Of a DNA stretch of 64,000 nt, positions 1 through 64,000 are shown piece by piece (position 1 is the stretch's first letter; each line of letters opens with the position of its first letter). A program made the position numbers and the translations under genes. Origin of the DNA: an uncultured Candidatus Actinomarina sp. (GTDB taxonomy: Bacteria > Actinomycetota > Acidimicrobiia > Actinomarinales > Actinomarinaceae); the NCBI GenBank assembly GCA_902593795.1, contig CACJJR010000001.1, forward strand, positions 4,170-68,169. The letters are read 5' to 3'. The notes beneath the pieces were generated by a model. That model had not been told where the DNA came from, searched no databases, and was given only the letters and a program-made list of their open reading frames with translations.

Positions 1-1
1 T

Positions 2-595
2 AAAAACTAGACCATAAAACAATTTATCTCTAAATAAATTATTTAGATTTCTATTTTTTTTCATAAAGATAATATAAATGAAGAATATAGCCATTATTAA
101 AGCTGTTTCTCTATTAAATATATGAAAGAAATTAATTACAAATAGATATTTAATATAGTGACTTTCCAAAATGATTAGTCCGTATAAAATAAAAAAAGTA
201 ATATCAATAAAATCCCAAACAAACAACCATTGATCTTGAGCAATAATAAATAGAGCATTAAAAACAATCAAAGAATTCAATATCTCAAATTTACTATTTG
301 TTAGTAAAGATATGCATTTTGCAAACAAAAAATTATTCAATAAGACAAAAATTAAAGCAAAAATTCTCATTGCCCACCATTTTGATAATCCTAATAAAGT
401 CATAACTTTTAACATTGCGGGCCCCATTAATCTACTTTGATTCACTCTCCAAGCTGGGGTTCTGTCTATAACATCATAAGAGCCTTGAATTAATTGAGTG
501 TTATATAAATTTTCCCAATGAAAAACATGTAAAAAACCTATTGTGGCAAAGCTTATTAAAAATACCGTAAGCTTAGAAATTTTTATATTTAACAC
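2..595 (-). CDS. Multi-pass membrane protein, probably GT-C-like (3' part outside window)
   Basis: Manually translated open frame from GTG at 595 (MLNIKISKLTVFLISFATIGFLHVFHW...WDFIDITFF...FNRETALIMA) to the window edge; hydrophobic; not in the ORF track. Confidence 0.65.
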   Translation of the reverse strand, partial: MLNIKISKLTVFLISFATIGFLHVFHWENLYNTQLIQGSYDVIDRTPAWRVNQSRLMGPAMLKVMTLLGLSKWWAMRIFALIFVLLNNFLFAKCISLLTNSKFEILNSLIVFNALFIIAQDQWLFVWDFIDITFFILYGLIILESHYIKYLFVINFFHIFNRETALIMAIFFIYIIFMKKNRNLNNLFRDKLFYGLVF

Positions 596-671
596 TTTTT
601 AAGTATAAAAAATCAAATGGTTGAATTCAATTTATACAAGATAAATAAAACTTGTTAATATTAAAATACTT

Positions 672-1325
672 ATGCTTTCATTAATTTCAAAACTAACCTA
701 CTTGCACAACATCTTTAGTAAATTGATCATTTCCTTACCTGTTTTTTTCACTCATAACTTCTCAAAATATATGAACATTAAAAATGCTTTTTACAATCTC
801 TCATTAGATCAAATAACTGGTGATTGTATAGAATTTGGAGTATTCACAGGATCTAGCTTCAAGCATGCTATAAGAGTAGACGCTAAGTTTAATAAAAAAT
901 CAAAATCATTATTTTATGGCTTAGATTCTTTTGAAGGCTTTCCTGATGATAGCCATCCTTACTTTAATCAAGAAAATTTTAAATCGAGTTATGAAAGAGC
1001 AAAAAAAATTGAAAAAAAGTTTAGTAATGCTCGAATAATAAAAGGATTCTTTTCAGATAGTCTCAATAATTCAGAAGTAAAAGATATTAAAAAAATAAAA
1101 TTTGCGTATATAGATTGCGATTTATACACGTCAGCGATTGAACCTATAAAATTTTTAGAAAATAGACTTGTAATAGGGTCTTATTTAATGATCGACGATT
1201 TTGTAAACATTGATCGACATGGAAGGTCTATCTCTGAGTTATTCTATAGTACTTTCAATGAAAAAAAAATGGTTTTTGTTAGTAGTTTCGGTGTATCTGG
1301 GGTTATTTATAGGTATGTAGGATAA
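672..1325 (+). CDS. TylF/MycF-family sugar O-methyltransferase
   Basis: GDCIEFGVFTG, GLDSFEGFP, IKGFF, AYIDCDLY, MIDDF motifs. Confidence 0.85.
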   Translation: MLSLISKLTYLHNIFSKLIISLPVFFTHNFSKYMNIKNAFYNLSLDQITGDCIEFGVFTGSSFKHAIRVDAKFNKKSKSLFYGLDSFEGFPDDSHPYFNQENFKSSYERAKKIEKKFSNARIIKGFFSDSLNNSEVKDIKKIKFAYIDCDLYTSAIEPIKFLENRLVIGSYLMIDDFVNIDRHGRSISELFYSTFNEKKMVFVSSFGVSGVIYRYVG

Positions 1326-1329
1326 AGTT

Positions 1330-3135
1330 ATGAAAGTTGATTATAAAAATCGTATTCAAAATATTTTTATAATCTTTTTTTTAATTTCATATTTAATTAT
1401 TCAATTCTTTGGATTAAATTATTTAAATGATCAATCAAAGAATGAATTCTGTGAATCAGTAATTTCGGTAGAAAGTCTAACAACTAAAAATTCAAATGAA
1501 ATTTATTTTGATTTTTTTAATGACAAAATTACATACAGGACATTAGATATTTTTCCTGAAATCGAAAATATAAAATGTTTATCTTTTGAAAGTAACTCAA
1601 ATAGTGAACGTGTAATCCTTACATCAAATAATTTTTATAATTTAATATTAATACTTACTTTTCTTGGAAGTATTTTTTTATTTTCATTACTGAAATACAG
1701 AAATATATTTATTTTTACAACTTTCATCTATCTGTGTTATTTAAATATAACTAAATTATTTTTTAAAGAATTTTTTTTAAATTATTATTTTTTATTAGCT
1801 GTATTTACTGTTTTTTTGTATTACTTAATTATCAATAAAGATTCTGACAATGACTTAATGGATTATATTAGAATTTTTTATTTTTCTTTTTACTCTATTA
1901 TTTTATTTTTCGATTATGAACTTTTTCAAAAGTTAATTATTTATCTAATTGCATTTTATTTAATTTTTTTAAGCTCAAAAAAATTAAATAGTAAGGAATT
2001 AATATTATTAAAACTTTTACCAATGATTTATTATGGATTAAGAATTTTATCTGGTATTTTTTTAAATCTAAATGTCACCTGGCAGAGATTGTCGGCAAAT
2101 ACATATCAATCCAATGAAAGATACGCTGATGGATTTTATGGATTAAATGTATTAAATTGTAATGCTACAGGATGTGACGAACGAAATAATTATGGACCAA
2201 TATGGGAATATTTATCTCTTGAGATGAACGTTGAAATTGTTTCAATAATCTTAGCTACTATTGTGATAATTCTGATGCTTCTAATTTACATAAAACTATT
2301 TAATATTTTACAAGTAGATAAATTTATTTTACAGTTTCTATTTATCAGCCCTCCTATTGTGTTTGGCCTTGAAAGAGGACAATTTGATTTCCATTTTGTT
2401 TTAATCTCTCTGTATGCGCTTCTAATTTTTAAAAAAAATAAATTAATAGCTTATTTGCTAATTTGCTTTGCAATTCAAGTAAAGCTTTATCCAATTTTTT
2501 TATTTGCAGGAATAGTTTTTTATTTCTACAAAATGAAAGAAACTAAAAACCTGATTGAGTCATTAGTGCTTCTTTTAATAAATTCATCAGTCTTATTATT
2601 TTATTATTTTAGAGTGAACTTCAGTGAAAGGATTCAAGATCAATCAGGAATATCACAAACTTATGGAATTCAAAGCCACGCGCAAAACTACAATGATTTC
2701 TTAAATGTCGATTTACTTATTGGGTATTTAGGCCAATTAATTATTATTTTATTACTTATTGGGTATTTTCTAAAAGTAAGACAAAACGAAAGCTTGAAAG
2801 AGCACAACTTTGTTTATCTAAGTTTTAGCAGTATGTTTATATTGAGTAGTCTTATAGGAAATATTGACTTCAGGCTAATAATATTTTGCATACCCCTTGT
2901 TTTTCTATTAGAGAATGGAATTAACTTTGTTTCAATCTCAGGATTATATTTAATTGCATCTTCTCCTTCGATGTATTTCAATGGTTTTCAAAATGTAAAT
3001 CAAAATATTCTATTTACAATTATTGAAACTATACCTGTTTTTATAAGCCATCTTTCTTTTTTAATAATGTTTAGCTACTTTATTTATGAATTTATTTTTT
3101 ACTTTTTCAAGAATGATATGCTTGCAAATAAATAG
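1330..3135 (+). CDS. GT-C fold membrane glycosyltransferase (GT87-like) with N-terminal two-Cys domain
   Basis: Many TM segments; NYGP, SPP..FGLERGQFD and KLYP motifs typical of GT87/DUF2029. Confidence 0.7.
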   Translation: MKVDYKNRIQNIFIIFFLISYLIIQFFGLNYLNDQSKNEFCESVISVESLTTKNSNEIYFDFFNDKITYRTLDIFPEIENIKCLSFESNSNSERVILTSNNFYNLILILTFLGSIFLFSLLKYRNIFIFTTFIYLCYLNITKLFFKEFFLNYYFLLAVFTVFLYYLIINKDSDNDLMDYIRIFYFSFYSIILFFDYELFQKLIIYLIAFYLIFLSSKKLNSKELILLKLLPMIYYGLRILSGIFLNLNVTWQRLSANTYQSNERYADGFYGLNVLNCNATGCDERNNYGPIWEYLSLEMNVEIVSIILATIVIILMLLIYIKLFNILQVDKFILQFLFISPPIVFGLERGQFDFHFVLISLYALLIFKKNKLIAYLLICFAIQVKLYPIFLFAGIVFYFYKMKETKNLIESLVLLLINSSVLLFYYFRVNFSERIQDQSGISQTYGIQSHAQNYNDFLNVDLLIGYLGQLIIILLLIGYFLKVRQNESLKEHNFVYLSFSSMFILSSLIGNIDFRLIIFCIPLVFLLENGINFVSISGLYLIASSPSMYFNGFQNVNQNILFTIIETIPVFISHLSFLIMFSYFIYEFIFYFFKNDMLANK

Positions 3136-3809
3136 TTTAATGTAGAAAATGAAAGGATTAATTTTCCTTTAATAGAACCTCCTCCTTTTGCTAGATTGAA
3201 GGCTCTATTATAAAAAATTAAATTAAAAAGCTTTATTTTATAGTCTGCTTTTCTTGAGGATATCAAAAGTGCGAGATCTAGGTTGAAATCATCTGGCAAT
3301 TTTTCTAAGTTTTTAACAAGTGATCTTGAAAATATTTTTGGTTGGGCATTAATATCTTTAAAGTAAAATCCCGAAAATATAAATGTTATTATTGACATCA
3401 TGCTTGTGAAAAACAAATCTAAAGTTTTTCTGTTTTCTCTTTTACCCATATATATATAATTATCTTTATCCTCACTTAGTAAAAATTTACTAATTAGACT
3501 TTGCACATCTGTTGCACTAATTTGAAGGTCTGCATGTGTCCAACATATATATTTATTATTAGTTTCTGAAATTCCATATTTAATTCCAAATCCATACCCT
3601 TTATTTTTAGGTACTTTAATTAAATTTAAATTTTTTGAATTTGCTTTTGATATTTCATTTATTAAAACTTTTAGTGTATTGTCTGTAGATCCATTATCAA
3701 TGAAGTGCACCATAATATTCTGATTTTCTAAAACAATTGTTTTCCATTGTTCGACCAGTGTCTTTACATTGCTGTCTTCGTTATAACACGGAATAAGTAA
3801 ATCAATCAT
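3099..3809 (-). CDS. GT2 glycosyltransferase, polyprenol-phosphate sugar synthase-like
   Basis: LIPCYNE, IDNGSTD, KNKGYG, THADLQ; 236 aa DPM-synthase-like size. Confidence 0.8.
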   Translation of the reverse strand: MIDLLIPCYNEDSNVKTLVEQWKTIVLENQNIMVHFIDNGSTDNTLKVLINEISKANSKNLNLIKVPKNKGYGFGIKYGISETNNKYICWTHADLQISATDVQSLISKFLLSEDKDNYIYMGKRENRKTLDLFFTSMMSIITFIFSGFYFKDINAQPKIFSRSLVKNLEKLPDDFNLDLALLISSRKADYKIKLFNLIFYNRAFNLAKGGGSIKGKLILSFSTLNYLFASISFLKK

Positions 3810-4533
3810 CTCTCAAGCCTTCCGAATATGAAGCATACTCTTTTGGGGTACCAATAATATCAATTTCAGTCAAAAGGTTTTCTAAATTGTAGTTTTGATT
3901 GTGTAATATTTCAAACATAGTATCTATGTAAAGCTCATTATTTATAAACATCTTATTTTCTACCATTTGTTTATATATCTTATGAAATAAAGATTTATTT
4001 TTAAAATAAAAAGATCCAGCAATTAAGAATGAGTCATTAACTCTATCTGGTGTTTCCTTACAAAAGATATTCTTAACTTTTTTTTCACCAATTACCCATC
4101 CATAATTATTTGCATTTTCTTTATGTTCCTCTTTTGGATACGTTGTGAAGACTAAGCTATCAACTTTAGAATTCTTATTTAATATTATTTTGTTTTTAAA
4201 TATTGCATCACATGAACCAACAAAAAAATCTTCCCCACTTGGAACCAAGTCTAAAGACTTTAAACAAGAAGTTGCTTGACCATTTGTAACCTCATCGAGT
4301 AATAATATGGTTTTATTTAAATTAAATTTCTCATAAAATTTTATAAATGTTTCATGCTCATAGACTTCTTTGTTGACTGTAAAAATCCACTTATCAGTAT
4401 TTGGAAAATTATTAATAACTTTTTCAATTATTGGTTTTCCATGTAGATCTATAAGAGGCTTTGGAATTTTATAGCCTTCATCTTTAAACCTCTGCCCTTT
4501 TCCAGACATAAGAACTATATTATTTTTTACCAT
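3802..4533 (-). CDS. Sugar-phosphate nucleotidyltransferase (NTP_transferase superfamily)
   Basis: MSGKGQRF..GY..PKPLI, GQA, CD, AGSFYF, NELY, GTP motifs. Confidence 0.8.
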   Translation of the reverse strand: MVKNNIVLMSGKGQRFKDEGYKIPKPLIDLHGKPIIEKVINNFPNTDKWIFTVNKEVYEHETFIKFYEKFNLNKTILLLDEVTNGQATSCLKSLDLVPSGEDFFVGSCDAIFKNKIILNKNSKVDSLVFTTYPKEEHKENANNYGWVIGEKKVKNIFCKETPDRVNDSFLIAGSFYFKNKSLFHKIYKQMVENKMFINNELYIDTMFEILHNQNYNLENLLTEIDIIGTPKEYASYSEGLRDD

Positions 4534-5123
4534 AATTTCTCTAAAACCTTCAAATCTTTACTTGTAATTTCCGCAATTACAAGGTCATGAAATTTTTCAT
4601 TAATTTTATTACTTTTGCTTAAAAACTTATTTTTTTCTTTTATATCTAAATTATTTATGTTTGTAACGGTAAAGTGTGGAATTAAATTTTCACCAACAAA
4701 TGGATAATTATATTTTTTAAAATCATTAATAAATTCGTTACTTAGATTTAAAAACTCACTCCCTTTAAATGGTTTAAATTTATTTAAAAGTTTAATCTGA
4801 AAAGTTTGAATTGGTTCTGGATTATCTATTAAATAAACCAATGTACTAAAATTTTTTTCCACATCATCTTCAAAAATGAACTGTCTATTTAGTTCATATG
4901 AATAATTTTTTAGCTCTTTTATTAAATTAATATTCTTCTTTATATTTTTTTCTAAGTTTTTGTAATCTCCATAAATTCCATGGAGAAGTGTCAAATGTGG
5001 AAAATCGTTTAAAAAATTTTGCTTATTTTCAAAAGATTTAAAATACTTCTTCATACTGTAAATTTCTTCAGCAGCTTTTTGGCCTGGAAGCAGAAATATT
5101 CCAATCTTTCTAAATTTCTGCAT
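4527..5123 (-). CDS. 2H phosphoesterase (2'-5' RNA ligase / cyclic phosphodiesterase superfamily)
   Basis: Two HxT motifs: PHLTL and PHFTV. Confidence 0.75.
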   Translation of the reverse strand: MQKFRKIGIFLLPGQKAAEEIYSMKKYFKSFENKQNFLNDFPHLTLLHGIYGDYKNLEKNIKKNINLIKELKNYSYELNRQFIFEDDVEKNFSTLVYLIDNPEPIQTFQIKLLNKFKPFKGSEFLNLSNEFINDFKKYNYPFVGENLIPHFTVTNINNLDIKEKNKFLSKSNKINEKFHDLVIAEITSKDLKVLEKLW

Positions 5124-6534
5124 TAAAATTCTTCATTATTTTACTGAATGTTTTTCTATCTGTGTTTAACATATATTTACTATTTAACTCTATGAATTGA
5201 ATTGGATAACCGTGGGGAACATTTATCAAATGCCACTTAGTTATTGGGATTTCTAATGAAAATCCTACCATACATCTAACAACACCTTGGTGAGTAAAAA
5301 ATACAGAATTTTTATTAATTGTTGAGAGTAATTTTTCTATTCTCTCATATACCATGGTATTATTTTCACCCTCTGGAAACTTGAAATCATCATCTTTTTG
5401 AATTGAATCTGAAATATATTCGTATTGATTAATCACTTCATCAAAAAAAAGTCCGTCGGCTTTTCCGTAATTAATTTCCTTTAGGTCCTCTGAGACATTA
5501 AAAGAGTTTATCTTAAGTTTATTTATTGTTTGAATGCATCTTGTAGATGGGGAAGAAAATATTTCAAAATTGGAAAAATCAAAATTTTTTAATTCTAAAG
5601 GTATATCTTGATTCTCAATAATATCTATTTCGTTTTCTGAGCCAAGAAACCTCCCATCATTTAAATTAGTTTTTAAATGTCTTATTAAAATAACCTTTTT
5701 AGATTTTTCTATATATTTATTTACAATTGAATCAAAATCGTTTAAAAAATTGCCTACAAGTTCGACTATATCGAGTTTTTCTAATTCTTTATTTAACTTA
5801 AGATTATATAGTTTTGAAAAGATTTTATTATATTTGTCATAAAGCTCTTCATATTCATCCTTCCACACCTTCATAAAATCATCAAACTTAAATTTGATAT
5901 TTTTATTTAAGTTGACTTTAAGAAGATTACTTATAGAGTTGTAAATTATATGATATGCAAATTCAATTGCATGTCTTTCATCTAGTTCATAGTAAGTCTT
6001 GACTTGTGCTAACTCACCATTTTGAGATTCATATCTTCTGTAGGAGATTCTGTTTTTCGAAATATCTTCTATATATTCCTTTGTCCCCCTTCTAGAGCTG
6101 ATAAAATCATTTAGCATTAATTTATGTACTGAGGAAATCTCACTTAATGAATATCCGGTAAAGTTCTCGGACCTTTCCCAATCAAAGCAGGTAAAAGGAG
6201 AATTTTCAACATGTTCTAAATGTAAATGATGATCATAAATCATTAGATGCAATACTAAATTATTTTTATTATCAAATTTTAAAGGACCAAATGTATCATT
6301 TATAAATATTTGTTTCTCAATATCAAGCTCATTTAAATCAATATTTGACAATGAGTTCTTTATTAAATCAATAATTCCAATATCAATTTTTTTTACAACA
6401 ACTATTATGTCAATATCTGAAATTCTTTCTAAATCCATACTGTTGATAGAACCAACAATGGTTGAACTAACAATATCAGAATTTTTTTTTAAAACATTAA
6501 ATATTGTTTTTATCAATAATTCTTCTTTTTTCAT
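5110..6534 (-). CDS. Fusion of pol-beta-type nucleotidyltransferase domain and histidine phosphatase
   Basis: N-term VGS-x9-SDIDIIVV; C-term IRH, SSP..RCIQT, LKEINYG, FPEGE, THQG. Confidence 0.75.
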   Translation of the reverse strand: MKKEELLIKTIFNVLKKNSDIVSSTIVGSINSMDLERISDIDIIVVVKKIDIGIIDLIKNSLSNIDLNELDIEKQIFINDTFGPLKFDNKNNLVLHLMIYDHHLHLEHVENSPFTCFDWERSENFTGYSLSEISSVHKLMLNDFISSRRGTKEYIEDISKNRISYRRYESQNGELAQVKTYYELDERHAIEFAYHIIYNSISNLLKVNLNKNIKFKFDDFMKVWKDEYEELYDKYNKIFSKLYNLKLNKELEKLDIVELVGNFLNDFDSIVNKYIEKSKKVILIRHLKTNLNDGRFLGSENEIDIIENQDIPLELKNFDFSNFEIFSSPSTRCIQTINKLKINSFNVSEDLKEINYGKADGLFFDEVINQYEYISDSIQKDDDFKFPEGENNTMVYERIEKLLSTINKNSVFFTHQGVVRCMVGFSLEIPITKWHLINVPHGYPIQFIELNSKYMLNTDRKTFSKIMKNFNAEI

Positions 6535-7586
6535 TGTTCAGAGTCTTGATATTTTTGTGAAGTCTGAAAATTTATAATCTGCTTCTTTGAGTCTTCATCA
6601 TTCAGTATTGATGAGGCAGATACTACTTCCTGAACATTAAATTTTGAAGCAATTTTTGGTGTTATACCTCCGTCAAGTGTGATCTTGACATCATTTACTT
6701 GCTCAGAAATTTTTATTAATTTATTTATTAAATCAGAATATTTATTTTGAAAAACTTGGCCAGAAAATCCAGCTTTACCAACACACAAAACCATAAAATT
6801 ACTAAATAAATTCATTAATTTAGAAATTTGGGATTCTGACATTTGATTGTGCAAGACTACTCCAGGAATAAAATTCTTACTTAAAATAAGAGACGAAATT
6901 TTTTCAATATTAACATTTTCGTCATAGTGAAAAAATACTTCAGTATTTCTTGATTTTGGAAGTTGACTAATCCAAAAGTTTGGATTTTTTGACATTAAAT
7001 GAATTTGTAATTTTTTCTGTGGCCATAATTCTCTTATTTTATTTAACATTTCAATATCAATTGAGATATTTTCAGAGTTGTAGGTCTCATCAATTAAATC
7101 TATATGTATAAAATCTGGAAAATTTTTTACTTTGTTAAATATTTCTAAAACGTTATTTGATTTATTTAGATGAATCGCTACACCTATTTTTTGATAATTT
7201 TTGAATGTATACCTTCTGTGTAAAAAATAAGCAATTAAAAAAAGAGCTCCAGAAATTTGAAACCGATTTTGAAAAAATTCTATATCAACAACATAACTAA
7301 ATGTAAATTGAACAATACAGGAAAAAATAGAAATTACAGTGAAATAAAATAGGGAAATTTTTATTCTCTCTTTTGGTACCTTGAAATTAAAATTTACATT
7401 AAGAATATATGCAACAGCAATGCTTGCTGAAATAGAAAATATATTTGAGAGCAAAAAATTAGTGTCAAAATATTTAATTAGATTAATTCGAATTATATTT
7501 TCAACCATTAAGCTTATAAAACCAATAATTGTGTAAAAAATTAAGAACCTTAGCTTATAAAATAATAAAATAACCCTATTGTCCAT
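6531..7586 (-). CDS. GtrA-like flippase fused to ribulose-phosphate 3-epimerase domain
   Basis: Four N-terminal TM helices (FNFK...YTFK); C-terminal IHIDLID, IHLM, GFSGQVF, LDGGI, SASSI Rpe motifs. Confidence 0.8.
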   Translation of the reverse strand: MDNRVILLFYKLRFLIFYTIIGFISLMVENIIRINLIKYFDTNFLLSNIFSISASIAVAYILNVNFNFKVPKERIKISLFYFTVISIFSCIVQFTFSYVVDIEFFQNRFQISGALFLIAYFLHRRYTFKNYQKIGVAIHLNKSNNVLEIFNKVKNFPDFIHIDLIDETYNSENISIDIEMLNKIRELWPQKKLQIHLMSKNPNFWISQLPKSRNTEVFFHYDENVNIEKISSLILSKNFIPGVVLHNQMSESQISKLMNLFSNFMVLCVGKAGFSGQVFQNKYSDLINKLIKISEQVNDVKITLDGGITPKIASKFNVQEVVSASSILNDEDSKKQIINFQTSQKYQDSEQ

Positions 7587-8277
7587 AATATTTATTTGGA
7601 CCGTGTTTTCTATTAAAGTGTTTGCTTGATATGAAATCTTCGATAGTTTCAGATGAAGGGTTCAGGTTTCTTGTAATAAAACACAACTCTGCCAGATATT
7701 CTATAATTTCAGCATTTTTTAATGCATCCTCTATTGTTTTTCCCCAAGAGAATACTCCGTGCCTTATAGACAAGATACCAGGAGTTTCTAACATTGAAAT
7801 CCCTTTGCTTTTAATTGTCTCTATTATTTTTTTTCCAGTATTTAATTCATAATCATTAACCACTTCGTCCTTATCAAGCTGTTCGGTTACAAATATGCTA
7901 TATTTAGAAAAATCAGAGTGTGTTGTTCCTAAATTTGGCACTTCTAAATTAGCTTGAGCAAAAGCAGTAGCATATTTTGAATGTGTGTGAACTACACCAT
8001 TAATGTCTTTATCTGTATACAAAATCCTATGAGTTGGCTCATCTGAAGATGGATTCAAATCTCCATCTAATTTATTCCCTTCAAGATCCATTTGAACCAT
8101 CTCTTTATGATTAGATTCTCTTAAGATAATCCCACTCGGCTTAATAACAAAGCCATTTAAAAATCTTGAACTTGCATTGCCAAAATTCTGTATGACTAAA
8201 TGGGAATTTTGTAACTCTGAATTTACTTTATAAACATTCCTCTTTGCATTATTTAATGAATCAGACATATATATCAT
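7576..8277 (-). CDS. araD: L-ribulose-5-phosphate 4-epimerase (class II aldolase family)
   Basis: GNAS, IKPSG, PSSDEPTH, VHTHS, GTTHSDF, HGVFSWG, C-terminal RKHGPNKYYGQ. Confidence 0.92.
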   Translation of the reverse strand: MIYMSDSLNNAKRNVYKVNSELQNSHLVIQNFGNASSRFLNGFVIKPSGIILRESNHKEMVQMDLEGNKLDGDLNPSSDEPTHRILYTDKDINGVVHTHSKYATAFAQANLEVPNLGTTHSDFSKYSIFVTEQLDKDEVVNDYELNTGKKIIETIKSKGISMLETPGILSIRHGVFSWGKTIEDALKNAEIIEYLAELCFITRNLNPSSETIEDFISSKHFNRKHGPNKYYGQ

Positions 8278-8340
8278 TTTAGATAAAGACTATAAAAAGT
8301 GCTTCTAAATAAAAGTTTTATGCAATTAAATTAATTAATG

Positions 8341-9291
8341 TTAAATGTCTAGATTTAAAAAATATGTTTTTGCACTATTGAAAAAAGCTTCTTCATTATT
8401 AAGCTCATATTCAAAATTATCTGGAACCCATAATGGGTCAAAATAAAAATCCAAAGGAAAAGATCCAAAATGCCATTTAGTAAACTTAACTAATTTTAAT
8501 GAAACTAAAATATTTCCTAAAAATTCAAAAAATTTAGAGTTAAAGCTTATATAACGAACTTTTTTTTCAATTTTTGTTCCTAGTGAATCAAGATGTTCTT
8601 TTAACGATTTTGGATTTGGTGCTCCAGCCGGCCAATTACCAGAGATTTTATTCATTCCAATATGTAATATCAATCTTGATAGGTCATTAACGTCAACAAA
8701 TTGTATTATTTGTCTTCCTTTGTTTGGTAGTGGTATTGGAATGTTGTATTTAATAAGTTTGAAAAATATTTCAAAGATTCCTTTTCTACTCATTCCCATA
8801 ATTGTCCTTGGTCTAATCACTGCATAATTGCTATCGTTTAAATACTTTGTTAAATTTATTTCTGTTTCAAGTTTTGTCTCTGCATAAGTATCAAGTGGAT
8901 TAAATTTTGTCGATTGTTGGACTGGTATTTCAAAAGGCTTTCCATATATTCCACTAGAACTTACATAAACAAAAAAAACTGAATCTAAATTAGATATTTG
9001 TTTTATCAGATTTAATGATGAAACAATATTTGTTTCATATAAATCTTTTTTTTTGCCTTTAAATGGTAAAACAGTAGCTGTGTGAATTATTAAATCGAAC
9101 TTATTTAAACTCTCTTTATTCTGTTCAAGATAGTTGTTTATGGACATTACTTTATATTCAAAATTTTCATATTTTTTTTTAGGTGCACTTATGTCAAGTG
9201 CTGTAATTCTATGATTTGTTTTAGATAAAATTTCACTTAGTCTTATTCCTAAAAAGCCTGAAGAACCAGTTAGTAATATTTTTAAATCCAT
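8341..9291 (-). CDS. NAD-dependent epimerase/dehydratase (extended SDR)
   Basis: TGSSGFLG, SSSGIYG, YAETK. Confidence 0.85.
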   Translation of the reverse strand: MDLKILLTGSSGFLGIRLSEILSKTNHRITALDISAPKKKYENFEYKVMSINNYLEQNKESLNKFDLIIHTATVLPFKGKKKDLYETNIVSSLNLIKQISNLDSVFFVYVSSSGIYGKPFEIPVQQSTKFNPLDTYAETKLETEINLTKYLNDSNYAVIRPRTIMGMSRKGIFEIFFKLIKYNIPIPLPNKGRQIIQFVDVNDLSRLILHIGMNKISGNWPAGAPNPKSLKEHLDSLGTKIEKKVRYISFNSKFFEFLGNILVSLKLVKFTKWHFGSFPLDFYFDPLWVPDNFEYELNNEEAFFNSAKTYFLNLDI

Positions 9292-9378
9292 AGATATATA
9301 CTAAATCTTAATTTTTTTTAATTACGATATGGTAAATAAGGTTTATGATGAGAATTGTGGTATTACTTATAAAGATTT

Positions 9379-10095
9379 ATGAATGAGAACACGGAACCTA
9401 GCTTAAATATTTACCTCATTGGAGGAAATTCAGTTATAGGTAAATCTATTCTTAGAGGTGTCCTGAAAAAATATGAAAACTTTTCTTTAAAAATAACCTC
9501 GTTCGTAAGAAGTGAATTTCAAGAAAAGACAATAGGAGAAAAAATTACTGTTAATAATTACCTTGAATGTTTAGACCACATAAATAGTAAGAGTTCCTGC
9601 AAAGAAGTTCCAAACATATATATCATTAGCTTTGGGGTATTGGTTGAAGAAAAAAACTCTGAAAATTTTCTAAACAATTTAAAATATCATTTGGATATTA
9701 ATACATTCCAATCATTCGAAATATTTAAATTTTTATTAAAACTTGATAAAACAAAGGAAATTCATATTGTATCAAGTGTATTGGGAGACTTTATCAGACC
9801 TAGTCTTTATTCATACTCTTTTTCTAAAAACTTACTTGAATTATTGATTAGTAATATTGACTTAAAGAAAAATTTAAAAAATAAATATTTTGTTTGGAAG
9901 CCAGCATTTGTAAATTCAAAGTTAAATAAAAATAGATCTGCAAGTTTTATCAAAACTAACCCTGAAAAAATTACAAATCTAGTTTTAAATACCAATAAAA
10001 GCGGGAGTTACTATATTCCTAAATATGCGGTTTTCTTTACTTTAATAGCTAAATATACAACACCATTAATTAAATTTATAGATAAGAAAAACTAA
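9379..10095 (+). CDS. Divergent short-chain dehydrogenase, DprE2-like
   Basis: GGNSVIG (cf. DprE2 GGTSEIG), SFGVL, SSVLG, YSFSK, PAFV.SK. Confidence 0.6.
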   Translation: MNENTEPSLNIYLIGGNSVIGKSILRGVLKKYENFSLKITSFVRSEFQEKTIGEKITVNNYLECLDHINSKSSCKEVPNIYIISFGVLVEEKNSENFLNNLKYHLDINTFQSFEIFKFLLKLDKTKEIHIVSSVLGDFIRPSLYSYSFSKNLLELLISNIDLKKNLKNKYFVWKPAFVNSKLNKNRSASFIKTNPEKITNLVLNTNKSGSYYIPKYAVFFTLIAKYTTPLIKFIDKKN

Positions 10096-11696
10096 AAATT
10101 CTTTTTTAACCATTTATTCATAAGTATCTCATTCAAAACCATAACTACTGCTTGTGGATTCCCCCATGGTGCATATGGCAAAAGTGACGCATCACAGATT
10201 TTAATTCTATTATCGTTTTTTAGCTCTCCTAATTCGCCAATATCTTTACTTATATTTAATGGCATGGATCCAAAAACATGGACTGTTGTCATGGGAGATA
10301 CTTTAGATTTAGGCCAAATATCATTAATATTTGTTGACTTAAGTAAATCTAAAAGGATATTAAATCCTTTTTCAATTTTTTTTCTATCTTTCTTTGATGT
10401 ATAACAAAATGGAATTAATTTACCAAATATATTCAAAAGCCTTCCATTAGAATTCTCTAAAACTGTACTACTAAAGTAACTTACTAATTTACCATCTATT
10501 GGCAAGTTGTTAGTTTTACCAAGAGATGCAAGCGTAGCTTTCACATATGGATAAGTTGAGACAGAATATCCAAATTTATAGATATAATCTGTTGTCCATG
10601 CTTGGTATGGTGGAAACAAATCCCCATCGTTCACAACGTCTTCATATTCCACTACTGCTCTGTTCATAGGATGAAAGTTAAAATATAATTTATCTTTGAT
10701 TAATCCTGAGTTTTTTAAAATTTGTGGAGTTCCAATAGTGCCTGCAGAAAGTACTATGTTTTTGGCTTTGATTGAATTTTTTTTATTTTTAGAAGTAATG
10801 ATGATTTCAATATAATCTATTTTAGGTAAAATTTTTACTACCTTTGATTCAGTAAAAATATCAACACCTTTTTCCTCTGATTCTTTTAAATAAGTTACTT
10901 GCATACTCTTATGTTCTTCAGCTGGTTTATAGGATCTCCACCTAGGCACTTCCTCACAAACTAAGCCTTTATTTTCTGACCCTTCAAGCAATGCAGATTT
11001 TATATTATCTAAAGAACCTTGAGGTGATTTTTGGACAGATATTTTTTGCTCAACTATTTTTTCATAGTACTGCCATTCTTCTTCTTCTAGATTACATTTT
11101 TCTAAAAAAGAACTTCTGTAAGGTTCCGTCAATTTAAAATATAATCCACTGTTGACTTCACTTCCACCTCCATACGTTTCTCCTTCTGTAAATAACATTG
11201 GTATATTTCCATAACAAAAATTTAGACCCTTCTTTTTGAATTGTTTCGTTGTTTGATCTAGTGAGTGGTGTTCTATTGCTCCAGGCAAGTATTTTGCACC
11301 AGACTCAATAAGAACGACACTTTTACCCTTTTCTAAAGACCTTAATGAAGCTATAGATCCTCCAGGTCCACTTCCAACAACTGCAATATCATAAATTTTA
11401 TCTAAATCTGTATTCATTTCATTTTCTATTTTTTTAACAGTAGATTCATTTTCTGATTCAAAAACTAAAATTACAATACCCGTGAGGAATCTAAATAATA
11501 TAAAGTTTTTATTTAAATTAATAAAGAAACTCGAAGAAGAAAACAAATTTAAAATTTTAAGATAAAAATACAAAATAAAACTCAATAAACCTGTACTGTT
11601 AATTCTTGAATATACACTTTTACATTTTTCTTCGTTATATTCATAATTTAAAAAATTTAATAATATATTAAGAGATTTATATTTGCTGTTTTTCAT
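10092..11696 (-). CDS. GMC-family FAD oxidoreductase with N-terminal extension
   Basis: VVGSGPGG, IESG, GGGSEVN, LSAGTIGTPQIL, HVFG, DASLLP...GNPQ. Confidence 0.88.
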   Translation of the reverse strand: MKNSKYKSLNILLNFLNYEYNEEKCKSVYSRINSTGLLSFILYFYLKILNLFSSSSFFINLNKNFILFRFLTGIVILVFESENESTVKKIENEMNTDLDKIYDIAVVGSGPGGSIASLRSLEKGKSVVLIESGAKYLPGAIEHHSLDQTTKQFKKKGLNFCYGNIPMLFTEGETYGGGSEVNSGLYFKLTEPYRSSFLEKCNLEEEEWQYYEKIVEQKISVQKSPQGSLDNIKSALLEGSENKGLVCEEVPRWRSYKPAEEHKSMQVTYLKESEEKGVDIFTESKVVKILPKIDYIEIIITSKNKKNSIKAKNIVLSAGTIGTPQILKNSGLIKDKLYFNFHPMNRAVVEYEDVVNDGDLFPPYQAWTTDYIYKFGYSVSTYPYVKATLASLGKTNNLPIDGKLVSYFSSTVLENSNGRLLNIFGKLIPFCYTSKKDRKKIEKGFNILLDLLKSTNINDIWPKSKVSPMTTVHVFGSMPLNISKDIGELGELKNDNRIKICDASLLPYAPWGNPQAVVMVLNEILMNKWLKKNF

Positions 11697-11805
11697 TATT
11701 TAATTATAGACTATTGGGTATAAACAAGAATTTGCATTCAAGTCTAATATTTTTAATTGTTGCTATCCTTTATACGTGATTGATATTAGAGTCTTGGGAG
11801 TTTAA

Positions 11806-12477
11806 ATGGATGCAATATTGCCTGCAGCTGGATTAGCTTCTCGAATGAGAGGTTTGCCTAAATTCTTGCTACCAACTGGCAAAGATTATATTTCATTACT
11901 CGAAGTTCATATATCTAATTTATCAGATATATGTGAAAGAATTTATCTTCCAACCAGGCCTGAATTAGCTCCAATAATTAAATCTTTAGATTTTAATTTT
12001 AGTAACACAGAAATACCCGAAATGGTAACCTCTACTATGTGTGAAACGGTAAACAATACTTTATCAATTTCAGAAGCTAATAATTTTATTTTAATTATGC
12101 CTGATACATTTTTTCTTGGCGAACAACCTTACGAAATTTTAGATAGTAATACTGAATTTTGTAATCTTGCATGCTGGAAAATAAGAGACGAACAAAGAGG
12201 TAAACTCGGTGAAGTAAGATTTGACGAAAATAAAAACGTTTTAGAAATGGTTGATAAAAAGCCTGATAATGGATTCGAGCATGCTTGGGGCGCCTTAACT
12301 TTTAATAGAAAACTTGAACAATATATTAATAATCAAGACCCTCACATAGGATATGCAGTTAAAGAATCTGTTAACAATGGCGAAAAAGTATCAGTAAGTC
12401 TCATAGAAGGAAACTACTTTGATTGTGGAACTCCTGAAGAGTACATAAAGTTGCTAAAAGAAACTTTATTGTCTTGA
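11806..12477 (+). CDS. Sugar-1-phosphate nucleotidyltransferase (RmlA-like, short)
   Basis: ILPAAGLASRM..PKFLLP, MPDT, DCGTPE; SD GGGAG upstream. Confidence 0.82.
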   Translation: MDAILPAAGLASRMRGLPKFLLPTGKDYISLLEVHISNLSDICERIYLPTRPELAPIIKSLDFNFSNTEIPEMVTSTMCETVNNTLSISEANNFILIMPDTFFLGEQPYEILDSNTEFCNLACWKIRDEQRGKLGEVRFDENKNVLEMVDKKPDNGFEHAWGALTFNRKLEQYINNQDPHIGYAVKESVNNGEKVSVSLIEGNYFDCGTPEEYIKLLKETLLS

Positions 12478-13181
12478 AAGATAATAATTTTCAGATTGTA
12501 GTTCCTTTTTACAATGATGAAGATAGTTTTGAAACCTTTGTAGAGATATTAAACAAAATGGAAACTGAAGATAATGCGTTTATCTTGCTTGATAATGGAT
12601 CAGATACAAATGAAATAAAAAAAATTGCAGAAAATAAACGTAAAAATAATTGGACTTTTGTTCGTTCTGAAAAAAATCTTGGCTTTGGTGGAGGAATTAA
12701 ATATGCTGCTGAATTTGTCGAGAAAGAATTTGTTGCGTGGATGCCGGGAAATTTAAAATTAAATCCATCAGATGTTTATGAAGTCATAGCTAAGCAAAAA
12801 TTGGATGAAAAGTATTTATATATCAAATGCGCGCGTAAAAATCGTCCAAAAATTGATCACCTAAAAACTAGAATATTTGGAATTATTGCAAGTATATATT
12901 TTGGAAAAAAAATATTCGATGCCGGAGGCACTCCCAATTTAATTCATAAAGATTTCTTTTCTATTGAAAAAGACTTTCCAAAAGATTTTTCATTTGATGT
13001 ATTTGTTTACTATTACTGCCTGTTAAATAGCTTTAAAATTAAAAGGCCATCCATTAGCTATAAAACAAGAGTTCATGGAGAATCTCACTGGCAAAAAGGT
13101 TTGATTAGCGAAATTAAATTAACTTTTAATATATTAAAGTACAAGAAACAATGGAAAGATATCTCAAAAATAAAAATTTAG
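12474..13181 (+). CDS. GT2 glycosyltransferase, paralog of 3099..3809
   Basis: VVPFYND, LDNGS, KNLGFGGGI, R.HGES.W; 4-nt TTGA overlap with upstream gene. Confidence 0.78.
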   Translation: MKDNNFQIVVPFYNDEDSFETFVEILNKMETEDNAFILLDNGSDTNEIKKIAENKRKNNWTFVRSEKNLGFGGGIKYAAEFVEKEFVAWMPGNLKLNPSDVYEVIAKQKLDEKYLYIKCARKNRPKIDHLKTRIFGIIASIYFGKKIFDAGGTPNLIHKDFFSIEKDFPKDFSFDVFVYYYCLLNSFKIKRPSISYKTRVHGESHWQKGLISEIKLTFNILKYKKQWKDISKIKI

Positions 13182-13184
13182 TTT

Positions 13185-13922
13185 CTAGATATTAAATATT
13201 AATTTGATTAGTTTTTTGGGATAAAAAACTTTTTTTAAATTTAAGTAAAAATTAGAAATTACAATATTTTTAATTAAAAAATTCAATAACGGTTTTTTAT
13301 AATTTATATTTGTTTGTTTAATGTAAAAAGCATCTCCGTAGTGTTTGAAGCAATCAATATTGGTGAATATTCTGATAAAATTGTACTGCTTAAGGTATTT
13401 ATCTAAATCTTTTACTAATGCATTGTTACTGTAAAGGTCTTTTGTATTAATTTCTGTGAAAATAAATTCGACATCATTTAATGAATCTCCAAACCCTTTT
13501 ATAACTTCTAATTCATATCCCTGAACATCTATCGTTAGAAAATTAAGAGTATCAATGCCCAAGCCATCAAATCGTTGAACAGTGATTTTTTCTCTTTCAT
13601 TAAATTGAATATCCGGCTGAACTTTTAAGTGATAACTAGGCTCAAGTATTGAAGAACTCTTTCCTTCATTTCCGTCCGATTTGAATAAAGTACTTGAATG
13701 ATTTTCTGAACCGAGACCAATATTGAAGCACTCAACATTTTTATAATTATTCATTTTTTTAACTAAGTTATTAAAAATTTCAATTTGGGGCTCAAATAAA
13801 TATATTTTATTAGCATTAAACTTTAGATACTCGTCAACTTCTTGACCTAAATGAGCACCAACATGAATGATGCCATTTATTTCGTTTTTGAATTTTTCCA
13901 AAAATATTGAAATCATTATCAA
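13185..13922 (-). CDS. FkbM-family methyltransferase
   Basis: IHVGAH.GQE, FEP, SSSIL, IDVQGYEL. Confidence 0.88.
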   Translation of the reverse strand: MIMISIFLEKFKNEINGIIHVGAHLGQEVDEYLKFNANKIYLFEPQIEIFNNLVKKMNNYKNVECFNIGLGSENHSSTLFKSDGNEGKSSSILEPSYHLKVQPDIQFNEREKITVQRFDGLGIDTLNFLTIDVQGYELEVIKGFGDSLNDVEFIFTEINTKDLYSNNALVKDLDKYLKQYNFIRIFTNIDCFKHYGDAFYIKQTNINYKKPLLNFLIKNIVISNFYLNLKKVFYPKKLIKLIFNI

Positions 13923-13964
13923 ATATTAATACTTGAATAGAATAAAATTCGGTATGATTATTTT

Positions 13965-14810
13965 ATGAAGATAAGCTTTTTAGACTTTTGGCCAGGCTTT
14001 GAACCAAAAAATAACTTTTTTTACCACTCAATTAAACAATTAGGCTTAAATTATAAAGTCGTAAGCCCAAGAAGAGCTGATATTATTTTTTTTAGTTGTT
14101 TTGGAAAAGAAAATTTAAAATATGACAATTGTAAAAAAATTTTATTCCTAGGTGAAAATCTTGATTTAAAGCAATACAACTTTGATTATTCAATTACACA
14201 TCATTTATTAAATGAAAAAACGCCAAGCCACTTTAGGCTTCCTTTATGGAAAACTTACATCGATTGGTTTAATGTTAAAACATATACGAATCCAAAATAT
14301 TTAATTCCATTGAATTATATTGATCAACAAAATGAATTTAATTTAGCTAATAAAAATAAATTTTGTACAATTGTTTACTCTTCTGAGTATGAATCAAGAC
14401 ATAAATATATTAACTTAATTTCTAAATATAAAAATATTGAAGTCTTTGGAAAAAATAAATTTAATAATTTTCTGGAGGAAGGTGAAAACACCAAAATGTC
14501 ACATTTATCTTCATACAAATTCTCTTTAGCAATGGAAAATCAAATTTCAGATGGTTACATTACCGAGAAACTTCTTCACGCCAAAATTTCTGGTAATATT
14601 CCAATATTTTATGGAGACTCCACTGTAAAAGATGACTTTAACGAAAATTGTTTTATTTATATAAATGAGAATGATGATTTAGACTTAATTCATTTAATTG
14701 AAGAGCTAGATAAAAATGAATCAATGTACAAGAGTAAATTTAATGAACCTTTGTTTGTAGAAGAGCCAACAATTAACGATTTCTTAAACTATCTCGGTAA
14801 TATAATCTAA
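13965..14810 (+). CDS. GT10 alpha-1,3/4-fucosyltransferase-like
   Basis: DFW, GEN, YKFSLAMEN...GYITEK, PIFYG. Confidence 0.85.
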   Translation: MKISFLDFWPGFEPKNNFFYHSIKQLGLNYKVVSPRRADIIFFSCFGKENLKYDNCKKILFLGENLDLKQYNFDYSITHHLLNEKTPSHFRLPLWKTYIDWFNVKTYTNPKYLIPLNYIDQQNEFNLANKNKFCTIVYSSEYESRHKYINLISKYKNIEVFGKNKFNNFLEEGENTKMSHLSSYKFSLAMENQISDGYITEKLLHAKISGNIPIFYGDSTVKDDFNENCFIYINENDDLDLIHLIEELDKNESMYKSKFNEPLFVEEPTINDFLNYLGNII

Positions 14811-14828
14811 TAAAATCAAAAGCCGTGT

Positions 14829-15617
14829 TTATATCGAACTAAATTTATCTCTAAAAAAAGTAAAAGACTTTTCAGATTCTTCTATATTTGATAGAGAAAC
14901 ACTATCTTTTCTTTTTCTATGAAAATGATAATGATCTTTAGAAAGAACTATTTCTTTTCCTGAATTTAACCATAAATAAGAAATTGCTAAAGCATCTGCA
15001 GCAAGAGGAATTTCTTTATTAAGATAATATTCATTCATAGTTTCTAAATAATCATTTTTTGAAGTAATAAAATTACCACAATTTAAGATCCAATATATAT
15101 TTTTTTCAAGAGTAATACTTTTTTTATATTTGATTGAATCATAAATAATTTTTGAATTAATTATCAAATCCTTATCTGTAAGCCTTACTAAATTTTTATT
15201 AGGAAACATATAATACTCGTAGTTGTAGAAAAACTGTTTAAATATTGATGGATAGTATATTCTTTTATTATCAAAATTTTCCAAAACTTTAGTAAGGATA
15301 AAATCTATATTTTTTGCAGCTATGTTATCTGAATCTATTTGATAGACCATGTCATTTGAACATAAATTAATTGCATTATATTTATTATTGAAAGCTCCTA
15401 AATTGTCACTATTTTGGAATAATTTAAATTGAATACTGCTATTACTTTTTTTAAATTTATTTAGAATTTTTTCTATTTTTCTATTTTCAGCCACATTGCT
15501 GGAATCATCTGAAATAATGACCTCATTTATTATTTCAGATTTTTCAATACTTCTCAAAAGTATTGATACATATTTACTAGATAAGTACGTTGGTATTGCT
15601 AAAGAGATTTTTTTCAT
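14829..15617 (-). CDS. GT2-family glycosyltransferase
   Basis: AIPTY, ISDDSS, NLGAFNNK, IDSDN. Confidence 0.8.
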   Translation of the reverse strand: MKKISLAIPTYLSSKYVSILLRSIEKSEIINEVIISDDSSNVAENRKIEKILNKFKKSNSSIQFKLFQNSDNLGAFNNKYNAINLCSNDMVYQIDSDNIAAKNIDFILTKVLENFDNKRIYYPSIFKQFFYNYEYYMFPNKNLVRLTDKDLIINSKIIYDSIKYKKSITLEKNIYWILNCGNFITSKNDYLETMNEYYLNKEIPLAADALAISYLWLNSGKEIVLSKDHYHFHRKRKDSVSLSNIEESEKSFTFFRDKFSSI

Positions 15618-15692
15618 AGTTTCTGTTAATTCATTATAGAAAATTTAAAGTTTTTATAACAAAGTTTCTTTCCATATGTATATTGAATTTGT

Positions 15693-16625
15693 ATGAACTT
15701 TCTTTATTGTCTAGATGAAAATTACAATACACAAGCAATAATGTCTTTATATACTCTAAATAATGTTATTGATGGAACCGTCAATATTTTTATTGCGCAC
15801 AACAATATTGCATCTATTAAAAAACAGATCTCACAATTTAATTTAGATAAACTAAATATAAATTATTTGAATATTTCTAATGATATAGAATTACCAAATT
15901 TAAAAAATGAACATGTTACAGAAGCAACATACTATAGAATTTTTGCTTTAAGTAAATTAAACGAAAGTTTAGACCATATTGTTTATATTGACTCTGATAT
16001 TATTTTTAATAAAAACCCCTTACACAGCTTTAACAGTTTAAAAAATAAACTTTTCTCATCTGAATTTGAAATTTCTGCAAATACGATAGGAAAATACCAA
16101 TCCGGGAACAAAGAGTTAGATAAATATTTTGACTATTTAGAAATTAATGATAAATATTTTAATGCAGGAGTCATTATGTACGATTTAAGTAAATACAGGA
16201 AAAATAAGCTCGATCAAAAATTAAAATCACATTTATTAAACTTTAATAAGGAAGCAAAGTATTGGGATCAAGATATCTTAAACGTTTATTTTAATGGACA
16301 ATACTTAGAGCTTCCAGAAACTTTAAATAATAATGTTGTTACTGAAAATGAAAATATCAACATTGAGGAGGAGCTAGAAAAAATCACTATGCACTTCGCT
16401 GGAAGAACCAAGCCCTGGCATGTTGAAGGATTAAAATATCCCGTTGGATGCTATTTCCAAAAAATTTATCGAAGTATTTTTGATGATGAATATTTTATTA
16501 GTCCATACAACAAGAGAAGACATTTTAGAGAAATTAAAAATTTTTTAAGAGATAGAAAATCTTATTGTATTAATAACCAAATGACCTTTTTGATAAAAAG
16601 CACTTTTTTACTTTTTAAGTTATGA
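15693..16625 (+). CDS. GT8 glycosyltransferase
   Basis: DENY, TYYRI, YIDSDI, YFNAGV, DQDILN, HFAG..KPW. Confidence 0.9.
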   Translation: MNFLYCLDENYNTQAIMSLYTLNNVIDGTVNIFIAHNNIASIKKQISQFNLDKLNINYLNISNDIELPNLKNEHVTEATYYRIFALSKLNESLDHIVYIDSDIIFNKNPLHSFNSLKNKLFSSEFEISANTIGKYQSGNKELDKYFDYLEINDKYFNAGVIMYDLSKYRKNKLDQKLKSHLLNFNKEAKYWDQDILNVYFNGQYLELPETLNNNVVTENENINIEEELEKITMHFAGRTKPWHVEGLKYPVGCYFQKIYRSIFDDEYFISPYNKRRHFREIKNFLRDRKSYCINNQMTFLIKSTFLLFKL

Positions 16626-17651
16626 AGTTGGGTACTCCCAAGTAGGATTTAAAAGTTTATTTTTTACTAAAGTGAGCTCTTTTTCGGCTTCGTTTAAATC
16701 ATTTTCAACCATCATTTTGACCAATCCATTAAAGTCAACTTCTGGTTTCCATCCAAGCTTTTCTTTAATCTTTTTAGGATTTCCAAGAAGATAATCAACT
16801 TCATTGGGCCTAAAGTACTTTTCAGATGTCACAACAAAGTCTTTCCAATCTAAATCAACAATGTTAAATGCGACTTTTAAAAAATCTTCTACTGTGTATG
16901 TTTCTCCTGTAGCAACGACCCAATCATCTGGTGCGTCACTTTGCATCATCATCCACATGGCTTTTACATAATCTCCAGCAAAGCCCCAGTCTCTTGAGGC
17001 CTCAAGGTTTCCAAGCGTTAACTTCTCTTGTAAGCCAAAATGAATTCTTCCAATTGCTTTTGTTATTTTTCTTGTAACGAAAGTTTCACCCCTTCTTGGA
17101 GATTCATGATTAAATAAAATTCCATTTACTCCAAATATTCCATATGATTCTCTGTATACTTTATTTGTTTCGTGAGCAAATAATTTTGAAGATGCGTAAG
17201 GACTTTTTGGAATTAATGGTGATTCTTCGTCAAGGCTTGTTTCTTTATCTCCTCCATACATTTCAGAACTAGATGCTTGATAATATTTAATTTCTTTGTC
17301 TGAATTTCTAATTGATTCTAATAATGATAAAGGTCCCAAAACACTAGTTTGTGAAGTATAAAGCGGATTTTTAAACGATACAGCAACGTGTGATTGTGCA
17401 CCTAAATTATAAACCTCGTCAGGCTGTACTTGAGTTACTAGATTTGACATAGAGGCGGGATCAAGTAAATCAGCATAGTGTAAATGAAGCATGCCTGTAT
17501 TTATATTGTTAGATATTAAAGTATCAATTCTAGATGTATTGATAGAAGATGACCTACGAATCGTGCCGTGTACTTCATAACCTTTTTCAATTAATAATTC
17601 AGCCAAATAAGAACCATCTTGACCTGTAATTCCAGTTATAAGAGCTTTCAT
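16620..17651 (-). CDS. gmd: GDP-mannose 4,6-dehydratase
   Basis: ALITGITGQDGSYLAE, AQSHV, QASSSEMYG, SPYASSK, FNHESPRRGETFVTRKI. Confidence 0.97.
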   Translation of the reverse strand: MKALITGITGQDGSYLAELLIEKGYEVHGTIRRSSSINTSRIDTLISNNINTGMLHLHYADLLDPASMSNLVTQVQPDEVYNLGAQSHVAVSFKNPLYTSQTSVLGPLSLLESIRNSDKEIKYYQASSSEMYGGDKETSLDEESPLIPKSPYASSKLFAHETNKVYRESYGIFGVNGILFNHESPRRGETFVTRKITKAIGRIHFGLQEKLTLGNLEASRDWGFAGDYVKAMWMMMQSDAPDDWVVATGETYTVEDFLKVAFNIVDLDWKDFVVTSEKYFRPNEVDYLLGNPKKIKEKLGWKPEVDFNGLVKMMVENDLNEAEKELTLVKNKLLNPTWEYPTS

Positions 17652-17679
17652 TTAGATAATTATAGTTAGGTATATTGGC

Positions 17680-18708
17680 TTAATTGATTTTTTTAAAATG
17701 AATTTGATATTTGTTTTTAAATCTATAGATTATCCGGAAAAAACCATTTTTTGATTTTAAATATCTTTTATATAAACTTTTTCTATATTGAAATAGAGTG
17801 TTAAGAGTAGTATTTACTTGGACAGTTATTGCTTCTTCGGATTTATTTAAATCACTTTTCAAATAATCAGACCAATAATTAAAGTCAATTTTTTTGAAGT
17901 CATAAGATTTTAGATTATTTAAATAATTTCTTAACGTTTGAGCAGTAACATCATAAAAACTATCCACAAAAAGAATAGGGAGTTTATCAAAACTTTTAAA
18001 TGCAATTCGGTTTTTTATAACAGGTATTGATCCAGAATATAGAGCCTCCCATACTCTGTGGGTATCAATTCCATTACCTTCGGGACAAAGAACGAAGCTA
18101 CTTGAGACAAGATTATTTTTATATTCTTCTAATCCTATTTTATTAGTAACAACTTTAGCCCAGTCATATTTTTCAAAATAATTATTTAAATCATTTCTTT
18201 CACGAATATTGGTGTTTTTTTCAAAATTTAAATAAATTAAATTTTCTTTGCTGTGGACGTATTCTTCTTGATTAATTAAAAATTCATCATTTTTGAAAAC
18301 AAGATTCTTTGCATAGCCATTTGAAAGCCCCAAAGGTATTGCCACTAGGCTTTCATGGTAAAAATCTACATTAACTGATATCCATTTTGAAAATTGATTT
18401 GGCATTTTGTTAAATTTATATTTTGAAATTTTTTCATCAGTTTGGTTTGTTATGAGAGTTAAATTAGAAAGATTTAATTTTTTAATATGGCTGAACAAGA
18501 TTTCTATAGAGTCGTTAATACAAAATACAACGTAATTATCTTTTAAATTAATATCTTTTTTTTGGTAGCAAATATGTGAATCATTCTCGTATAGAATTTC
18601 ATAATTAAAAATATTTAATTCTTCAAACTGTTTCTTCGTTACAACTTCAGAGAAAGTAAAATCTGCTAATCTTGCAAATTTATAGCTATTTATATAACTT
18701 AATTTCAA
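17680..18708 (-). CDS. Exostosin/GT47-like glycosyltransferase
   Basis: IPLGL, FVLCPEGNGIDTHRVWEALY.GSIPV. Confidence 0.75.
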   Translation of the reverse strand: MKLSYINSYKFARLADFTFSEVVTKKQFEELNIFNYEILYENDSHICYQKKDINLKDNYVVFCINDSIEILFSHIKKLNLSNLTLITNQTDEKISKYKFNKMPNQFSKWISVNVDFYHESLVAIPLGLSNGYAKNLVFKNDEFLINQEEYVHSKENLIYLNFEKNTNIRERNDLNNYFEKYDWAKVVTNKIGLEEYKNNLVSSSFVLCPEGNGIDTHRVWEALYSGSIPVIKNRIAFKSFDKLPILFVDSFYDVTAQTLRNYLNNLKSYDFKKIDFNYWSDYLKSDLNKSEEAITVQVNTTLNTLFQYRKSLYKRYLKSKNGFFRIIYRFKNKYQIHFKKIN

Positions 18709-18772
18709 TATATTATCACCGTTTAAAACTATATTAATTTATTATATTAAAGTATTAGAAAAGGAAAATATA

Positions 18773-19693
18773 ATTAAAGTATTAATTTTTGGATCTAACG
18801 GTCTAGTTGGATCAAATCTAGTAAAAATTCTATCAAATTCAAGAATAGTAACTCAGGTCATTCCTTCCAATCGTAAAGATACAAATCTTTTTTCTTTGAA
18901 AGAAACATTAAAAACTATAGAAGAAAGCATGCCTGATGTAATAGTAAACGCTGCAGCAAAAGTTGGTGGAATTATGGCTAATAATACTTATCGAACAGAA
19001 TTTATATTAGATAACCTAAAAATAAATATTAATATTCTCGAATCAATCATAAAGTACCCAGAGATTAGATTAATAAACTTGGGTAGTAGTTGTATATATC
19101 CTCTAGATGCTAAAAATCCAATAAGTGAAGACAGTTTGATGAGTGGAAAGTTAGAACCTACTAACTCCCCATATGCGATGGCTAAAATTGCTGCAATTGA
19201 AATGGGCAATGCATTAAAAGTTCAATACGGTCATGAAATAATTAATTTAATGCCTACTAATTTATATGGTCCCAATGATAATTTTGATTTAAACAATAGT
19301 CACGTCATACCAGGTTTAATGCGACGATTTCACAATGCTACTACTAATAATGATAGTCATATAGAGATATGGGGGACAGGGAAGCCATTGCGTGAATTTT
19401 TATACGTAGATGATCTTGCAAATGCAATTGAATTTTTGATTAATAAAAATTGGAGTGAAGAATTAGTTAATATTGGAAGCGGTGATGAAGTTTCAATCAA
19501 AAATTTGGCAGAATTAATGAAAGATATCACTGATTTCAAAGGTGATATAAAATTTGATCCCTCTAAGCCTGATGGAAATCCAAGAAAATTGTTGAATTTA
19601 GAGAAAATGAATTCTTTAGGGTGGCAATCTTCAACAACTCTAGAAAATGGTTTAAATAAAACGTATGATTGGTTTATTAAAAATATTGCTTAA
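18773..19693 (+). CDS. fcl: GDP-L-fucose synthase; start extended upstream of the track ORF (18896) to a probable ATT codon
   Basis: AAAKVGGI.AN, LGSSCIYP, LEPTN.PYA.AK, SHVIP, WGTG.PLREFL; in-frame upstream KVLIFGSNGLVG supplies the GxxGxxG motif. Confidence 0.92.
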   Translation: MKVLIFGSNGLVGSNLVKILSNSRIVTQVIPSNRKDTNLFSLKETLKTIEESMPDVIVNAAAKVGGIMANNTYRTEFILDNLKININILESIIKYPEIRLINLGSSCIYPLDAKNPISEDSLMSGKLEPTNSPYAMAKIAAIEMGNALKVQYGHEIINLMPTNLYGPNDNFDLNNSHVIPGLMRRFHNATTNNDSHIEIWGTGKPLREFLYVDDLANAIEFLINKNWSEELVNIGSGDEVSIKNLAELMKDITDFKGDIKFDPSKPDGNPRKLLNLEKMNSLGWQSSTTLENGLNKTYDWFIKNIA

Positions 19694-21054
19694 TTCTTTA
19701 TAGATAAAAAAGTGCCGATAAAGAAATAATAATTTAAAGGAAATTGAACACCCTCCATAGAAACATCAAAAAATGATGCAATAAGTAATGGGATAATAAA
19801 ATTGAGAATTTTAAAGTTATTGTGTTTTTCTTTCCATTTTATTACAAAATAACTATGTAAATATAAAAATAGTCCTAGAAGTAATATTCCACCTCTTGCA
19901 AAAATATTGAAAAAATAATTGTGAATATTTTCATTCATGCCGTCAACGCCCATTCTTCCTGGCTCTTGAGGGTCAGTCATAACAGGTAAAATTTCATTAT
20001 ATCCATAGCCAAATAGGTTTTTATTTTCATCACTCATGTCATCAAGTAAATCTTGCCAAATATCTAATCTCCAATTTAATGTTCCATCTGTTGACTTTAA
20101 TACACCCTCATCAAAGTAAAGTGAGAATAGTACGCCTACGTAATTTCTTCTTTCAATTAAGTCTTGTAAATTATTTTGTAAAACTTGTGTTTGTGAAATT
20201 TCCAATTCAGCATTCATAAGCGGGTTTGATTTTTCAAAATTTAAATTCCCGTAAATATTCAATGTGGACACAACAAAAATAAATACTCCAAATATTGCAT
20301 ACATAAAAGTTTTGAAAATATTGTCAATTAATATTTTTCTATTAGAAAATAATTCCATTACGAAAAATAATGTAAGTGCAATAAAAGAGCCTCTGCTTAA
20401 ATAAAGAAGTTGTGGTAAAAATAAAGGAATTACTATAAAAATAAATATAAAATTCAATTTTTTATTTAAAAAATTATTGAAATAAAATACTAAAACTACA
20501 ATTACCATCAAGATATCTGAAGCTTTTATGAATTCGTATTTATCTGAATAATTCAAGAAAAAGTCTCCAATAAATTTTGGATACCTACTAGAACCAAATA
20601 TATAAGTAATTGGTATTAGAATTGGTAAAAATTTTTGAATTTTTATTACGTATTTATTATTGTGAGGAAAATTAAGTCCCAGAAAATAAAAAGAAGTCAT
20701 AGCTATAAATGAACCTGCTTTAAAAGTGTAAGAATTTAATAAATCAGCTTTAGTAAAGATAAGTTGGAGAACAAAATATATAAAAATTAAAATAAAAATT
20801 AAATAATTATTGTTGAAATCTTCTTGATAAAATTTCAAACAAATAAAAATAAGTAATAAATATCCCGTTAAAACAACAAATTCTCCAAGTCTAAATCCTA
20901 ATATCTCTAGACCTACAAAAGACCGAGTAAAAACCATACTCAAAGATATTGAAATCAAAATTAATGGAGCTATTATATTTTTAATTTTTTGCATTAAGTT
21001 CAAATTTAATACAAATTTTATGAGTTTTAAACACTCGTTAAAAGTTTTTATCAT
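19690..21054 (-). CDS. O-antigen ligase / Wzy-like membrane protein
   Basis: Multi-TM; SRGS, WRL.IW, FGYGY, NIHN...ARGG motifs. Confidence 0.82.
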   Translation of the reverse strand: MIKTFNECLKLIKFVLNLNLMQKIKNIIAPLILISISLSMVFTRSFVGLEILGFRLGEFVVLTGYLLLIFICLKFYQEDFNNNYLIFILIFIYFVLQLIFTKADLLNSYTFKAGSFIAMTSFYFLGLNFPHNNKYVIKIQKFLPILIPITYIFGSSRYPKFIGDFFLNYSDKYEFIKASDILMVIVVLVFYFNNFLNKKLNFIFIFIVIPLFLPQLLYLSRGSFIALTLFFVMELFSNRKILIDNIFKTFMYAIFGVFIFVVSTLNIYGNLNFEKSNPLMNAELEISQTQVLQNNLQDLIERRNYVGVLFSLYFDEGVLKSTDGTLNWRLDIWQDLLDDMSDENKNLFGYGYNEILPVMTDPQEPGRMGVDGMNENIHNYFFNIFARGGILLLGLFLYLHSYFVIKWKEKHNNFKILNFIIPLLIASFFDVSMEGVQFPLNYYFFIGTFLSIKN

Positions 21055-21725
21055 TTTTTATTTAAAGCTTTTTTAAAGTAATGTTTCTGTTCATCTTTAT
21101 TTATTGTTGAAATATTGTTGGAAGTATTAAGTTTATAAAGTGGTTTCTTAATTTCATAAATTTTTTCATTTTTTTGTGCTAAGTCTAAATAAAGCTTGAA
21201 ATCTTGAGAATAATAAAAATCTTCTGAATAATTTCCTATAGAATTTAATAGCAACTTTTCTATAGCAAGTGTTCCATGAATATAAGGATTTTTAAATTTC
21301 ATTGTAATTTTTTTTGGAATCCAAGCACTTAAGCCCGGAATAATTTTATTGTTATTTAAATCAATTGCTCTGGCTGTACAAATTTTTATATCCTTCGTTT
21401 CAAGTATTTTTATTTGTTCATCAAATCTGTTTTTAAAACTTATATCATCAGAATCTTGTCTAAAGATATACTTTCCATTAGATTCTTCAATTAATTTATT
21501 AAGAGACTTCGTTAACCCAATATTTTTTTCATTTACATAAAGCTTTACTCTAGAATCATTTACAAACTTAGTTATTTCTTCATAAGTATTATCAGTCGAA
21601 CAATCATCAATTATTAAAAATTCAAAATCATCAAATGTTTGATCTAGAATACTTTGAATTGCATTAGCTACATTATTTTCATCATTATAAACACTCATAA
21701 TTACACTAATGGTTCTGACTACCAT
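21051..21725 (-). CDS. GT2 glycosyltransferase
   Basis: SVIMSVYN, IDDCSTD, NIGLTKSLN, RQDSDD. Confidence 0.9.
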   Translation of the reverse strand: MVVRTISVIMSVYNDENNVANAIQSILDQTFDDFEFLIIDDCSTDNTYEEITKFVNDSRVKLYVNEKNIGLTKSLNKLIEESNGKYIFRQDSDDISFKNRFDEQIKILETKDIKICTARAIDLNNNKIIPGLSAWIPKKITMKFKNPYIHGTLAIEKLLLNSIGNYSEDFYYSQDFKLYLDLAQKNEKIYEIKKPLYKLNTSNNISTINKDEQKHYFKKALNKK

Positions 21726-22882
21726 TTCACTATTTCTCTAAAACTGTTTAGGTAAATTTCTTTACTTAATGCTTTTTCAATATGAAGAAAATTTTCATTT
21801 GACTGACTTTCAACAAGTTCGCTATTTTGAAGCAAGCTAAACTTATCCAAAAGGTCCTTACTTGAATTTACTTCAAAAGAAAAGGGGTTGTCTTTAGGAA
21901 AAAATTCTTCAATTCCACCATTTCTTGGATAAACAGAATTTATACCAAGCATTGATGCTTCTGATAGTAGCGTTGGCTGTCCTTCATATAGTTTTGTGTT
22001 CGTTATGACAGAGTAAGAATTTTTTATTAAATTTAAAACTTGTATATTTGATTGCTTTCCAAGAAAAATTATTTGATTGTTCTTGTTTTCTTTTTTAAAA
22101 GTTTCAAGGAGAGGGCCTTCACCAACAATTAATAACTTTTTTTCATATTTATTTAAAAGATTGTATGTATCAATTAATGTGCGTATACCCTTCTCTTCGG
22201 ATATTAGTCCTGCATAAATTATGTAGCTTTTTGTAGATAGATTTATGCTTTTTTGGTTATTATCATCACAGTTTATATTTAGCGGATTGTGCAAGATTTT
22301 TAAATTTTTAGAATCAAAACCATCATTAATTAGATACTGTTTTTGAAAGTTAGAAAGAGTTAAAACATTAGAATTTTTTAAAATTTTATAATATTTTTTG
22401 CAGTAAATTATCAATAACAATGACTTTATGTATGAGTCTTTAAAATATTTGTTGAATAGGAAAGTATCTGTTTTGTGATACCCACAAGCACTACATAAAC
22501 TATTTCCTTTTAAATGTGAGGTTTTAAAGAAAAATCTTCCACATTCATATCTATAATTGTGGAGTTTTATGACGAATTTTGTATTGTGTTTTTTTAATAA
22601 CCTAAAAATACCAAGCGATGCTTTGAACCAAGTATTGTGAATGTACACTAGGTCTGGTTTAAAACTATTTAATTTATTTTTTAATAATTTATCAGATTGA
22701 CTATTTTTATTAATTAAAAAATAAATAATTTGTTTAAAAATATTATCAATTTCATTATTAGAAAAAATTAATGCCTCGACATCATAGACTTTTTTTAGTG
22801 CGAGAATTTCATTGTCTACAGCTATATCTTCACCACCGGTTATTCGATAACGCGTATGCACTAAGAGAATTTTTTTCATCAA
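21719..22882 (-). CDS. GT4 glycosyltransferase
   Basis: GGED, HN, LHNYR, EKG, YEGQP...SEA. Confidence 0.88.
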   Translation of the reverse strand: MMKKILLVHTRYRITGGEDIAVDNEILALKKVYDVEALIFSNNEIDNIFKQIIYFLINKNSQSDKLLKNKLNSFKPDLVYIHNTWFKASLGIFRLLKKHNTKFVIKLHNYRYECGRFFFKTSHLKGNSLCSACGYHKTDTFLFNKYFKDSYIKSLLLIIYCKKYYKILKNSNVLTLSNFQKQYLINDGFDSKNLKILHNPLNINCDDNNQKSINLSTKSYIIYAGLISEEKGIRTLIDTYNLLNKYEKKLLIVGEGPLLETFKKENKNNQIIFLGKQSNIQVLNLIKNSYSVITNTKLYEGQPTLLSEASMLGINSVYPRNGGIEEFFPKDNPFSFEVNSSKDLLDKFSLLQNSELVESQSNENFLHIEKALSKEIYLNSFREIVKW

Positions 22883-22943
22883 TATCAGAGTAATGAGTTA
22901 TATTTTTTAAAATATAACTGTTTTACACAAAAAAAAATATGTT

Positions 22944-24578
22944 CTACACATCATATACTTTTCTTTTATCTTCAATAATATCTATCTGTATATGCCTGTC
23001 TACTTTTTGGAAACTTGTTGGATCATGTGTTGAGTTTATAATTGTAATATCTTTTTGAGTAAGTATTTCTAAAATTAAAGATTTTGTATTTCGATCAAGA
23101 TTAGAAGTTGATTCATCCAATAACAATATCTCAACATTTGATAATATTGCTCTAATAAAACCTACTTTTTGCATTTGTCCAGAGGATAAGGATGTATTTG
23201 AAACAATCCTATCAAGCAATTTATTATCAATTAAATTGTCTAATTTAAAAAGTTCGCAAACTTTTAGAATCTTTTCATCCCCGATATCATGATTGTTGCC
23301 ATAAAGTAAGTTCTCTCTTAAGGTTGTTGTAAGAATTAAAGGGTTGGGACCAATATATCCTAATTTATCCCTGGCTAATCTAATTGATCCGGATTGATGA
23401 ACTAACATTCCAGAAATTAGTCCCAGTAAAGTACTTTTTCCTGAACCATTCTGGCCAGTAATTACGATATGAGAATTTTTTTCAATTTTAAGATTTAAAT
23501 CATTAAATATCCAATCGTCGGAATTTCTGTATTTAAAATCAACAGACTCGATATCTATATCTAGATTCTTTATTTTTGTAAATTTATAATCATGAAATAA
23601 TTTACTTTCATTTTTAGCTAAAACAAATTTAAGTTCTTTCAAATGTATTTGTGAATTTAGCACTCTACCAAAAGACCCCGCAATACCACCCAATGATTGA
23701 AAAAGCCTGAGTGTTATTGCTATATAATCTAAGGTAATAAAGTCAAAATTTCCAAAGTAAATTATAAATACTGAGAAAGAAAATATCGTTATGAAGCTTG
23801 GAAAATCTGCACTTAATATGTTGTATATATGATTTTTTAACTGTCCGTCTGCCACTTCACTTGAAGTATTAAAAAATTTATTTAGCTCATCATCGTCTTT
23901 TTTTAATATTTTTATTAAATAAATATTATCGATGACTTTTTGGATTTCTTCATTTGATTTTTTTTCAAATAGAAAAGTTTTATGCATATAATTTTTAGAA
24001 TTAATTATTAATCTTCTTATTGGGAAAATCAATAGTAAAACTCCAACAAAAAAGGCACCAATTATTGTTGGATCTGTCAAAAGAAGATAAACAAAATATA
24101 CACTTGCTTGTATTAAAAAGTTAAGAAAATTAGTTAAAGAAGAGTAAAAAAAAGCAACATGAGCAGTAATTTGGTTTATATAAAAATATGCATCTGCAGT
24201 AGAAAAATCTTTTTCTTTAAATATTTGAGACATTACTAATACTCTCAAGTTTCTTTCTACAGTCACTTCAAGTGTCTTGAGAAGATAAGTTTGATATAGT
24301 TTTGATGAAAACCTAATAACTATAACAACCGGTAATATGTAAATATTTGTATTGATAAATTCTACGACAAACTCTATTGTCTGAAAGGTTTCATACTCCC
24401 CTGTCAAAAACAATGTAAAAGTTAAAATAATGATAATGTCCAGAAAAACGGTTAAGTTAGATGTGAGTATCGCTAAAAATATTGTAAGTTTTTTATTAGT
24501 AGTTCCAGTTTGTTTTGAAACATAAAGCACATCATTAAAAATGATTTTTAATTGATCAATTCTTTTTTTCATTACCAA
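22944..24578 (-). CDS. ABC transporter, fused permease/ATPase (PglK/MsbA-like glycan flippase candidate)
   Basis: TM N-half; GQNGSGKST, LSSGQ, LLLDE, H-loop. Confidence 0.88.
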   Translation of the reverse strand: MVMKKRIDQLKIIFNDVLYVSKQTGTTNKKLTIFLAILTSNLTVFLDIIIILTFTLFLTGEYETFQTIEFVVEFINTNIYILPVVIVIRFSSKLYQTYLLKTLEVTVERNLRVLVMSQIFKEKDFSTADAYFYINQITAHVAFFYSSLTNFLNFLIQASVYFVYLLLTDPTIIGAFFVGVLLLIFPIRRLIINSKNYMHKTFLFEKKSNEEIQKVIDNIYLIKILKKDDDELNKFFNTSSEVADGQLKNHIYNILSADFPSFITIFSFSVFIIYFGNFDFITLDYIAITLRLFQSLGGIAGSFGRVLNSQIHLKELKFVLAKNESKLFHDYKFTKIKNLDIDIESVDFKYRNSDDWIFNDLNLKIEKNSHIVITGQNGSGKSTLLGLISGMLVHQSGSIRLARDKLGYIGPNPLILTTTLRENLLYGNNHDIGDEKILKVCELFKLDNLIDNKLLDRIVSNTSLSSGQMQKVGFIRAILSNVEILLLDESTSNLDRNTKSLILEILTQKDITIINSTHDPTSFQKVDRHIQIDIIEDKRKVYDV

Positions 24579-24729
24579 GTTTGATTATATTTAGGGAAAT
24601 AAGCAATTTTGAAATTAATTTCAAAAAAAAACTTAAGAATAGACATTATTTTTATTTGATACTATTGAGGTAATCCTCAATATATATTTAAATAATTAAT
24701 TAATGATTTTTTCCTCGTAATATACATAT

Positions 24730-25533
24730 ATGTTAAAAAAAATAATTGTTAAATTATTTGATTTATTAGATTATTCAATTATTAAAAAAAAGAAATTAAC
24801 AAAAATAGATGTTGAAAGAAAACATTATAAGCATCAATTGGATAAGTTAAACTTTATTTTTTTAAACGAAAGAATTAAAAACACTCATAAAGTTTTTGAA
24901 CTATCAGAAAATTCAAAATCTCAAATTTTTCAGGATCTCTTTGTTTTGAATGAACACAATTTTTTAAATAAAGGTTATTTTATTGAAATAGGAGCTGCAG
25001 ATGGAAAATACTTATCCAATACCTATATGCTGGAAAAAGACTTTAATTGGAATGGTTTAATAGTAGAGCCAGCAAAAATGTGGGCTCAGGAAATAGTAAA
25101 AAATAGAAAGTGTGATATTTCGTTCGATTGTGTTTACAGTAAGTCAGGTTTATCAATTGAATTTAATGAAACTGAAAAACCAGAATTTTCTAAAATAAAT
25201 TTTCACAACAATGATTCTCCTGATTATCACGAAGACTTAAGAATTAAAAATAATAAAATTTACAACTTAGAAACAATCTCAATAAATGATTTGTTTGAAA
25301 AATATAAAGTTCCAAAAAGTATTAATTATTTATCAATCGACACAGAAGGATCCGAATTTGAAATATTGAATTCACTAGATTTCAATTCTTACGATATTTC
25401 AATTATTACTGTTGAGCATAACTTTACCCCTAATAGGGAAAAGATTAATTCTTTACTTACTAGAAAAGGGTTTAAACAAGTTTCGAGTGAATTTTCTAAA
25501 TTTGATGATTGGTATGTAAGCAAAGAATTTTAG
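24730..25533 (+). CDS. FkbM-family methyltransferase
   Basis: SQ..QD, FIEIGAADG..LSNT, LSIDTEGSE, VEHN, DDWY. Confidence 0.88.
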   Translation: MLKKIIVKLFDLLDYSIIKKKKLTKIDVERKHYKHQLDKLNFIFLNERIKNTHKVFELSENSKSQIFQDLFVLNEHNFLNKGYFIEIGAADGKYLSNTYMLEKDFNWNGLIVEPAKMWAQEIVKNRKCDISFDCVYSKSGLSIEFNETEKPEFSKINFHNNDSPDYHEDLRIKNNKIYNLETISINDLFEKYKVPKSINYLSIDTEGSEFEILNSLDFNSYDISIITVEHNFTPNREKINSLLTRKGFKQVSSEFSKFDDWYVSKEF

Positions 25534-25535
25534 TT

Positions 25536-26474
25536 TTAAGTACCAAAGACCTCACTAAACATTTTATTAAAAGATTTAAAACCATTTGGTATAGTGAATT
25601 CATTTAATCTATCAAAAGCATATTCAACATCTGGTTTTGCAGATTCAAAATTGTTCATATCAAATAATGAATTTGGGCTAAGTATTTCTGGTGCAACTCC
25701 TACATTGGTGGATATAATTGGAGTTTTAGTCAGTGCTGACTCAAATACGGCCTGTGGGCCACCTTCAACTCTTGATGTAACAATATAAAGATCTAGACAG
25801 TTATACAATTCATTTAATTTACTATTTGTAACCATTTCAAAGTAAGTAAAATTAATATCATTTTCTAGTAACTTTGAAATTACATACTGTCTTCTTTTTC
25901 CAGAAAGGAGGATGTGTAATTTTTCATTTTTTTCTTTAAGTGTTTTGACAATTTCTATAAATCTATCTGGCCCTTTTGAAAGTTTGGGTGATTTTAAATC
26001 TGAACCTTCTGTGTCCCGTTGAAAAGAGCCTATAAGATATGAATCTATAGGAATATTGTATTTTTTTCTTAATTGATCTTTATTTTGAATTGGGTACCAA
26101 ATTTCTGGATTTATCCAAAAAGGTATAGAGTAGATTTTTTTATCAGTATATTTTCTAACCTGATCATGAGTATTTTCAGAAATTACATGATAAGCATCGA
26201 CAAATTGGTCTCTGAAATTAAATTTTTCTATTTCGGATTTATTAAATTTTTCTTCATCAATATGATATACCGAGCATACAACTTTCCTTGATGAGTTTTT
26301 TTCTAGTTTTTTGTTATCCCATTTCCATGGGGCAATTATCCAAAGCATATTTGCTGATTTGTAAAACCGAGTAAAAGGATTATGATTTCTTATCCATTCA
26401 TCTCTTAGTCTGTCAATTATCCACTTTTCATTTGCTTTATTTATAAACAACTTAAGAGAATTTTCTTCTGTCAT
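25536..26474 (-). CDS. GT4 glycosyltransferase
   Basis: GSFQRD, KGPD, SRVEGGPQAVFES, STNVG. Confidence 0.85.
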   Translation of the reverse strand: MTEENSLKLFINKANEKWIIDRLRDEWIRNHNPFTRFYKSANMLWIIAPWKWDNKKLEKNSSRKVVCSVYHIDEEKFNKSEIEKFNFRDQFVDAYHVISENTHDQVRKYTDKKIYSIPFWINPEIWYPIQNKDQLRKKYNIPIDSYLIGSFQRDTEGSDLKSPKLSKGPDRFIEIVKTLKEKNEKLHILLSGKRRQYVISKLLENDINFTYFEMVTNSKLNELYNCLDLYIVTSRVEGGPQAVFESALTKTPIISTNVGVAPEILSPNSLFDMNNFESAKPDVEYAFDRLNEFTIPNGFKSFNKMFSEVFGT

Positions 26475-26535
26475 AGTTTTAGATAGTAATATATAAAACT
26501 TTGTATTTTGATAGTTAAATTTAAATTAATTTTTT

Positions 26536-29079
26536 TTACTTTAGCTTTATAAAGCTGCTTTTTTTAAATAACTTTTTTTGCTGTTTTTTTATACTATCAA
26601 AAAAGTTCCATGCTAAAACTAAAACAAAGTCGTAGTCATCCGGATTAATAGTGTCAGATTCAATAATTTTTATACCTGTTTCAGGTACATATAAATTATG
26701 TTTGAGATGGTTGTCATCAACAATATATTCAAAATGATCACTATTAATGCCGAAATAATTGAGAACTGTTGTTGCTTTTGCTGGAGCACCATAACCAATT
26801 ATCTTTTTATTTTCAGATATTATTGAGTTAATTTTTTTTAAAGAATTATGTTTTATACTCTCAATATCTTTGGCAAATTTATAGTAAGTTTCAATTTTGT
26901 CTAGCTTAAATTTCTTTTCTAATTCAATATATTGCTTAATGCTTTTATGTTGTCTTTTATTTTTATTTTTAGTTGCATAAACCCTCAGCGACCCACCATG
27001 TGTGTCAACTTCCTTGACTTTGTATACCTTTAGTTCTGAACCCTCAAAAAAGTTTAGAATAGATAGTAAGCACCAATAATTAAAATGCTCGTGGTATATG
27101 TTATCAAAAGTTAAATCATTTATAGTTCTGAGTAAATATTGAATTTCAAAAATAAACTCTCCATCTTTTTTCAGTATCTTTTCAGTGTTGTTTAAAATTT
27201 CTTTTAATCCGTCACTATGTGCAAATACATTAAATGCAGTTACAATATCTGCTTTACCGTATTCATTGATAATTTTTTTAACTGTTTTTTGGCTAAAATA
27301 TTCAGTTAACGTATTAAGACCTTTTGAATTTGCAATCTTTGAAATATTTTTAGCAGGCTCAATCCCAATTGCATTTATCCCAATATCTTTTAATGGTTTA
27401 AGGAAAATTCCATCATTACTTCCAATATCTACTACCAAAGATTTCTTATTTAAATTACATTCAATTTTTAATTCTCTAGCAATTTCTTCAAAGTGATCTC
27501 TAAATTGTTTTGAAGTAGATGATTGATAAACATAATTATTAAACATTTTTTTTGATGGAACAGCAACGCTTAATTGTGAGTTTGAGCACTGTTTACAAAA
27601 ATTGAGATCGAGTGGATATAAATCGTTTGTGTCATTTTTTGCTTTATTGAGGTTATTAGCCAGAGGTGATAAACCGAGAGATAAATAATGATTCAATCCT
27701 CCTCCGCAGACTCTGCAGGAAGTTTTATAAGAATTTAACAATAGATTGCCTAAATGTTGATCAACTAAGTCATATTTTAGTGTGTGAGTAGTACCATAAT
27801 TTTGGTGCTTACGCTCACCATTAACTAAATTGAGAAACGTGGAGTCTTCTAAAAATATCATTGTATGAGCAACATAAGGTGGTATCGTTGATAATTCGCC
27901 TTCTTTAACTAACCTTGTTTCAACTACTGAAGATGGATCTAATAAATCTTTAGTCACGCTTATATATTTACCAGTAATAAGTAAACATTTCTGCGTTTGA
28001 ACTGGATGGTAATGGTTTCCTCTAATAGACCCCTTAACAGATTCCACATAACCAATCATGTTTATATAGTCATCTATATAGAAATTCGATATTACTCCTC
28101 TACTATCAACAAAATTATCTTTACCCACTTCTAGTTCTTCATTATGTTTTTCTGTTATATCGTCTTTCCAGCTGTCATACATTAACTTAATTGAGTCTTT
28201 TATTTCATGTTGAAATGTGAATCCTGTCTGTAAAAGTTTTTTATTTGATAGTGTATAACCTTTATTTGGAACTGGATCAGAAGTTTTAATTAGAGTAAGC
28301 TTTTTATTTATATTTTTACATATTTCTGCAACTTGTTTTACTGTGAGGTTCTCATTGACACAATTAAATATTTCATTAGTTATTTTTTCATTTTCACCAA
28401 CAAATTCAAAACATCTAGCTACATCATAGACAGACACAAGACTCTTAAATTGATCCCCATTAGAAAACAATTTTATTTCTCCATCATAAGATGAGATCTT
28501 TGAAAAAAGATTGGGCATTATATTCAGTCTGGTTGAATCATAAGACTTTCCATAAACAGAGCCAAGTCTTAAAATAACATAATTTTTATTTGATTGAATT
28601 AGATCGATTTCAGATTTTACCTTTCCTTTTGAATAATCTAAAACAGGTAAAGGTTTACGATTTTCAGAAATACTTTTTTCTACACTTTTCAAGCCTTCAA
28701 AAATGACATGTGTTGAAGGAAACACTATTTTAGTTTCTTTTGAAGATAGATTTATTATGTTTTTTGTTCCATCGATACCAACTTTTTTAATCAAACGATC
28801 TCTTTGTGGGTTCTTATCTTTAACAGTAGTTCCAACATCAGTAATTCCAGCTAAATGATAAATTATGTCTGCATCACAAATAGCAGTTTGTAAATTATTT
28901 TTCTCTGTAATATCAATTTGCTGAAACTTTATACCCCATCTTTTTAACTGACTAACTCTCTCAGAATAAAAAACATTATCTAAAACCAATACATGGTAGT
29001 GATTAGTTTTGCCCGAGTAAATTTTTGCGAGCTCCATGCCTATATATCCAAGGCCACCAGTTATTACTACTTTTTTCAA
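26536..29079 (-). CDS. Three-domain fusion: NAD-dependent epimerase/reductase + cupin + sugar C-methyltransferase
   Basis: TGGLGYIG/YSKGK; DSRG, RGNHYH; CRVC..PLAN..CKQC, DIGSNDG, YHEH, HGGSLR, YGAPAKA, LAWN. Confidence 0.88.
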   Translation of the reverse strand: MKKVVITGGLGYIGMELAKIYSGKTNHYHVLVLDNVFYSERVSQLKRWGIKFQQIDITEKNNLQTAICDADIIYHLAGITDVGTTVKDKNPQRDRLIKKVGIDGTKNIINLSSKETKIVFPSTHVIFEGLKSVEKSISENRKPLPVLDYSKGKVKSEIDLIQSNKNYVILRLGSVYGKSYDSTRLNIMPNLFSKISSYDGEIKLFSNGDQFKSLVSVYDVARCFEFVGENEKITNEIFNCVNENLTVKQVAEICKNINKKLTLIKTSDPVPNKGYTLSNKKLLQTGFTFQHEIKDSIKLMYDSWKDDITEKHNEELEVGKDNFVDSRGVISNFYIDDYINMIGYVESVKGSIRGNHYHPVQTQKCLLITGKYISVTKDLLDPSSVVETRLVKEGELSTIPPYVAHTMIFLEDSTFLNLVNGERKHQNYGTTHTLKYDLVDQHLGNLLLNSYKTSCRVCGGGLNHYLSLGLSPLANNLNKAKNDTNDLYPLDLNFCKQCSNSQLSVAVPSKKMFNNYVYQSSTSKQFRDHFEEIARELKIECNLNKKSLVVDIGSNDGIFLKPLKDIGINAIGIEPAKNISKIANSKGLNTLTEYFSQKTVKKIINEYGKADIVTAFNVFAHSDGLKEILNNTEKILKKDGEFIFEIQYLLRTINDLTFDNIYHEHFNYWCLLSILNFFEGSELKVYKVKEVDTHGGSLRVYATKNKNKRQHKSIKQYIELEKKFKLDKIETYYKFAKDIESIKHNSLKKINSIISENKKIIGYGAPAKATTVLNYFGINSDHFEYIVDDNHLKHNLYVPETGIKIIESDTINPDDYDFVLVLAWNFFDSIKKQQKKLFKKSSFIKLK

Positions 29080-29110
29080 GATTATTCCAATTTAATATAA
29101 TCTTGTACTA

Positions 29111-30226
29111 TTAACTGCCAAATAATATTTTTTCTAGTTCTAAGTTAAATTTTGCTACATCAAAATTATCTATAAAATTATTGAAACTTTTTGAATCAAG
29201 CTGCACTTTTTGATAGTTATTTAGTATTTTATTTAATTCATTTTCCCATTCAGTAACTAAATTAGACTGTACAAAATTAATTTTGTACTCCTTTATAAAA
29301 TCTTCATCTCCGAAGAAGCCATTAGTTTTTGTTATCAATATAGGCGTGTTACAACTTAAAGATTGTAAAGCCACGCTTTGTCCTGATGGTTGATATGAAT
29401 TTTTTATTGGAATGATAGTTAATTTAGACTTTGAATAAATATCCCTAAGTGACTCATCTGAAATTAGTTGATCAGACCAATTTCCTTTAATATACCTTAC
29501 ATTACTTGTATTAAAATTAAGTTTTTGATTAGTAATTACTGTGAAGTTAAGTTCTGGTAAATGCTGCGATAGCTTAATTAGAAAGTTGTAATCTCTCTTG
29601 CCATCATTTCCAATAAATAATACTCCTTCTTTTTTTTCATTTTTAGACTTAGACCAAAATTTAGTATCAACACAAAATGGTAAATATTCAAATTTTGATT
29701 CATACTTTGAGAATTTATTTTTTACGAATTGATATTCTCCATAACCAAGAAAAATAAATTTATCAGCCGAATACAGAAATATTTTTTGATATATAAGATT
29801 AAATATTGATTTTAAAAAATTTGTAGATTGCTTTCCAAACAAACCCATCGTGATTACAAAATTTTCATTTCTTCTCTTTAAAACTTTATTTAAAAACAAT
29901 ACAGGAAGTAGAGATAAGAACAATGCATCTGATGTATAAACTATTTTTTTAGAACTCTTTAATAATTTCATATTTTTTTTAGAGATAAGTTCAACAGAAT
30001 AGCTAGGAAAATTTGTCAGCTTAACGATAATCCTGTCATAAATGTGAATAAATTTTCTAAGTCCTTCTTTATTGGAGTGATCTTTATTAACCTCAAGAAT
30101 TTCTGTGGTATATTTTTTTTTAAAAAAATTAAAACCATAAAAAAATTCTGAAGCTTTTACAGAATTTTCGTCTATTTTGCTTTTTCTACCTGGTCCAAAA
30201 ATATATAATATTTGATTTTTATACAC
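29111..30226 (-). CDS. GT4 glycosyltransferase
   Basis: PFCVD, IGND..RDY, PSGQSV.LQ. Confidence 0.8.
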   Translation of the reverse strand: MYKNQILYIFGPGRKSKIDENSVKASEFFYGFNFFKKKYTTEILEVNKDHSNKEGLRKFIHIYDRIIVKLTNFPSYSVELISKKNMKLLKSSKKIVYTSDALFLSLLPVLFLNKVLKRRNENFVITMGLFGKQSTNFLKSIFNLIYQKIFLYSADKFIFLGYGEYQFVKNKFSKYESKFEYLPFCVDTKFWSKSKNEKKEGVLFIGNDGKRDYNFLIKLSQHLPELNFTVITNQKLNFNTSNVRYIKGNWSDQLISDESLRDIYSKSKLTIIPIKNSYQPSGQSVALQSLSCNTPILITKTNGFFGDEDFIKEYKINFVQSNLVTEWENELNKILNNYQKVQLDSKSFNNFIDNFDVAKFNLELEKILFGS

Positions 30227-30232
30227 GATATT

Positions 30233-31087
30233 CTAATCTACTTTAAATTGGTCTATTTTTGTGTAACTATTTAGAAAAAGTTTAAACTCCGAAAGATATC
30301 TTTCTTGTATTGCATCAAAATAATTCAATGGTGATCTTTTTACTTTTTCATTAAGCCCAAATAAGCTAAATCCAAAATGACTTTCATTTAAACTTTTTAA
30401 CTTACTTTGAATAAATATAGGGTGATCTGAAATTGATGATTCAAAGACATGTTTAGAGAACCTTTCATTTACCATTTTATACCATGCATCAAAAGCTACC
30501 TCAGGATCAGGCCCACCTCTATCACCGTAGTCACCAAACGTCCTTTGCCATGCACGTGCAAATCTTGCTCTATCCTCAGAAATGACTTCTTTAGTTTTAA
30601 AAGTAGAATCATAATTCCAAAATGGAATTTTTACTCTTGGTACATTTTTTTCATTTATATGTACACCGTTTACAGTCGGGTCGCAACCGTCACCTCCGCC
30701 ATTAAACTTTACATTTTTATAACTTTTCTTATTCAAAACCATACCCATTCGTGACTTTGTATGGAATCTAAATGGCGAAAAAAACTGAAATTTTCTCATA
30801 GATAAAGCTGGATAATCATTATATTTTTTCATCAATGTATAAAGTAAATCAAAATCTTTCTCATGAATCATAGTATCTATGTCCATTTTTATTACCCAGT
30901 CACCACTAGCTTTGTTAAAACCGTCATCAAACATTGGTCCAAAATCTGAAAACTCAAATTCCTTTTTAAAATTTTTACCAAGTATTATTACTTCATCTGC
31001 AAGCTTTTCGTAGCAAGCGATAGATTCTTTCCAAGGGTCCATTCTTTCTTCTGGTTCTGTGTATGAGGTGATTATCGATATTTTCAA
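30233..31087 (-). CDS. GT-A (GT2-like) glycosyltransferase
   Basis: ADEVII, ASGDWVIKMDID; strong GGAGG SD upstream. Confidence 0.7.
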   Translation of the reverse strand: MKISIITSYTEPEERMDPWKESIACYEKLADEVIILGKNFKKEFEFSDFGPMFDDGFNKASGDWVIKMDIDTMIHEKDFDLLYTLMKKYNDYPALSMRKFQFFSPFRFHTKSRMGMVLNKKSYKNVKFNGGGDGCDPTVNGVHINEKNVPRVKIPFWNYDSTFKTKEVISEDRARFARAWQRTFGDYGDRGGPDPEVAFDAWYKMVNERFSKHVFESSISDHPIFIQSKLKSLNESHFGFSLFGLNEKVKRSPLNYFDAIQERYLSEFKLFLNSYTKIDQFKVD

Positions 31088-31126
31088 ACTAAAATTATCC
31101 TCCGAATCCTTCCAACCTTAATTTAA

Positions 31127-32257
31127 TTACATAACTAAATTATTAATATCTTTTATCTCTTTTTTAACTAAATCATTTAAATTATATTTGTTATTGATTG
31201 TCTCAAGTGAGTTATTAACTAAATCATCATTACGCGTTTGACTAATTTTATCCAAATGCATAATAGCTTCATTTAAAGATGTTATATTATTATCAAATAA
31301 AATTGAGTTATTGATGTTTAAAAACTCTAAATGGTTTTTTATTTTGCTTGCTATAACAATACAGCCAGCAGACATGGCTTCTAGTACGCTTTTTGGATTG
31401 CCCTCGTACACAGAGCTAGATATATAGAATTTATAATTTTGAAGTTTCTCAACTAATGTTTCATTATTAACTATTCCAAGAAAATTAACAGTTACATTTA
31501 ATTCTTCTGAGAGTTTTTTTAATTCATTCTTTAATGATCCTTCTCCATAAATATCTAATTCATAATTTGTTCCTTTAATTGATCTAATAATCAGCTCGTA
31601 ATTTTTTTGATTTTCGATTCTCCCGACCGAAACTATGGTATTTAATAAATTTTTATTTTTTGTTTGAATATTCTTTTTAGTATCAACCCAATTAGATCTA
31701 ATCTTAATTTTTGAAGAATATTTCTCTGAAAAATTTTTTAATAAAAAATCCTTATCACAAAAACTAGTTACTGTATATAAATCACAATTATCTAAACTTT
31801 TCTTAGTTAGGTATTTAAAAAACAATTTTTTTAGTATATTTTTATTTTCATTAATAGAGAATTCAAACATGTCATAACCAGTTCTAATAATTAAAGGTAT
31901 CTTAAGATTTTTTTTAAATAAATATGATACCCATGAACCTAAAAGCTGATTTTGAATAACCAACTCTGATTTATCTAATTTAACTTCTCTTAAAATTTTT
32001 TTAATAAAAAAAGATTTAATAAAATTTACAATCTTGTAATTAGATTTTTTAATATATTTGTATATAGAAACTACTTCAATAAAATCTTTTTCAATGTGCT
32101 CAAAATCGTTATCTTCACCATATGAAAATATTTTGAATTTGATTTTTTCATTTTCACTTTTTAGAGCTTCAAAATGTTTTATTTCTCTTGCTAATTGACC
32201 AGATTCACTCCAAGTTTTGAGAGAGTAGCCATATGTAAGGAAATAAAGAATCTCCAT
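31127..32257 (-). CDS. GT4 glycosyltransferase
   Basis: VGRIENQKN, YGEG, EGNPKSVLEAMSAG. Confidence 0.9.
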   Translation of the reverse strand: MEILYFLTYGYSLKTWSESGQLAREIKHFEALKSENEKIKFKIFSYGEDNDFEHIEKDFIEVVSIYKYIKKSNYKIVNFIKSFFIKKILREVKLDKSELVIQNQLLGSWVSYLFKKNLKIPLIIRTGYDMFEFSINENKNILKKLFFKYLTKKSLDNCDLYTVTSFCDKDFLLKNFSEKYSSKIKIRSNWVDTKKNIQTKNKNLLNTIVSVGRIENQKNYELIIRSIKGTNYELDIYGEGSLKNELKKLSEELNVTVNFLGIVNNETLVEKLQNYKFYISSSVYEGNPKSVLEAMSAGCIVIASKIKNHLEFLNINNSILFDNNITSLNEAIMHLDKISQTRNDDLVNNSLETINNKYNLNDLVKKEIKDINNLVM

Positions 32258-32390
32258 TTCTAATATTTTAACCTATATTAGGTTATGTAAAATGTATTTT
32301 ATGATTTATAAAAATTTGTATAATTTTAAAACTTTTCTTACCTTTCAGAGAATTGCTCTATTTGCTACTCTTATGGGAAATAGTTAAAGT

Positions 32391-33467
32391 ATGAAAATTG
32401 CCATAGGTTCAAAAATTGTACAAGGCCCTTGGGGTGGTGGTAATTTATTTACAGTTAGTCTTAAAAAATATTTACAAGAAAAACAAGTTAAGGTGTCACA
32501 CAATCTAGTTGAGAAAGATATAGATATTATTTTATTAACAGAGCCTAGAATCGACTCATCTACATCTACCATAACTTTATTAGAAGCAAAACTATATAAG
32601 CGCTTTGTGAACAAAAATGTAAAGATAGTACACAGAATAAACGAGTGTGATGAAAGAAAAGGTACAAAATATGTCAATGAAAAAATGACTGATATAAGTA
32701 AATCAAGTGATTACACAGTTTTTGTGAGCTACTGGTTAGAAAGTCTGTATATAAATTTTGGTTTACTAAAGAAGAATTCTAAAGTAATAATGTCTGGCTC
32801 CGACTTAACAATTTTCAATAATATAAACAAAGTAGTTTGGGATAAGTCTCCAAAACTAAAAATTACCACACATCACTGGGGCAATAATTGGAATAAAGGA
32901 TTTGAATTATACTCTCTACTTGATAACTTACTAGGCAAGCCAGACTTAAAAGAAAAGTTTAGTTTTACTTATATTGGAAACTTACCAAAAGATTTTAAAT
33001 TTAAAAATTCGATACACAGACAACCACTTTTCGGTTCAGAGTTAGCTCAAGAGTTAAAAAAATTTGACTTATATATCACTGGATCTTTAAATGAACCTTC
33101 TGGTAATCATCAAATCGAAGCTTCATTATGTGGACTACCAGTTTTATATTTAAATAGTGGAGGAATTCCAGATTATCAAAAGGGATTTGGAACAGAAATT
33201 ACAAATACAAATTTAGAAGAAAAAATAAATGAAATTTACAAAAATTACGACCATTATTATGAAAAAAACAAAATATTCCCATTTAATTCAGAAAGTATGT
33301 GTGCTGAATATTTCAAGTTGTTTCAAAATTTGTATGAGGAATCATCTACACGAAAAATTAAAATTTACCTTTATATTTATAAAATTTTGTTTAATTTAAA
33401 ACTATTAATGCTTTACAAAAATACAATTGCACAAATCTATTATCAAATCAATAAAGTTAAAGAATAG
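32391..33467 (+). CDS. GT4-like glycosyltransferase
   Basis: GPWGGGN, KG, NEPSGNH.IEA..CGLPV...SGG. Confidence 0.82.
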   Translation: MKIAIGSKIVQGPWGGGNLFTVSLKKYLQEKQVKVSHNLVEKDIDIILLTEPRIDSSTSTITLLEAKLYKRFVNKNVKIVHRINECDERKGTKYVNEKMTDISKSSDYTVFVSYWLESLYINFGLLKKNSKVIMSGSDLTIFNNINKVVWDKSPKLKITTHHWGNNWNKGFELYSLLDNLLGKPDLKEKFSFTYIGNLPKDFKFKNSIHRQPLFGSELAQELKKFDLYITGSLNEPSGNHQIEASLCGLPVLYLNSGGIPDYQKGFGTEITNTNLEEKINEIYKNYDHYYEKNKIFPFNSESMCAEYFKLFQNLYEESSTRKIKIYLYIYKILFNLKLLMLYKNTIAQIYYQINKVKE

Positions 33468-33536
33468 TTAAGTAAGTGTTTAAAAAAAATAAAATACTTT
33501 TCAATATTTTTTTACAATATAATCAATAATGTAACT

Positions 33537-35351
33537 ATGTGCGGATTTTTAGGTTCAATTACTTTTAATGAAATTTCTGATATTGATTTTGAAAAATACA
33601 ATAAGCGTATTGAATGCAGAGGTCCAGATGAAAAAGTCGTTATTTGTAACAAAAATTTTGTAAATCCAAATTTATACCACAACTATACATTCAATAGACT
33701 TTCGATTATTGATTTAAGTAAAAATGCATCTCAGCCAATGCAGTCAAATGAATTTAATTCTCTAATCATGTTCAATGGTGAAATATATAACCATAAAGAG
33801 TTAAGAGCTTTTCTAGAACAAAAAGGAGTTAATTTTAAATCATCTCATTCTGACACTGAAGCATTGTTACTTGGCTTATCTACGATAGGTATGGATTTCT
33901 TGAAAAAACTAAATGGGCAGTTTGCTATTTTTTTTCAAGATATAAATAAAAACGAATACTACTTGGTTAGAGACAGGTTTGGACAAAAGCCTTTATATTT
34001 TGCAAACAATTCTGAAGGGTTTTATTTTGGATCTGATTTAATATCAGTGAAAAATTTATCAAATAATCACAAATTTAATGAGGATCAAATTAAAAATTTT
34101 ATTAATTTTGGCTCATCAATAACACCTAGTTCTTTTTTTAGCAATGTTTTTTCTGTAAACCCAGGTGAATTTATAAAAATTTCTGTTTCAAAAGATAATT
34201 TTGAAATAAATAAATACAATTACTGGAATTTATCAAGCTTTCTTGATGATAAAGAATTTATAGATGAAGAATTTATTGACATATTTGAAGACAGTGTCGA
34301 AAAACGATTAGAAAGCGATGTTCCTGTATCTAGTTTTTTATCAGGAGGCTTAGACTCTTCAGCCGTTATTAAAGCTTTAAACAAAAAAAAGAGAAGTATT
34401 AATACATTTTCAATGATTACTAAATCAAAAATATTTAATGAAAGTGAATACATTAATCAAGTTGTCAAAAAATACAATACTAATCATACATATAGAGAAA
34501 TTAGTGATGAATTAAGTTTTGAAAATATAAAGACAATTATTTCAAAATATGATGACATAATATATGATCCTTCACTTTTACCGACATATATTCTATCAAA
34601 AAATATTTCAGAGGATTACAAGGTTGCCTTGTCTGGGGACGGAGGCGATGAACTGTTATCTGGCTACGCGCATTACACTAACTTTCAAAATAAAAATAAA
34701 TATCCTGATTATTTTATAGGTTTACTTTTTAAGCTATATCCTTCAATTTTTGGCACAGGAAATACTATTCTTAAAAAGTCTAATGACTGGAAGGAAGCAT
34801 TTTCTTCTTATTATGAAGATAAAAAATTAATGAGCCTATTAAGCATAAGAGATTTTTCAGATTTTAGAGACAAATATTTGCACGAAATGGATGAAAGTTG
34901 GAAGTCTCTAATGATTACCGATTATAATTTTTTTCTAAATGAAATGATGCTTAAAAAGATTGATAGATCTTCTATGCTGAATTCATTAGAAATTAGATCT
35001 CCTTTTTTAGATCATAGGCTTGCAGAATATGTAGTTAGTCATAATTATTTAGTTAAAGGTGATAACTTTTCTTCAAAAAAAATAATCAAGAATTACTTAT
35101 CAGAGGATTTTGATAACAGCTTTATTGAGCGAACGAAAATGGGATTCTCTATAGATATTAAAAATATAGTATCAGTAAATCAGGAAGAAATAATAGAAAC
35201 TATATTATTCTCTCCGTTAGAAAATTTTATAGATTTAAAAAACGTTAAGAGATTAAAATTTTTAAATTCGAGGATGAATGCATTACGATTATGGAAACTA
35301 TATTCTATAAGCATGTTCCTAGAGAACAACAAAACTAAAAGTACTACTTAA
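33537..35351 (+). CDS. asnB: Asparagine synthase-like glutamine amidotransferase (glycan amidation)
   Basis: MCG N-terminus, RGPD, RLSIID, FNGEIYN, LSGGLDSS, SGDGGDE, RSPFLD. Confidence 0.92.
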   Translation: MCGFLGSITFNEISDIDFEKYNKRIECRGPDEKVVICNKNFVNPNLYHNYTFNRLSIIDLSKNASQPMQSNEFNSLIMFNGEIYNHKELRAFLEQKGVNFKSSHSDTEALLLGLSTIGMDFLKKLNGQFAIFFQDINKNEYYLVRDRFGQKPLYFANNSEGFYFGSDLISVKNLSNNHKFNEDQIKNFINFGSSITPSSFFSNVFSVNPGEFIKISVSKDNFEINKYNYWNLSSFLDDKEFIDEEFIDIFEDSVEKRLESDVPVSSFLSGGLDSSAVIKALNKKKRSINTFSMITKSKIFNESEYINQVVKKYNTNHTYREISDELSFENIKTIISKYDDIIYDPSLLPTYILSKNISEDYKVALSGDGGDELLSGYAHYTNFQNKNKYPDYFIGLLFKLYPSIFGTGNTILKKSNDWKEAFSSYYEDKKLMSLLSIRDFSDFRDKYLHEMDESWKSLMITDYNFFLNEMMLKKIDRSSMLNSLEIRSPFLDHRLAEYVVSHNYLVKGDNFSSKKIIKNYLSEDFDNSFIERTKMGFSIDIKNIVSVNQEEIIETILFSPLENFIDLKNVKRLKFLNSRMNALRLWKLYSISMFLENNKTKSTT

Positions 35352-35408
35352 TTTAAATAAAAACTTTATACTCAACTAACATTATTACGTCATACAAAGG
35401 TAAATATT

Positions 35409-36371
35409 TTGAAAGTTGTCATAACTGGTGCATCTGGACAAGATGGTATATTTTTAACAGATAAAATATTAAGAGAAACAAATGCAGAAGTTTATGCATG
35501 CACAAGGAAAAAAAATAATTTTGACTTTAAAAAACTTCAATATCTAAAAAATCAAGAAGATATGTCCAGAGTAAAAATAGTTGAATTAGATTATCTCAAT
35601 TATGACGAAATTTACAACTTTTTAGCAGATGCTAAGCCAAATTTTTTGTATAACTTAATGGGTCCTAGTTCTGTAAAAAGTTTTATTGAAAATCCAATAA
35701 AAATGACAGATGAAACCCTAAATAGTTTCAAAAATATAACTAACGCTCTAATCAATACAAATAATTTTTGTAACTTTTATCAATCGTCTTCTTCGGAAAT
35801 GTATGGGTATGATTCCGAAACTCCTTTTGACGAAATTTCGGAGTTTAAACCAAATACACCATATGCAAAAGCTAAGTTAGAAATACATAATGAAACCTTA
35901 AAATTTATAGAAAAATACGATTGGAAAATAATTTCAGGAATTATGTTTAATCATGAATCTGAATTCAGAACTTCAAATTTTTTAGTTATGAATCTTGTTG
36001 AAAACGCTATCAAAATAAAAAATAATAATAATTTAAAACTATCTATTCCAAGTTTGGAAATCTCAAGAGATTGGACATATGCAAAAGAAACTTGTGAAGG
36101 TATATTCCAATTAATCGAAAATAATCATTCTGGGACGTTTGTGATTGGGTCAGGTGTTGCGATAAGTATTAAAGACATTTGTAAATATATTTTTGAAAAA
36201 GTGGATTTAAATTTTGAAGATTTTATAGATGTAAATCCTGCATCTATGAGAAGTGGCGAACCAATTCATGTTCAAAGTAATCCAAAAAAAATAAGAGACT
36301 CAATTGGCTGGTTTGCAAAACAAAGCATTTTTGACATAATTGATAAAATGTTCTTTTACAAAAATTTATAA
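35409..36371 (+). CDS. Divergent GDP-mannose dehydratase-like SDR (possibly GDP-4-keto-6-deoxymannose reductase)
   Basis: TGASGQDG, QSSSSEMYG, PYAKAK, FNHES, RDW. Confidence 0.78.
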   Translation: MKVVITGASGQDGIFLTDKILRETNAEVYACTRKKNNFDFKKLQYLKNQEDMSRVKIVELDYLNYDEIYNFLADAKPNFLYNLMGPSSVKSFIENPIKMTDETLNSFKNITNALINTNNFCNFYQSSSSEMYGYDSETPFDEISEFKPNTPYAKAKLEIHNETLKFIEKYDWKIISGIMFNHESEFRTSNFLVMNLVENAIKIKNNNNLKLSIPSLEISRDWTYAKETCEGIFQLIENNHSGTFVIGSGVAISIKDICKYIFEKVDLNFEDFIDVNPASMRSGEPIHVQSNPKKIRDSIGWFAKQSIFDIIDKMFFYKNL

Positions 36372-36373
36372 AT

Positions 36374-36967
36374 TTATCCTAGAGAATTTTCCCAAATTTT
36401 TATTTCATCATAATCAACCATTGTATAATCAGGAAAATACTCTATGTCCTTCAACTCTTTTATAACTTTATCAATTTCATTAATCCTGCCCCATCTTGAT
36501 GGTGAGACCAAACATGATTTAAATTTTTTTATAATTTCTAAATTTTGTTTTTCAATAGGAAGTTTGTTGAATGTATCAATCCACATCCAGTCAACTTTGT
36601 TTACCAAGTTTGAGGATGTCTTGATGTCTTCAAACTCTGAAAATCTCGTAGAAAGATACTGTCCTTTATCTTCATAGTTTTTAATTAAATAAGGAAATTC
36701 AATATCTAATAAGAAAAAGTTATCAATTTTATTCCTTTTTAATGTTTCTATTACAATATCTTCTATTCCAGAATCCTTTATATTTGCCACAAGAATTTTA
36801 TGACTATAATTCTGTAAAAATTTTTCAAACTCTGTGCTGCAATCAGAAGGTTCGTGACATAATACCAACTTATTATTCCTAATTCTTAGATCAAGCTCTA
36901 TTCCGTAATTAGTTGGTATTTTGCTTAACTTTTCTTCTGTATTGACCTTATGAACTATATATTCCAC
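36374..36967 (-). CDS. PLC/GDPD-like phosphodiesterase-fold protein
   Basis: H.VN, GIELDLR, HEP, NIK, R.SEFE, WID.F, LVSP. Confidence 0.6.
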   Translation of the reverse strand: MEYIVHKVNTEEKLSKIPTNYGIELDLRIRNNKLVLCHEPSDCSTEFEKFLQNYSHKILVANIKDSGIEDIVIETLKRNKIDNFFLLDIEFPYLIKNYEDKGQYLSTRFSEFEDIKTSSNLVNKVDWMWIDTFNKLPIEKQNLEIIKKFKSCLVSPSRWGRINEIDKVIKELKDIEYFPDYTMVDYDEIKIWENSLG

Positions 36968-36983
36968 ACTACAATTTTACAAT

Positions 36984-38510
36984 ATGAGCGAAACTTTTCT
37001 TAAACTAAGAAAATTGAATGATATAAATCTAGAAAAATCTTTAATTTATATAAACTACTTTTCACTAATCGTATTAATTTATGTAATTTTTAGATTATTG
37101 TTCATTGCATTTTTCCAAAATAGCTACGAACTATTATTTACAGATGAAAGAATAATTATCAATGATATATACAACGTATGGAATTTAGATAATGAGTTTG
37201 ATAGATACGGTAATGTAGAAAATCAAACTTTGAAAAATGTTTTATTAGTAATAACTGAGATTGTATATGGAGGTGATCTTAGGTATGGAAGAATATGGTC
37301 AAATATCTTTATTTTTTTACTTGGACCTTTTTCACTAATAAACGACCAGGTGCTTATTACTGCTGTTAGGGTTTTTACAATTTTTATTTATTTTATTTCT
37401 ATAAATTTACTTATAAATTTATTTTTAGATAAAAATTTAAAGTGGTTTTATTTACTACTGTTTTACTCCATACCAGGGGCATTTTATTTTAATATTGTCC
37501 CAAAACCAGATCCTTTTGTAATACTGTTCATTGCTTTTGCTCTTTTATCAATAAAAAAAGAAAATTTTAATTGGGCATTATTTTTACTAGGTGTAGCAAC
37601 CGGAGTAAAGGTAGTAGGAATATTTGCATTAGCTTTAGTTGTTATATATCTATTACTTACTAATAAAATTAAAGTTAAAATTTCTTCTTTCTTTAAAATT
37701 TTACTATTACCTTGGTGCGGTCTTATATTTGCAAATCCTATACTTTTAATTCCACCTTTAAATATTGGGTCTCTGCCAAATTTTTATAAAATATACTACA
37801 ACTGGATAAACTCACAGTCCTTATACGGACAAGAAGAAAGATTTAATATTAACCATTTAACGCTTTGGTCAGACAGTATAAGCTTACAATTCTCATTTAA
37901 TTTATTAAAAAGTTCTGTATTTACATTTTTTCTAATAATTATTGTTTTGTATGTTGCGTTGCAGCTAGTTAGAAATAAACAGTATTTGATTTTTACTCTC
38001 ATAACTATCGGAGTAAGCCATCTATTTTTTATTTTCTTGTCAGTTGAGAGACAATGGTTAATGTATTTAAATTTCTCATTTATTTTTATATTTATTGGTT
38101 TGATTTACTTTATAACTAACACCTCTAAAAGAAAACATTTATTAATAATCTTTTTGTTTTTTACGGTAATCCCAACTGGAATTTACAATTTAAATGACTC
38201 TTTTTCTACAAAAAATCTTGAGGACACGACTGATATACAAGATATTGAACTTGTAATAAATAAAATAAATACTCTCTACAAATCAAAATCTAATAGTTTC
38301 AATATCGTCTATTGGGATCCAAAATATGGCATGGCAAGAAATAATGTCACTCATGTAGGAAGCTTCGGAATAAAAGAGCACTGGGAATTTAAAAACTTGA
38401 ATGACACTTTACAAAAAAGTGATTTTTATATAACTAAAGTAACAAAATTAAATAACGATTTTCTTTTTGATACTGCGGGAGAATATTTTATCTATTACAA
38501 AAATAATTAA
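36984..38510 (+). CDS. GT-C-like membrane glycosyltransferase
   Basis: TM1 followed by DE, then YG, PKPDP, GVATGVK motifs; multi-TM. Confidence 0.65.
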   Translation: MSETFLKLRKLNDINLEKSLIYINYFSLIVLIYVIFRLLFIAFFQNSYELLFTDERIIINDIYNVWNLDNEFDRYGNVENQTLKNVLLVITEIVYGGDLRYGRIWSNIFIFLLGPFSLINDQVLITAVRVFTIFIYFISINLLINLFLDKNLKWFYLLLFYSIPGAFYFNIVPKPDPFVILFIAFALLSIKKENFNWALFLLGVATGVKVVGIFALALVVIYLLLTNKIKVKISSFFKILLLPWCGLIFANPILLIPPLNIGSLPNFYKIYYNWINSQSLYGQEERFNINHLTLWSDSISLQFSFNLLKSSVFTFFLIIIVLYVALQLVRNKQYLIFTLITIGVSHLFFIFLSVERQWLMYLNFSFIFIFIGLIYFITNTSKRKHLLIIFLFFTVIPTGIYNLNDSFSTKNLEDTTDIQDIELVINKINTLYKSKSNSFNIVYWDPKYGMARNNVTHVGSFGIKEHWEFKNLNDTLQKSDFYITKVTKLNNDFLFDTAGEYFIYYKNN

Positions 38511-38530
38511 AAAAGTGTGTGTATTTGCTC

Positions 38531-39487
38531 TTAATTTTTAATAACTTTTGATTGATCTTTTGATAATATTCTCATCAAATTTTTTTTATTATTATAGAAT
38601 TTACCAACAGGTATGTAGTCATCTATTTGATAAGAGTGGACATCAACATATTGCTTGTTTATCATTGTGGGGTTTAGGTGTTCCTCTAAAAATAAATTTG
38701 AATGATAAAAATTTTCAAGCTTTTGCGACATAAGTGCAGCTGAAATAGGAAAACCGCTAACACCAGAAGTTGCCAGATTTTTGGCATTTAATAGTATATT
38801 AAAATCCTCTTCAAAAGTTCCTGACTGAATATAAAATCGTTTATCTTTTTTTAAATATTCTAAAACAGGATTGTTATGAATCTTCCCACAAACAACAATG
38901 ACTTTTTCAAACTCTTTAGATATTTTTAAGAAGTAACCAAGTGGATTTTGAGTATAAAGACTGTGCCAATCTCCATTGAAAATATCACCTGTTCTTATAT
39001 GTATAACTAAGGTGTTCTCTTCAATATGTATGTCCTTCTTTATTGTTAGTTTTTTATAAAGATAGTTTTTATTAAAATCATGAATTTCGTCTATATATCT
39101 TATTTTTTCATTTTCTAAAATAGGAAAGTCATTTTCTTCATTATTAAAATAATCATTTCTTTTATTGAAATTTGTTTCTGGTCTATTAAAGTAAAAAAAT
39201 CTATATTTCTTTTTCAAAAAAGACAATCTTGAACTGTTTTTATCTTCGATAATTTTAAAATCTTGAAAATACGGATGCTCAATTGAGAAAAAGTTGTATT
39301 TATTAAATTTACAATAAAGTGCACCGAGAGATAATTGCTGAACATGCGTAGCAAAAGCAACCATACTGGAATCACCAGTAAAGTGAGAAATTGTGAAGTT
39401 TGAAGTAGGTATGTATCTATTAATCATGAAATAGATTCTTGGTTCGAACCTTCTAAGGTTACTTAAGTAGTTTTTAACCATTAACAA
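38531..39487 (-). CDS. GT11/GT23-like fucosyltransferase-fold protein
   Basis: VIHIRTGD, P..YF, EDF..L..A, SGF. Confidence 0.68.
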   Translation of the reverse strand: MLMVKNYLSNLRRFEPRIYFMINRYIPTSNFTISHFTGDSSMVAFATHVQQLSLGALYCKFNKYNFFSIEHPYFQDFKIIEDKNSSRLSFLKKKYRFFYFNRPETNFNKRNDYFNNEENDFPILENEKIRYIDEIHDFNKNYLYKKLTIKKDIHIEENTLVIHIRTGDIFNGDWHSLYTQNPLGYFLKISKEFEKVIVVCGKIHNNPVLEYLKKDKRFYIQSGTFEEDFNILLNAKNLATSGVSGFPISAALMSQKLENFYHSNLFLEEHLNPTMINKQYVDVHSYQIDDYIPVGKFYNNKKNLMRILSKDQSKVIKN

Positions 39488-39546
39488 ATTCTAATCGTTT
39501 GGTACTTTCAAATAGTAGAACCATTTAAACAATTTTTAATCAAATA

Positions 39547-40920
39547 TCAAAAACTATAAAAATTTATTGGAAAATGTGACAAAAAAGTTTGAAAATTGTA
39601 TATATAAATTACAAATAGAATTGTTAGTAAGAAATTGTATTTTTTTAAATCTGAATACTTTAATTTTTCAAATTCTATTGAAGCCATAAAAACAATTAGA
39701 TGAAACATTTGAATTATATAAGTTGATTTAATTGTGTCACCTGTACTAACAGGGTACGAAATAGCAAAGATTAGAAAGCCAAAAAAACTAAATAAAACTC
39801 CATAATTAATGTATTGAATTATTAAATTTTTTTTATTTTTTTTAAATGTTATGACATAATAAGTAAGAATTATTACCGTAGTTACAATCGATAATGAAAC
39901 TGCATTAGATAAATAGTCTCCAATTAATGCCTGATTTCTTCCAACATCTAAAAATCTGGATGTAAATGAAAAATAGCCCCAATAATCCCCCCATAAATCT
40001 GTATATAAGATAGATATATATTGATTGTCCAAATAAGGTCTTATCGGTTTTGTAAATATATATGTTAATTGATCTAAATTTGGTATATAAAAGTTTAATG
40101 GTTGATTGTAGATTGAAAATTTTGTAGGTTCCATATTAAATGCAGTAAAACTTCCATTATTTCTATATAAATTAAAATAAAACCAACTTGATATACCAGC
40201 ACCAATCAGTGCACTAAGAGACCATGTCTTAAAATATAATCTTTTAAATTTATTTCTTTTTGAAAATAGTAAAACTATTAGTGGCAGAAACAATAAAAAA
40301 GCCCATTGTCTACTCAACGCTAAACATCCAATAATAAAACCTAAAGCCAGAACATTTTTATAATTAAATTCATAATTTGAATTGTCTAATTTTAAAATCC
40401 ATAATATAAATAAGCTAAGAAAAAATAGTATATAGGGTTCACCTCTAATCATAGAGATTGTTCGGTAATTCACTGCAAGTAATGAAATCAATATAAAGTA
40501 GCTTGAATTAAGAAAATTACTTTGTTTAGTAAATTTTTTAAGTGTGTAAATATTTATAAAAATAGTTAAAAGATATAAAAAAGATTGAAATATTTGTGTA
40601 AAGTTTGCATAAATTGGCTGACATTCAGAAATATAATTACTACTTTTAATTATATTTCTGCAAAAAACCTGGACTATTGAAGGGAAAAAATAGGCCAAAG
40701 GTGGATTAAAAAATTCCCTAGTTTCACTAGCACTGGGAATGTTAAAGTCATAAGGTAGATATCTTGCTATGTGATCAACATACAAAAAATGTGCTTCAGC
40801 ATCATATCCAAGGGAAGGGCTGTAGTGAAAAATATTATAAATTAGAATATAAATTGTTGATAACATTAATAAATAAAAAATTGCATCAGAATACTTCAAT
40901 TTTTTATTTAATAAAAACAT
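39547..40920 (-). CDS. GT-C (ArnT/PMT-like) membrane glycosyltransferase
   Basis: GYD...H..Y, FNPPLAY, RGEP, multi-TM. Confidence 0.7.
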   Translation of the reverse strand: MFLLNKKLKYSDAIFYLLMLSTIYILIYNIFHYSPSLGYDAEAHFLYVDHIARYLPYDFNIPSASETREFFNPPLAYFFPSIVQVFCRNIIKSSNYISECQPIYANFTQIFQSFLYLLTIFINIYTLKKFTKQSNFLNSSYFILISLLAVNYRTISMIRGEPYILFFLSLFILWILKLDNSNYEFNYKNVLALGFIIGCLALSRQWAFLLFLPLIVLLFSKRNKFKRLYFKTWSLSALIGAGISSWFYFNLYRNNGSFTAFNMEPTKFSIYNQPLNFYIPNLDQLTYIFTKPIRPYLDNQYISILYTDLWGDYWGYFSFTSRFLDVGRNQALIGDYLSNAVSLSIVTTVIILTYYVITFKKNKKNLIIQYINYGVLFSFFGFLIFAISYPVSTGDTIKSTYIIQMFHLIVFMASIEFEKLKYSDLKKYNFLLTILFVIYIYNFQTFLSHFPINFYSF

Positions 40921-41014
40921 TTAACTTCTTTAATATCTTATAGTCAGTTTATTAATTTATGAAAGATTATATTTATCTATATTGCTTTTTTGCTAGAAAT
41001 TTTTTTTTCTTACT

Positions 41015-41020
41015 TATAAT
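41015..41020 (+). promoter_or_regulatory. -10 box (TATAAT) of probable leaderless promoter
   Basis: TATAAT-6 nt-ATG at 41027, no SD. Confidence 0.55.
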
Positions 41021-41026
41021 CAATGT

Positions 41027-41320
41027 ATGTATTCAGTTGAGTGGTTATGTGGAGTGAAAAACTCACAACAAAGTTACAAAAATATTGATTTAAATGGAAA
41101 CTTTATTTTTGAAAATGATCCAAACTTTACAGATATACAGCTTTGGGATAGACTCAACAGAACTCTTGTTGTAAATTCTTTTGATGAATGCGAACATTAT
41201 GTTTTAGGAGGTTGGAGTTACACTCAAAACCTAAACATCGAACACTTTTCACAACTAGTAATTATTATTTTATTATCTTCGATGTTGGTGTTTAGAAGAA
41301 AGCACTTTTTCAAAAATTGA
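41027..41320 (+). CDS. Small two-Cys protein with C-terminal TM anchor, paralog of 54344..54643
   Basis: CG, NFIF..DPNFT, NS..EC..YV.GGW shared with paralog; coupled to next gene. Confidence 0.8.
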   Translation: MYSVEWLCGVKNSQQSYKNIDLNGNFIFENDPNFTDIQLWDRLNRTLVVNSFDECEHYVLGGWSYTQNLNIEHFSQLVIIILLSSMLVFRRKHFFKN

Positions 41321-42876
41321 AAGTAAAATATTTTAGAAATATATTACTCATAGTATTAATTACCATCGTGCCTTGGTTTAATTCAAATTTTTTCGATGAA
41401 GTGAAGCCAAATGAAAATACTATTTTTAATGATACTTATTTTGAAATAAATCCTTGTAAGATTTCATTAGCTGAATTTATCTTTTTTGAAGAGAATCTGT
41501 CAAGATTTGAGTTTGTAAGTGATGTCTCTTCTCCAATTTATTGTTTTGGAAGAATATCTTCAGGAAATGAAGGTTCAACATTAAAGATTGGTAGTAACTT
41601 TTTAGTTAGTGCACTAATTATATTCTTCTTATTAAGCACTCTAATTAGTAAAACCCCACTTTTAAATAAGCCTTTGGCTATAAATAATACCTATGTAAGT
41701 TCTCTTTTTTTCACCTCAATCTTTGTGATTGGGTTAATCCTTGCAGATAGTAAATATTACAATTCAACAATTTTTTATTTTTTAAATCAAAGTTTACTAA
41801 TTAGTTTTGGATATTTAACTTTATTTATTTTTTTGATTTTAAATATCTTGGTTAATAATTATGAAATAAATAAAAGAGTATTAATTAACTATTTACCATT
41901 TTTATTTCTGTTTTCAGGATTAGTCTCAAAAAGCAATTTAAATATATGGTTGGTTATTTTTATTTATTTTGGGTTTCACCACATAAGAGAAAACAAAAAA
42001 CCTCATTTTTTAAATATTTATTTATTTTTGATTTTCTTTTGGGCAATTAATGCAAGTACAACTTTTGTTAAAATACCAACCACCTTTTTGGGATTTACAA
42101 GTACTTCTTACGATTTTTATAGTACGATTCTTTACTCAATATGTTTATATATTGCATTTTGTGGAGTAAAATTTCTCATAATTAATCAACTTAAATATTT
42201 TAAACTCTCAGAATTACTAAACAATTTTTATATCGTTATATTATGCAAACTTTTAATTCATTATCTTGCGAACCAATCTAACATTATAAAATTCATATTC
42301 GAATATCTGTTTGGAGAAATAAATACTAACAATCTAAATTCGAATTCTTTTTTTGTTTTAAACAAAGAATTAATATTTCTAGTTTCAATTCTTTCTGTTT
42401 ATCAATCTTTTATCAAAAAACATTTAAATATTAAAACACTTGGAATTTTAATTTATTTTTTCTTAAATATTACAAACTACTTTAGTGAAATAAATAACAG
42501 TATTGATAACTACAAAGAATTCCTTATTTCCTATAACCCAACATTCTTAGAATTTATTATTGGTAGCGGGCCTTTAAATCTTAATCAATTTTTATCTGAA
42601 ACCGGTTTTGATATAAATAATACAACAATTTCATCATTGAGCAGTATGATTATATTTTTTGGAATGTTAGGTTGTCTAATATTTTCAATTCTGTATATCT
42701 ATTTCATAACTTCTAAAAAATATGGATTTTTTGAAAAATTTTTTGGTAGTTTATTGATTTTTAGCTTTTTAGAAGGTTCTGGTTTAAACAATATTTCATT
42801 CTTTGTAATATACTTAGTTCTTTTTTATATAATGAAAGATAATTATTTATCGAAAAACTTTTTTTCTAATAATTAA
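41317..42876 (+). CDS. O-antigen-ligase-like membrane protein, shortened paralog of 54640..56724
   Basis: C..SL.E / I.CFG, NY.P.LFLF.G...NLN, YNP...E...G.GP shared blocks. Confidence 0.7.
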   Translation: MKVKYFRNILLIVLITIVPWFNSNFFDEVKPNENTIFNDTYFEINPCKISLAEFIFFEENLSRFEFVSDVSSPIYCFGRISSGNEGSTLKIGSNFLVSALIIFFLLSTLISKTPLLNKPLAINNTYVSSLFFTSIFVIGLILADSKYYNSTIFYFLNQSLLISFGYLTLFIFLILNILVNNYEINKRVLINYLPFLFLFSGLVSKSNLNIWLVIFIYFGFHHIRENKKPHFLNIYLFLIFFWAINASTTFVKIPTTFLGFTSTSYDFYSTILYSICLYIAFCGVKFLIINQLKYFKLSELLNNFYIVILCKLLIHYLANQSNIIKFIFEYLFGEINTNNLNSNSFFVLNKELIFLVSILSVYQSFIKKHLNIKTLGILIYFFLNITNYFSEINNSIDNYKEFLISYNPTFLEFIIGSGPLNLNQFLSETGFDINNTTISSLSSMIIFFGMLGCLIFSILYIYFITSKKYGFFEKFFGSLLIFSFLEGSGLNNISFFVIYLVLFYIMKDNYLSKNFFSNN

Positions 42877-44526
42877 ATAAATACCTAGAACAATATTTAA
42901 TAATATTATTGAATAGTTAAACAGATGGAAATTTGGTTGTTTTTCAAAGTATTCAAAATTATCGTAAGAAATCAAATATGGGTTTAGGTCTCCTTTTTCA
43001 AAACAATAATCTTTTGAATAATCATATTCAAAATTAAAGTATTTAGTGTTCATCGTGCAAAAAATTGAATAAGAATTTAACTCGTTAATTTCGATGTTTA
43101 AATTGTCAGTGTAATTTTTAGGAAACCCGTATACAAACATAAATAGAGGTAAAAATACAATTAACAAGAAGCTTCCTTTAATTTTATTACTTGAAATTTC
43201 AGCTATTAAGAAACTTACTCCAATAACAATTAAAAAAGAGTAATACAAAGGCTTTAGTGTGTCACCAATGCTTGGATCAAAGTTATTTTCTGGAAAACCA
43301 GTAATGATGTGGGTTGTAAGAATAAGAAATCCTATAAATGGAAGTGTAAAAAATTTTTTTCTATTTGTGTTAACTCTAAAAAAATATTTAATCAGCATAA
43401 GGTAAAAGAAAAATGAAATAAATAATGATGTTGTTTTTCTTAAATAACTGTTGTCTGTAATCTCTTGAACAAATATTGTTATTTGTTTTGTTTGTAAGTT
43501 TAATTTGGGTGGTTGCATTTCTTCAGAAACACTATAGATTACAAAATCTCTTCTTCCTTTAAAAAAGTTCTGTGAATCGTCATCCCAATATAAATCAAAA
43601 TAATCACCAAATGAATCTAATACTGTAATGTGAACTGCAGAAAAATTATGTCGATTTTTATAGGGAAGGTAAATGAGGGCTTTTGGATTAACTTTATATA
43701 ATAAACTTAGACTGCCCTTATTATCATATTGAGCTTCTCTTTGTGAAATGCTTTCTATATCAAAAATATTTTTCTGATTTAATTGGCTATTTTCTTGAAA
43801 CAATAAAACAAAGCAAACTAAAAGAGGGAATAGAATTAAGAATATATTTTTTTTATCTCTTAACTGTAAAAATTTTGCAGTGTAATAAAGTATGAGCACA
43901 AAAATTGTCATTGCAAAAATTGAACCCTTTTGACTAAACAATATTAAAGACAATGATCCTGCTGCAAAGAGAGACCACTTATCGCGTGTTTGAAAAAATT
44001 TTTCTAAAAGAAAAAGTACCCATGGAAAAAGTGCAAAAGCTAAAATTTCTGGCTTAAAAACAATCCTTTGCGCAATGCTTATTGGCATAAAATTAATGAA
44101 TAACAAAGCAATAATGATTTGGGATTTATTGTATTTAAATATTGAAAGAAGTTTCGCAATTCCAGCAGATCCAATTAAGAAAAAAATAAAGTTTACTTCT
44201 TGTATGCTTTTCCCTAAATAGACAAAAAAATTATTGGAAGTTAAATTATAATTTTTAAAATAAAAATAAATAGATTGGATATCATAATAAGAGAATCCTT
44301 GTTCACTATCTGTATAGTCAATAATTCCTGCATTATATTCTAAATATTTAAAGTACCTATTAAAGTCTGGGCTATCAGTAGTGTTGTAAAATAAAAAATT
44401 CATTTCTTTCACAAAAAAAAGTGAAAATATATAAATTAATGTAGCAAAGGTATAAAATTTGTTTTGTTTTATATATGACAGAAGCATATGTCTATTATAT
44501 GTGTTTGGATAATTGAACATTAACAT
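42847..44526 (-). CDS. GT-C-like membrane glycosyltransferase, related to 39547..40920
   Basis: SPD...Y, KPE, D.FGDY, GDTLK..Y; multi-TM. Confidence 0.62.
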   Translation of the reverse strand: MLMFNYPNTYNRHMLLSYIKQNKFYTFATLIYIFSLFFVKEMNFLFYNTTDSPDFNRYFKYLEYNAGIIDYTDSEQGFSYYDIQSIYFYFKNYNLTSNNFFVYLGKSIQEVNFIFFLIGSAGIAKLLSIFKYNKSQIIIALLFINFMPISIAQRIVFKPEILAFALFPWVLFLLEKFFQTRDKWSLFAAGSLSLILFSQKGSIFAMTIFVLILYYTAKFLQLRDKKNIFLILFPLLVCFVLLFQENSQLNQKNIFDIESISQREAQYDNKGSLSLLYKVNPKALIYLPYKNRHNFSAVHITVLDSFGDYFDLYWDDDSQNFFKGRRDFVIYSVSEEMQPPKLNLQTKQITIFVQEITDNSYLRKTTSLFISFFFYLMLIKYFFRVNTNRKKFFTLPFIGFLILTTHIITGFPENNFDPSIGDTLKPLYYSFLIVIGVSFLIAEISSNKIKGSFLLIVFLPLFMFVYGFPKNYTDNLNIEINELNSYSIFCTMNTKYFNFEYDYSKDYCFEKGDLNPYLISYDNFEYFEKQPNFHLFNYSIILLNIVLGIYLIIRKKVFR

Positions 44527-44546
44527 TTTATATTAATATGAGAAAA

Positions 44547-45245
44547 TTATCTTAATTCTGATTTATATGTTTTATCTTGTGAACCTTGTTTGAAGATAGG
44601 AGGATAAAACCAACGGACTTTAAAATCTAACTCATACATTTTGTAAGCCATTTCCCAGTCATATGGAAGAGTAAATTTTTTCATTGCTTCATAAAGTAAA
44701 CCTGCCGATTCCTTTTTTATAACGTAAGCTTCTGCACAATTGCTTGCTGGATGAGACGGCTTTAAATACTTTAAATTAAAAAAGTCTTTTTTTGTTTTAG
44801 ATTTTATAAAATCTTTACCCGATCCTCTACCTAAAAATACTATGTCCCAATCTGTTTTGCTAAATTTTTTAATAACACTATTTAAGTTCTTTTTTATTGG
44901 TTTTAAATTAATAACATCATCTTCAAGAATTAATCCATATTCTTTATCTGAATGAGATATATTATGTAAAGATTTTAGATGCTTGAAATAACACGAAATC
45001 TCAGCGTCAGAAAGAACCCTGTATTTCTCATCATAAATTTTCCATAGTTTAGTAATTTTTCCTAAAAATTGGTTTTCGTCTTTTATATACTCATATTCTT
45101 CAGGAGCAGTATTCAAAACTTCTCTGTCGTAATCCAATACATAATTAATTTCTAATTTTTCATCTCTAAATAGCTTATCAATAAATTCTTTCCTATCAGA
45201 AAGTTTTGAATAGTGAATAACTTGTATTAAGAGATTAGAAATCAA
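44547..45245 (-). CDS. GT25 glycosyltransferase
   Basis: DRK, AEISCYFKH, LILEDD, AEAYVI, PYD. Confidence 0.85.
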   Translation of the reverse strand: MISNLLIQVIHYSKLSDRKEFIDKLFRDEKLEINYVLDYDREVLNTAPEEYEYIKDENQFLGKITKLWKIYDEKYRVLSDAEISCYFKHLKSLHNISHSDKEYGLILEDDVINLKPIKKNLNSVIKKFSKTDWDIVFLGRGSGKDFIKSKTKKDFFNLKYLKPSHPASNCAEAYVIKKESAGLLYEAMKKFTLPYDWEMAYKMYELDFKVRWFYPPIFKQGSQDKTYKSELR

Positions 45246-45371
45246 AATATACCTTTATGTTTTAGAAACATAAGTTTGATTCTATGGTTAATAAATATTT
45301 ATTTTTTACAAATAATTTTAAATCTAAAATAATACATCAACTCTTTATTTTTGACATGTTATTTCTAGAAT

Positions 45372-47333
45372 TTAGTTTTTTTTATTAATTATCTCAACTA
45401 TCTGGTCTCCAACTAATTTTGCACCGGTTTTTGTTAGGTGTTCAGTGTCATAGTAAAAAATTGATCCATCAAAAGCTCCTACACACTCTAAGGAAATAAA
45501 AGAATCACAGAATATTTCCTTTGGGTAAACTTTGTAAATATTTTCACTATTTAAACTATCGTAAATTTGATAGGTTAGTTTTATCTCTTTACTTTCTGTG
45601 AAGTATTCGACTGGCATTGAAACATTATCATAAAAATCTAATTCCTTTTGAATAAACTGTTCTGGGATACTGAATGGGTGCTGTGGGACAGGGTAGATTA
45701 ATATCAATTTATTATTATTCTGCAGGAATATATCTACTGTTGTTTCAAAATATTTTCTAAATTCAACCTCACCATGTTTTTTTATCTCCAACTCAGTATT
45801 AATAAAATAAATTACAGTTGAATTATTTATATTTTTTAAATAACTGTTGAAACTTAGTAGATCATAACCACGTTCTTCACATTCTTTTGAAGCATTCATA
45901 TTTTCAATATATTTAATACAGCCTGTTATGTCGAAATAATTGTATTGCTTTAAATCATTTGAAGTTGATAAAAACAAACTTAATACACCTGCATGAGAAT
46001 CACCAAAATTATAAACTGAATTGTTTGAATTTCTATCAAATTCACAAATTCGTTCAATTTTTTTTCTTTCCCAGCAACTCTCGCCTTGGAGACTTAGGCT
46101 ATTTGTGCGATTGTCTTGATATTGTAAAATATCTTCTGACTGATCGCTATATCTAAACTTGTAACCATCATTACTTAAACCAATAGCCGCTATTGCTAGA
46201 ATTAAAATTAAAGGTAAAAGAAGGGTGTTTGCTTTAGTTGATTTATTTAAAAATTTTTTCTCTACATATTTGTAATTTAAATTTGTGATTACAAATAAAA
46301 GTAATACATAGTAAGGCAAGTATTTTTGAAAAATTAATTCTGAAAAATAATTTGGGTTCTTTATGTTGCCTAATAAAAGTGTTTGTTTATTTGAATATAT
46401 TCTTCCAAAAGCAAAGATTGGCTGATGAAGTAAATAGAGTGAAAAAGAAGTCAATCCAAGATTGTAAATTATTTTATTCTTTGAAAATCTTTCTATTAAA
46501 GAATTTTTATTATTTGAAAATATTATGAGCGCTGTACCAAGTGTTATTAATATTCTTGGTTCTATCTCCAATATATATTCATCATCAAATTTAAAATAAC
46601 AATAGAAAATTATTAAAAATCCAATAAAATCTATGTATTTAATTCTTAGATTTTGACTAACTATACAAAGTATTACACCGGCAACAAGTTGCCATGCCCT
46701 AAAATGCAATAAATAAAATTTTACAAAAGATGAACCTACATTTATATACAATGAAATAGTGAAAATTAATATAAAAAAAATAATTATCTTATCTTTAAAA
46801 AATTTGTACAAAATTAAAGACATAATCGGAAAGATAAGATAAAACTGTTCCTCAATACCTAAGCTCCATGTATGAAGAAAGGGCATTAAATCAGCTGGTT
46901 CAGAGTTATAAAAATCTAACTTTGAAAAGTAGACATTCGATAAGAAAAATAGTGTATAAATTATTGAGTTTAAATACTCTATTGTTGGTCTTGGCAGCAA
47001 TAAAAAATATGCAAATGGAATTGTAATCACAACTGTTGAAAGTACAGCAGGTAGAATTCTTCTTACTCTTCTTATGTAAAAACTTTTAAGTGAGAATTTA
47101 TCTTGATTAAGATCTGAAAAAATAATATTTGAAATTAAATATCCAGAAATCACAAAAAAAATATCTACTCCTAAATATCCTCCTCCAAAGTATCTAATAT
47201 CTAAGTGATAAAGAACAACTCCAACAACAGCAACAGCTCTGAGGCTATTTATATCATTTCTAAAATTAATTCTCTCAATTTTTTTTATGCTTAGAAGATT
47301 TTTTATAAAGTTAGTTAATTTGAGAATTTGCAT
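45372..47333 (-). CDS. OafA-type O-acyltransferase (Acyl_transf_3 + SGNH domain)
   Basis: R.DI..LRAVAV, GGYLGVDIFFVISGYLI, HTWSLGIEEQFY, GDSHA, D.EHL. Confidence 0.92.
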   Translation of the reverse strand: MQILKLTNFIKNLLSIKKIERINFRNDINSLRAVAVVGVVLYHLDIRYFGGGYLGVDIFFVISGYLISNIIFSDLNQDKFSLKSFYIRRVRRILPAVLSTVVITIPFAYFLLLPRPTIEYLNSIIYTLFFLSNVYFSKLDFYNSEPADLMPFLHTWSLGIEEQFYLIFPIMSLILYKFFKDKIIIFFILIFTISLYINVGSSFVKFYLLHFRAWQLVAGVILCIVSQNLRIKYIDFIGFLIIFYCYFKFDDEYILEIEPRILITLGTALIIFSNNKNSLIERFSKNKIIYNLGLTSFSLYLLHQPIFAFGRIYSNKQTLLLGNIKNPNYFSELIFQKYLPYYVLLLFVITNLNYKYVEKKFLNKSTKANTLLLPLILILAIAAIGLSNDGYKFRYSDQSEDILQYQDNRTNSLSLQGESCWERKKIERICEFDRNSNNSVYNFGDSHAGVLSLFLSTSNDLKQYNYFDITGCIKYIENMNASKECEERGYDLLSFNSYLKNINNSTVIYFINTELEIKKHGEVEFRKYFETTVDIFLQNNNKLILIYPVPQHPFSIPEQFIQKELDFYDNVSMPVEYFTESKEIKLTYQIYDSLNSENIYKVYPKEIFCDSFISLECVGAFDGSIFYYDTEHLTKTGAKLVGDQIVEIINKKN

Positions 47334-47419
47334 GTTATAAGCTTAATAAAAATACTAAAAATATTTTCTATAAATTAAGAGGATTCCAAAATTTCGAGCA
47401 AGTGATACTTTAGCAAGAA

Positions 47420-48160
47420 TTAAGTATTTTTAGTATTATCTACAAACGATTTGTTTTTAAATAATACATTACCGCCATCTTCCCATCTGATATCTTCAAA
47501 ATGAACCGTAAAACCGTTTTCAATCATAAAATTTTTGTAATCTTTGTAAAGTATCTGGTTCTCATAATTTTCTAAAACCGAAACTTCTGAGTAAATAAAT
47601 TCTATTTTAGATAGATTGGTGCTCGCCATTAACACATCGGGCTCAACACCTTGTAAATCTAACCACAGTAAATTAATTGATGTAATTTCATTCATTTTTA
47701 AGAAAGTATCCAATTTAACAACCTCAACAGTTTCTTTATCATTGAACTTAATACCAGGATGTATTTCAAGATGTAATTTAGGCTCAAGAAGTGATGAAGA
47801 TCCCCATGGTTGATCTTCATTTTCAGCTAAATTTAAATCTAATTTTCCATCGATGTCAGAAAAGGCTAATTTAAATAGTTTAATATTTTCAAATTGTTTT
47901 ACTTTTTTAGAAGTTACTTCATATAAGCTTGACATTGGTTCAAGAGAGTATATTTTTGATTTTGGGAAGTTTTCACCAAAAAAGACGGTATCGTTGCCAT
48001 TAGCTGCACCAGCTTCAACAATTACTGAATTTTTTTCTAAATTTTTTAATAAAAAAATATCAATATCTACTGGAAAATTAAGGTTTTTTTGTACATATTT
48101 TTTTAGGAAAATATACAAATTAATGTTATTTTTATATACAAAATTTTTTATTTTATCCAT
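47420..48160 (-). CDS. FkbM-family methyltransferase
   Basis: VEAGAANG, LEP, SSSLL, WLDLQG.E, GNVLF. Confidence 0.88.
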   Translation of the reverse strand: MDKIKNFVYKNNINLYIFLKKYVQKNLNFPVDIDIFLLKNLEKNSVIVEAGAANGNDTVFFGENFPKSKIYSLEPMSSLYEVTSKKVKQFENIKLFKLAFSDIDGKLDLNLAENEDQPWGSSSLLEPKLHLEIHPGIKFNDKETVEVVKLDTFLKMNEITSINLLWLDLQGVEPDVLMASTNLSKIEFIYSEVSVLENYENQILYKDYKNFMIENGFTVHFEDIRWEDGGNVLFKNKSFVDNTKNT

Positions 48161-48170
48161 ATAAATTTAT

Positions 48171-48205
48171 GAGGCAGGATTAAACTGCTAACTCCCTATT
48201 TTTGA
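48171..48205 (-). repeat. Degenerate direct repeat of the tRNA-Phe 3' half (relic att-like site)
   Basis: gaggcaggattaaactgctaactccctatttttga vs 51256..51290 gaggcagaatcgaactgccgaccccttgtttttca: 26/35 ungapped identities, 8 of 9 mismatches are transitions. Confidence 0.65.
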
Positions 48206-48293
48206 TTATTGCAAACTTTAACCTTTATTATTCTACCTCATTCAGTTTAAACATACTCTTGCTGCACAAAGTCAAAATGTGCAAAGAAATTAG

Positions 48294-49145
48294 CTATTTG
48301 TTTATAATTTTTGCCAGGTATGAAGAAAGTTCATATTTGATAAATTCATTATTGTTGAGAAGAGTTTTATATTGAGTATCGTTGCCAACATACTTTCTGG
48401 CAACTTGATTAGATTTAAAATTTTCCACAATATCTTTTTCTTCAAGATTTAAACAATTAGCAACCTGTAAGCTAAAGTCTTTTAATGAAATACTTACATC
48501 TACTGCATCAAAAAAATATTGTAATCCTTTTTTCGAGTCAAAGAGTAAATCAATAACTACATAAACTAAATGATCTAAAAAACAAATAGAGTGCGTATCA
48601 TCCGTTTCGCTCTCTATTATTATTTTATTAAATTCAATACCTTGAGTTATTAATGAAATAAAATTACTCTTTGGTGGCTGAGAACTGATTGGACCAAGCA
48701 ATGAAAATATGCGTGAGATAACTAATGTAAAATTATACTGATTAGATAGCTCAGTAAATTGTTTCTCCTCTTTCTTCTTTTGCTCTTTATATATTGAATA
48801 AATTTCTGAATCTTTATGATTTTCTATATTTACTAATCCAGATGAAGGGTAATACAAACTTTGTATATTATTATTCTTGATAAATTCTATAGTATCCTTC
48901 AACAAAGCATCAAGTTTTTGCTGATAGCTTTCAGGGGTTTTGATTTTATTTGATTGTGGAAGTACAAAAGCATTATGTATTAAATGAATGTCATTATCTA
49001 TTGTATTTATTTTTTTCCAATCATTTTGAGATGAAATAGTAATAATTTTTTTATTGGTATTATATTTATTTTTTAAAATTCTTATAAAATTTTGTGATAA
49101 CCAACCAGATGAACCGGTAATTACAATTGTTTCTTTTTTACTCAC
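48294..49145 (-). CDS. Divergent NAD-dependent epimerase/dehydratase
   Basis: ITGSSGWL, PSSG, YKEQK, RIFSLLGP. Confidence 0.72.
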   Translation of the reverse strand: MSKKETIVITGSSGWLSQNFIRILKNKYNTNKKIITISSQNDWKKINTIDNDIHLIHNAFVLPQSNKIKTPESYQQKLDALLKDTIEFIKNNNIQSLYYPSSGLVNIENHKDSEIYSIYKEQKKKEEKQFTELSNQYNFTLVISRIFSLLGPISSQPPKSNFISLITQGIEFNKIIIESETDDTHSICFLDHLVYVVIDLLFDSKKGLQYFFDAVDVSISLKDFSLQVANCLNLEEKDIVENFKSNQVARKYVGNDTQYKTLLNNNEFIKYELSSYLAKIINK

Positions 49146-49209
49146 TTTAATGTGAATTATATATAGCTAATAAAGATTATATATTTTTTATATTATGAGT
49201 TTGAAAAAA

Positions 49210-51120
49210 CTAATCTTTTATAAATATTGGAATAGAATTATTGTTCCTAATGGGATACTCAACTCTACTATAGTCGTAAATAACTTCACAAAATGAATAC
49301 AACTCTTCGTTGCAAAGAATTATATCTGGCTCTTTTAACATTAACTCGTTAAATATCTCTTCCTTTGTTGTGTTTTCTGGGTTGTCAAATAGGTTTACTT
49401 CGTTCAAAAACATTAAAACTGGATGGTTAACATATGAAAGGTTTGGAACGTCTAAATAAAATAAGATCAGGTGGTGATCTAATGCAAGAACCTTTGAATT
49501 AGTATCAACATCATAATTTACCTGTAAATCTTTTGCGATTTGCTGAAGTAAATACTCCTCTTCTATAATTTCAAAGTTTTGTATATTTTCTGACGATTTT
49601 TCATAAGAGGAGTGGAAAATAGAAAGGCTTGCTATAACAACAAGAGGTAGTAGGAATTTTGCTACTATATTTTCTTGTATATTGATAATGTATAAACAGA
49701 ATAAATAAATCAGGAAGTTATATCTTCCTGGTGCCTGACCAACGATAAATAGATGTATCAGCCCTCCAACAAAAAAATAAGGAAGTGACGACAAAGCATT
49801 TGGTAAAGAATCTTTTCTAAAACTATTTAAAGATAGGTACACAATGAAACCTGCAATAAAAAGTGCTACCCCTGAAAGAAAGAGGTTGTAACTGTAAAGT
49901 CCTTTAAATGGGTCGATAAACCCATTTAAAAAATTAGATACCCTTTCTCCAAATGAAATACTGGTATAACCTAATGGAATTTGTATGTTGGCAGTAAGGT
50001 AGACCCTTAGTAAGTCATTAATAAAGTAAATCAAGAGAAAAAATAAATGAGGTATTGAAAACCCAGTAAAAAATCGAGTTAATTGGTTTTTATATTTTGA
50101 ATAAATATAAAAAGTAGCAGCTATAAAAAACAGAACTGTTCCATGATTGGTGAGGGTTGCTAGGGAGAAAAGAATTCCTAGAAAAAGAAAGTTTGTATTT
50201 TGTTTTTTTTCTAATAGGTAAATGGCTAGAGCAATAGGTAGTAAAGAAAAGAGTTCTGAAACTCAGGTAGCACCATAATATTCAATAGACAAAATGGAGG
50301 TGTAAACCAACAGTGCAGCAATTATATTTGCTTTCTTTCCTTTTTGCTTTAGAGTGCTGAACATAAGAATTGTTAAAACTAATAAAGGAATGTCTTGTAA
50401 AAATTTCACAATTCGATAATCGCCGTTGCTTAAAAGATCAATAACACTGTAAATATACATAAGTAGTACACCTTTGGTTTCATATTGAGACTCATAAGGT
50501 AAATTCCCTCTATTGATATCTTGACCCATACTGAGGTATGCTGAAATGTCCCAGGAGATAATTTCTTTACTTAAATAAACCTGTTGAAGAAAAAAAGAAA
50601 ACAGTAAGACACCTAACAAAACAAAATTCATATTGACTTTTTCTATAATTTCTAGATCTGTAATTAGAGGTACCAAAAAGATGCCAGCTAGGATAAAGAT
50701 CTCAGCAATAGAATTTTCTGCAACCAAGAATATATATAGATTTAAAGTTACTAAAAAGAATAAAAGTAGAGAGAGTCTCTCTTTTCTAAAAAAGTAAAAA
50801 ATAAAATTTATGAGAGAGAGGACTACTAATGCATAAGAGTAAATTACTTTATTCTGAGCAAGAGCAATAGAAGTAACTCCCTTATTAATAGAAGCTCCAT
50901 AAATGGTATTAAGACATTGAATATTTTCAAACTCAGGAATAAGTGGAATATCAACAAAAGAGATTATTAGTGATTCTGAATTAAGAAGCGTGGTATCAAT
51001 TTTTTCAACAACAGAACAGGTATTAACTTTTGATAAAGAATTTTTTGAAATAGCATTATTAAGAAGAAAAACCTGAAAAAATAAAGTAAGTAAGAAAACT
51101 AAAAATAATACTTTCTTCAC
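49210..51120 (-). pseudogene. GT-C-like membrane glycosyltransferase interrupted by one in-frame TGA (50263..50265)
   Basis: Track ORFs 50263..51120 and 49210..50034 are in the same frame and the 76 codons between them are open (VSELFSLLPIALAI...); WD...Y, G.LPY...E.K motifs. Confidence 0.75.
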
Positions 51121-51246
51121 ATTTTGATATTACACAGTTGTTATAAAGGACAAAAGCAAAAATCTCGAGTTTATTTAGTTTTAGGTATGTCTATGAGACA
51201 GTTTTGTAATTTAAGAATGCTAGTAAGAAAAAACTCTTGTAGCGAC

Positions 51247-51322
51247 TGGTGGCCAGAGGCAGAATCGAACTGCCGACCCCTTGTTTTTCAGACAAGTGCT
51301 CTACCGACTGAGCTATCTGGCC
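51247..51322 (-). tRNA. tRNA-Phe(GAA)
   Basis: GGCCAGA acceptor stem, CT-GAA-AA loop, GTTCGATT T-loop, encoded CCA. Confidence 0.97.
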
Positions 51323-51327
51323 AAAAG

Positions 51328-51402
51328 CGGGGACGACGGGATTCGAACCCGCGACCTCCTGCGTGACAGGCAGGCGTGAACTCCAGACTTCACCACGCCC
51401 CC
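51328..51402 (-). tRNA. tRNA-Asp(GTC)
   Basis: GGGGGCG/CGTCCCC stem, CT-GTC-AC loop, GGTTCGAATCC; CCA not encoded. Confidence 0.96.
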
Positions 51403-51529
51403 AAGTATTCAAAGTATAATTATAAATATTAATTATGTATTTTCTTTTTTTGACAGATTAAAAAATTAAACAACAATATATAAAAATTTGTTTATATAAC
51501 AAAATATTTAATTACAATTATGTCAAATA

Positions 51530-52966
51530 ATGAAAATATACAACTTATCAAAATACTTTTTACGATTTTTAGTTTTACAGACAACTATTACTGCTATAAC
51601 CATTTGGTATTTTGATAATTATTTAATTGGTGATTATGCTGATGGATTTGTAAAAATTAAGGATAACCTTTTTGAAGATCGTAATAGGTTCTATCCTTTT
51701 GTAACAAACGATTTCATAAAAATTGATATATATTTAGCATTCTTCGTTTTTATATTTTTAATTATTCTCTATTTATCAAAGTATTATTCGTATGTAAATG
51801 ATTTATCGTTTACGGTTAATAAAAATATTTTAGATGATTATATTCCAATTTATTTGATCTGGACTGCAAGTTTTCTAAGTTTTCTTCAACTATTCAGATT
51901 TGATGAAGTATCGAGATTTCACACTATTGTGTTAACTTTTATTGTTCCATTTATATTGGTAATCTTTAGAAACAGCGAGTTTGTTTCAAGTATTCTTGGG
52001 AGAAATCCTACAAAGGAAAATTTTATATGCTTTAATCTAAAGACTGATTCAGTTTTTAGAGAATTAAGAATTCTAACTTTCAGAAATGAGCTAGCGAATT
52101 TTACAAGTGAAATTGAAGACTTTAGTTTTTATAAAAATACCATCGAAGGCTTTAATAAGGAAAACGAAATTAACATCTTGGTATTTGATTTTTCTGATTT
52201 AGAATTCATACCTGATGATTTTATAAAATATTTAATTAATTTGAATAAGAAAATCTTAATTATTTCGAACCCTCAATTAACTTTTAGTACAAATTTAGTT
52301 TTTAGAACAAAGCGAATTTCAAATAAAAGTATTTTTTACTTAAATAATGACATCCAATATGGATCTAATTATATTGCAAAAAGACTTCTGGATATTTTCT
52401 GCTTGATATTCTTCTCAATTATCTATTTACCAATTGCTATAGTTGCTTATTTTTATATCTCTATTTCTGATGGTAGGCCAGCATTAATCAAGCAGACTAG
52501 AGTTGGCTTGCACGGAAAAAATTTCAAAATGTATAAATTTAGAACTATGAAGACTGATTCTCACCTTGAAAGAAAAGGCCTTGAGGAACTAAATACTAAT
52601 ACTGGTCCACTTTTTAAAATTAAAAATGATCCAAGAATATTTAAAGGTGGTAATTTTTTAAGAAAATATAGCATTGATGAGATACCACAGCTATTAAATG
52701 TGTTAAAAGGAGAGATGTCAGTAGTGGGGCCTAGGCCTCTTTTTCCAGAAGATAATAAGCATTATGATGAAAATTACATCAGAAGACTAAACGTAATGCC
52801 AGGAATAACTGGTTTACTCCAGATTAATGAACGTAATACAGGTGATTTTAAAATATGGTTTAAATATGATTTAGAATATATTGAAAATTGGAATTTGTTT
52901 TTAGACTTAAAAATTATATTATTGACTCCAATTTCTATATTTAAATCAAAGGCAAGTGGAATTTAG
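51530..52966 (+). CDS. Priming polyprenyl-phosphate sugar phosphotransferase (WcaJ/WbaP/CpsE family)
   Basis: KRLLDI, Q.RVG, KFRTM, DPR, SIDEIPQL.NVLKGEMSVVGPRP, PGITGL.Q. Confidence 0.93.
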   Translation: MKIYNLSKYFLRFLVLQTTITAITIWYFDNYLIGDYADGFVKIKDNLFEDRNRFYPFVTNDFIKIDIYLAFFVFIFLIILYLSKYYSYVNDLSFTVNKNILDDYIPIYLIWTASFLSFLQLFRFDEVSRFHTIVLTFIVPFILVIFRNSEFVSSILGRNPTKENFICFNLKTDSVFRELRILTFRNELANFTSEIEDFSFYKNTIEGFNKENEINILVFDFSDLEFIPDDFIKYLINLNKKILIISNPQLTFSTNLVFRTKRISNKSIFYLNNDIQYGSNYIAKRLLDIFCLIFFSIIYLPIAIVAYFYISISDGRPALIKQTRVGLHGKNFKMYKFRTMKTDSHLERKGLEELNTNTGPLFKIKNDPRIFKGGNFLRKYSIDEIPQLLNVLKGEMSVVGPRPLFPEDNKHYDENYIRRLNVMPGITGLLQINERNTGDFKIWFKYDLEYIENWNLFLDLKIILLTPISIFKSKASGI

Positions 52967-52973
52967 CTTTTAG

Positions 52974-53046
52974 TGGGTCGGGTGGGAATCGAACCCACGA
53001 CCTTGAGCTTAAAAGGCTCCTGCTCTGCCGATTGAGCTACCGACCC
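52974..53046 (-). tRNA. tRNA-Lys(TTT)
   Basis: GGGTCGG/CCGACCC stem, CT-TTT-AA loop, GGTTCGATTCC. Confidence 0.96.
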
Positions 53047-53105
53047 AGTTAATCAATAACAAGAAACATTATAAACATTTCATTTCTATATAAGGAATGT
53101 AAAGC

Positions 53106-53417
53106 TTATTCTTCCTCTGTAGAAATAAAATCTGTTTGTGTAGAAAACTTATTTTTTGTTTCACTTATTAAACTTTTGAGTTCCGTATTTATATCGCTAA
53201 CAATCTCTTTTGTTTCTTTTTTTATCACTTCATCTGTTACGGTAGATTCGACTGTTTGAATTATATTATTAATTAATTGAGAAGTATTTTCAATTGTATT
53301 TTTAAAGGTATCCTTTAAATCTTCAACTAAATCTTCTTCGTCAATACGAGATTTAATTTTTTTTGCAACATTTGAAATATCATTTGATATTTCAACCCAT
53401 TTTTGTTCATCATTCAT
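53106..53417 (-). CDS. Hypothetical acidic helical protein
   Basis: 103-aa ORF with TATAAT 7 nt before ATG. Confidence 0.6.
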   Translation of the reverse strand: MNDEQKWVEISNDISNVAKKIKSRIDEEDLVEDLKDTFKNTIENTSQLINNIIQTVESTVTDEVIKKETKEIVSDINTELKSLISETKNKFSTQTDFISTEEE

Positions 53418-53434
53418 ATTGCTTATTATATTGC

Positions 53435-54277
53435 TTAGTAGTTTGCTTTGTCACTAAATCTCAAGTTAGGAGATTTAGTTATTCTTTGCTTTGCCCAACG
53501 AGCAGGAGCGATAAGTCGAAAAAATGGGGGCAAAAAAGGTCTTGTAATTTTAAGTAATAAAAGATTGAAGTTAACTAAGACATTTTTGTATTTTGAACTT
53601 CTAATTCCATAAATTTCTTTAAATTCTTTTGGTAAGGTATTAAATGCTGTAAACGCAATAAAAGGCCAAATTGGTTTGATATGTTTGGGTACTGGTCCTC
53701 CTCCAATAATTTCATAAACATCCATTGCAACATCTGTCTTTACTAAATAATTATTTTCTTGTGATTTTTCAGTTACCCACTGTTTCAATTCATCATGAGT
53801 TTTTGGAATTTGATTTCTGTCAACTAAAACTAATTCGGCTGCGAAGCAATTTTCTTCATGGTATTTATTTTTTTCTCTTTCTGTTAACTTTCCTACTGTT
53901 TTTTCATAAAAATAAATTGATGAGATCTGCAAACATGCATGCACCCACAAAAGTTGCTCATGATCTAAGGCATCATAGTATCCACCAGTTATTTCATCTT
54001 CTCCTTTAATTACCTCATGTAACTTATTAATTCTGTGAGCGCTTTCATCAGCTTCAGCTTTGGTTCCAAATGTTACGGAATTTTGAAGTGAAAGTGTTCT
54101 GATTAATCTTTTCCAAGGATCTCTTTGATAAAAGGAAGTCTGCCTTGCTCCTGCTGCAATTAAAGGGTGGGCTGCATGCATTAAAAGAGCTCTTGCCCCA
54201 CCAAATAATACTGTGATCTCTTTATTTACTTTCCACATCATAGATTTAGGGCCAAAATATCCAGGGTCTCCGCGCAT
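53435..54277 (-). CDS. MpaB/DUF2236 oxygenase-family protein
   Basis: GYFGP.S..W.V, GG.RALL..AHP, RL.RT, YDA.D...LLWVHA. Confidence 0.88.
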   Translation of the reverse strand: MRGDPGYFGPKSMMWKVNKEITVLFGGARALLMHAAHPLIAAGARQTSFYQRDPWKRLIRTLSLQNSVTFGTKAEADESAHRINKLHEVIKGEDEITGGYYDALDHEQLLWVHACLQISSIYFYEKTVGKLTEREKNKYHEENCFAAELVLVDRNQIPKTHDELKQWVTEKSQENNYLVKTDVAMDVYEIIGGGPVPKHIKPIWPFIAFTAFNTLPKEFKEIYGIRSSKYKNVLVNFNLLLLKITRPFLPPFFRLIAPARWAKQRITKSPNLRFSDKANY

Positions 54278-54343
54278 ATTTATATTTTAAACTGTTTAAA
54301 AGGTATAGCTAATTGAGTAAGTGTGAATATAATTGGATTTCAT

Positions 54344-54643
54344 ATGAAAAGACAAATTGAATTAATTTGTGGTGCTTCAGAGTCAACTCCTGACTTTGAA
54401 GCAATTGATAACAGTTCGAATTTTATTTTTACTCCAGATCCTAATTTTACTCCAATAAGACTCTTTGACTTAGATGGTAATGTAGTCTTTCTTAATTCGT
54501 GGATTGAATGTGCTTATTACGTAAGAGGTGGTTGGACTGATAATATATCAGATTTTTTTAATGGTGAGAAATTTTTATTTTTTTTAATCGCTGGACTGTT
54601 TATTGCTTTTAATTTATTCAAAGACAAGGTGTTCTCTCGTTGA
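54344..54643 (+). CDS. Small two-Cys protein with C-terminal TM anchor, paralog of 41027..41320
   Basis: Alignment to paralog favours ATG 54344 over GTG 54323; shared motifs; TTGA overlap with next gene. Confidence 0.8.
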   Translation: MKRQIELICGASESTPDFEAIDNSSNFIFTPDPNFTPIRLFDLDGNVVFLNSWIECAYYVRGGWTDNISDFFNGEKFLFFLIAGLFIAFNLFKDKVFSR

Positions 54644-56724
54644 ATAAATTAAATAGCATTAATATATTTTGGAAAATTTTAATAATATTTGTAGCTTTAA
54701 TCCTGATATTTGGATATTTTAGTAATAGTGAATTAGAACCATACGCTTCAAAATCAGTTGATGGTTTTTCAGATTGGCTTAATTACTACCGTGAACTCAA
54801 ATGCGAATTCTCTTTGTTTGAAATCACAAAGTCATATATATTTGAACATGAAATTACACTTAGAAATGAACCAAGTGGTGATATAGAGTGTTTTGGAAAA
54901 AATTTTTATATTGACTATATACGTGAACAAAAAGTAGAAGATGGCTTTGATAAATTTTCACCTAGCAAAGTTATTTTAAGAATCTCAACAAACTTACATT
55001 TAGACTTAATTTTCCAATCAGCAATTTGGTTAATTATTTTTTCATTTATACCAAAAAACAAATCAAATGAATTTAAGATAAACAGATGGACAATCTTTTT
55101 GTCTTTAGCTTTGCTGTATTTACATACATATGGCGAAAAAGAATTTTATAAAACCTTAAGCCGTGATTTTTCTCATTTATTCTTTTTTAGAGAATATAAC
55201 AACTCATTAGTATTCAGTAATTACTACCTTTACACATATTTACTTTCAATCTTCATAATGTTTTATTTTTTAAAAAATATTCTTGAATCGAGAGCTTATA
55301 ATTTAGTAAATTATTTCCCATATTTATTTTTATTTTACGGTACTTTTGCCTCTCTAAATTTAAACTTCTTTGTAATTGTATTAAGTTTTTTAGGTATCAA
55401 TAAACTTTTGGTAAGTAAGCCTAACTTTAAGTTTTCTATTTTTTATTTATTCTTTTTTATAATTTGGATGTTTAATTTGGAAAATATCGATTCAAATTTT
55501 GATGTTGATAAAATTAGAGGGTTTGCAAATACATCACAAACTTATTTTTCTTTAATATTCTGGAGTTTAGTTTTTTATCTTGTTGCAATAGGTACGTATT
55601 ATCTTGTTGAAATTTCTATAGATAGTATTGATCTTAAATTGATAACAAATAATTTATTGATTACTTCATCTTTTTTAATTTTTTTTGGAATCTTATCTTC
55701 TCTAAATCAAGTATTTAATTTTTTAAGTTTCTATGTCTTCGGTTTAAACAAAACTGGAATGAACTCAATTACAGGAGTTGAAGGAAATGCTTGGAGAGGA
55801 TTAGCTCCGAGCGCTGAAGGCATTGGTGAGTTTTATGCTTTTGTTATCTTGTTTTCAGTTATTTCGTTTATAGTTTCTAATTTTGATTTTAAAACTCACC
55901 ATTACATAATGATTTTTATAACTCTATATGGCCTTTATAGGGCCAACAATGCTGCTGCAATAATTTCATTAACAATTCTTTTGATTATTACGATTATTCA
56001 CAAAAATATATTAGATAAGAAGCTAAAAACACTAGTTTATTTAATATTAATTGCAATATTGTTAATAGGAGCTTATTCCTTACTTAATAATTATTCTTTT
56101 GAGTTTCTTAGTGGAGCTATTATGTATGAATCAGTACAAGCTTCCAATATTGATTATGAATTTAATCTAAATCAATATAACCTATCAGCCGCAGAAGAAG
56201 CAAACTATGCTTTTCTGTTAAACTTGCCAAAAGATCAAACAAACTTTTCTTCCTCTTTACAGTATTTGCTAAATTCTTATACATATGGAAATAAGATTCA
56301 AAATATACCAAGCGTTCTTTCATCAATAAGTGCCGCATCTTACTTTATTAATCGATCAGAAAAGTGGGGTATTTTTATTTCAAAATATAATCCTGATGTA
56401 TATGAATTGCTTTTTGGCTATGGACCTAATCAATTCCCTGAATATTTTTTAGGACACAACAACATTTACCAAGATGGCCTTATTCTTCCACATTCTTCTA
56501 TTCTCAGCTATTTATTATTCTTTGGAATAATAGGCTTAGGAGTTTTGTTTGTAGTGGTTGGTAAATTTATTTTAGTTAACAAAGATAATTTTTATGGAAT
56601 TATACTTTTAATGTTTTTTTTAATAAATTTTATTAAAAGTGATTCACTTATATATTTTCCAAACCTTGTTTTAATTTCTATTTTATTTAATTTAATTAGA
56701 TTCAGATTAATTTCTAAGGACTGA
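54640..56724 (+). CDS. O-antigen ligase / oligosaccharyltransferase-like membrane protein with N-terminal two-Cys domain
   Basis: Multi-TM; NR..KW, LFGYGP, PHSS..SYLLFFG.IG (Wzy_C-like). Confidence 0.75.
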   Translation: MNKLNSINIFWKILIIFVALILIFGYFSNSELEPYASKSVDGFSDWLNYYRELKCEFSLFEITKSYIFEHEITLRNEPSGDIECFGKNFYIDYIREQKVEDGFDKFSPSKVILRISTNLHLDLIFQSAIWLIIFSFIPKNKSNEFKINRWTIFLSLALLYLHTYGEKEFYKTLSRDFSHLFFFREYNNSLVFSNYYLYTYLLSIFIMFYFLKNILESRAYNLVNYFPYLFLFYGTFASLNLNFFVIVLSFLGINKLLVSKPNFKFSIFYLFFFIIWMFNLENIDSNFDVDKIRGFANTSQTYFSLIFWSLVFYLVAIGTYYLVEISIDSIDLKLITNNLLITSSFLIFFGILSSLNQVFNFLSFYVFGLNKTGMNSITGVEGNAWRGLAPSAEGIGEFYAFVILFSVISFIVSNFDFKTHHYIMIFITLYGLYRANNAAAIISLTILLIITIIHKNILDKKLKTLVYLILIAILLIGAYSLLNNYSFEFLSGAIMYESVQASNIDYEFNLNQYNLSAAEEANYAFLLNLPKDQTNFSSSLQYLLNSYTYGNKIQNIPSVLSSISAASYFINRSEKWGIFISKYNPDVYELLFGYGPNQFPEYFLGHNNIYQDGLILPHSSILSYLLFFGIIGLGVLFVVVGKFILVNKDNFYGIILLMFFLINFIKSDSLIYFPNLVLISILFNLIRFRLISKD

Positions 56725-56728
56725 AGAT

Positions 56729-57880
56729 ATGAATAAAAATCTTCATTATATTACCTTTCAATCATTTCCAATGTTTAGTGCAAATACAATAGTCACAATG
56801 AAAATGTTGAAATATTTTAAAAAAAAGGAGTACGATGTTTCTCTAATTTTTCCTGGAAGAAATAAAGTTAAATCCTCAGAGGAAGAAATTCTAAAATTTT
56901 ATGGAGTATCTGAGAAAATTAATATATACAGAACAAATTACTTACTTCCTTTTGGAAAAATTAATTTTTTTAATAAATCTAGTTTTAGAATAAGTCATTT
57001 TTTATGGTCAGTTTTCATTTGGTTAAAATATAAATTTAATAATGTAGATTACAAAAATACTATTTTGCTTACAAGGTCAAGCTGGGTGCTTTATTTTTTT
57101 TCATTTAGTAAATATAAAATAGTTTTTGAATGTCATAAATTTTCAAAGCTAACTAAATACATTTTAAAACTTTTAAGGAAAAAGTATAATTGCGGTTACA
57201 CTTTTTCAAATGAATTATTAAAAAATTGTTTTGAACTAAGCAAGATACAAGAAAATAATACAATAATTGCTCCGTCAGCTTATGATGAGGACGAATTTAA
57301 TAAAAAGGAACATATCAAAAATGAGAATGAAGTTATATTTGTTGGAAGATTTACACGATTTAATAAAGACAGAAACTTAGATTTTCTCATCGAAGCTTTT
57401 AGCAAAGAAGAACTCCAGACTTATAAACTTAAATTAATTGGTGGTCCAAAAAAAATAGCTGAGCAGTTGAGAAGTACAATAGAAGAAAAAAATGTAAACA
57501 ACATTACTGTATTAGATTATATGCCACAAGCTCAGTTGATTCAAACACTATCAAAAAGTGAAATCGGTATTTTAATTAATTCAGCAGGAGACAGACACTC
57601 AAGAATGCATACATCACCCGTTAAATATTTTGAATATATAAGGGCTGGTCTTAAAGTTTTGGCAATTGACTTTGAATCACATAGAGCTTTACCTTACTCT
57701 AAACAAATTTTTTATTTTGATGAAGGAAATTTAACCAGTTTTATAAATGGATTGTCAACATTAAGTAAAAAAAATTCAATGAAATATTCAAATATCAACA
57801 AATATTCGTATGACAGCAAAGTTAATTCAATAGATAATTTATTTGCACGCCTGGAGGGACTCGAACCCCCAACCCTCTGA
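56729..57880 (+). CDS. GT4 glycosyltransferase; 3' end overlaps antisense tRNA-Arg
   Basis: FP..SAN, FECH, FVGR, TSPVKYFEY..AG. Confidence 0.88.
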   Translation: MNKNLHYITFQSFPMFSANTIVTMKMLKYFKKKEYDVSLIFPGRNKVKSSEEEILKFYGVSEKINIYRTNYLLPFGKINFFNKSSFRISHFLWSVFIWLKYKFNNVDYKNTILLTRSSWVLYFFSFSKYKIVFECHKFSKLTKYILKLLRKKYNCGYTFSNELLKNCFELSKIQENNTIIAPSAYDEDEFNKKEHIKNENEVIFVGRFTRFNKDRNLDFLIEAFSKEELQTYKLKLIGGPKKIAEQLRSTIEEKNVNNITVLDYMPQAQLIQTLSKSEIGILINSAGDRHSRMHTSPVKYFEYIRAGLKVLAIDFESHRALPYSKQIFYFDEGNLTSFINGLSTLSKKNSMKYSNINKYSYDSKVNSIDNLFARLEGLEPPTL

Positions 57881-57919
57881 TCCGAAGTCAGATGCTCTAT
57901 CCAGTTGAGCCACAGGCGC
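57846..57919 (-). tRNA. tRNA-Arg(TCG)
   Basis: GCGCCTG/CAGGCGT stem, TCTGA-CT-TCG-GA-TCAGA anticodon arm, GGTTCGAGTCC. Confidence 0.95.
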
Positions 57920-57967
57920 AAGATTTTCTTCTAATCTAAACTTAATACTTATATAATAGTTAAAATA

Positions 57968-58702
57968 ATGAAAACTACTAAGGTACTTCAGACATACATT
58001 AGCGAGACAGATATAAGTGAAGTCTCAGATAAGTTGAATACTTCAACTGGAATTCAAGTAGCTATATGTAATGCAAACACTTTGGTTAGAAGCTCCAGAG
58101 ACTCGGAAATTAGAAATTTAATCAATAACTTTACAATCAAGACGCCTGACGGATTTCCAGTGGCAAAAGCTCTTTCCTTCCTAACTAAAGAAAAATTTTC
58201 AAGAGTTGATGGCTACAAAGTATTTCTACAAACAATTGAAGACGGTCTAGATAAAGCAAAAAAACATTATTTCTTTGGGAATAGTGAAGCAATAACTTCA
58301 TTGATGATTGGTAAATTAAACAATCTCTATCCAGAGATAAAAATAACTGGTTACCTTTGTCCAGAGTTTATAAGTAGTGATGAACTTGTTGCAAAATACA
58401 AAGATGAGATTGAGGCTATTGATGCAGATATTGTGTGGGTTTCACTTGGATTTCCAAAACAAGAAATATTCATCAATAATATATGCAATGAAGTTGAAAC
58501 CTCTGCCAACTTTGTTGGAGTTGGAGCAGTCTTTGAATGGGTTGCCGGCACAAAAAAGAAAGCGCCTGAGTGGTTAGCCAACCTAGGATTAGAGTGGTTG
58601 TTGAGATTAACCCAGGATCCAAGAAGACTGTATAAAAGATATTTAGTAGACAATACATTCTTTATACTTTACTTTTTGAGACAAGTGTTCTTTCGTAGAT
58701 AA
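57968..58702 (+). CDS. WecB/TagA/CpsF (GT26) glycosyltransferase
   Basis: PDG.PV, RVDG, VSLGFPKQE, GVGAVF, APEW...GLEWL.RL..DPRRL.KRY. Confidence 0.93.
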   Translation: MKTTKVLQTYISETDISEVSDKLNTSTGIQVAICNANTLVRSSRDSEIRNLINNFTIKTPDGFPVAKALSFLTKEKFSRVDGYKVFLQTIEDGLDKAKKHYFFGNSEAITSLMIGKLNNLYPEIKITGYLCPEFISSDELVAKYKDEIEAIDADIVWVSLGFPKQEIFINNICNEVETSANFVGVGAVFEWVAGTKKKAPEWLANLGLEWLLRLTQDPRRLYKRYLVDNTFFILYFLRQVFFRR

Positions 58703-58734
58703 ACAGTAAAATAAAGATTAGAAAATTAAGCTAA

Positions 58735-60375
58735 ATGAACAATGTTTTTAATAATTTAACTGACTCTCTATCCGCAGAGTTTAAAAATTTTGACTTAGAT
58801 GAAGTCGTACATTTTAGTCTTTCAAAACTAACTGATTACGACTTGCAAATTAATAATTTAGTTAAATACAATAAAGCAAGATACTTCAATGAATTACAAG
58901 AAAATATAATAAAAAAAATTAATTCATCAGAAATTTTTCAAACTGTTGATGAATCTAACCTAGGGTTTCTTAATTTAAGTCTTAATCATAATTTTCTTAT
59001 GAAACAAATAACTAATACTCAAAATGATTTTAAACACAATAAAAGTCATAAAATAATTTTTGACTATGGTGGTCCCAACATAGGTAAGCCCCTACATGTA
59101 GGACATATGCGCACTCTAAATATAGGTCGAAGTTTATATAATATTCACTCATTTATTGGAAACGAAGTAATAAGTGATATTCACCTTGGAGATTGGGGGA
59201 TGCCTATAGCTCAGATAATTACATACTTAGAAAGTAAAAATATAGATATAAAAATTTTAGATTCAAGTCAACTAGAAATAATTTATCCAAAAGCAAGTGA
59301 GATGTATAAAAATAATTTAGAATTCAGGGATCGTGCACAAGTAATAAATAAACTTTTAAATAATAATGATAAAAATCTTTTACAAATATGGGAATCAATT
59401 AAGAAAATTTCTATTGCAAGCCTTGAGGAAAATTTTAAAATACTGAATCATAATTTTGATTACTGGCTTGGTGAAAGTGATGTTAATGATTTAATACCAG
59501 GTATGATTGAAGATCTAATTAAAAATAATAAAGTTGTAGATGACGAAGGTGCGTTAATAAGTGTTGAAGATACAGACCCAAAAATTTTAATAACAAAATC
59601 AGACGGCTCATATTTATATATAACGACTGATCTTGCAACTATTTTGTATAGGCAAAATAATATAGGTTATGATAAAACACTATATATTGTTGATAATCGT
59701 CAATCACTCCACTTTAAACAACTGTTTAGCTCACTAAAATTTTTTAACTTTAATGACTTAGATCATGAACATATAGCATATGGAACATTAAACGATAGTA
59801 AAGGGAATCCTTTTAAGACTAGGGATGGGGGGACAAAGCCTCTACGTGAACTATTTAATGAAACCTATATATATATCGAAAAAATAAACAATTCTTTAGA
59901 CCATTCAACTATTTCTAAATTGACTAATTCTGTTTTAACATATAGCGACTTAATCACCAATAGAAAAACTGATTATAAATTTGATCTAGAAAAATTTACA
60001 AATGTTAATGGAAAAACAGGTATTTATGTACAGTATTCACAGGTAAGAGCTAGAAAATTGTTGGGGAATAGTGAGAGTCAAAATAGTGAGGTGACTGAAT
60101 TAATTTTAAATGACACGGACAAACAACTTCTTTCAAGACTATTCCTTTTTGGATACTTTTTGGAACAATCCGCATCTCTTAATGAACCTCACCATCTTGC
60201 CAACTATTTATATGAAATCTCAAATTTGTTTAATCAATTTTATGAAAATGAAAAAATATCAGACATAAACGATCCTCAACACGTTTCCTCAAAGCTGTTT
60301 ATTACTAATTTATTTTTAACGACAAGCAATAGTGTTATGTCATGCCTGGGAATTACCCCTGTAGATAAAATGTAA
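58735..60375 (+). CDS. argS: Arginine--tRNA ligase
   Basis: PNIGKPLHVGHMR, HLGDWG, KSDGSYLY.TTD, FKTR.G, C-terminal ..KM. Confidence 0.96.
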   Translation: MNNVFNNLTDSLSAEFKNFDLDEVVHFSLSKLTDYDLQINNLVKYNKARYFNELQENIIKKINSSEIFQTVDESNLGFLNLSLNHNFLMKQITNTQNDFKHNKSHKIIFDYGGPNIGKPLHVGHMRTLNIGRSLYNIHSFIGNEVISDIHLGDWGMPIAQIITYLESKNIDIKILDSSQLEIIYPKASEMYKNNLEFRDRAQVINKLLNNNDKNLLQIWESIKKISIASLEENFKILNHNFDYWLGESDVNDLIPGMIEDLIKNNKVVDDEGALISVEDTDPKILITKSDGSYLYITTDLATILYRQNNIGYDKTLYIVDNRQSLHFKQLFSSLKFFNFNDLDHEHIAYGTLNDSKGNPFKTRDGGTKPLRELFNETYIYIEKINNSLDHSTISKLTNSVLTYSDLITNRKTDYKFDLEKFTNVNGKTGIYVQYSQVRARKLLGNSESQNSEVTELILNDTDKQLLSRLFLFGYFLEQSASLNEPHHLANYLYEISNLFNQFYENEKISDINDPQHVSSKLFITNLFLTTSNSVMSCLGITPVDKM

Positions 60376-60918
60376 TTACAGAAATACTTGAGTAGAAAGT
60401 ATCCAAATAATTAATATCAAACTATAAGAGTGTTTATTTACTAGATTTAAATTTTTTCCAAAATTATGAAAAATAAATAAGACCAATGGTACTGTAATAA
60501 ATCCTGAAAATGATACTGCCCTAGCTACTGTTAGGTATTCATTAATAAATACATTTTGATTTCTAAGTAATATTTGTAAAGCTACCAAAAAGAACAGAGA
60601 AACGAATATTACAGAAATTATGTTTGTTAGTAAATTTTTAAATGATCTGTTCTCTATGAAGTATTCATTTAAAAATTCAACTGGAATAAATAAAATAAAA
60701 AGTGAAATAAAAAATGTAATTAGTGACCAAAAAAGGCCTTGACCACTCCAGCTTATAATCGCTTGAGAAACAAATCCAGAAGACTCTAGAAATAAATAAA
60801 CAGAAAACCCTAATAAAGATGTTCCTAACACAAAGCAATATAAGCCAATTACAGAGAAAACCTGACTTCGATTAAAAGATATATTGTTTTTACTCAGTTT
60901 ACTAACTTCGTGTTGCAT
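60376..60918 (-). CDS. Hypothetical multi-pass membrane protein
   Basis: About 5 hydrophobic segments; fills the gap exactly. Confidence 0.6.
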   Translation of the reverse strand: MQHEVSKLSKNNISFNRSQVFSVIGLYCFVLGTSLLGFSVYLFLESSGFVSQAIISWSGQGLFWSLITFFISLFILFIPVEFLNEYFIENRSFKNLLTNIISVIFVSLFFLVALQILLRNQNVFINEYLTVARAVSFSGFITVPLVLFIFHNFGKNLNLVNKHSYSLILIIWILSTQVFL

Positions 60919-60960
60919 AAAGACATATTAACTGTTTTTGTATTAAAATATTATTTAAAT

Positions 60961-61203
60961 ATGGAATTAATAGACACACCTAACCCAAATGCTAAAAAAA
61001 TTCTAGTAGATCATGAATATGAGATTGCGATATATATAAATAAAGAAAACACGGAAGATGTAGGGATAGGTAAGTTATTAATTGAAATTAATGGAATTGA
61101 CTCTGTTTTTACAGGCCCTGGCTTCTTAACAATAACCAAAGAAGGGGATGCAAGTTGGGACACTATTAATAACGATATATTAAATAAGTTTGATACAATA
61201 TAG
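60961..61203 (+). CDS. Nfu/NifU N-terminal scaffold domain protein
   Basis: TPNPNA.K, GI.SVF...FLTITK...W; ATG 60961 preferred over track start 60910. Confidence 0.82.
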   Translation: MELIDTPNPNAKKILVDHEYEIAIYINKENTEDVGIGKLLIEINGIDSVFTGPGFLTITKEGDASWDTINNDILNKFDTI

Positions 61204-61205
61204 CT

Positions 61206-61817
61206 ATGGAAACCTTTAATTCAGACCCAAAACCGGGAAGAATTGTACTGCCTCTGGTATTAATTGGGATGATTGCTACAACTTATACTTTCATTAATAG
61301 AGTAGCAACAAATAATGATCTAGAAATTGTTGCTGAAGAAACACCTGTTGAAACAATCTCAGATGAAACTGTTGTTGAAGATACTTCTACAACAACTACA
61401 ACTACAACACTTCCTGACAACTATGTTGCATATCTTGAAGAAATTACTGCTGAAAAAATTCAGGCTACTGAATTAGGTAAAGATGTACTCGAAGCAAACG
61501 AAAACTGGGATAATCAATCTGTTTCATACCAAGAAGCTAAAGATGAATTTAGAGCTTTTATTGAAACAGCAGCAAACTTTGTAACTACAGTTTCTGAACC
61601 TGGTCCACCAAATGAATTTGCAAATTTAGTTACAAGTCATGAGGAGCTTAAAACACTAGTCAATTTAATATCTGCAGATACTGTAGAGTTGCTTGCTGGT
61701 CTAGAATCTTCTGATACTGGTGAGCAAAGGGCAGCAGCTTTAGACTCTTTCAACAAAAATCTAGATCAATTTATTAAAAAGATTGAAGAAATAGTTGCTT
61801 CAGCAACTTCTAACTAG
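61206..61817 (+). CDS. Membrane-anchored acidic protein with Thr-rich linker
   Basis: N-terminal TM, then TSTTTTTTTLP, then helical domain. Confidence 0.75.
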   Translation: METFNSDPKPGRIVLPLVLIGMIATTYTFINRVATNNDLEIVAEETPVETISDETVVEDTSTTTTTTTLPDNYVAYLEEITAEKIQATELGKDVLEANENWDNQSVSYQEAKDEFRAFIETAANFVTTVSEPGPPNEFANLVTSHEELKTLVNLISADTVELLAGLESSDTGEQRAAALDSFNKNLDQFIKKIEEIVASATSN

Positions 61818-62838
61818 AAGCTCCAGAACAAACAGTATCAATCATCAACATAGCAATCACGTAAGGATCACCATTTGCATTTGGTCGCCTGTCTTCTAAA
61901 TATCCTTTTTTGTCAACTTCAACCTGCCATGGAATTCTGATAGAGGCACCTCTGTCACTAACTCCATAGGAAAATGTGTCGAAACTTTGAGTTTCATGAT
62001 CTCCTGTTAATCTGTCTTCAATGTTTGCACCATAATTTTTAACATGCAAATCTGCATTTTTACCTAGAGCTTCACACCCAGCAACAATTGCTTCATAGCC
62101 TCCGTCTTCTCGCATTTGTTTTGTTGAGAAGTTTGTATGCATACCTGCACCATTCCAATCTCCTTTTACAGGTTTTGGATCTAAGGTTGCAGAAATGTTC
62201 CAATCTTCAGCAATTCTATAGAGCAACCATCTTGCAACCCATACGTGGTCACCAATATCTGGTGCTCCAACTGGACCGATTTGAAATTCCCACTGACCTG
62301 GCATAACTTCTGCATTTGTACCAGATATACCTAATCCAGCCTCTATACACGCTGTTGCATGTGCCTCAGAGATGTCTCGTCCATATACTTCGTCTGCACC
62401 CACTCCACAGTAATAGCCTCCTTGTGGTGCTGGGTATCCTGATGGGGGAAAACCAAGAGGTTGTCCATATTTAAGAGAGTCGTAAGATTGCTCATAAAAT
62501 GTATATTCTTGTTCCATACCAAACCATGGTTCAAACTCACTAAAATTTGAAGCTGATTCTACTAATGCTGCTCTTGTATTTGATGCGTGAGGTGTCATGT
62601 CTACATTCATAACTTCACACATTACCAATATGTTATCTCCACCTCTAATTGGGTCTGGAAATTGAGCAACTGGTTTTAATACACAATCAGATTGGTCCCC
62701 TGTTGCTTGTTGTGTACTTGAACCATCAAAGCCCCAAATTGGTGGCTCCGTTCCTTGTTCCATTATTTTTGTTTTACTCCTTAATTTTGCGGTAGGAGTT
62801 AGACCGTCAATCCATATATATTCTGCTTTTATCTTCAT
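61810..62838 (-). CDS. glnII: Glutamine synthetase type II
   Basis: AEYIWIDG, LRSKT, WGFDGSST, YYCGVG, NAEVMPGQWEFQIG, DWNGAG.HTNFST, EDRRP; 342 aa. Confidence 0.96.
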   Translation of the reverse strand: MKIKAEYIWIDGLTPTAKLRSKTKIMEQGTEPPIWGFDGSSTQQATGDQSDCVLKPVAQFPDPIRGGDNILVMCEVMNVDMTPHASNTRAALVESASNFSEFEPWFGMEQEYTFYEQSYDSLKYGQPLGFPPSGYPAPQGGYYCGVGADEVYGRDISEAHATACIEAGLGISGTNAEVMPGQWEFQIGPVGAPDIGDHVWVARWLLYRIAEDWNISATLDPKPVKGDWNGAGMHTNFSTKQMREDGGYEAIVAGCEALGKNADLHVKNYGANIEDRLTGDHETQSFDTFSYGVSDRGASIRIPWQVEVDKKGYLEDRRPNANGDPYVIAMLMIDTVCSGASS

Positions 62839-62871
62839 GAAAATAATGTAATATATAACTCAGACAATGTT

Positions 62872-62898
62872 GTTACAGAATTATTAAATAATTGTTTC
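62872..62898 (-). promoter_or_regulatory. Candidate GlnR box upstream of glnII
   Basis: Minus strand GAAAC-n6-TTAAT-n6-GTAAC, 11-bp phased partial match to the actinobacterial GTnAC-n6-GAAAC consensus. Confidence 0.4.
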
Positions 62899-62901
62899 GA
62901 G

Positions 62902-63531
62902 ATGATAGATACATATATAAACATAGACAAAGAGCACAAAGGCTTTGAAGAATTATTAAAGTCTTCTGGGGTTAAAAAGCTCTCAATAAAAAAAATTGAA
63001 AATCCTAAACAAATTCATCTTGTTGTAAGTTCTTTATCAAAATACGGTGAAACAAAAAAAAACTTGTCCGATCTCGAGTCTTCAAATAAACCTTTTCCTA
63101 CGTTAATTATTGTTGACAGTGTTGACTTTGAACAAACTGTTGAATTAATTCAGAACCCTCAAATTGAATTAGTCTCTAGCAATAGTAACTTAGAGGAGGT
63201 TAGCGCAAGAGTGCATGCCCTAGTTGGAGATAGTGAGTCAGAGATGCTTGAATTTAAAGATCTTACTATTAACTTGAAAACTTATGAAGCAAAAGCTGGT
63301 GAAGTATTACTTGATCTTACATTTATGGAATATGAATTATTGAAATTTTTTATCGTAAATCAAGATAATGTTTGGTCAAGAGAGCAGCTTTTAGAAAAAG
63401 TATGGGGATATGATTATTTTGGTGGAGCTAGAACTGTCGACGTTCATGTAAGAAGGCTTCGAGCAAAACTAGGTGAAAATAGAAACGACTGGATTAAGAC
63501 AGTTCATTCAGTGGGTTATAAATTTAACTAA
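62902..63531 (+). CDS. glnR: GlnR-like OmpR-family regulator with atypical receiver domain
   Basis: LDLTFMEYELLKF, REQLL..VWGYDYFGGARTVDVHVRRLRAKLG; divergent from glnII. Confidence 0.85.
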   Translation: MIDTYINIDKEHKGFEELLKSSGVKKLSIKKIENPKQIHLVVSSLSKYGETKKNLSDLESSNKPFPTLIIVDSVDFEQTVELIQNPQIELVSSNSNLEEVSARVHALVGDSESEMLEFKDLTINLKTYEAKAGEVLLDLTFMEYELLKFFIVNQDNVWSREQLLEKVWGYDYFGGARTVDVHVRRLRAKLGENRNDWIKTVHSVGYKFN

Positions 63532-63871
63532 AGCTATTTCCGCAGCCACAAGTTCTGGATACATTAGGATTGTCGATGGAGAATCCTGTTTCCATTAATC
63601 CTTCTTTGTAATCAAGAGTAGCCCCTTTAATATGTTCTAAGCTTTGTCCGTCTACAACAATATTTACGCCGGCATACTCTTCTATTATGTCACCATCAAA
63701 TTTGTCAGTATCAAAGAACATTTCATAAGAGTAACCTGAACAACCTCCCGGTTTTACTCCCATCCTAAGAAAGCTATCTTCCGCAGTTTCCTCAGATTTA
63801 AGTTCTACAAGTTTTTTTACAGCACCATCAGTAGCTAATATAGCTCTTGATGATTTAATTTGTATATCCAT
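63524..63871 (-). CDS. HesB/IscA A-type Fe-S carrier protein
   Basis: GGCSG, LDY, F.I.NPN...TCGCGNSF. Confidence 0.95.
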   Translation of the reverse strand: MDIQIKSSRAILATDGAVKKLVELKSEETAEDSFLRMGVKPGGCSGYSYEMFFDTDKFDGDIIEEYAGVNIVVDGQSLEHIKGATLDYKEGLMETGFSIDNPNVSRTCGCGNSFS

Positions 63872-64000
63872 AGTGCAATTATAACAAGAAAATAGATATT
63901 CAATAAATTAATAATTACATCTTTCTTAAATCAACTTAGAATATTCATATGGTACAAAGTGATATTTTACTTAAACATCTATCAACAGTATTCGATCCTG

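Follow-up and report, generated by a model that had tools for sequence, protein, structure and literature searches.

What product would call for an operon in which two pentose-phosphate epimerases are joined to a nucleotidyltransferase, a phosphatase, a phosphodiesterase and a glycosyltransferase? The operon in question lies in a 64,000-nucleotide stretch of DNA (the window) from a Candidatus Actinomarina sp., a tiny marine actinobacterium, inside a published 'glycotype' island, and the original prediction held that it may activate a ketopentose for lipid-linked glycosylation. The operon is real and tightly coupled: the ORF calls give six minus-strand genes (3099-8277), each overlapping the next end to start (by 11, 4, 14, 7 and 8 nt from AraD through GT2), convergent with a GT-C gene that shares 37 nt with the GT2 gene. 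Pfam and NCBIfam matches, motifs and structure comparison confirmed the identities claimed for all six. The genes under discussion are:

672..1325, plus strand: TylF-like O-methyltransferase, a possible accessory (PF05711, 55.8 bits)
1330..3135, plus strand: GT-C-type polytopic glycosyltransferase, 601 aa, convergent with GT2 (PF09594, GT87)
3099..3809, minus strand: short GT2, a candidate polyprenyl-phosphate glycosyltransferase, 236 aa (PF00535)
3802..4533, minus strand: sugar-phosphate nucleotidylyltransferase (NTP-transferase), 243 aa (PF00483, PF12804)
4527..5123, minus strand: 2H-family (cyclic) phosphodiesterase, 198 aa (HLTL and HFTV motifs)
5110..6534, minus strand: ANT-like O-nucleotidyltransferase/histidine phosphatase fusion, NTase-HisPhos (AF2 model, Pfam)
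6531..7586, minus strand: GtrA-Rpe fusion (PF04138 and PF00834)
7576..8277, minus strand: AraD-type L-ribulose-5-phosphate 4-epimerase, 233 aa (NF006047, 1JDI alignment)
8341..9291, minus strand: extended SDR, not a conserved part (PF01370, 80 bits)
36374..36967, minus strand: compact GDPD-fold phosphodiesterase, 197 aa (locus-protein HMM, AF2 model)
36984..38510, plus strand: second GT-C candidate, 508 aa, divergent from the GDPD gene (weak GT87 match)

The AraD protein matches Aldolase_II in Pfam (119 bits) and the NCBIfam subfamily NF006047 at 246 bits, below the cut-off of 257. Its full-length alignment with E. coli AraD (1JDI, 166 bits) covers PSSDxPTH, VHTHS, GTTHxD, xHG and the C-terminal YYGQ, with the catalytic stretches intact. 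The GtrA-Rpe protein, from a family of 56 clusters, combines a GtrA-like 4-TM module (residues ~18-128; GtrA_DPMS_TM, 37 bits) with a divergent Rpe-like barrel (residues ~140-340; Ribul_P_3_epim, 83 bits). Across 26 sequences the barrel shows little or no variation at H161, D163, D166, H196, M198 and D305-G-G, and these residues line up with Rpe structures. As the barrel scores 86 bits, far below the rpe equivalog cut-off of 213, its substrate may differ from Ru5P. A separate housekeeping Rpe is encoded elsewhere in the genome, on contig 2, AraD is the sole class II aldolase-family (Aldolase_II) gene, and a search across the genome, which is 89% complete, gave no AraA domain; thus the epimerases look biosynthetic, as originally proposed.

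For NTase-HisPhos, Pfam returned His_Phos_1 (65 bits) and a weak Polbeta match (18.8 bits, below cut-off), and the AF2 model (pLDDT 92.4) divides the protein into an O-nucleotidyltransferase (residues 2-275) and a histidine phosphatase (residues 277-463). The modelled N-terminal domain matches ANT(3'')(9) (7uy4, Z 11.2, 217 aligned) and AAD(9) (6sxj, Z 10.8), and the 'NTase' is, on this model, an aminoglycoside-ANT-like O-nucleotidyltransferase, a type that adds a nucleotide to a hydroxyl. In the same model the C-terminal domain matches PhoE, CobC and FBPase-2 (Z 16-18.6), and in the family searches CobC is the best match of the phosphatase. All 38 sequences compared share G28-S29, D40-x-D42, R285-H286, E353 and H415. 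The 198-aa ORF itself matches no Pfam family and bears two H-x-T motifs (HLTL at 43, HFTV at 150), of which H43 and H150 are conserved in 23/23 orthologues and T45 in 22/23. Three orthologues match the 2H family PF13563 above cut-off (including L031:12529-13161 and L038:12471-13025), and a PF07823 match occurs in L012. The NTP-transferase (PF00483, 38 bits; PF12804, 29 bits) has as its nearest solved relative 4evw, an NDP-sugar pyrophosphorylase.

The operon goes beyond chance, since the same gene set recurs in other organisms, in a comparison set of 34 GtrA-Rpe fusion loci spread over at least 11 bacterial and archaeal phyla. The original prediction made its case depend on such recurrence, and the six genes do recur, with strong synteny and fusions. 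NTase-HisPhos adjoins or is fused to GtrA-Rpe in all 34 loci (33 strong, 1 weak), accompanied by 2H (31), the NTP-transferase (28), AraD (24), GT2 (24) and a GDPD-fold gene (22); contig ends account for most missing parts. Fusions chain all the parts of this cassette together: GtrA-Rpe-NTase(-HisPhos) in nine loci, NTase-HisPhos-2H in two, NTase-HisPhos-NTP-transferase in one (L026) and NTP-transferase-GT2 in one (L032), with nine further four-domain proteins found beyond these. One could still envisage a mere juxtaposition of an ordinary NDP-hexose/polyprenyl-P-hexose/GT-C module with a pentose-phosphate or nucleotide-repair module, given that glycan islands are described, in the available text of PMC7771536, as mosaics of exchanged cassettes and that no feature of the NTP-transferase or GT2 proves pentose use. 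However, the L026 and L032 fusions bridge the two halves, the NTP-transferase stays with the core genes even where GT2 is located elsewhere, and the genes keep their order in at least 11 phyla, all of which renders such a coincidence highly improbable.

What is conserved as a unit is a core of four genes (GtrA-Rpe, ANT-HisPhos, 2H and NTP-transferase) with an accessory set (AraD, GT2, GDPD, an extra GtrA and GT-C) that may sit apart from it in the genome, rather than the six genes first singled out. Genomes with the core alone have an adjacent GT2 and GDPD pair elsewhere (3/3). The Gemmatimonadota and Verrucomicrobiota have the core outside any glycan island, surrounded by housekeeping genes, and their AraD sits in an arabinose-catabolic cluster, so that AraD is possibly dispensable or shared. 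The core neighbours in L014, L019 and L031 are housekeeping genes such as those for ribosomal protein S9, ArgJ, ABC-F and DsbD, with a PAP2 gene and another 2H gene close by in L019. These settings would suit a core devoted to something other than a glycan, for instance a head group for membrane lipids or a phosphorylated metabolite in solution, to which GT2, GDPD and GT-C were later added in some lineages; yet the same genomes retain the GT2 and GDPD pair, and the GtrA module is itself part of the core, making this very unlikely. Within lineages the cassette is rare (2/65 Actinomarinales and 7/301 Pelagibacteraceae genomes), and our literature search found no paper describing it.

The compact GDPD-fold phosphodiesterase, which comes after GT2 in the 22 loci, belongs to the system and had been missed. 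The window's copy lies 33 kb from the operon, beside the second GT-C candidate, and its product matches an HMM built from 20 locus proteins at 236 bits (E 1e-72). Its AF2 model (pLDDT 95.8) resembles GDPD structures with Z 15.7-14, as against ~11.5 for other TIM barrels; H6, E24, D26 and H38 are invariant. Among the model's structural neighbours are the teichoic-acid GlpQ and phage K gp155, which would fit a teichoic-acid-like decoration with pentulose or pentitol phosphates. Here, a ketopentose 5-phosphate would be turned by the NTP-transferase straight into CDP-5-pentulose, with optional reduction by the upstream SDR, the linkage would be a phosphodiester, and GDPD, 2H and the histidine phosphatase would trim or recycle phosphodiesters. 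Ketose phosphates are known to receive cytidylyl groups: TarI/TarJ and AbpA/AbpB form CDP-alditols from them, and pneumococcus 17F converts CDP-xylulose to CDP-arabinitol. The available text of PMC10918830 describes the conversion of CDP-6-fructose to CDP-6-glucitol in C. jejuni, and such routes would share with the cassette the direct nucleotide activation of ketose phosphates for surface polymers. Furthermore, the extended SDR lies 64 nt upstream of the operon on the same strand, possibly co-transcribed with it, and the window encodes an RXYLT1_C-like GT at 17680-18708. However, these routes employ an IspD-family cytidylyltransferase, a reductase and LicD- or TagF-type delivery, none of which is conserved in the cassette; LicD, TagF and CDP-alcohol transferases occur in none of the cassettes examined. 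The NTP-transferase matches PF00483/GlmU-N-type sugar-1-P enzymes, with merely 17.9 bits for IspD/TarI; the NTase domain matches ANT, LicD/FKRP being absent among the structures listed, which is not exclusion; and SDR relatives around other cassettes are weak and scattered (L010, L029, L030, L038). As GT2, GtrA and GT-C also indicate a glycosyl carrier lipid, we consider this reading unlikely.

The nearest solved relatives of GT2 (Glycos_transf_2, 62 bits) are ArnC (E 1.6e-6) and GtrB sll0501 (E 1.9e-4), a likeness that is weak and confined to the generic GT-A half; its top NCBIfam match is PgaC. The convergent GT-C protein matches GT87 at 29.1 bits (cut-off 25), with ~11 hydrophobic segments by a rough hydropathy scan; the second candidate reaches 20.7 bits, below cut-off, with ~10 segments. 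Most cassettes adjoin GT87, PMT_2 or polytopic proteins with 8-13 hydrophobic segments, at least six loci have a second, stand-alone GtrA, and small ORFs between the NTP-transferase and GT2 proved to be GtrA in 6/6 tested. The GT2 relatives, the GtrA domains and these neighbours support the lipid-linked scheme of the original prediction. Three-component extracytoplasmic glycosylation is known from GtrA/GtrB/GtrC (Shigella and Salmonella phages), CsbB-GtcA-YfhO and ArnC/ArnT, which draw on housekeeping UDP-Glc, UDP-GlcNAc or UDP-Ara4FN. The cassette has the same three kinds of component; unlike those systems, it fuses GtrA to an Rpe-like epimerase (in archaea and CPR also to the NTase and phosphatase) and includes a donor-synthesis module with five enzymes of its own, as well as a GDPD-fold phosphodiesterase.

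On the observed gene identities, folds, catalytic motifs, co-occurrence and fusions we would build a pathway in which the chemical steps, their order, the sugar, the nucleotide and the roles of the ANT-like, 2H and GDPD enzymes are all proposals. At a probability of roughly 0.55, we favor the conversion of a ketopentose 5-phosphate to an NDP-pentulose or NDP-pentose, which GT2 loads on polyprenyl-P and GT-C transfers outside the cell. The pathway would face the cytoplasm, tethered to the membrane, and yield a lipid-linked pentose-type donor for extracellular glycosylation. First, ketopentose 5-phosphates from the pentose phosphate pathway would enter, AraD interconverting D-xylulose-5-P and L-ribulose-5-P and the dedicated Rpe-like barrel further epimerizing C-3. 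Second, the phosphate would be relocated to the anomeric position: the histidine phosphatase would take off the 5-phosphate, as the ketopentose otherwise cannot close into a furanose, the ANT-like enzyme would place an NMP on a sugar hydroxyl, and the phosphodiester would become a cyclic phosphate that the 2H enzyme opens to an anomeric sugar phosphate. The NTP-transferase would then form the NDP-sugar, the short GT2 would load the sugar on polyprenyl phosphate, the GtrA modules would help present or flip it, and the GT-C enzyme would pass it to an envelope glycan. The cassette gene order agrees with this step order. Against the scheme, GDPD has no role in it though it always pairs with GT2 and is as well conserved, and a kinase would be a cheaper solution than nucleotidylation by way of a cyclic phosphate, a route for which we know of no precedent in sugar activation. 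The weak likeness of GT2 to ArnC and GtrB, the low rpe score and the cores set among housekeeping genes also count against it.

There are partial parallels for it. The yeast/plant cyclic phosphodiesterase, a 2H enzyme, acts on ADP-ribose 1'',2''-cyclic phosphate; the cassette 2H would likewise open a sugar 1,2-cyclic phosphate, leaving the phosphate on the anomeric carbon, but for sugar-donor synthesis instead of disposal of a tRNA-splicing by-product. 6-phosphofructo-2-kinase/fructose-2,6-bisphosphatase is, like NTase-HisPhos, a two-domain protein with a similar C-terminal His-phosphatase domain, and the substrate of its N-terminal domain is a ketofuranose phosphate, modified at the anomeric hydroxyl; however, that domain is a P-loop kinase in a regulatory role, as opposed to a Pol-beta/ANT-type nucleotidyltransferase in a putatively biosynthetic one. 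The ADP-heptose pathway (GmhA-HldE-GmhB-HldD) follows the same logic, a ketose phosphate of the pentose phosphate pathway gaining an anomeric phosphate, losing the distal one and becoming an NDP-sugar, but the cassette lacks an isomerase and kinase, would use the ANT-like and 2H enzymes in the kinase's place, and has a phosphatase of the histidine rather than the HAD type.

The conserved genes of the cassette include neither an aldose-ketose isomerase nor a reductase, so that the simplest sugar would be a pent-2-ulofuranose, either ribulose or xylulose (of the L-series where AraD is used). It is possibly O-methylated; a TylF-like gene lies directly upstream of the GT-C gene, and others adjoin the cassette in L017, L023 and L034. 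L-Xulf and D-Xulf are found in bacterial glycans (PMC11380512; PMC8707391), and the available text of a 2019 review gives the xylulofuranose donors in O-antigens as undefined (PMC7685785). Our genome-collection scan (one genome per species, with serotype strains maybe absent) returned no locus from known xylulofuranose makers, which given that coverage speaks only weakly against such a sugar.

Alternatively, the end product might be an aldopentofuranose, such as arabinofuranose or ribofuranose, on polyprenyl phosphate, made by an isomerase or mutase hidden in a conserved domain. Its functional parallel is mycobacterial decaprenyl-phospho-arabinose, made with Rv3806c, Rv3807c, DprE1/DprE2 and the GtrA-like Rv3789 for Emb/Aft GT-C enzymes; that locus likewise joins a GtrA-like protein, a 5-phosphatase and GT-C enzymes. 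Consistent with this, CobC, the best family match of HisPhos, removes the 5'-phosphate from a ribofuranoside, mutases occur in the His-phosphatase superfamily (dPGM is among the structural matches), and araB-araA-araD lies divergently beside the L009 cassette. However, the loci examined have no conserved gene for an aldose-ketose isomerase, a PRPP-type transferase or a UbiA-like protein, and the SDR/GMC pair next to the cassette in the window (9379-11696) is not maintained at other loci; we therefore regard an aldopentose as unlikely. The pathway that we favor would itself share with the mycobacterial one a pentose derived from pentose phosphates, 5-phosphate removal, dedicated epimerization, a GtrA-like protein and a lipid-linked pentofuranose for GT-C enzymes. 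It differs in that its conserved set has no UbiA-type PRPP transferase, PAP2 phosphatase or DprE1/E2, in its Rpe/AraD chemistry on ketose phosphates, and in its NDP-sugar step through the NTP-transferase and GT2.

The original prediction is thus partly supported, in its co-occurrence, biosynthetic epimerases and lipid-linked scheme, with GDPD added, the unit redrawn as core plus accessory set and the NTase recast as ANT-like. Most likely, the cassette makes an unusual lipid-linked sugar from a ketopentose phosphate of the pentose pathway for decoration of the cell surface, by means of enzyme types not previously seen in sugar activation.

Six minus-strand ORFs at 3099-8277 in the window encode an AraD-type epimerase, a GtrA-Rpe fusion, a nucleotidyltransferase-histidine phosphatase fusion (NTase-HisPhos, the central fusion; 5110-6534), a 2H phosphoesterase of 198 aa (4527-5123), an NTP-transferase and a short GT2 glycosyltransferase. 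Their successive ends overlap by 11, 4, 14, 7 and 8 nt, and the last ORF shares 37 nt with the 3' end of a convergent 601-aa GT-C gene (1330-3135, plus strand); ORF coordinates and profile searches thereby confirm, as originally predicted, six overlapping genes converging on a GT-C gene. The G+C content over the operon region is about 25%, and given the AT-rich DNA the promoter and terminator scan was uninformative, with promoter-like sites in window 1-12000 fewer than in shuffles and a terminator count near the shuffle mean.

The gene set constitutes a genuine pathway, conserved and as yet uncharacterised. The GtrA-Rpe fusion family comprises 56 sequence clusters, and a scan of prokaryotic genomes, one for each species, yielded 34 loci with a full-length member, one plain Rpe-like match having been set aside. 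The bacterial hosts are Pelagibacteraceae, other Alphaproteobacteria, Ca. Actinomarina, Chitinophagaceae, Verrucomicrobiota, Gemmatimonadota, Neomarinimicrobiota, Spirochaetia and Saccharibacteria/Patescibacteria; the archaeal ones are Woesearchaeota, Nanoarchaeota, Micrarchaeota, Thermoplasmatota and a Methanosarcinales bin. The closest locus, itself from Ca. Actinomarina (L006), shows 41-63% identity per gene. Family HMMs built from the 34 loci and then used for gene counts place NTase-HisPhos directly downstream of, or fused to, GtrA-Rpe in 34/34 (33 strong, one weak), along with the 2H gene in 31, the NTP-transferase in 28, AraD and the GT2 in 24 each, and a further gene of ~196 aa, the GDPD gene, in 22; the gene order is near-constant and absences fall mostly at contig ends. 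Neighboring genes are also found fused. Nine loci of archaea and CPR bacteria have GtrA-Rpe-NTase(-HisPhos) as one gene; two Chitinophagaceae loci join NTase-HisPhos to 2H, a spirochaete joins NTase-HisPhos to the NTP-transferase, and a Woesearchaeote has an NTP-transferase-GT2 fusion. Nine more four-domain proteins occur among longer homologues. In four of the archaeal and CPR four-domain fusions (L011, L021, L022 and L035; 960-985 aa) the GtrA module is preceded by 120-140 additional residues. The original prediction had hinged on the genes keeping company elsewhere; because of their recurrence and fusions across these loci we conclude that they do. It is against this background that a mere juxtaposition of genes, one rival explanation, has to be weighed.

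The same comparison separates a core (GtrA-Rpe, NTase-HisPhos, 2H and NTP-transferase) from accessory genes. The core alone sits amid housekeeping genes in one Verrucomicrobiota, two Gemmatimonadota and one unclassified locus; genomes with such a stand-alone core have an adjacent GT2 and GDPD pair elsewhere (3/3) and an AraD (5/5 tested). In one of them, G042, the sole AraD lies in an arabinose-catabolic cluster, which makes its link to the cassette uncertain and leaves a constant requirement for AraD unsupported. A cassette devoid of its own AraD has, in a Methylacidiphilales bin, all of araB-araA-araD as its divergent neighbor (L009:2372-6427), and a single AraD may be shared there by catabolic and biosynthetic uses of L-ribulose-5-P. 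Small ORFs between the NTP-transferase and the GT2 proved to be stand-alone GtrA in 6/6 tested cases, and TylF-like methyltransferases recur in four loci, the window included. In a Gemmatimonas bin, another 2H gene and a gene for a PAP2 phosphatase of 421 aa lie 2-3 kb from the core (L019:15131-16914). Another locus has two 2H genes, that of the cassette and one of CPDase type (PF07823, the ADP-ribose cyclic phosphate phosphodiesterase family) directly upstream of the GT2 (L012:7330-7860).

Profile searches bore out the individual gene names given earlier. The AraD is a class II aldolase-family protein (PF00596, 119 bits) that aligns from end to end with E. coli AraD (1JDI, residues 2-231; 166 bits); the PSSDxPTH, VHTHS, GTTHxD, xHG and YYGQ stretches are identical in this alignment, and we take them to hold the metal ligands and acid/base residues, including the C-terminal Tyr of YYGQ. 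It scores below the curated NCBIfam cut-offs (NF006047, 246.2 bits versus 257; TIGR00760, 211 versus 389). The GtrA module matches PF04138 (GtrA_DPMS_TM) at 37.3 bits against a cut-off of 26.1. The Rpe domain passes the Pfam cut-off (PF00834, 82.8 bits), misses the equivalog level (TIGR01163, 86.3 bits versus 212.6), and keeps the HxDxxD, HLM and DGG motifs, which are conserved in 26 sequences and align to Rpe structures, the His/Asp/His/Asp positions being metal ligands. The NTP-transferase belongs with the sugar-1-phosphate enzymes (PF00483) and not with the IspD/TarI type. The GT2 (PF00535, 62 bits) finds its nearest solved relatives in ArnC and GtrB, in weak matches confined to the N-terminal half (E 1e-6 to 2e-4), and the convergent GT-C gene is GT87-like (29.1 bits). 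The 2H protein of the window had no Pfam profile match and no usable match among PDB sequences; the 2H call was upheld by its two conserved H-x-T motifs, HLTL and HFTV, with H43 and H150 kept in 23/23 sequences, and by its L031 and L038 orthologues, which score 49.7 and 61 bits against PF13563 (cut-off 27).

The central fusion belongs to a family whose sequence clusters, at least 258 in number, all lack a functional name. Its earlier description as an NTase-histidine phosphatase fusion was borne out by a weak Pol-beta NTase match (PF18765, 18.8 bits, below the 26.9 cut-off) and a clear branch-1 histidine phosphatase domain (PF00300, 65 bits); some family members have precomputed PF18765 or PF01909 matches. 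In the predicted model (pLDDT 92.4), residues 277-463 form the histidine phosphatase, with Z 18.6 to PhoE and with CobC and fructose-2,6-bisphosphatase close behind, and the RH...R...E...H phosphatase core (R285, H286, R332, E353, H415) is invariant in 38 sequences. Residues 2-275 match the aminoglycoside-type enzymes ANT(3'')(9) (7uy4; Z 11.2, rmsd 4.1, 217 aligned) and AAD(9) (6sxj; Z 10.8), these being matches of fold only, and the model has both an NTase domain and a helical substrate domain as in those two structures. The G-S...D-x-D signature (G28, S29, D40, D42) is likewise invariant in 38 sequences. Foldseek on the two-domain model returned only histidine phosphatase matches, the ANT-like part becoming visible in a full VIA scan, and ESM Atlas matches to residues 1-275 comprised only unnamed or NTP_transf_2 clusters. 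A reading of the N-terminal NTase as a LicD/fukutin-type phosphotransferase found no such structure among the matches listed, an absence that falls short of exclusion. None of 49 pattern matches placed relatives of the fusion on viral contigs.

The original list of six genes and a GT-C partner holds as far as it goes; it left out the GDPD-fold component. This conserved gene lies 3' of the GT2 in other loci, and its window member at 36374-36967 (minus strand; E 1e-72) sits 33 kb away from the operon. Its divergent neighbor is a second GT-C candidate (36984-38510), which has a weak GT87 match and ~10 hydrophobic segments. Searches found no Pfam family for the GDPD-fold protein at E up to 10 and no match of its family profile to PDB sequences. 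Its model (pLDDT 95.8) is a compact GDPD-type barrel that scores Z 15.7-14 to glycerophosphodiesterases versus ~11.5 for unrelated TIM barrels, the best match being P. furiosus GDPD (Z 15.7, 192 aligned, rmsd 3.0). H6, E24, D26 and H38 are invariant in the family and correspond to the H-R, E-x-D and second-His positions of the GDPD superfamily. A PMT_2 GT-C gene directly follows the GDPD gene in L010, and at ~15 other loci a crude hydropathy scan detected polytopic proteins of 500-650 aa with 8-13 hydrophobic segments adjoining the cassette. In the window itself, four successive polytopic membrane proteins (36984-38510, 39547-40920, 41317-42876 and 42847-44526) have no Pfam family, and two of them give faint GT-C-like matches (GT87, TMEM260-like).

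On these grounds we favor a pathway that makes a lipid-linked pentose-type donor from ketopentose phosphates, a reading to which we assign a probability of roughly 55%; to this extent the original prediction is moderately well supported. The weak likeness of the GT2 to ArnC and GtrB, with the GtrA and GT-C genes, supports a predicted carrier-lipid sugar used outside the membrane; a non-glycan product is a much less probable rival explanation. Regarding catabolism, no AraA domain was found in the host genome (1.07 Mb, 89% complete), in which the cassette AraD is the sole class II aldolase-family gene and a second, better-scoring Rpe lies on another contig. Because the metal-ligand positions are kept but the score is far below the rpe equivalog cut-off, the cassette Rpe is a specialised paralogue, whose substrate may differ from D-Ru5P. 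As no isomerase or reductase is conserved with the cassette, a ketopentofuranose would be the simplest product; an aldopentofuranose donor and a phosphodiester-linked pentulose or pentitol phosphate are less probable rival products.

The specific sugar and the nucleotidylation and cyclic-phosphate chemistry, for which the original prediction spoke only of phosphate remodelling, are hypotheses that we hold to be doubtful. A ketopentose can close to a furanose only with the 5-phosphate off, and its anomeric carbon is a hindered hemiketal. In our proposal, the histidine phosphatase would first take off the 5-phosphate and permit furanose closure; the ANT-like domain would then nucleotidylate a sugar hydroxyl, ANT-fold enzymes normally transferring an NMP to a hydroxyl group. 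The resulting phosphodiester would pass to a sugar cyclic phosphate, which the 2H enzyme would open regioselectively to the anomeric phosphate, just as a 2H cyclic phosphodiesterase opens ADP-ribose 1'',2''-cyclic phosphate. Finally, the NTP-transferase would produce an NDP-pentulofuranose, from which the polyprenyl-phospho-pentulofuranose would be made. The order of the proposed steps is that of the genes. Alternatively, labile NDP-furanoses decay into cyclic phosphate, and the 2H enzyme could salvage what is left by such decay. That dephosphorylation, O-nucleotidylation, a cyclic phosphate and 2H opening together constitute a new way of activating a ketopentose at its hindered anomeric carbon is a tentative suggestion, more apt to be wrong than right.

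Beside the operon, window 9379-13181 holds a second possible carrier-lipid sugar module, whose genes are not conserved alongside the cassette elsewhere and could include an oxidase/reductase epimerisation pair:

9379-10095, plus strand: short SDR with a weak DprE2-like match
10092-11696, minus strand: GMC flavin oxidoreductase with an N-terminal extension of ~100 aa
11806-12477, plus strand: NTP_transf_3 gene
12474-13181, plus strand: another GT2

Farther along are a GT47/exostosin-like protein matching the C-terminal domain of RXYLT1, of the ribitol-phosphate xylosyltransferase family (17680-18708), and a protein of 847 aa in which an NDP-sugar SDR (epimerase/reductase) is joined to a zinc-ribbon C-methyltransferase (26536-29079); the product of this fusion is probably a branched, C-methylated deoxysugar. 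In its glycan genes, low G+C and tRNA genes the window fits the single flexible "glycotype" island of 43-79 kb and 28% G+C, with tRNAs as insertion hot spots, that passages of one study describe for Actinomarinales (PMC7771536). Four tRNA genes (Phe, Asp, Lys and Arg; 51247-57919) lie on the far side of the glycan region, consistent with the hot spots in that account (PMC7771536).

Few genomes of a given lineage have the cassette: the full-length central fusion occurs in 2/65 species genomes of the order, host genome included, the GtrA-Rpe query found nothing in 24 same-genus genomes, and the cassette is present in 7/301 sampled genomes, many incomplete, of the Pelagibacteraceae-level family. 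An NTase-HisPhos tree of 29 sequences, which excludes six truncated loci, groups most phyla into single clades; the CPR and archaeal fused forms alone are intermixed. Simple horizontal spread between phyla is unsupported by this tree, whose topology seems to indicate exchange mostly inside the flexible islands of lineages, together with cross-domain transfer among groundwater CPR and DPANN forms. A total of 17 marine or aquatic metagenome runs, from at least seven studies, contain near-identical DNA (at least 0.74 of sampled words). Every gene is matched in part, with 0-4 differences, by contigs from three RNA libraries of two studies; these contigs come without strand or transcript, DNA carry-over is possible, and they do not prove transcription of the cassette.

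In terms of known systems, the working scheme is like that of Gtr-type three-component glycosylation and of the decaprenyl-phospho-arabinose pathway; the cassette differs from both in donor synthesis. What is unfamiliar is the donor-making module, not the route from NDP-sugar through carrier-lipid sugar to GT-C. To our knowledge, sugar activation has not been linked to an ANT-like NTase-histidine phosphatase fusion, to a 2H phosphodiesterase or to a GDPD-fold enzyme. We also know of no account of the chemistry of CPR and DPANN envelopes. Literature searches for the gene combination and for pentulose donors retrieved no paper describing the cassette. Both D- and L-xylulofuranose are, in the relevant passages of three papers, rare but known glycan components (PMC8707391, PMC11380512, PMC9614988). 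The corresponding section of a 2019 review of E. coli O-antigens has the nucleotide precursor of xylulofuranose and its genes still to be identified (PMC7685785), and pentulofuranose activation is still undefined in the portions of this and a further paper that treat it (PMC7685785, PMC11380512). Glycotype islands are thought, in the account of PMC7771536 that concerns them, to drive phage evasion in streamlined marine bacteria, and the cassette marks one swappable unit of these islands. The central-fusion family is large and devoid of functional annotation, and is present in some of the most abundant bacteria of the ocean as well as in CPR and DPANN. The cassette is a concrete, testable candidate for pentulofuranose activation; if the proposal is true, it would represent the missing donor pathway for ribulo- or xylulofuranose in prokaryotic surface glycans, common to SAR11, Actinomarina, CPR bacteria and DPANN archaea.
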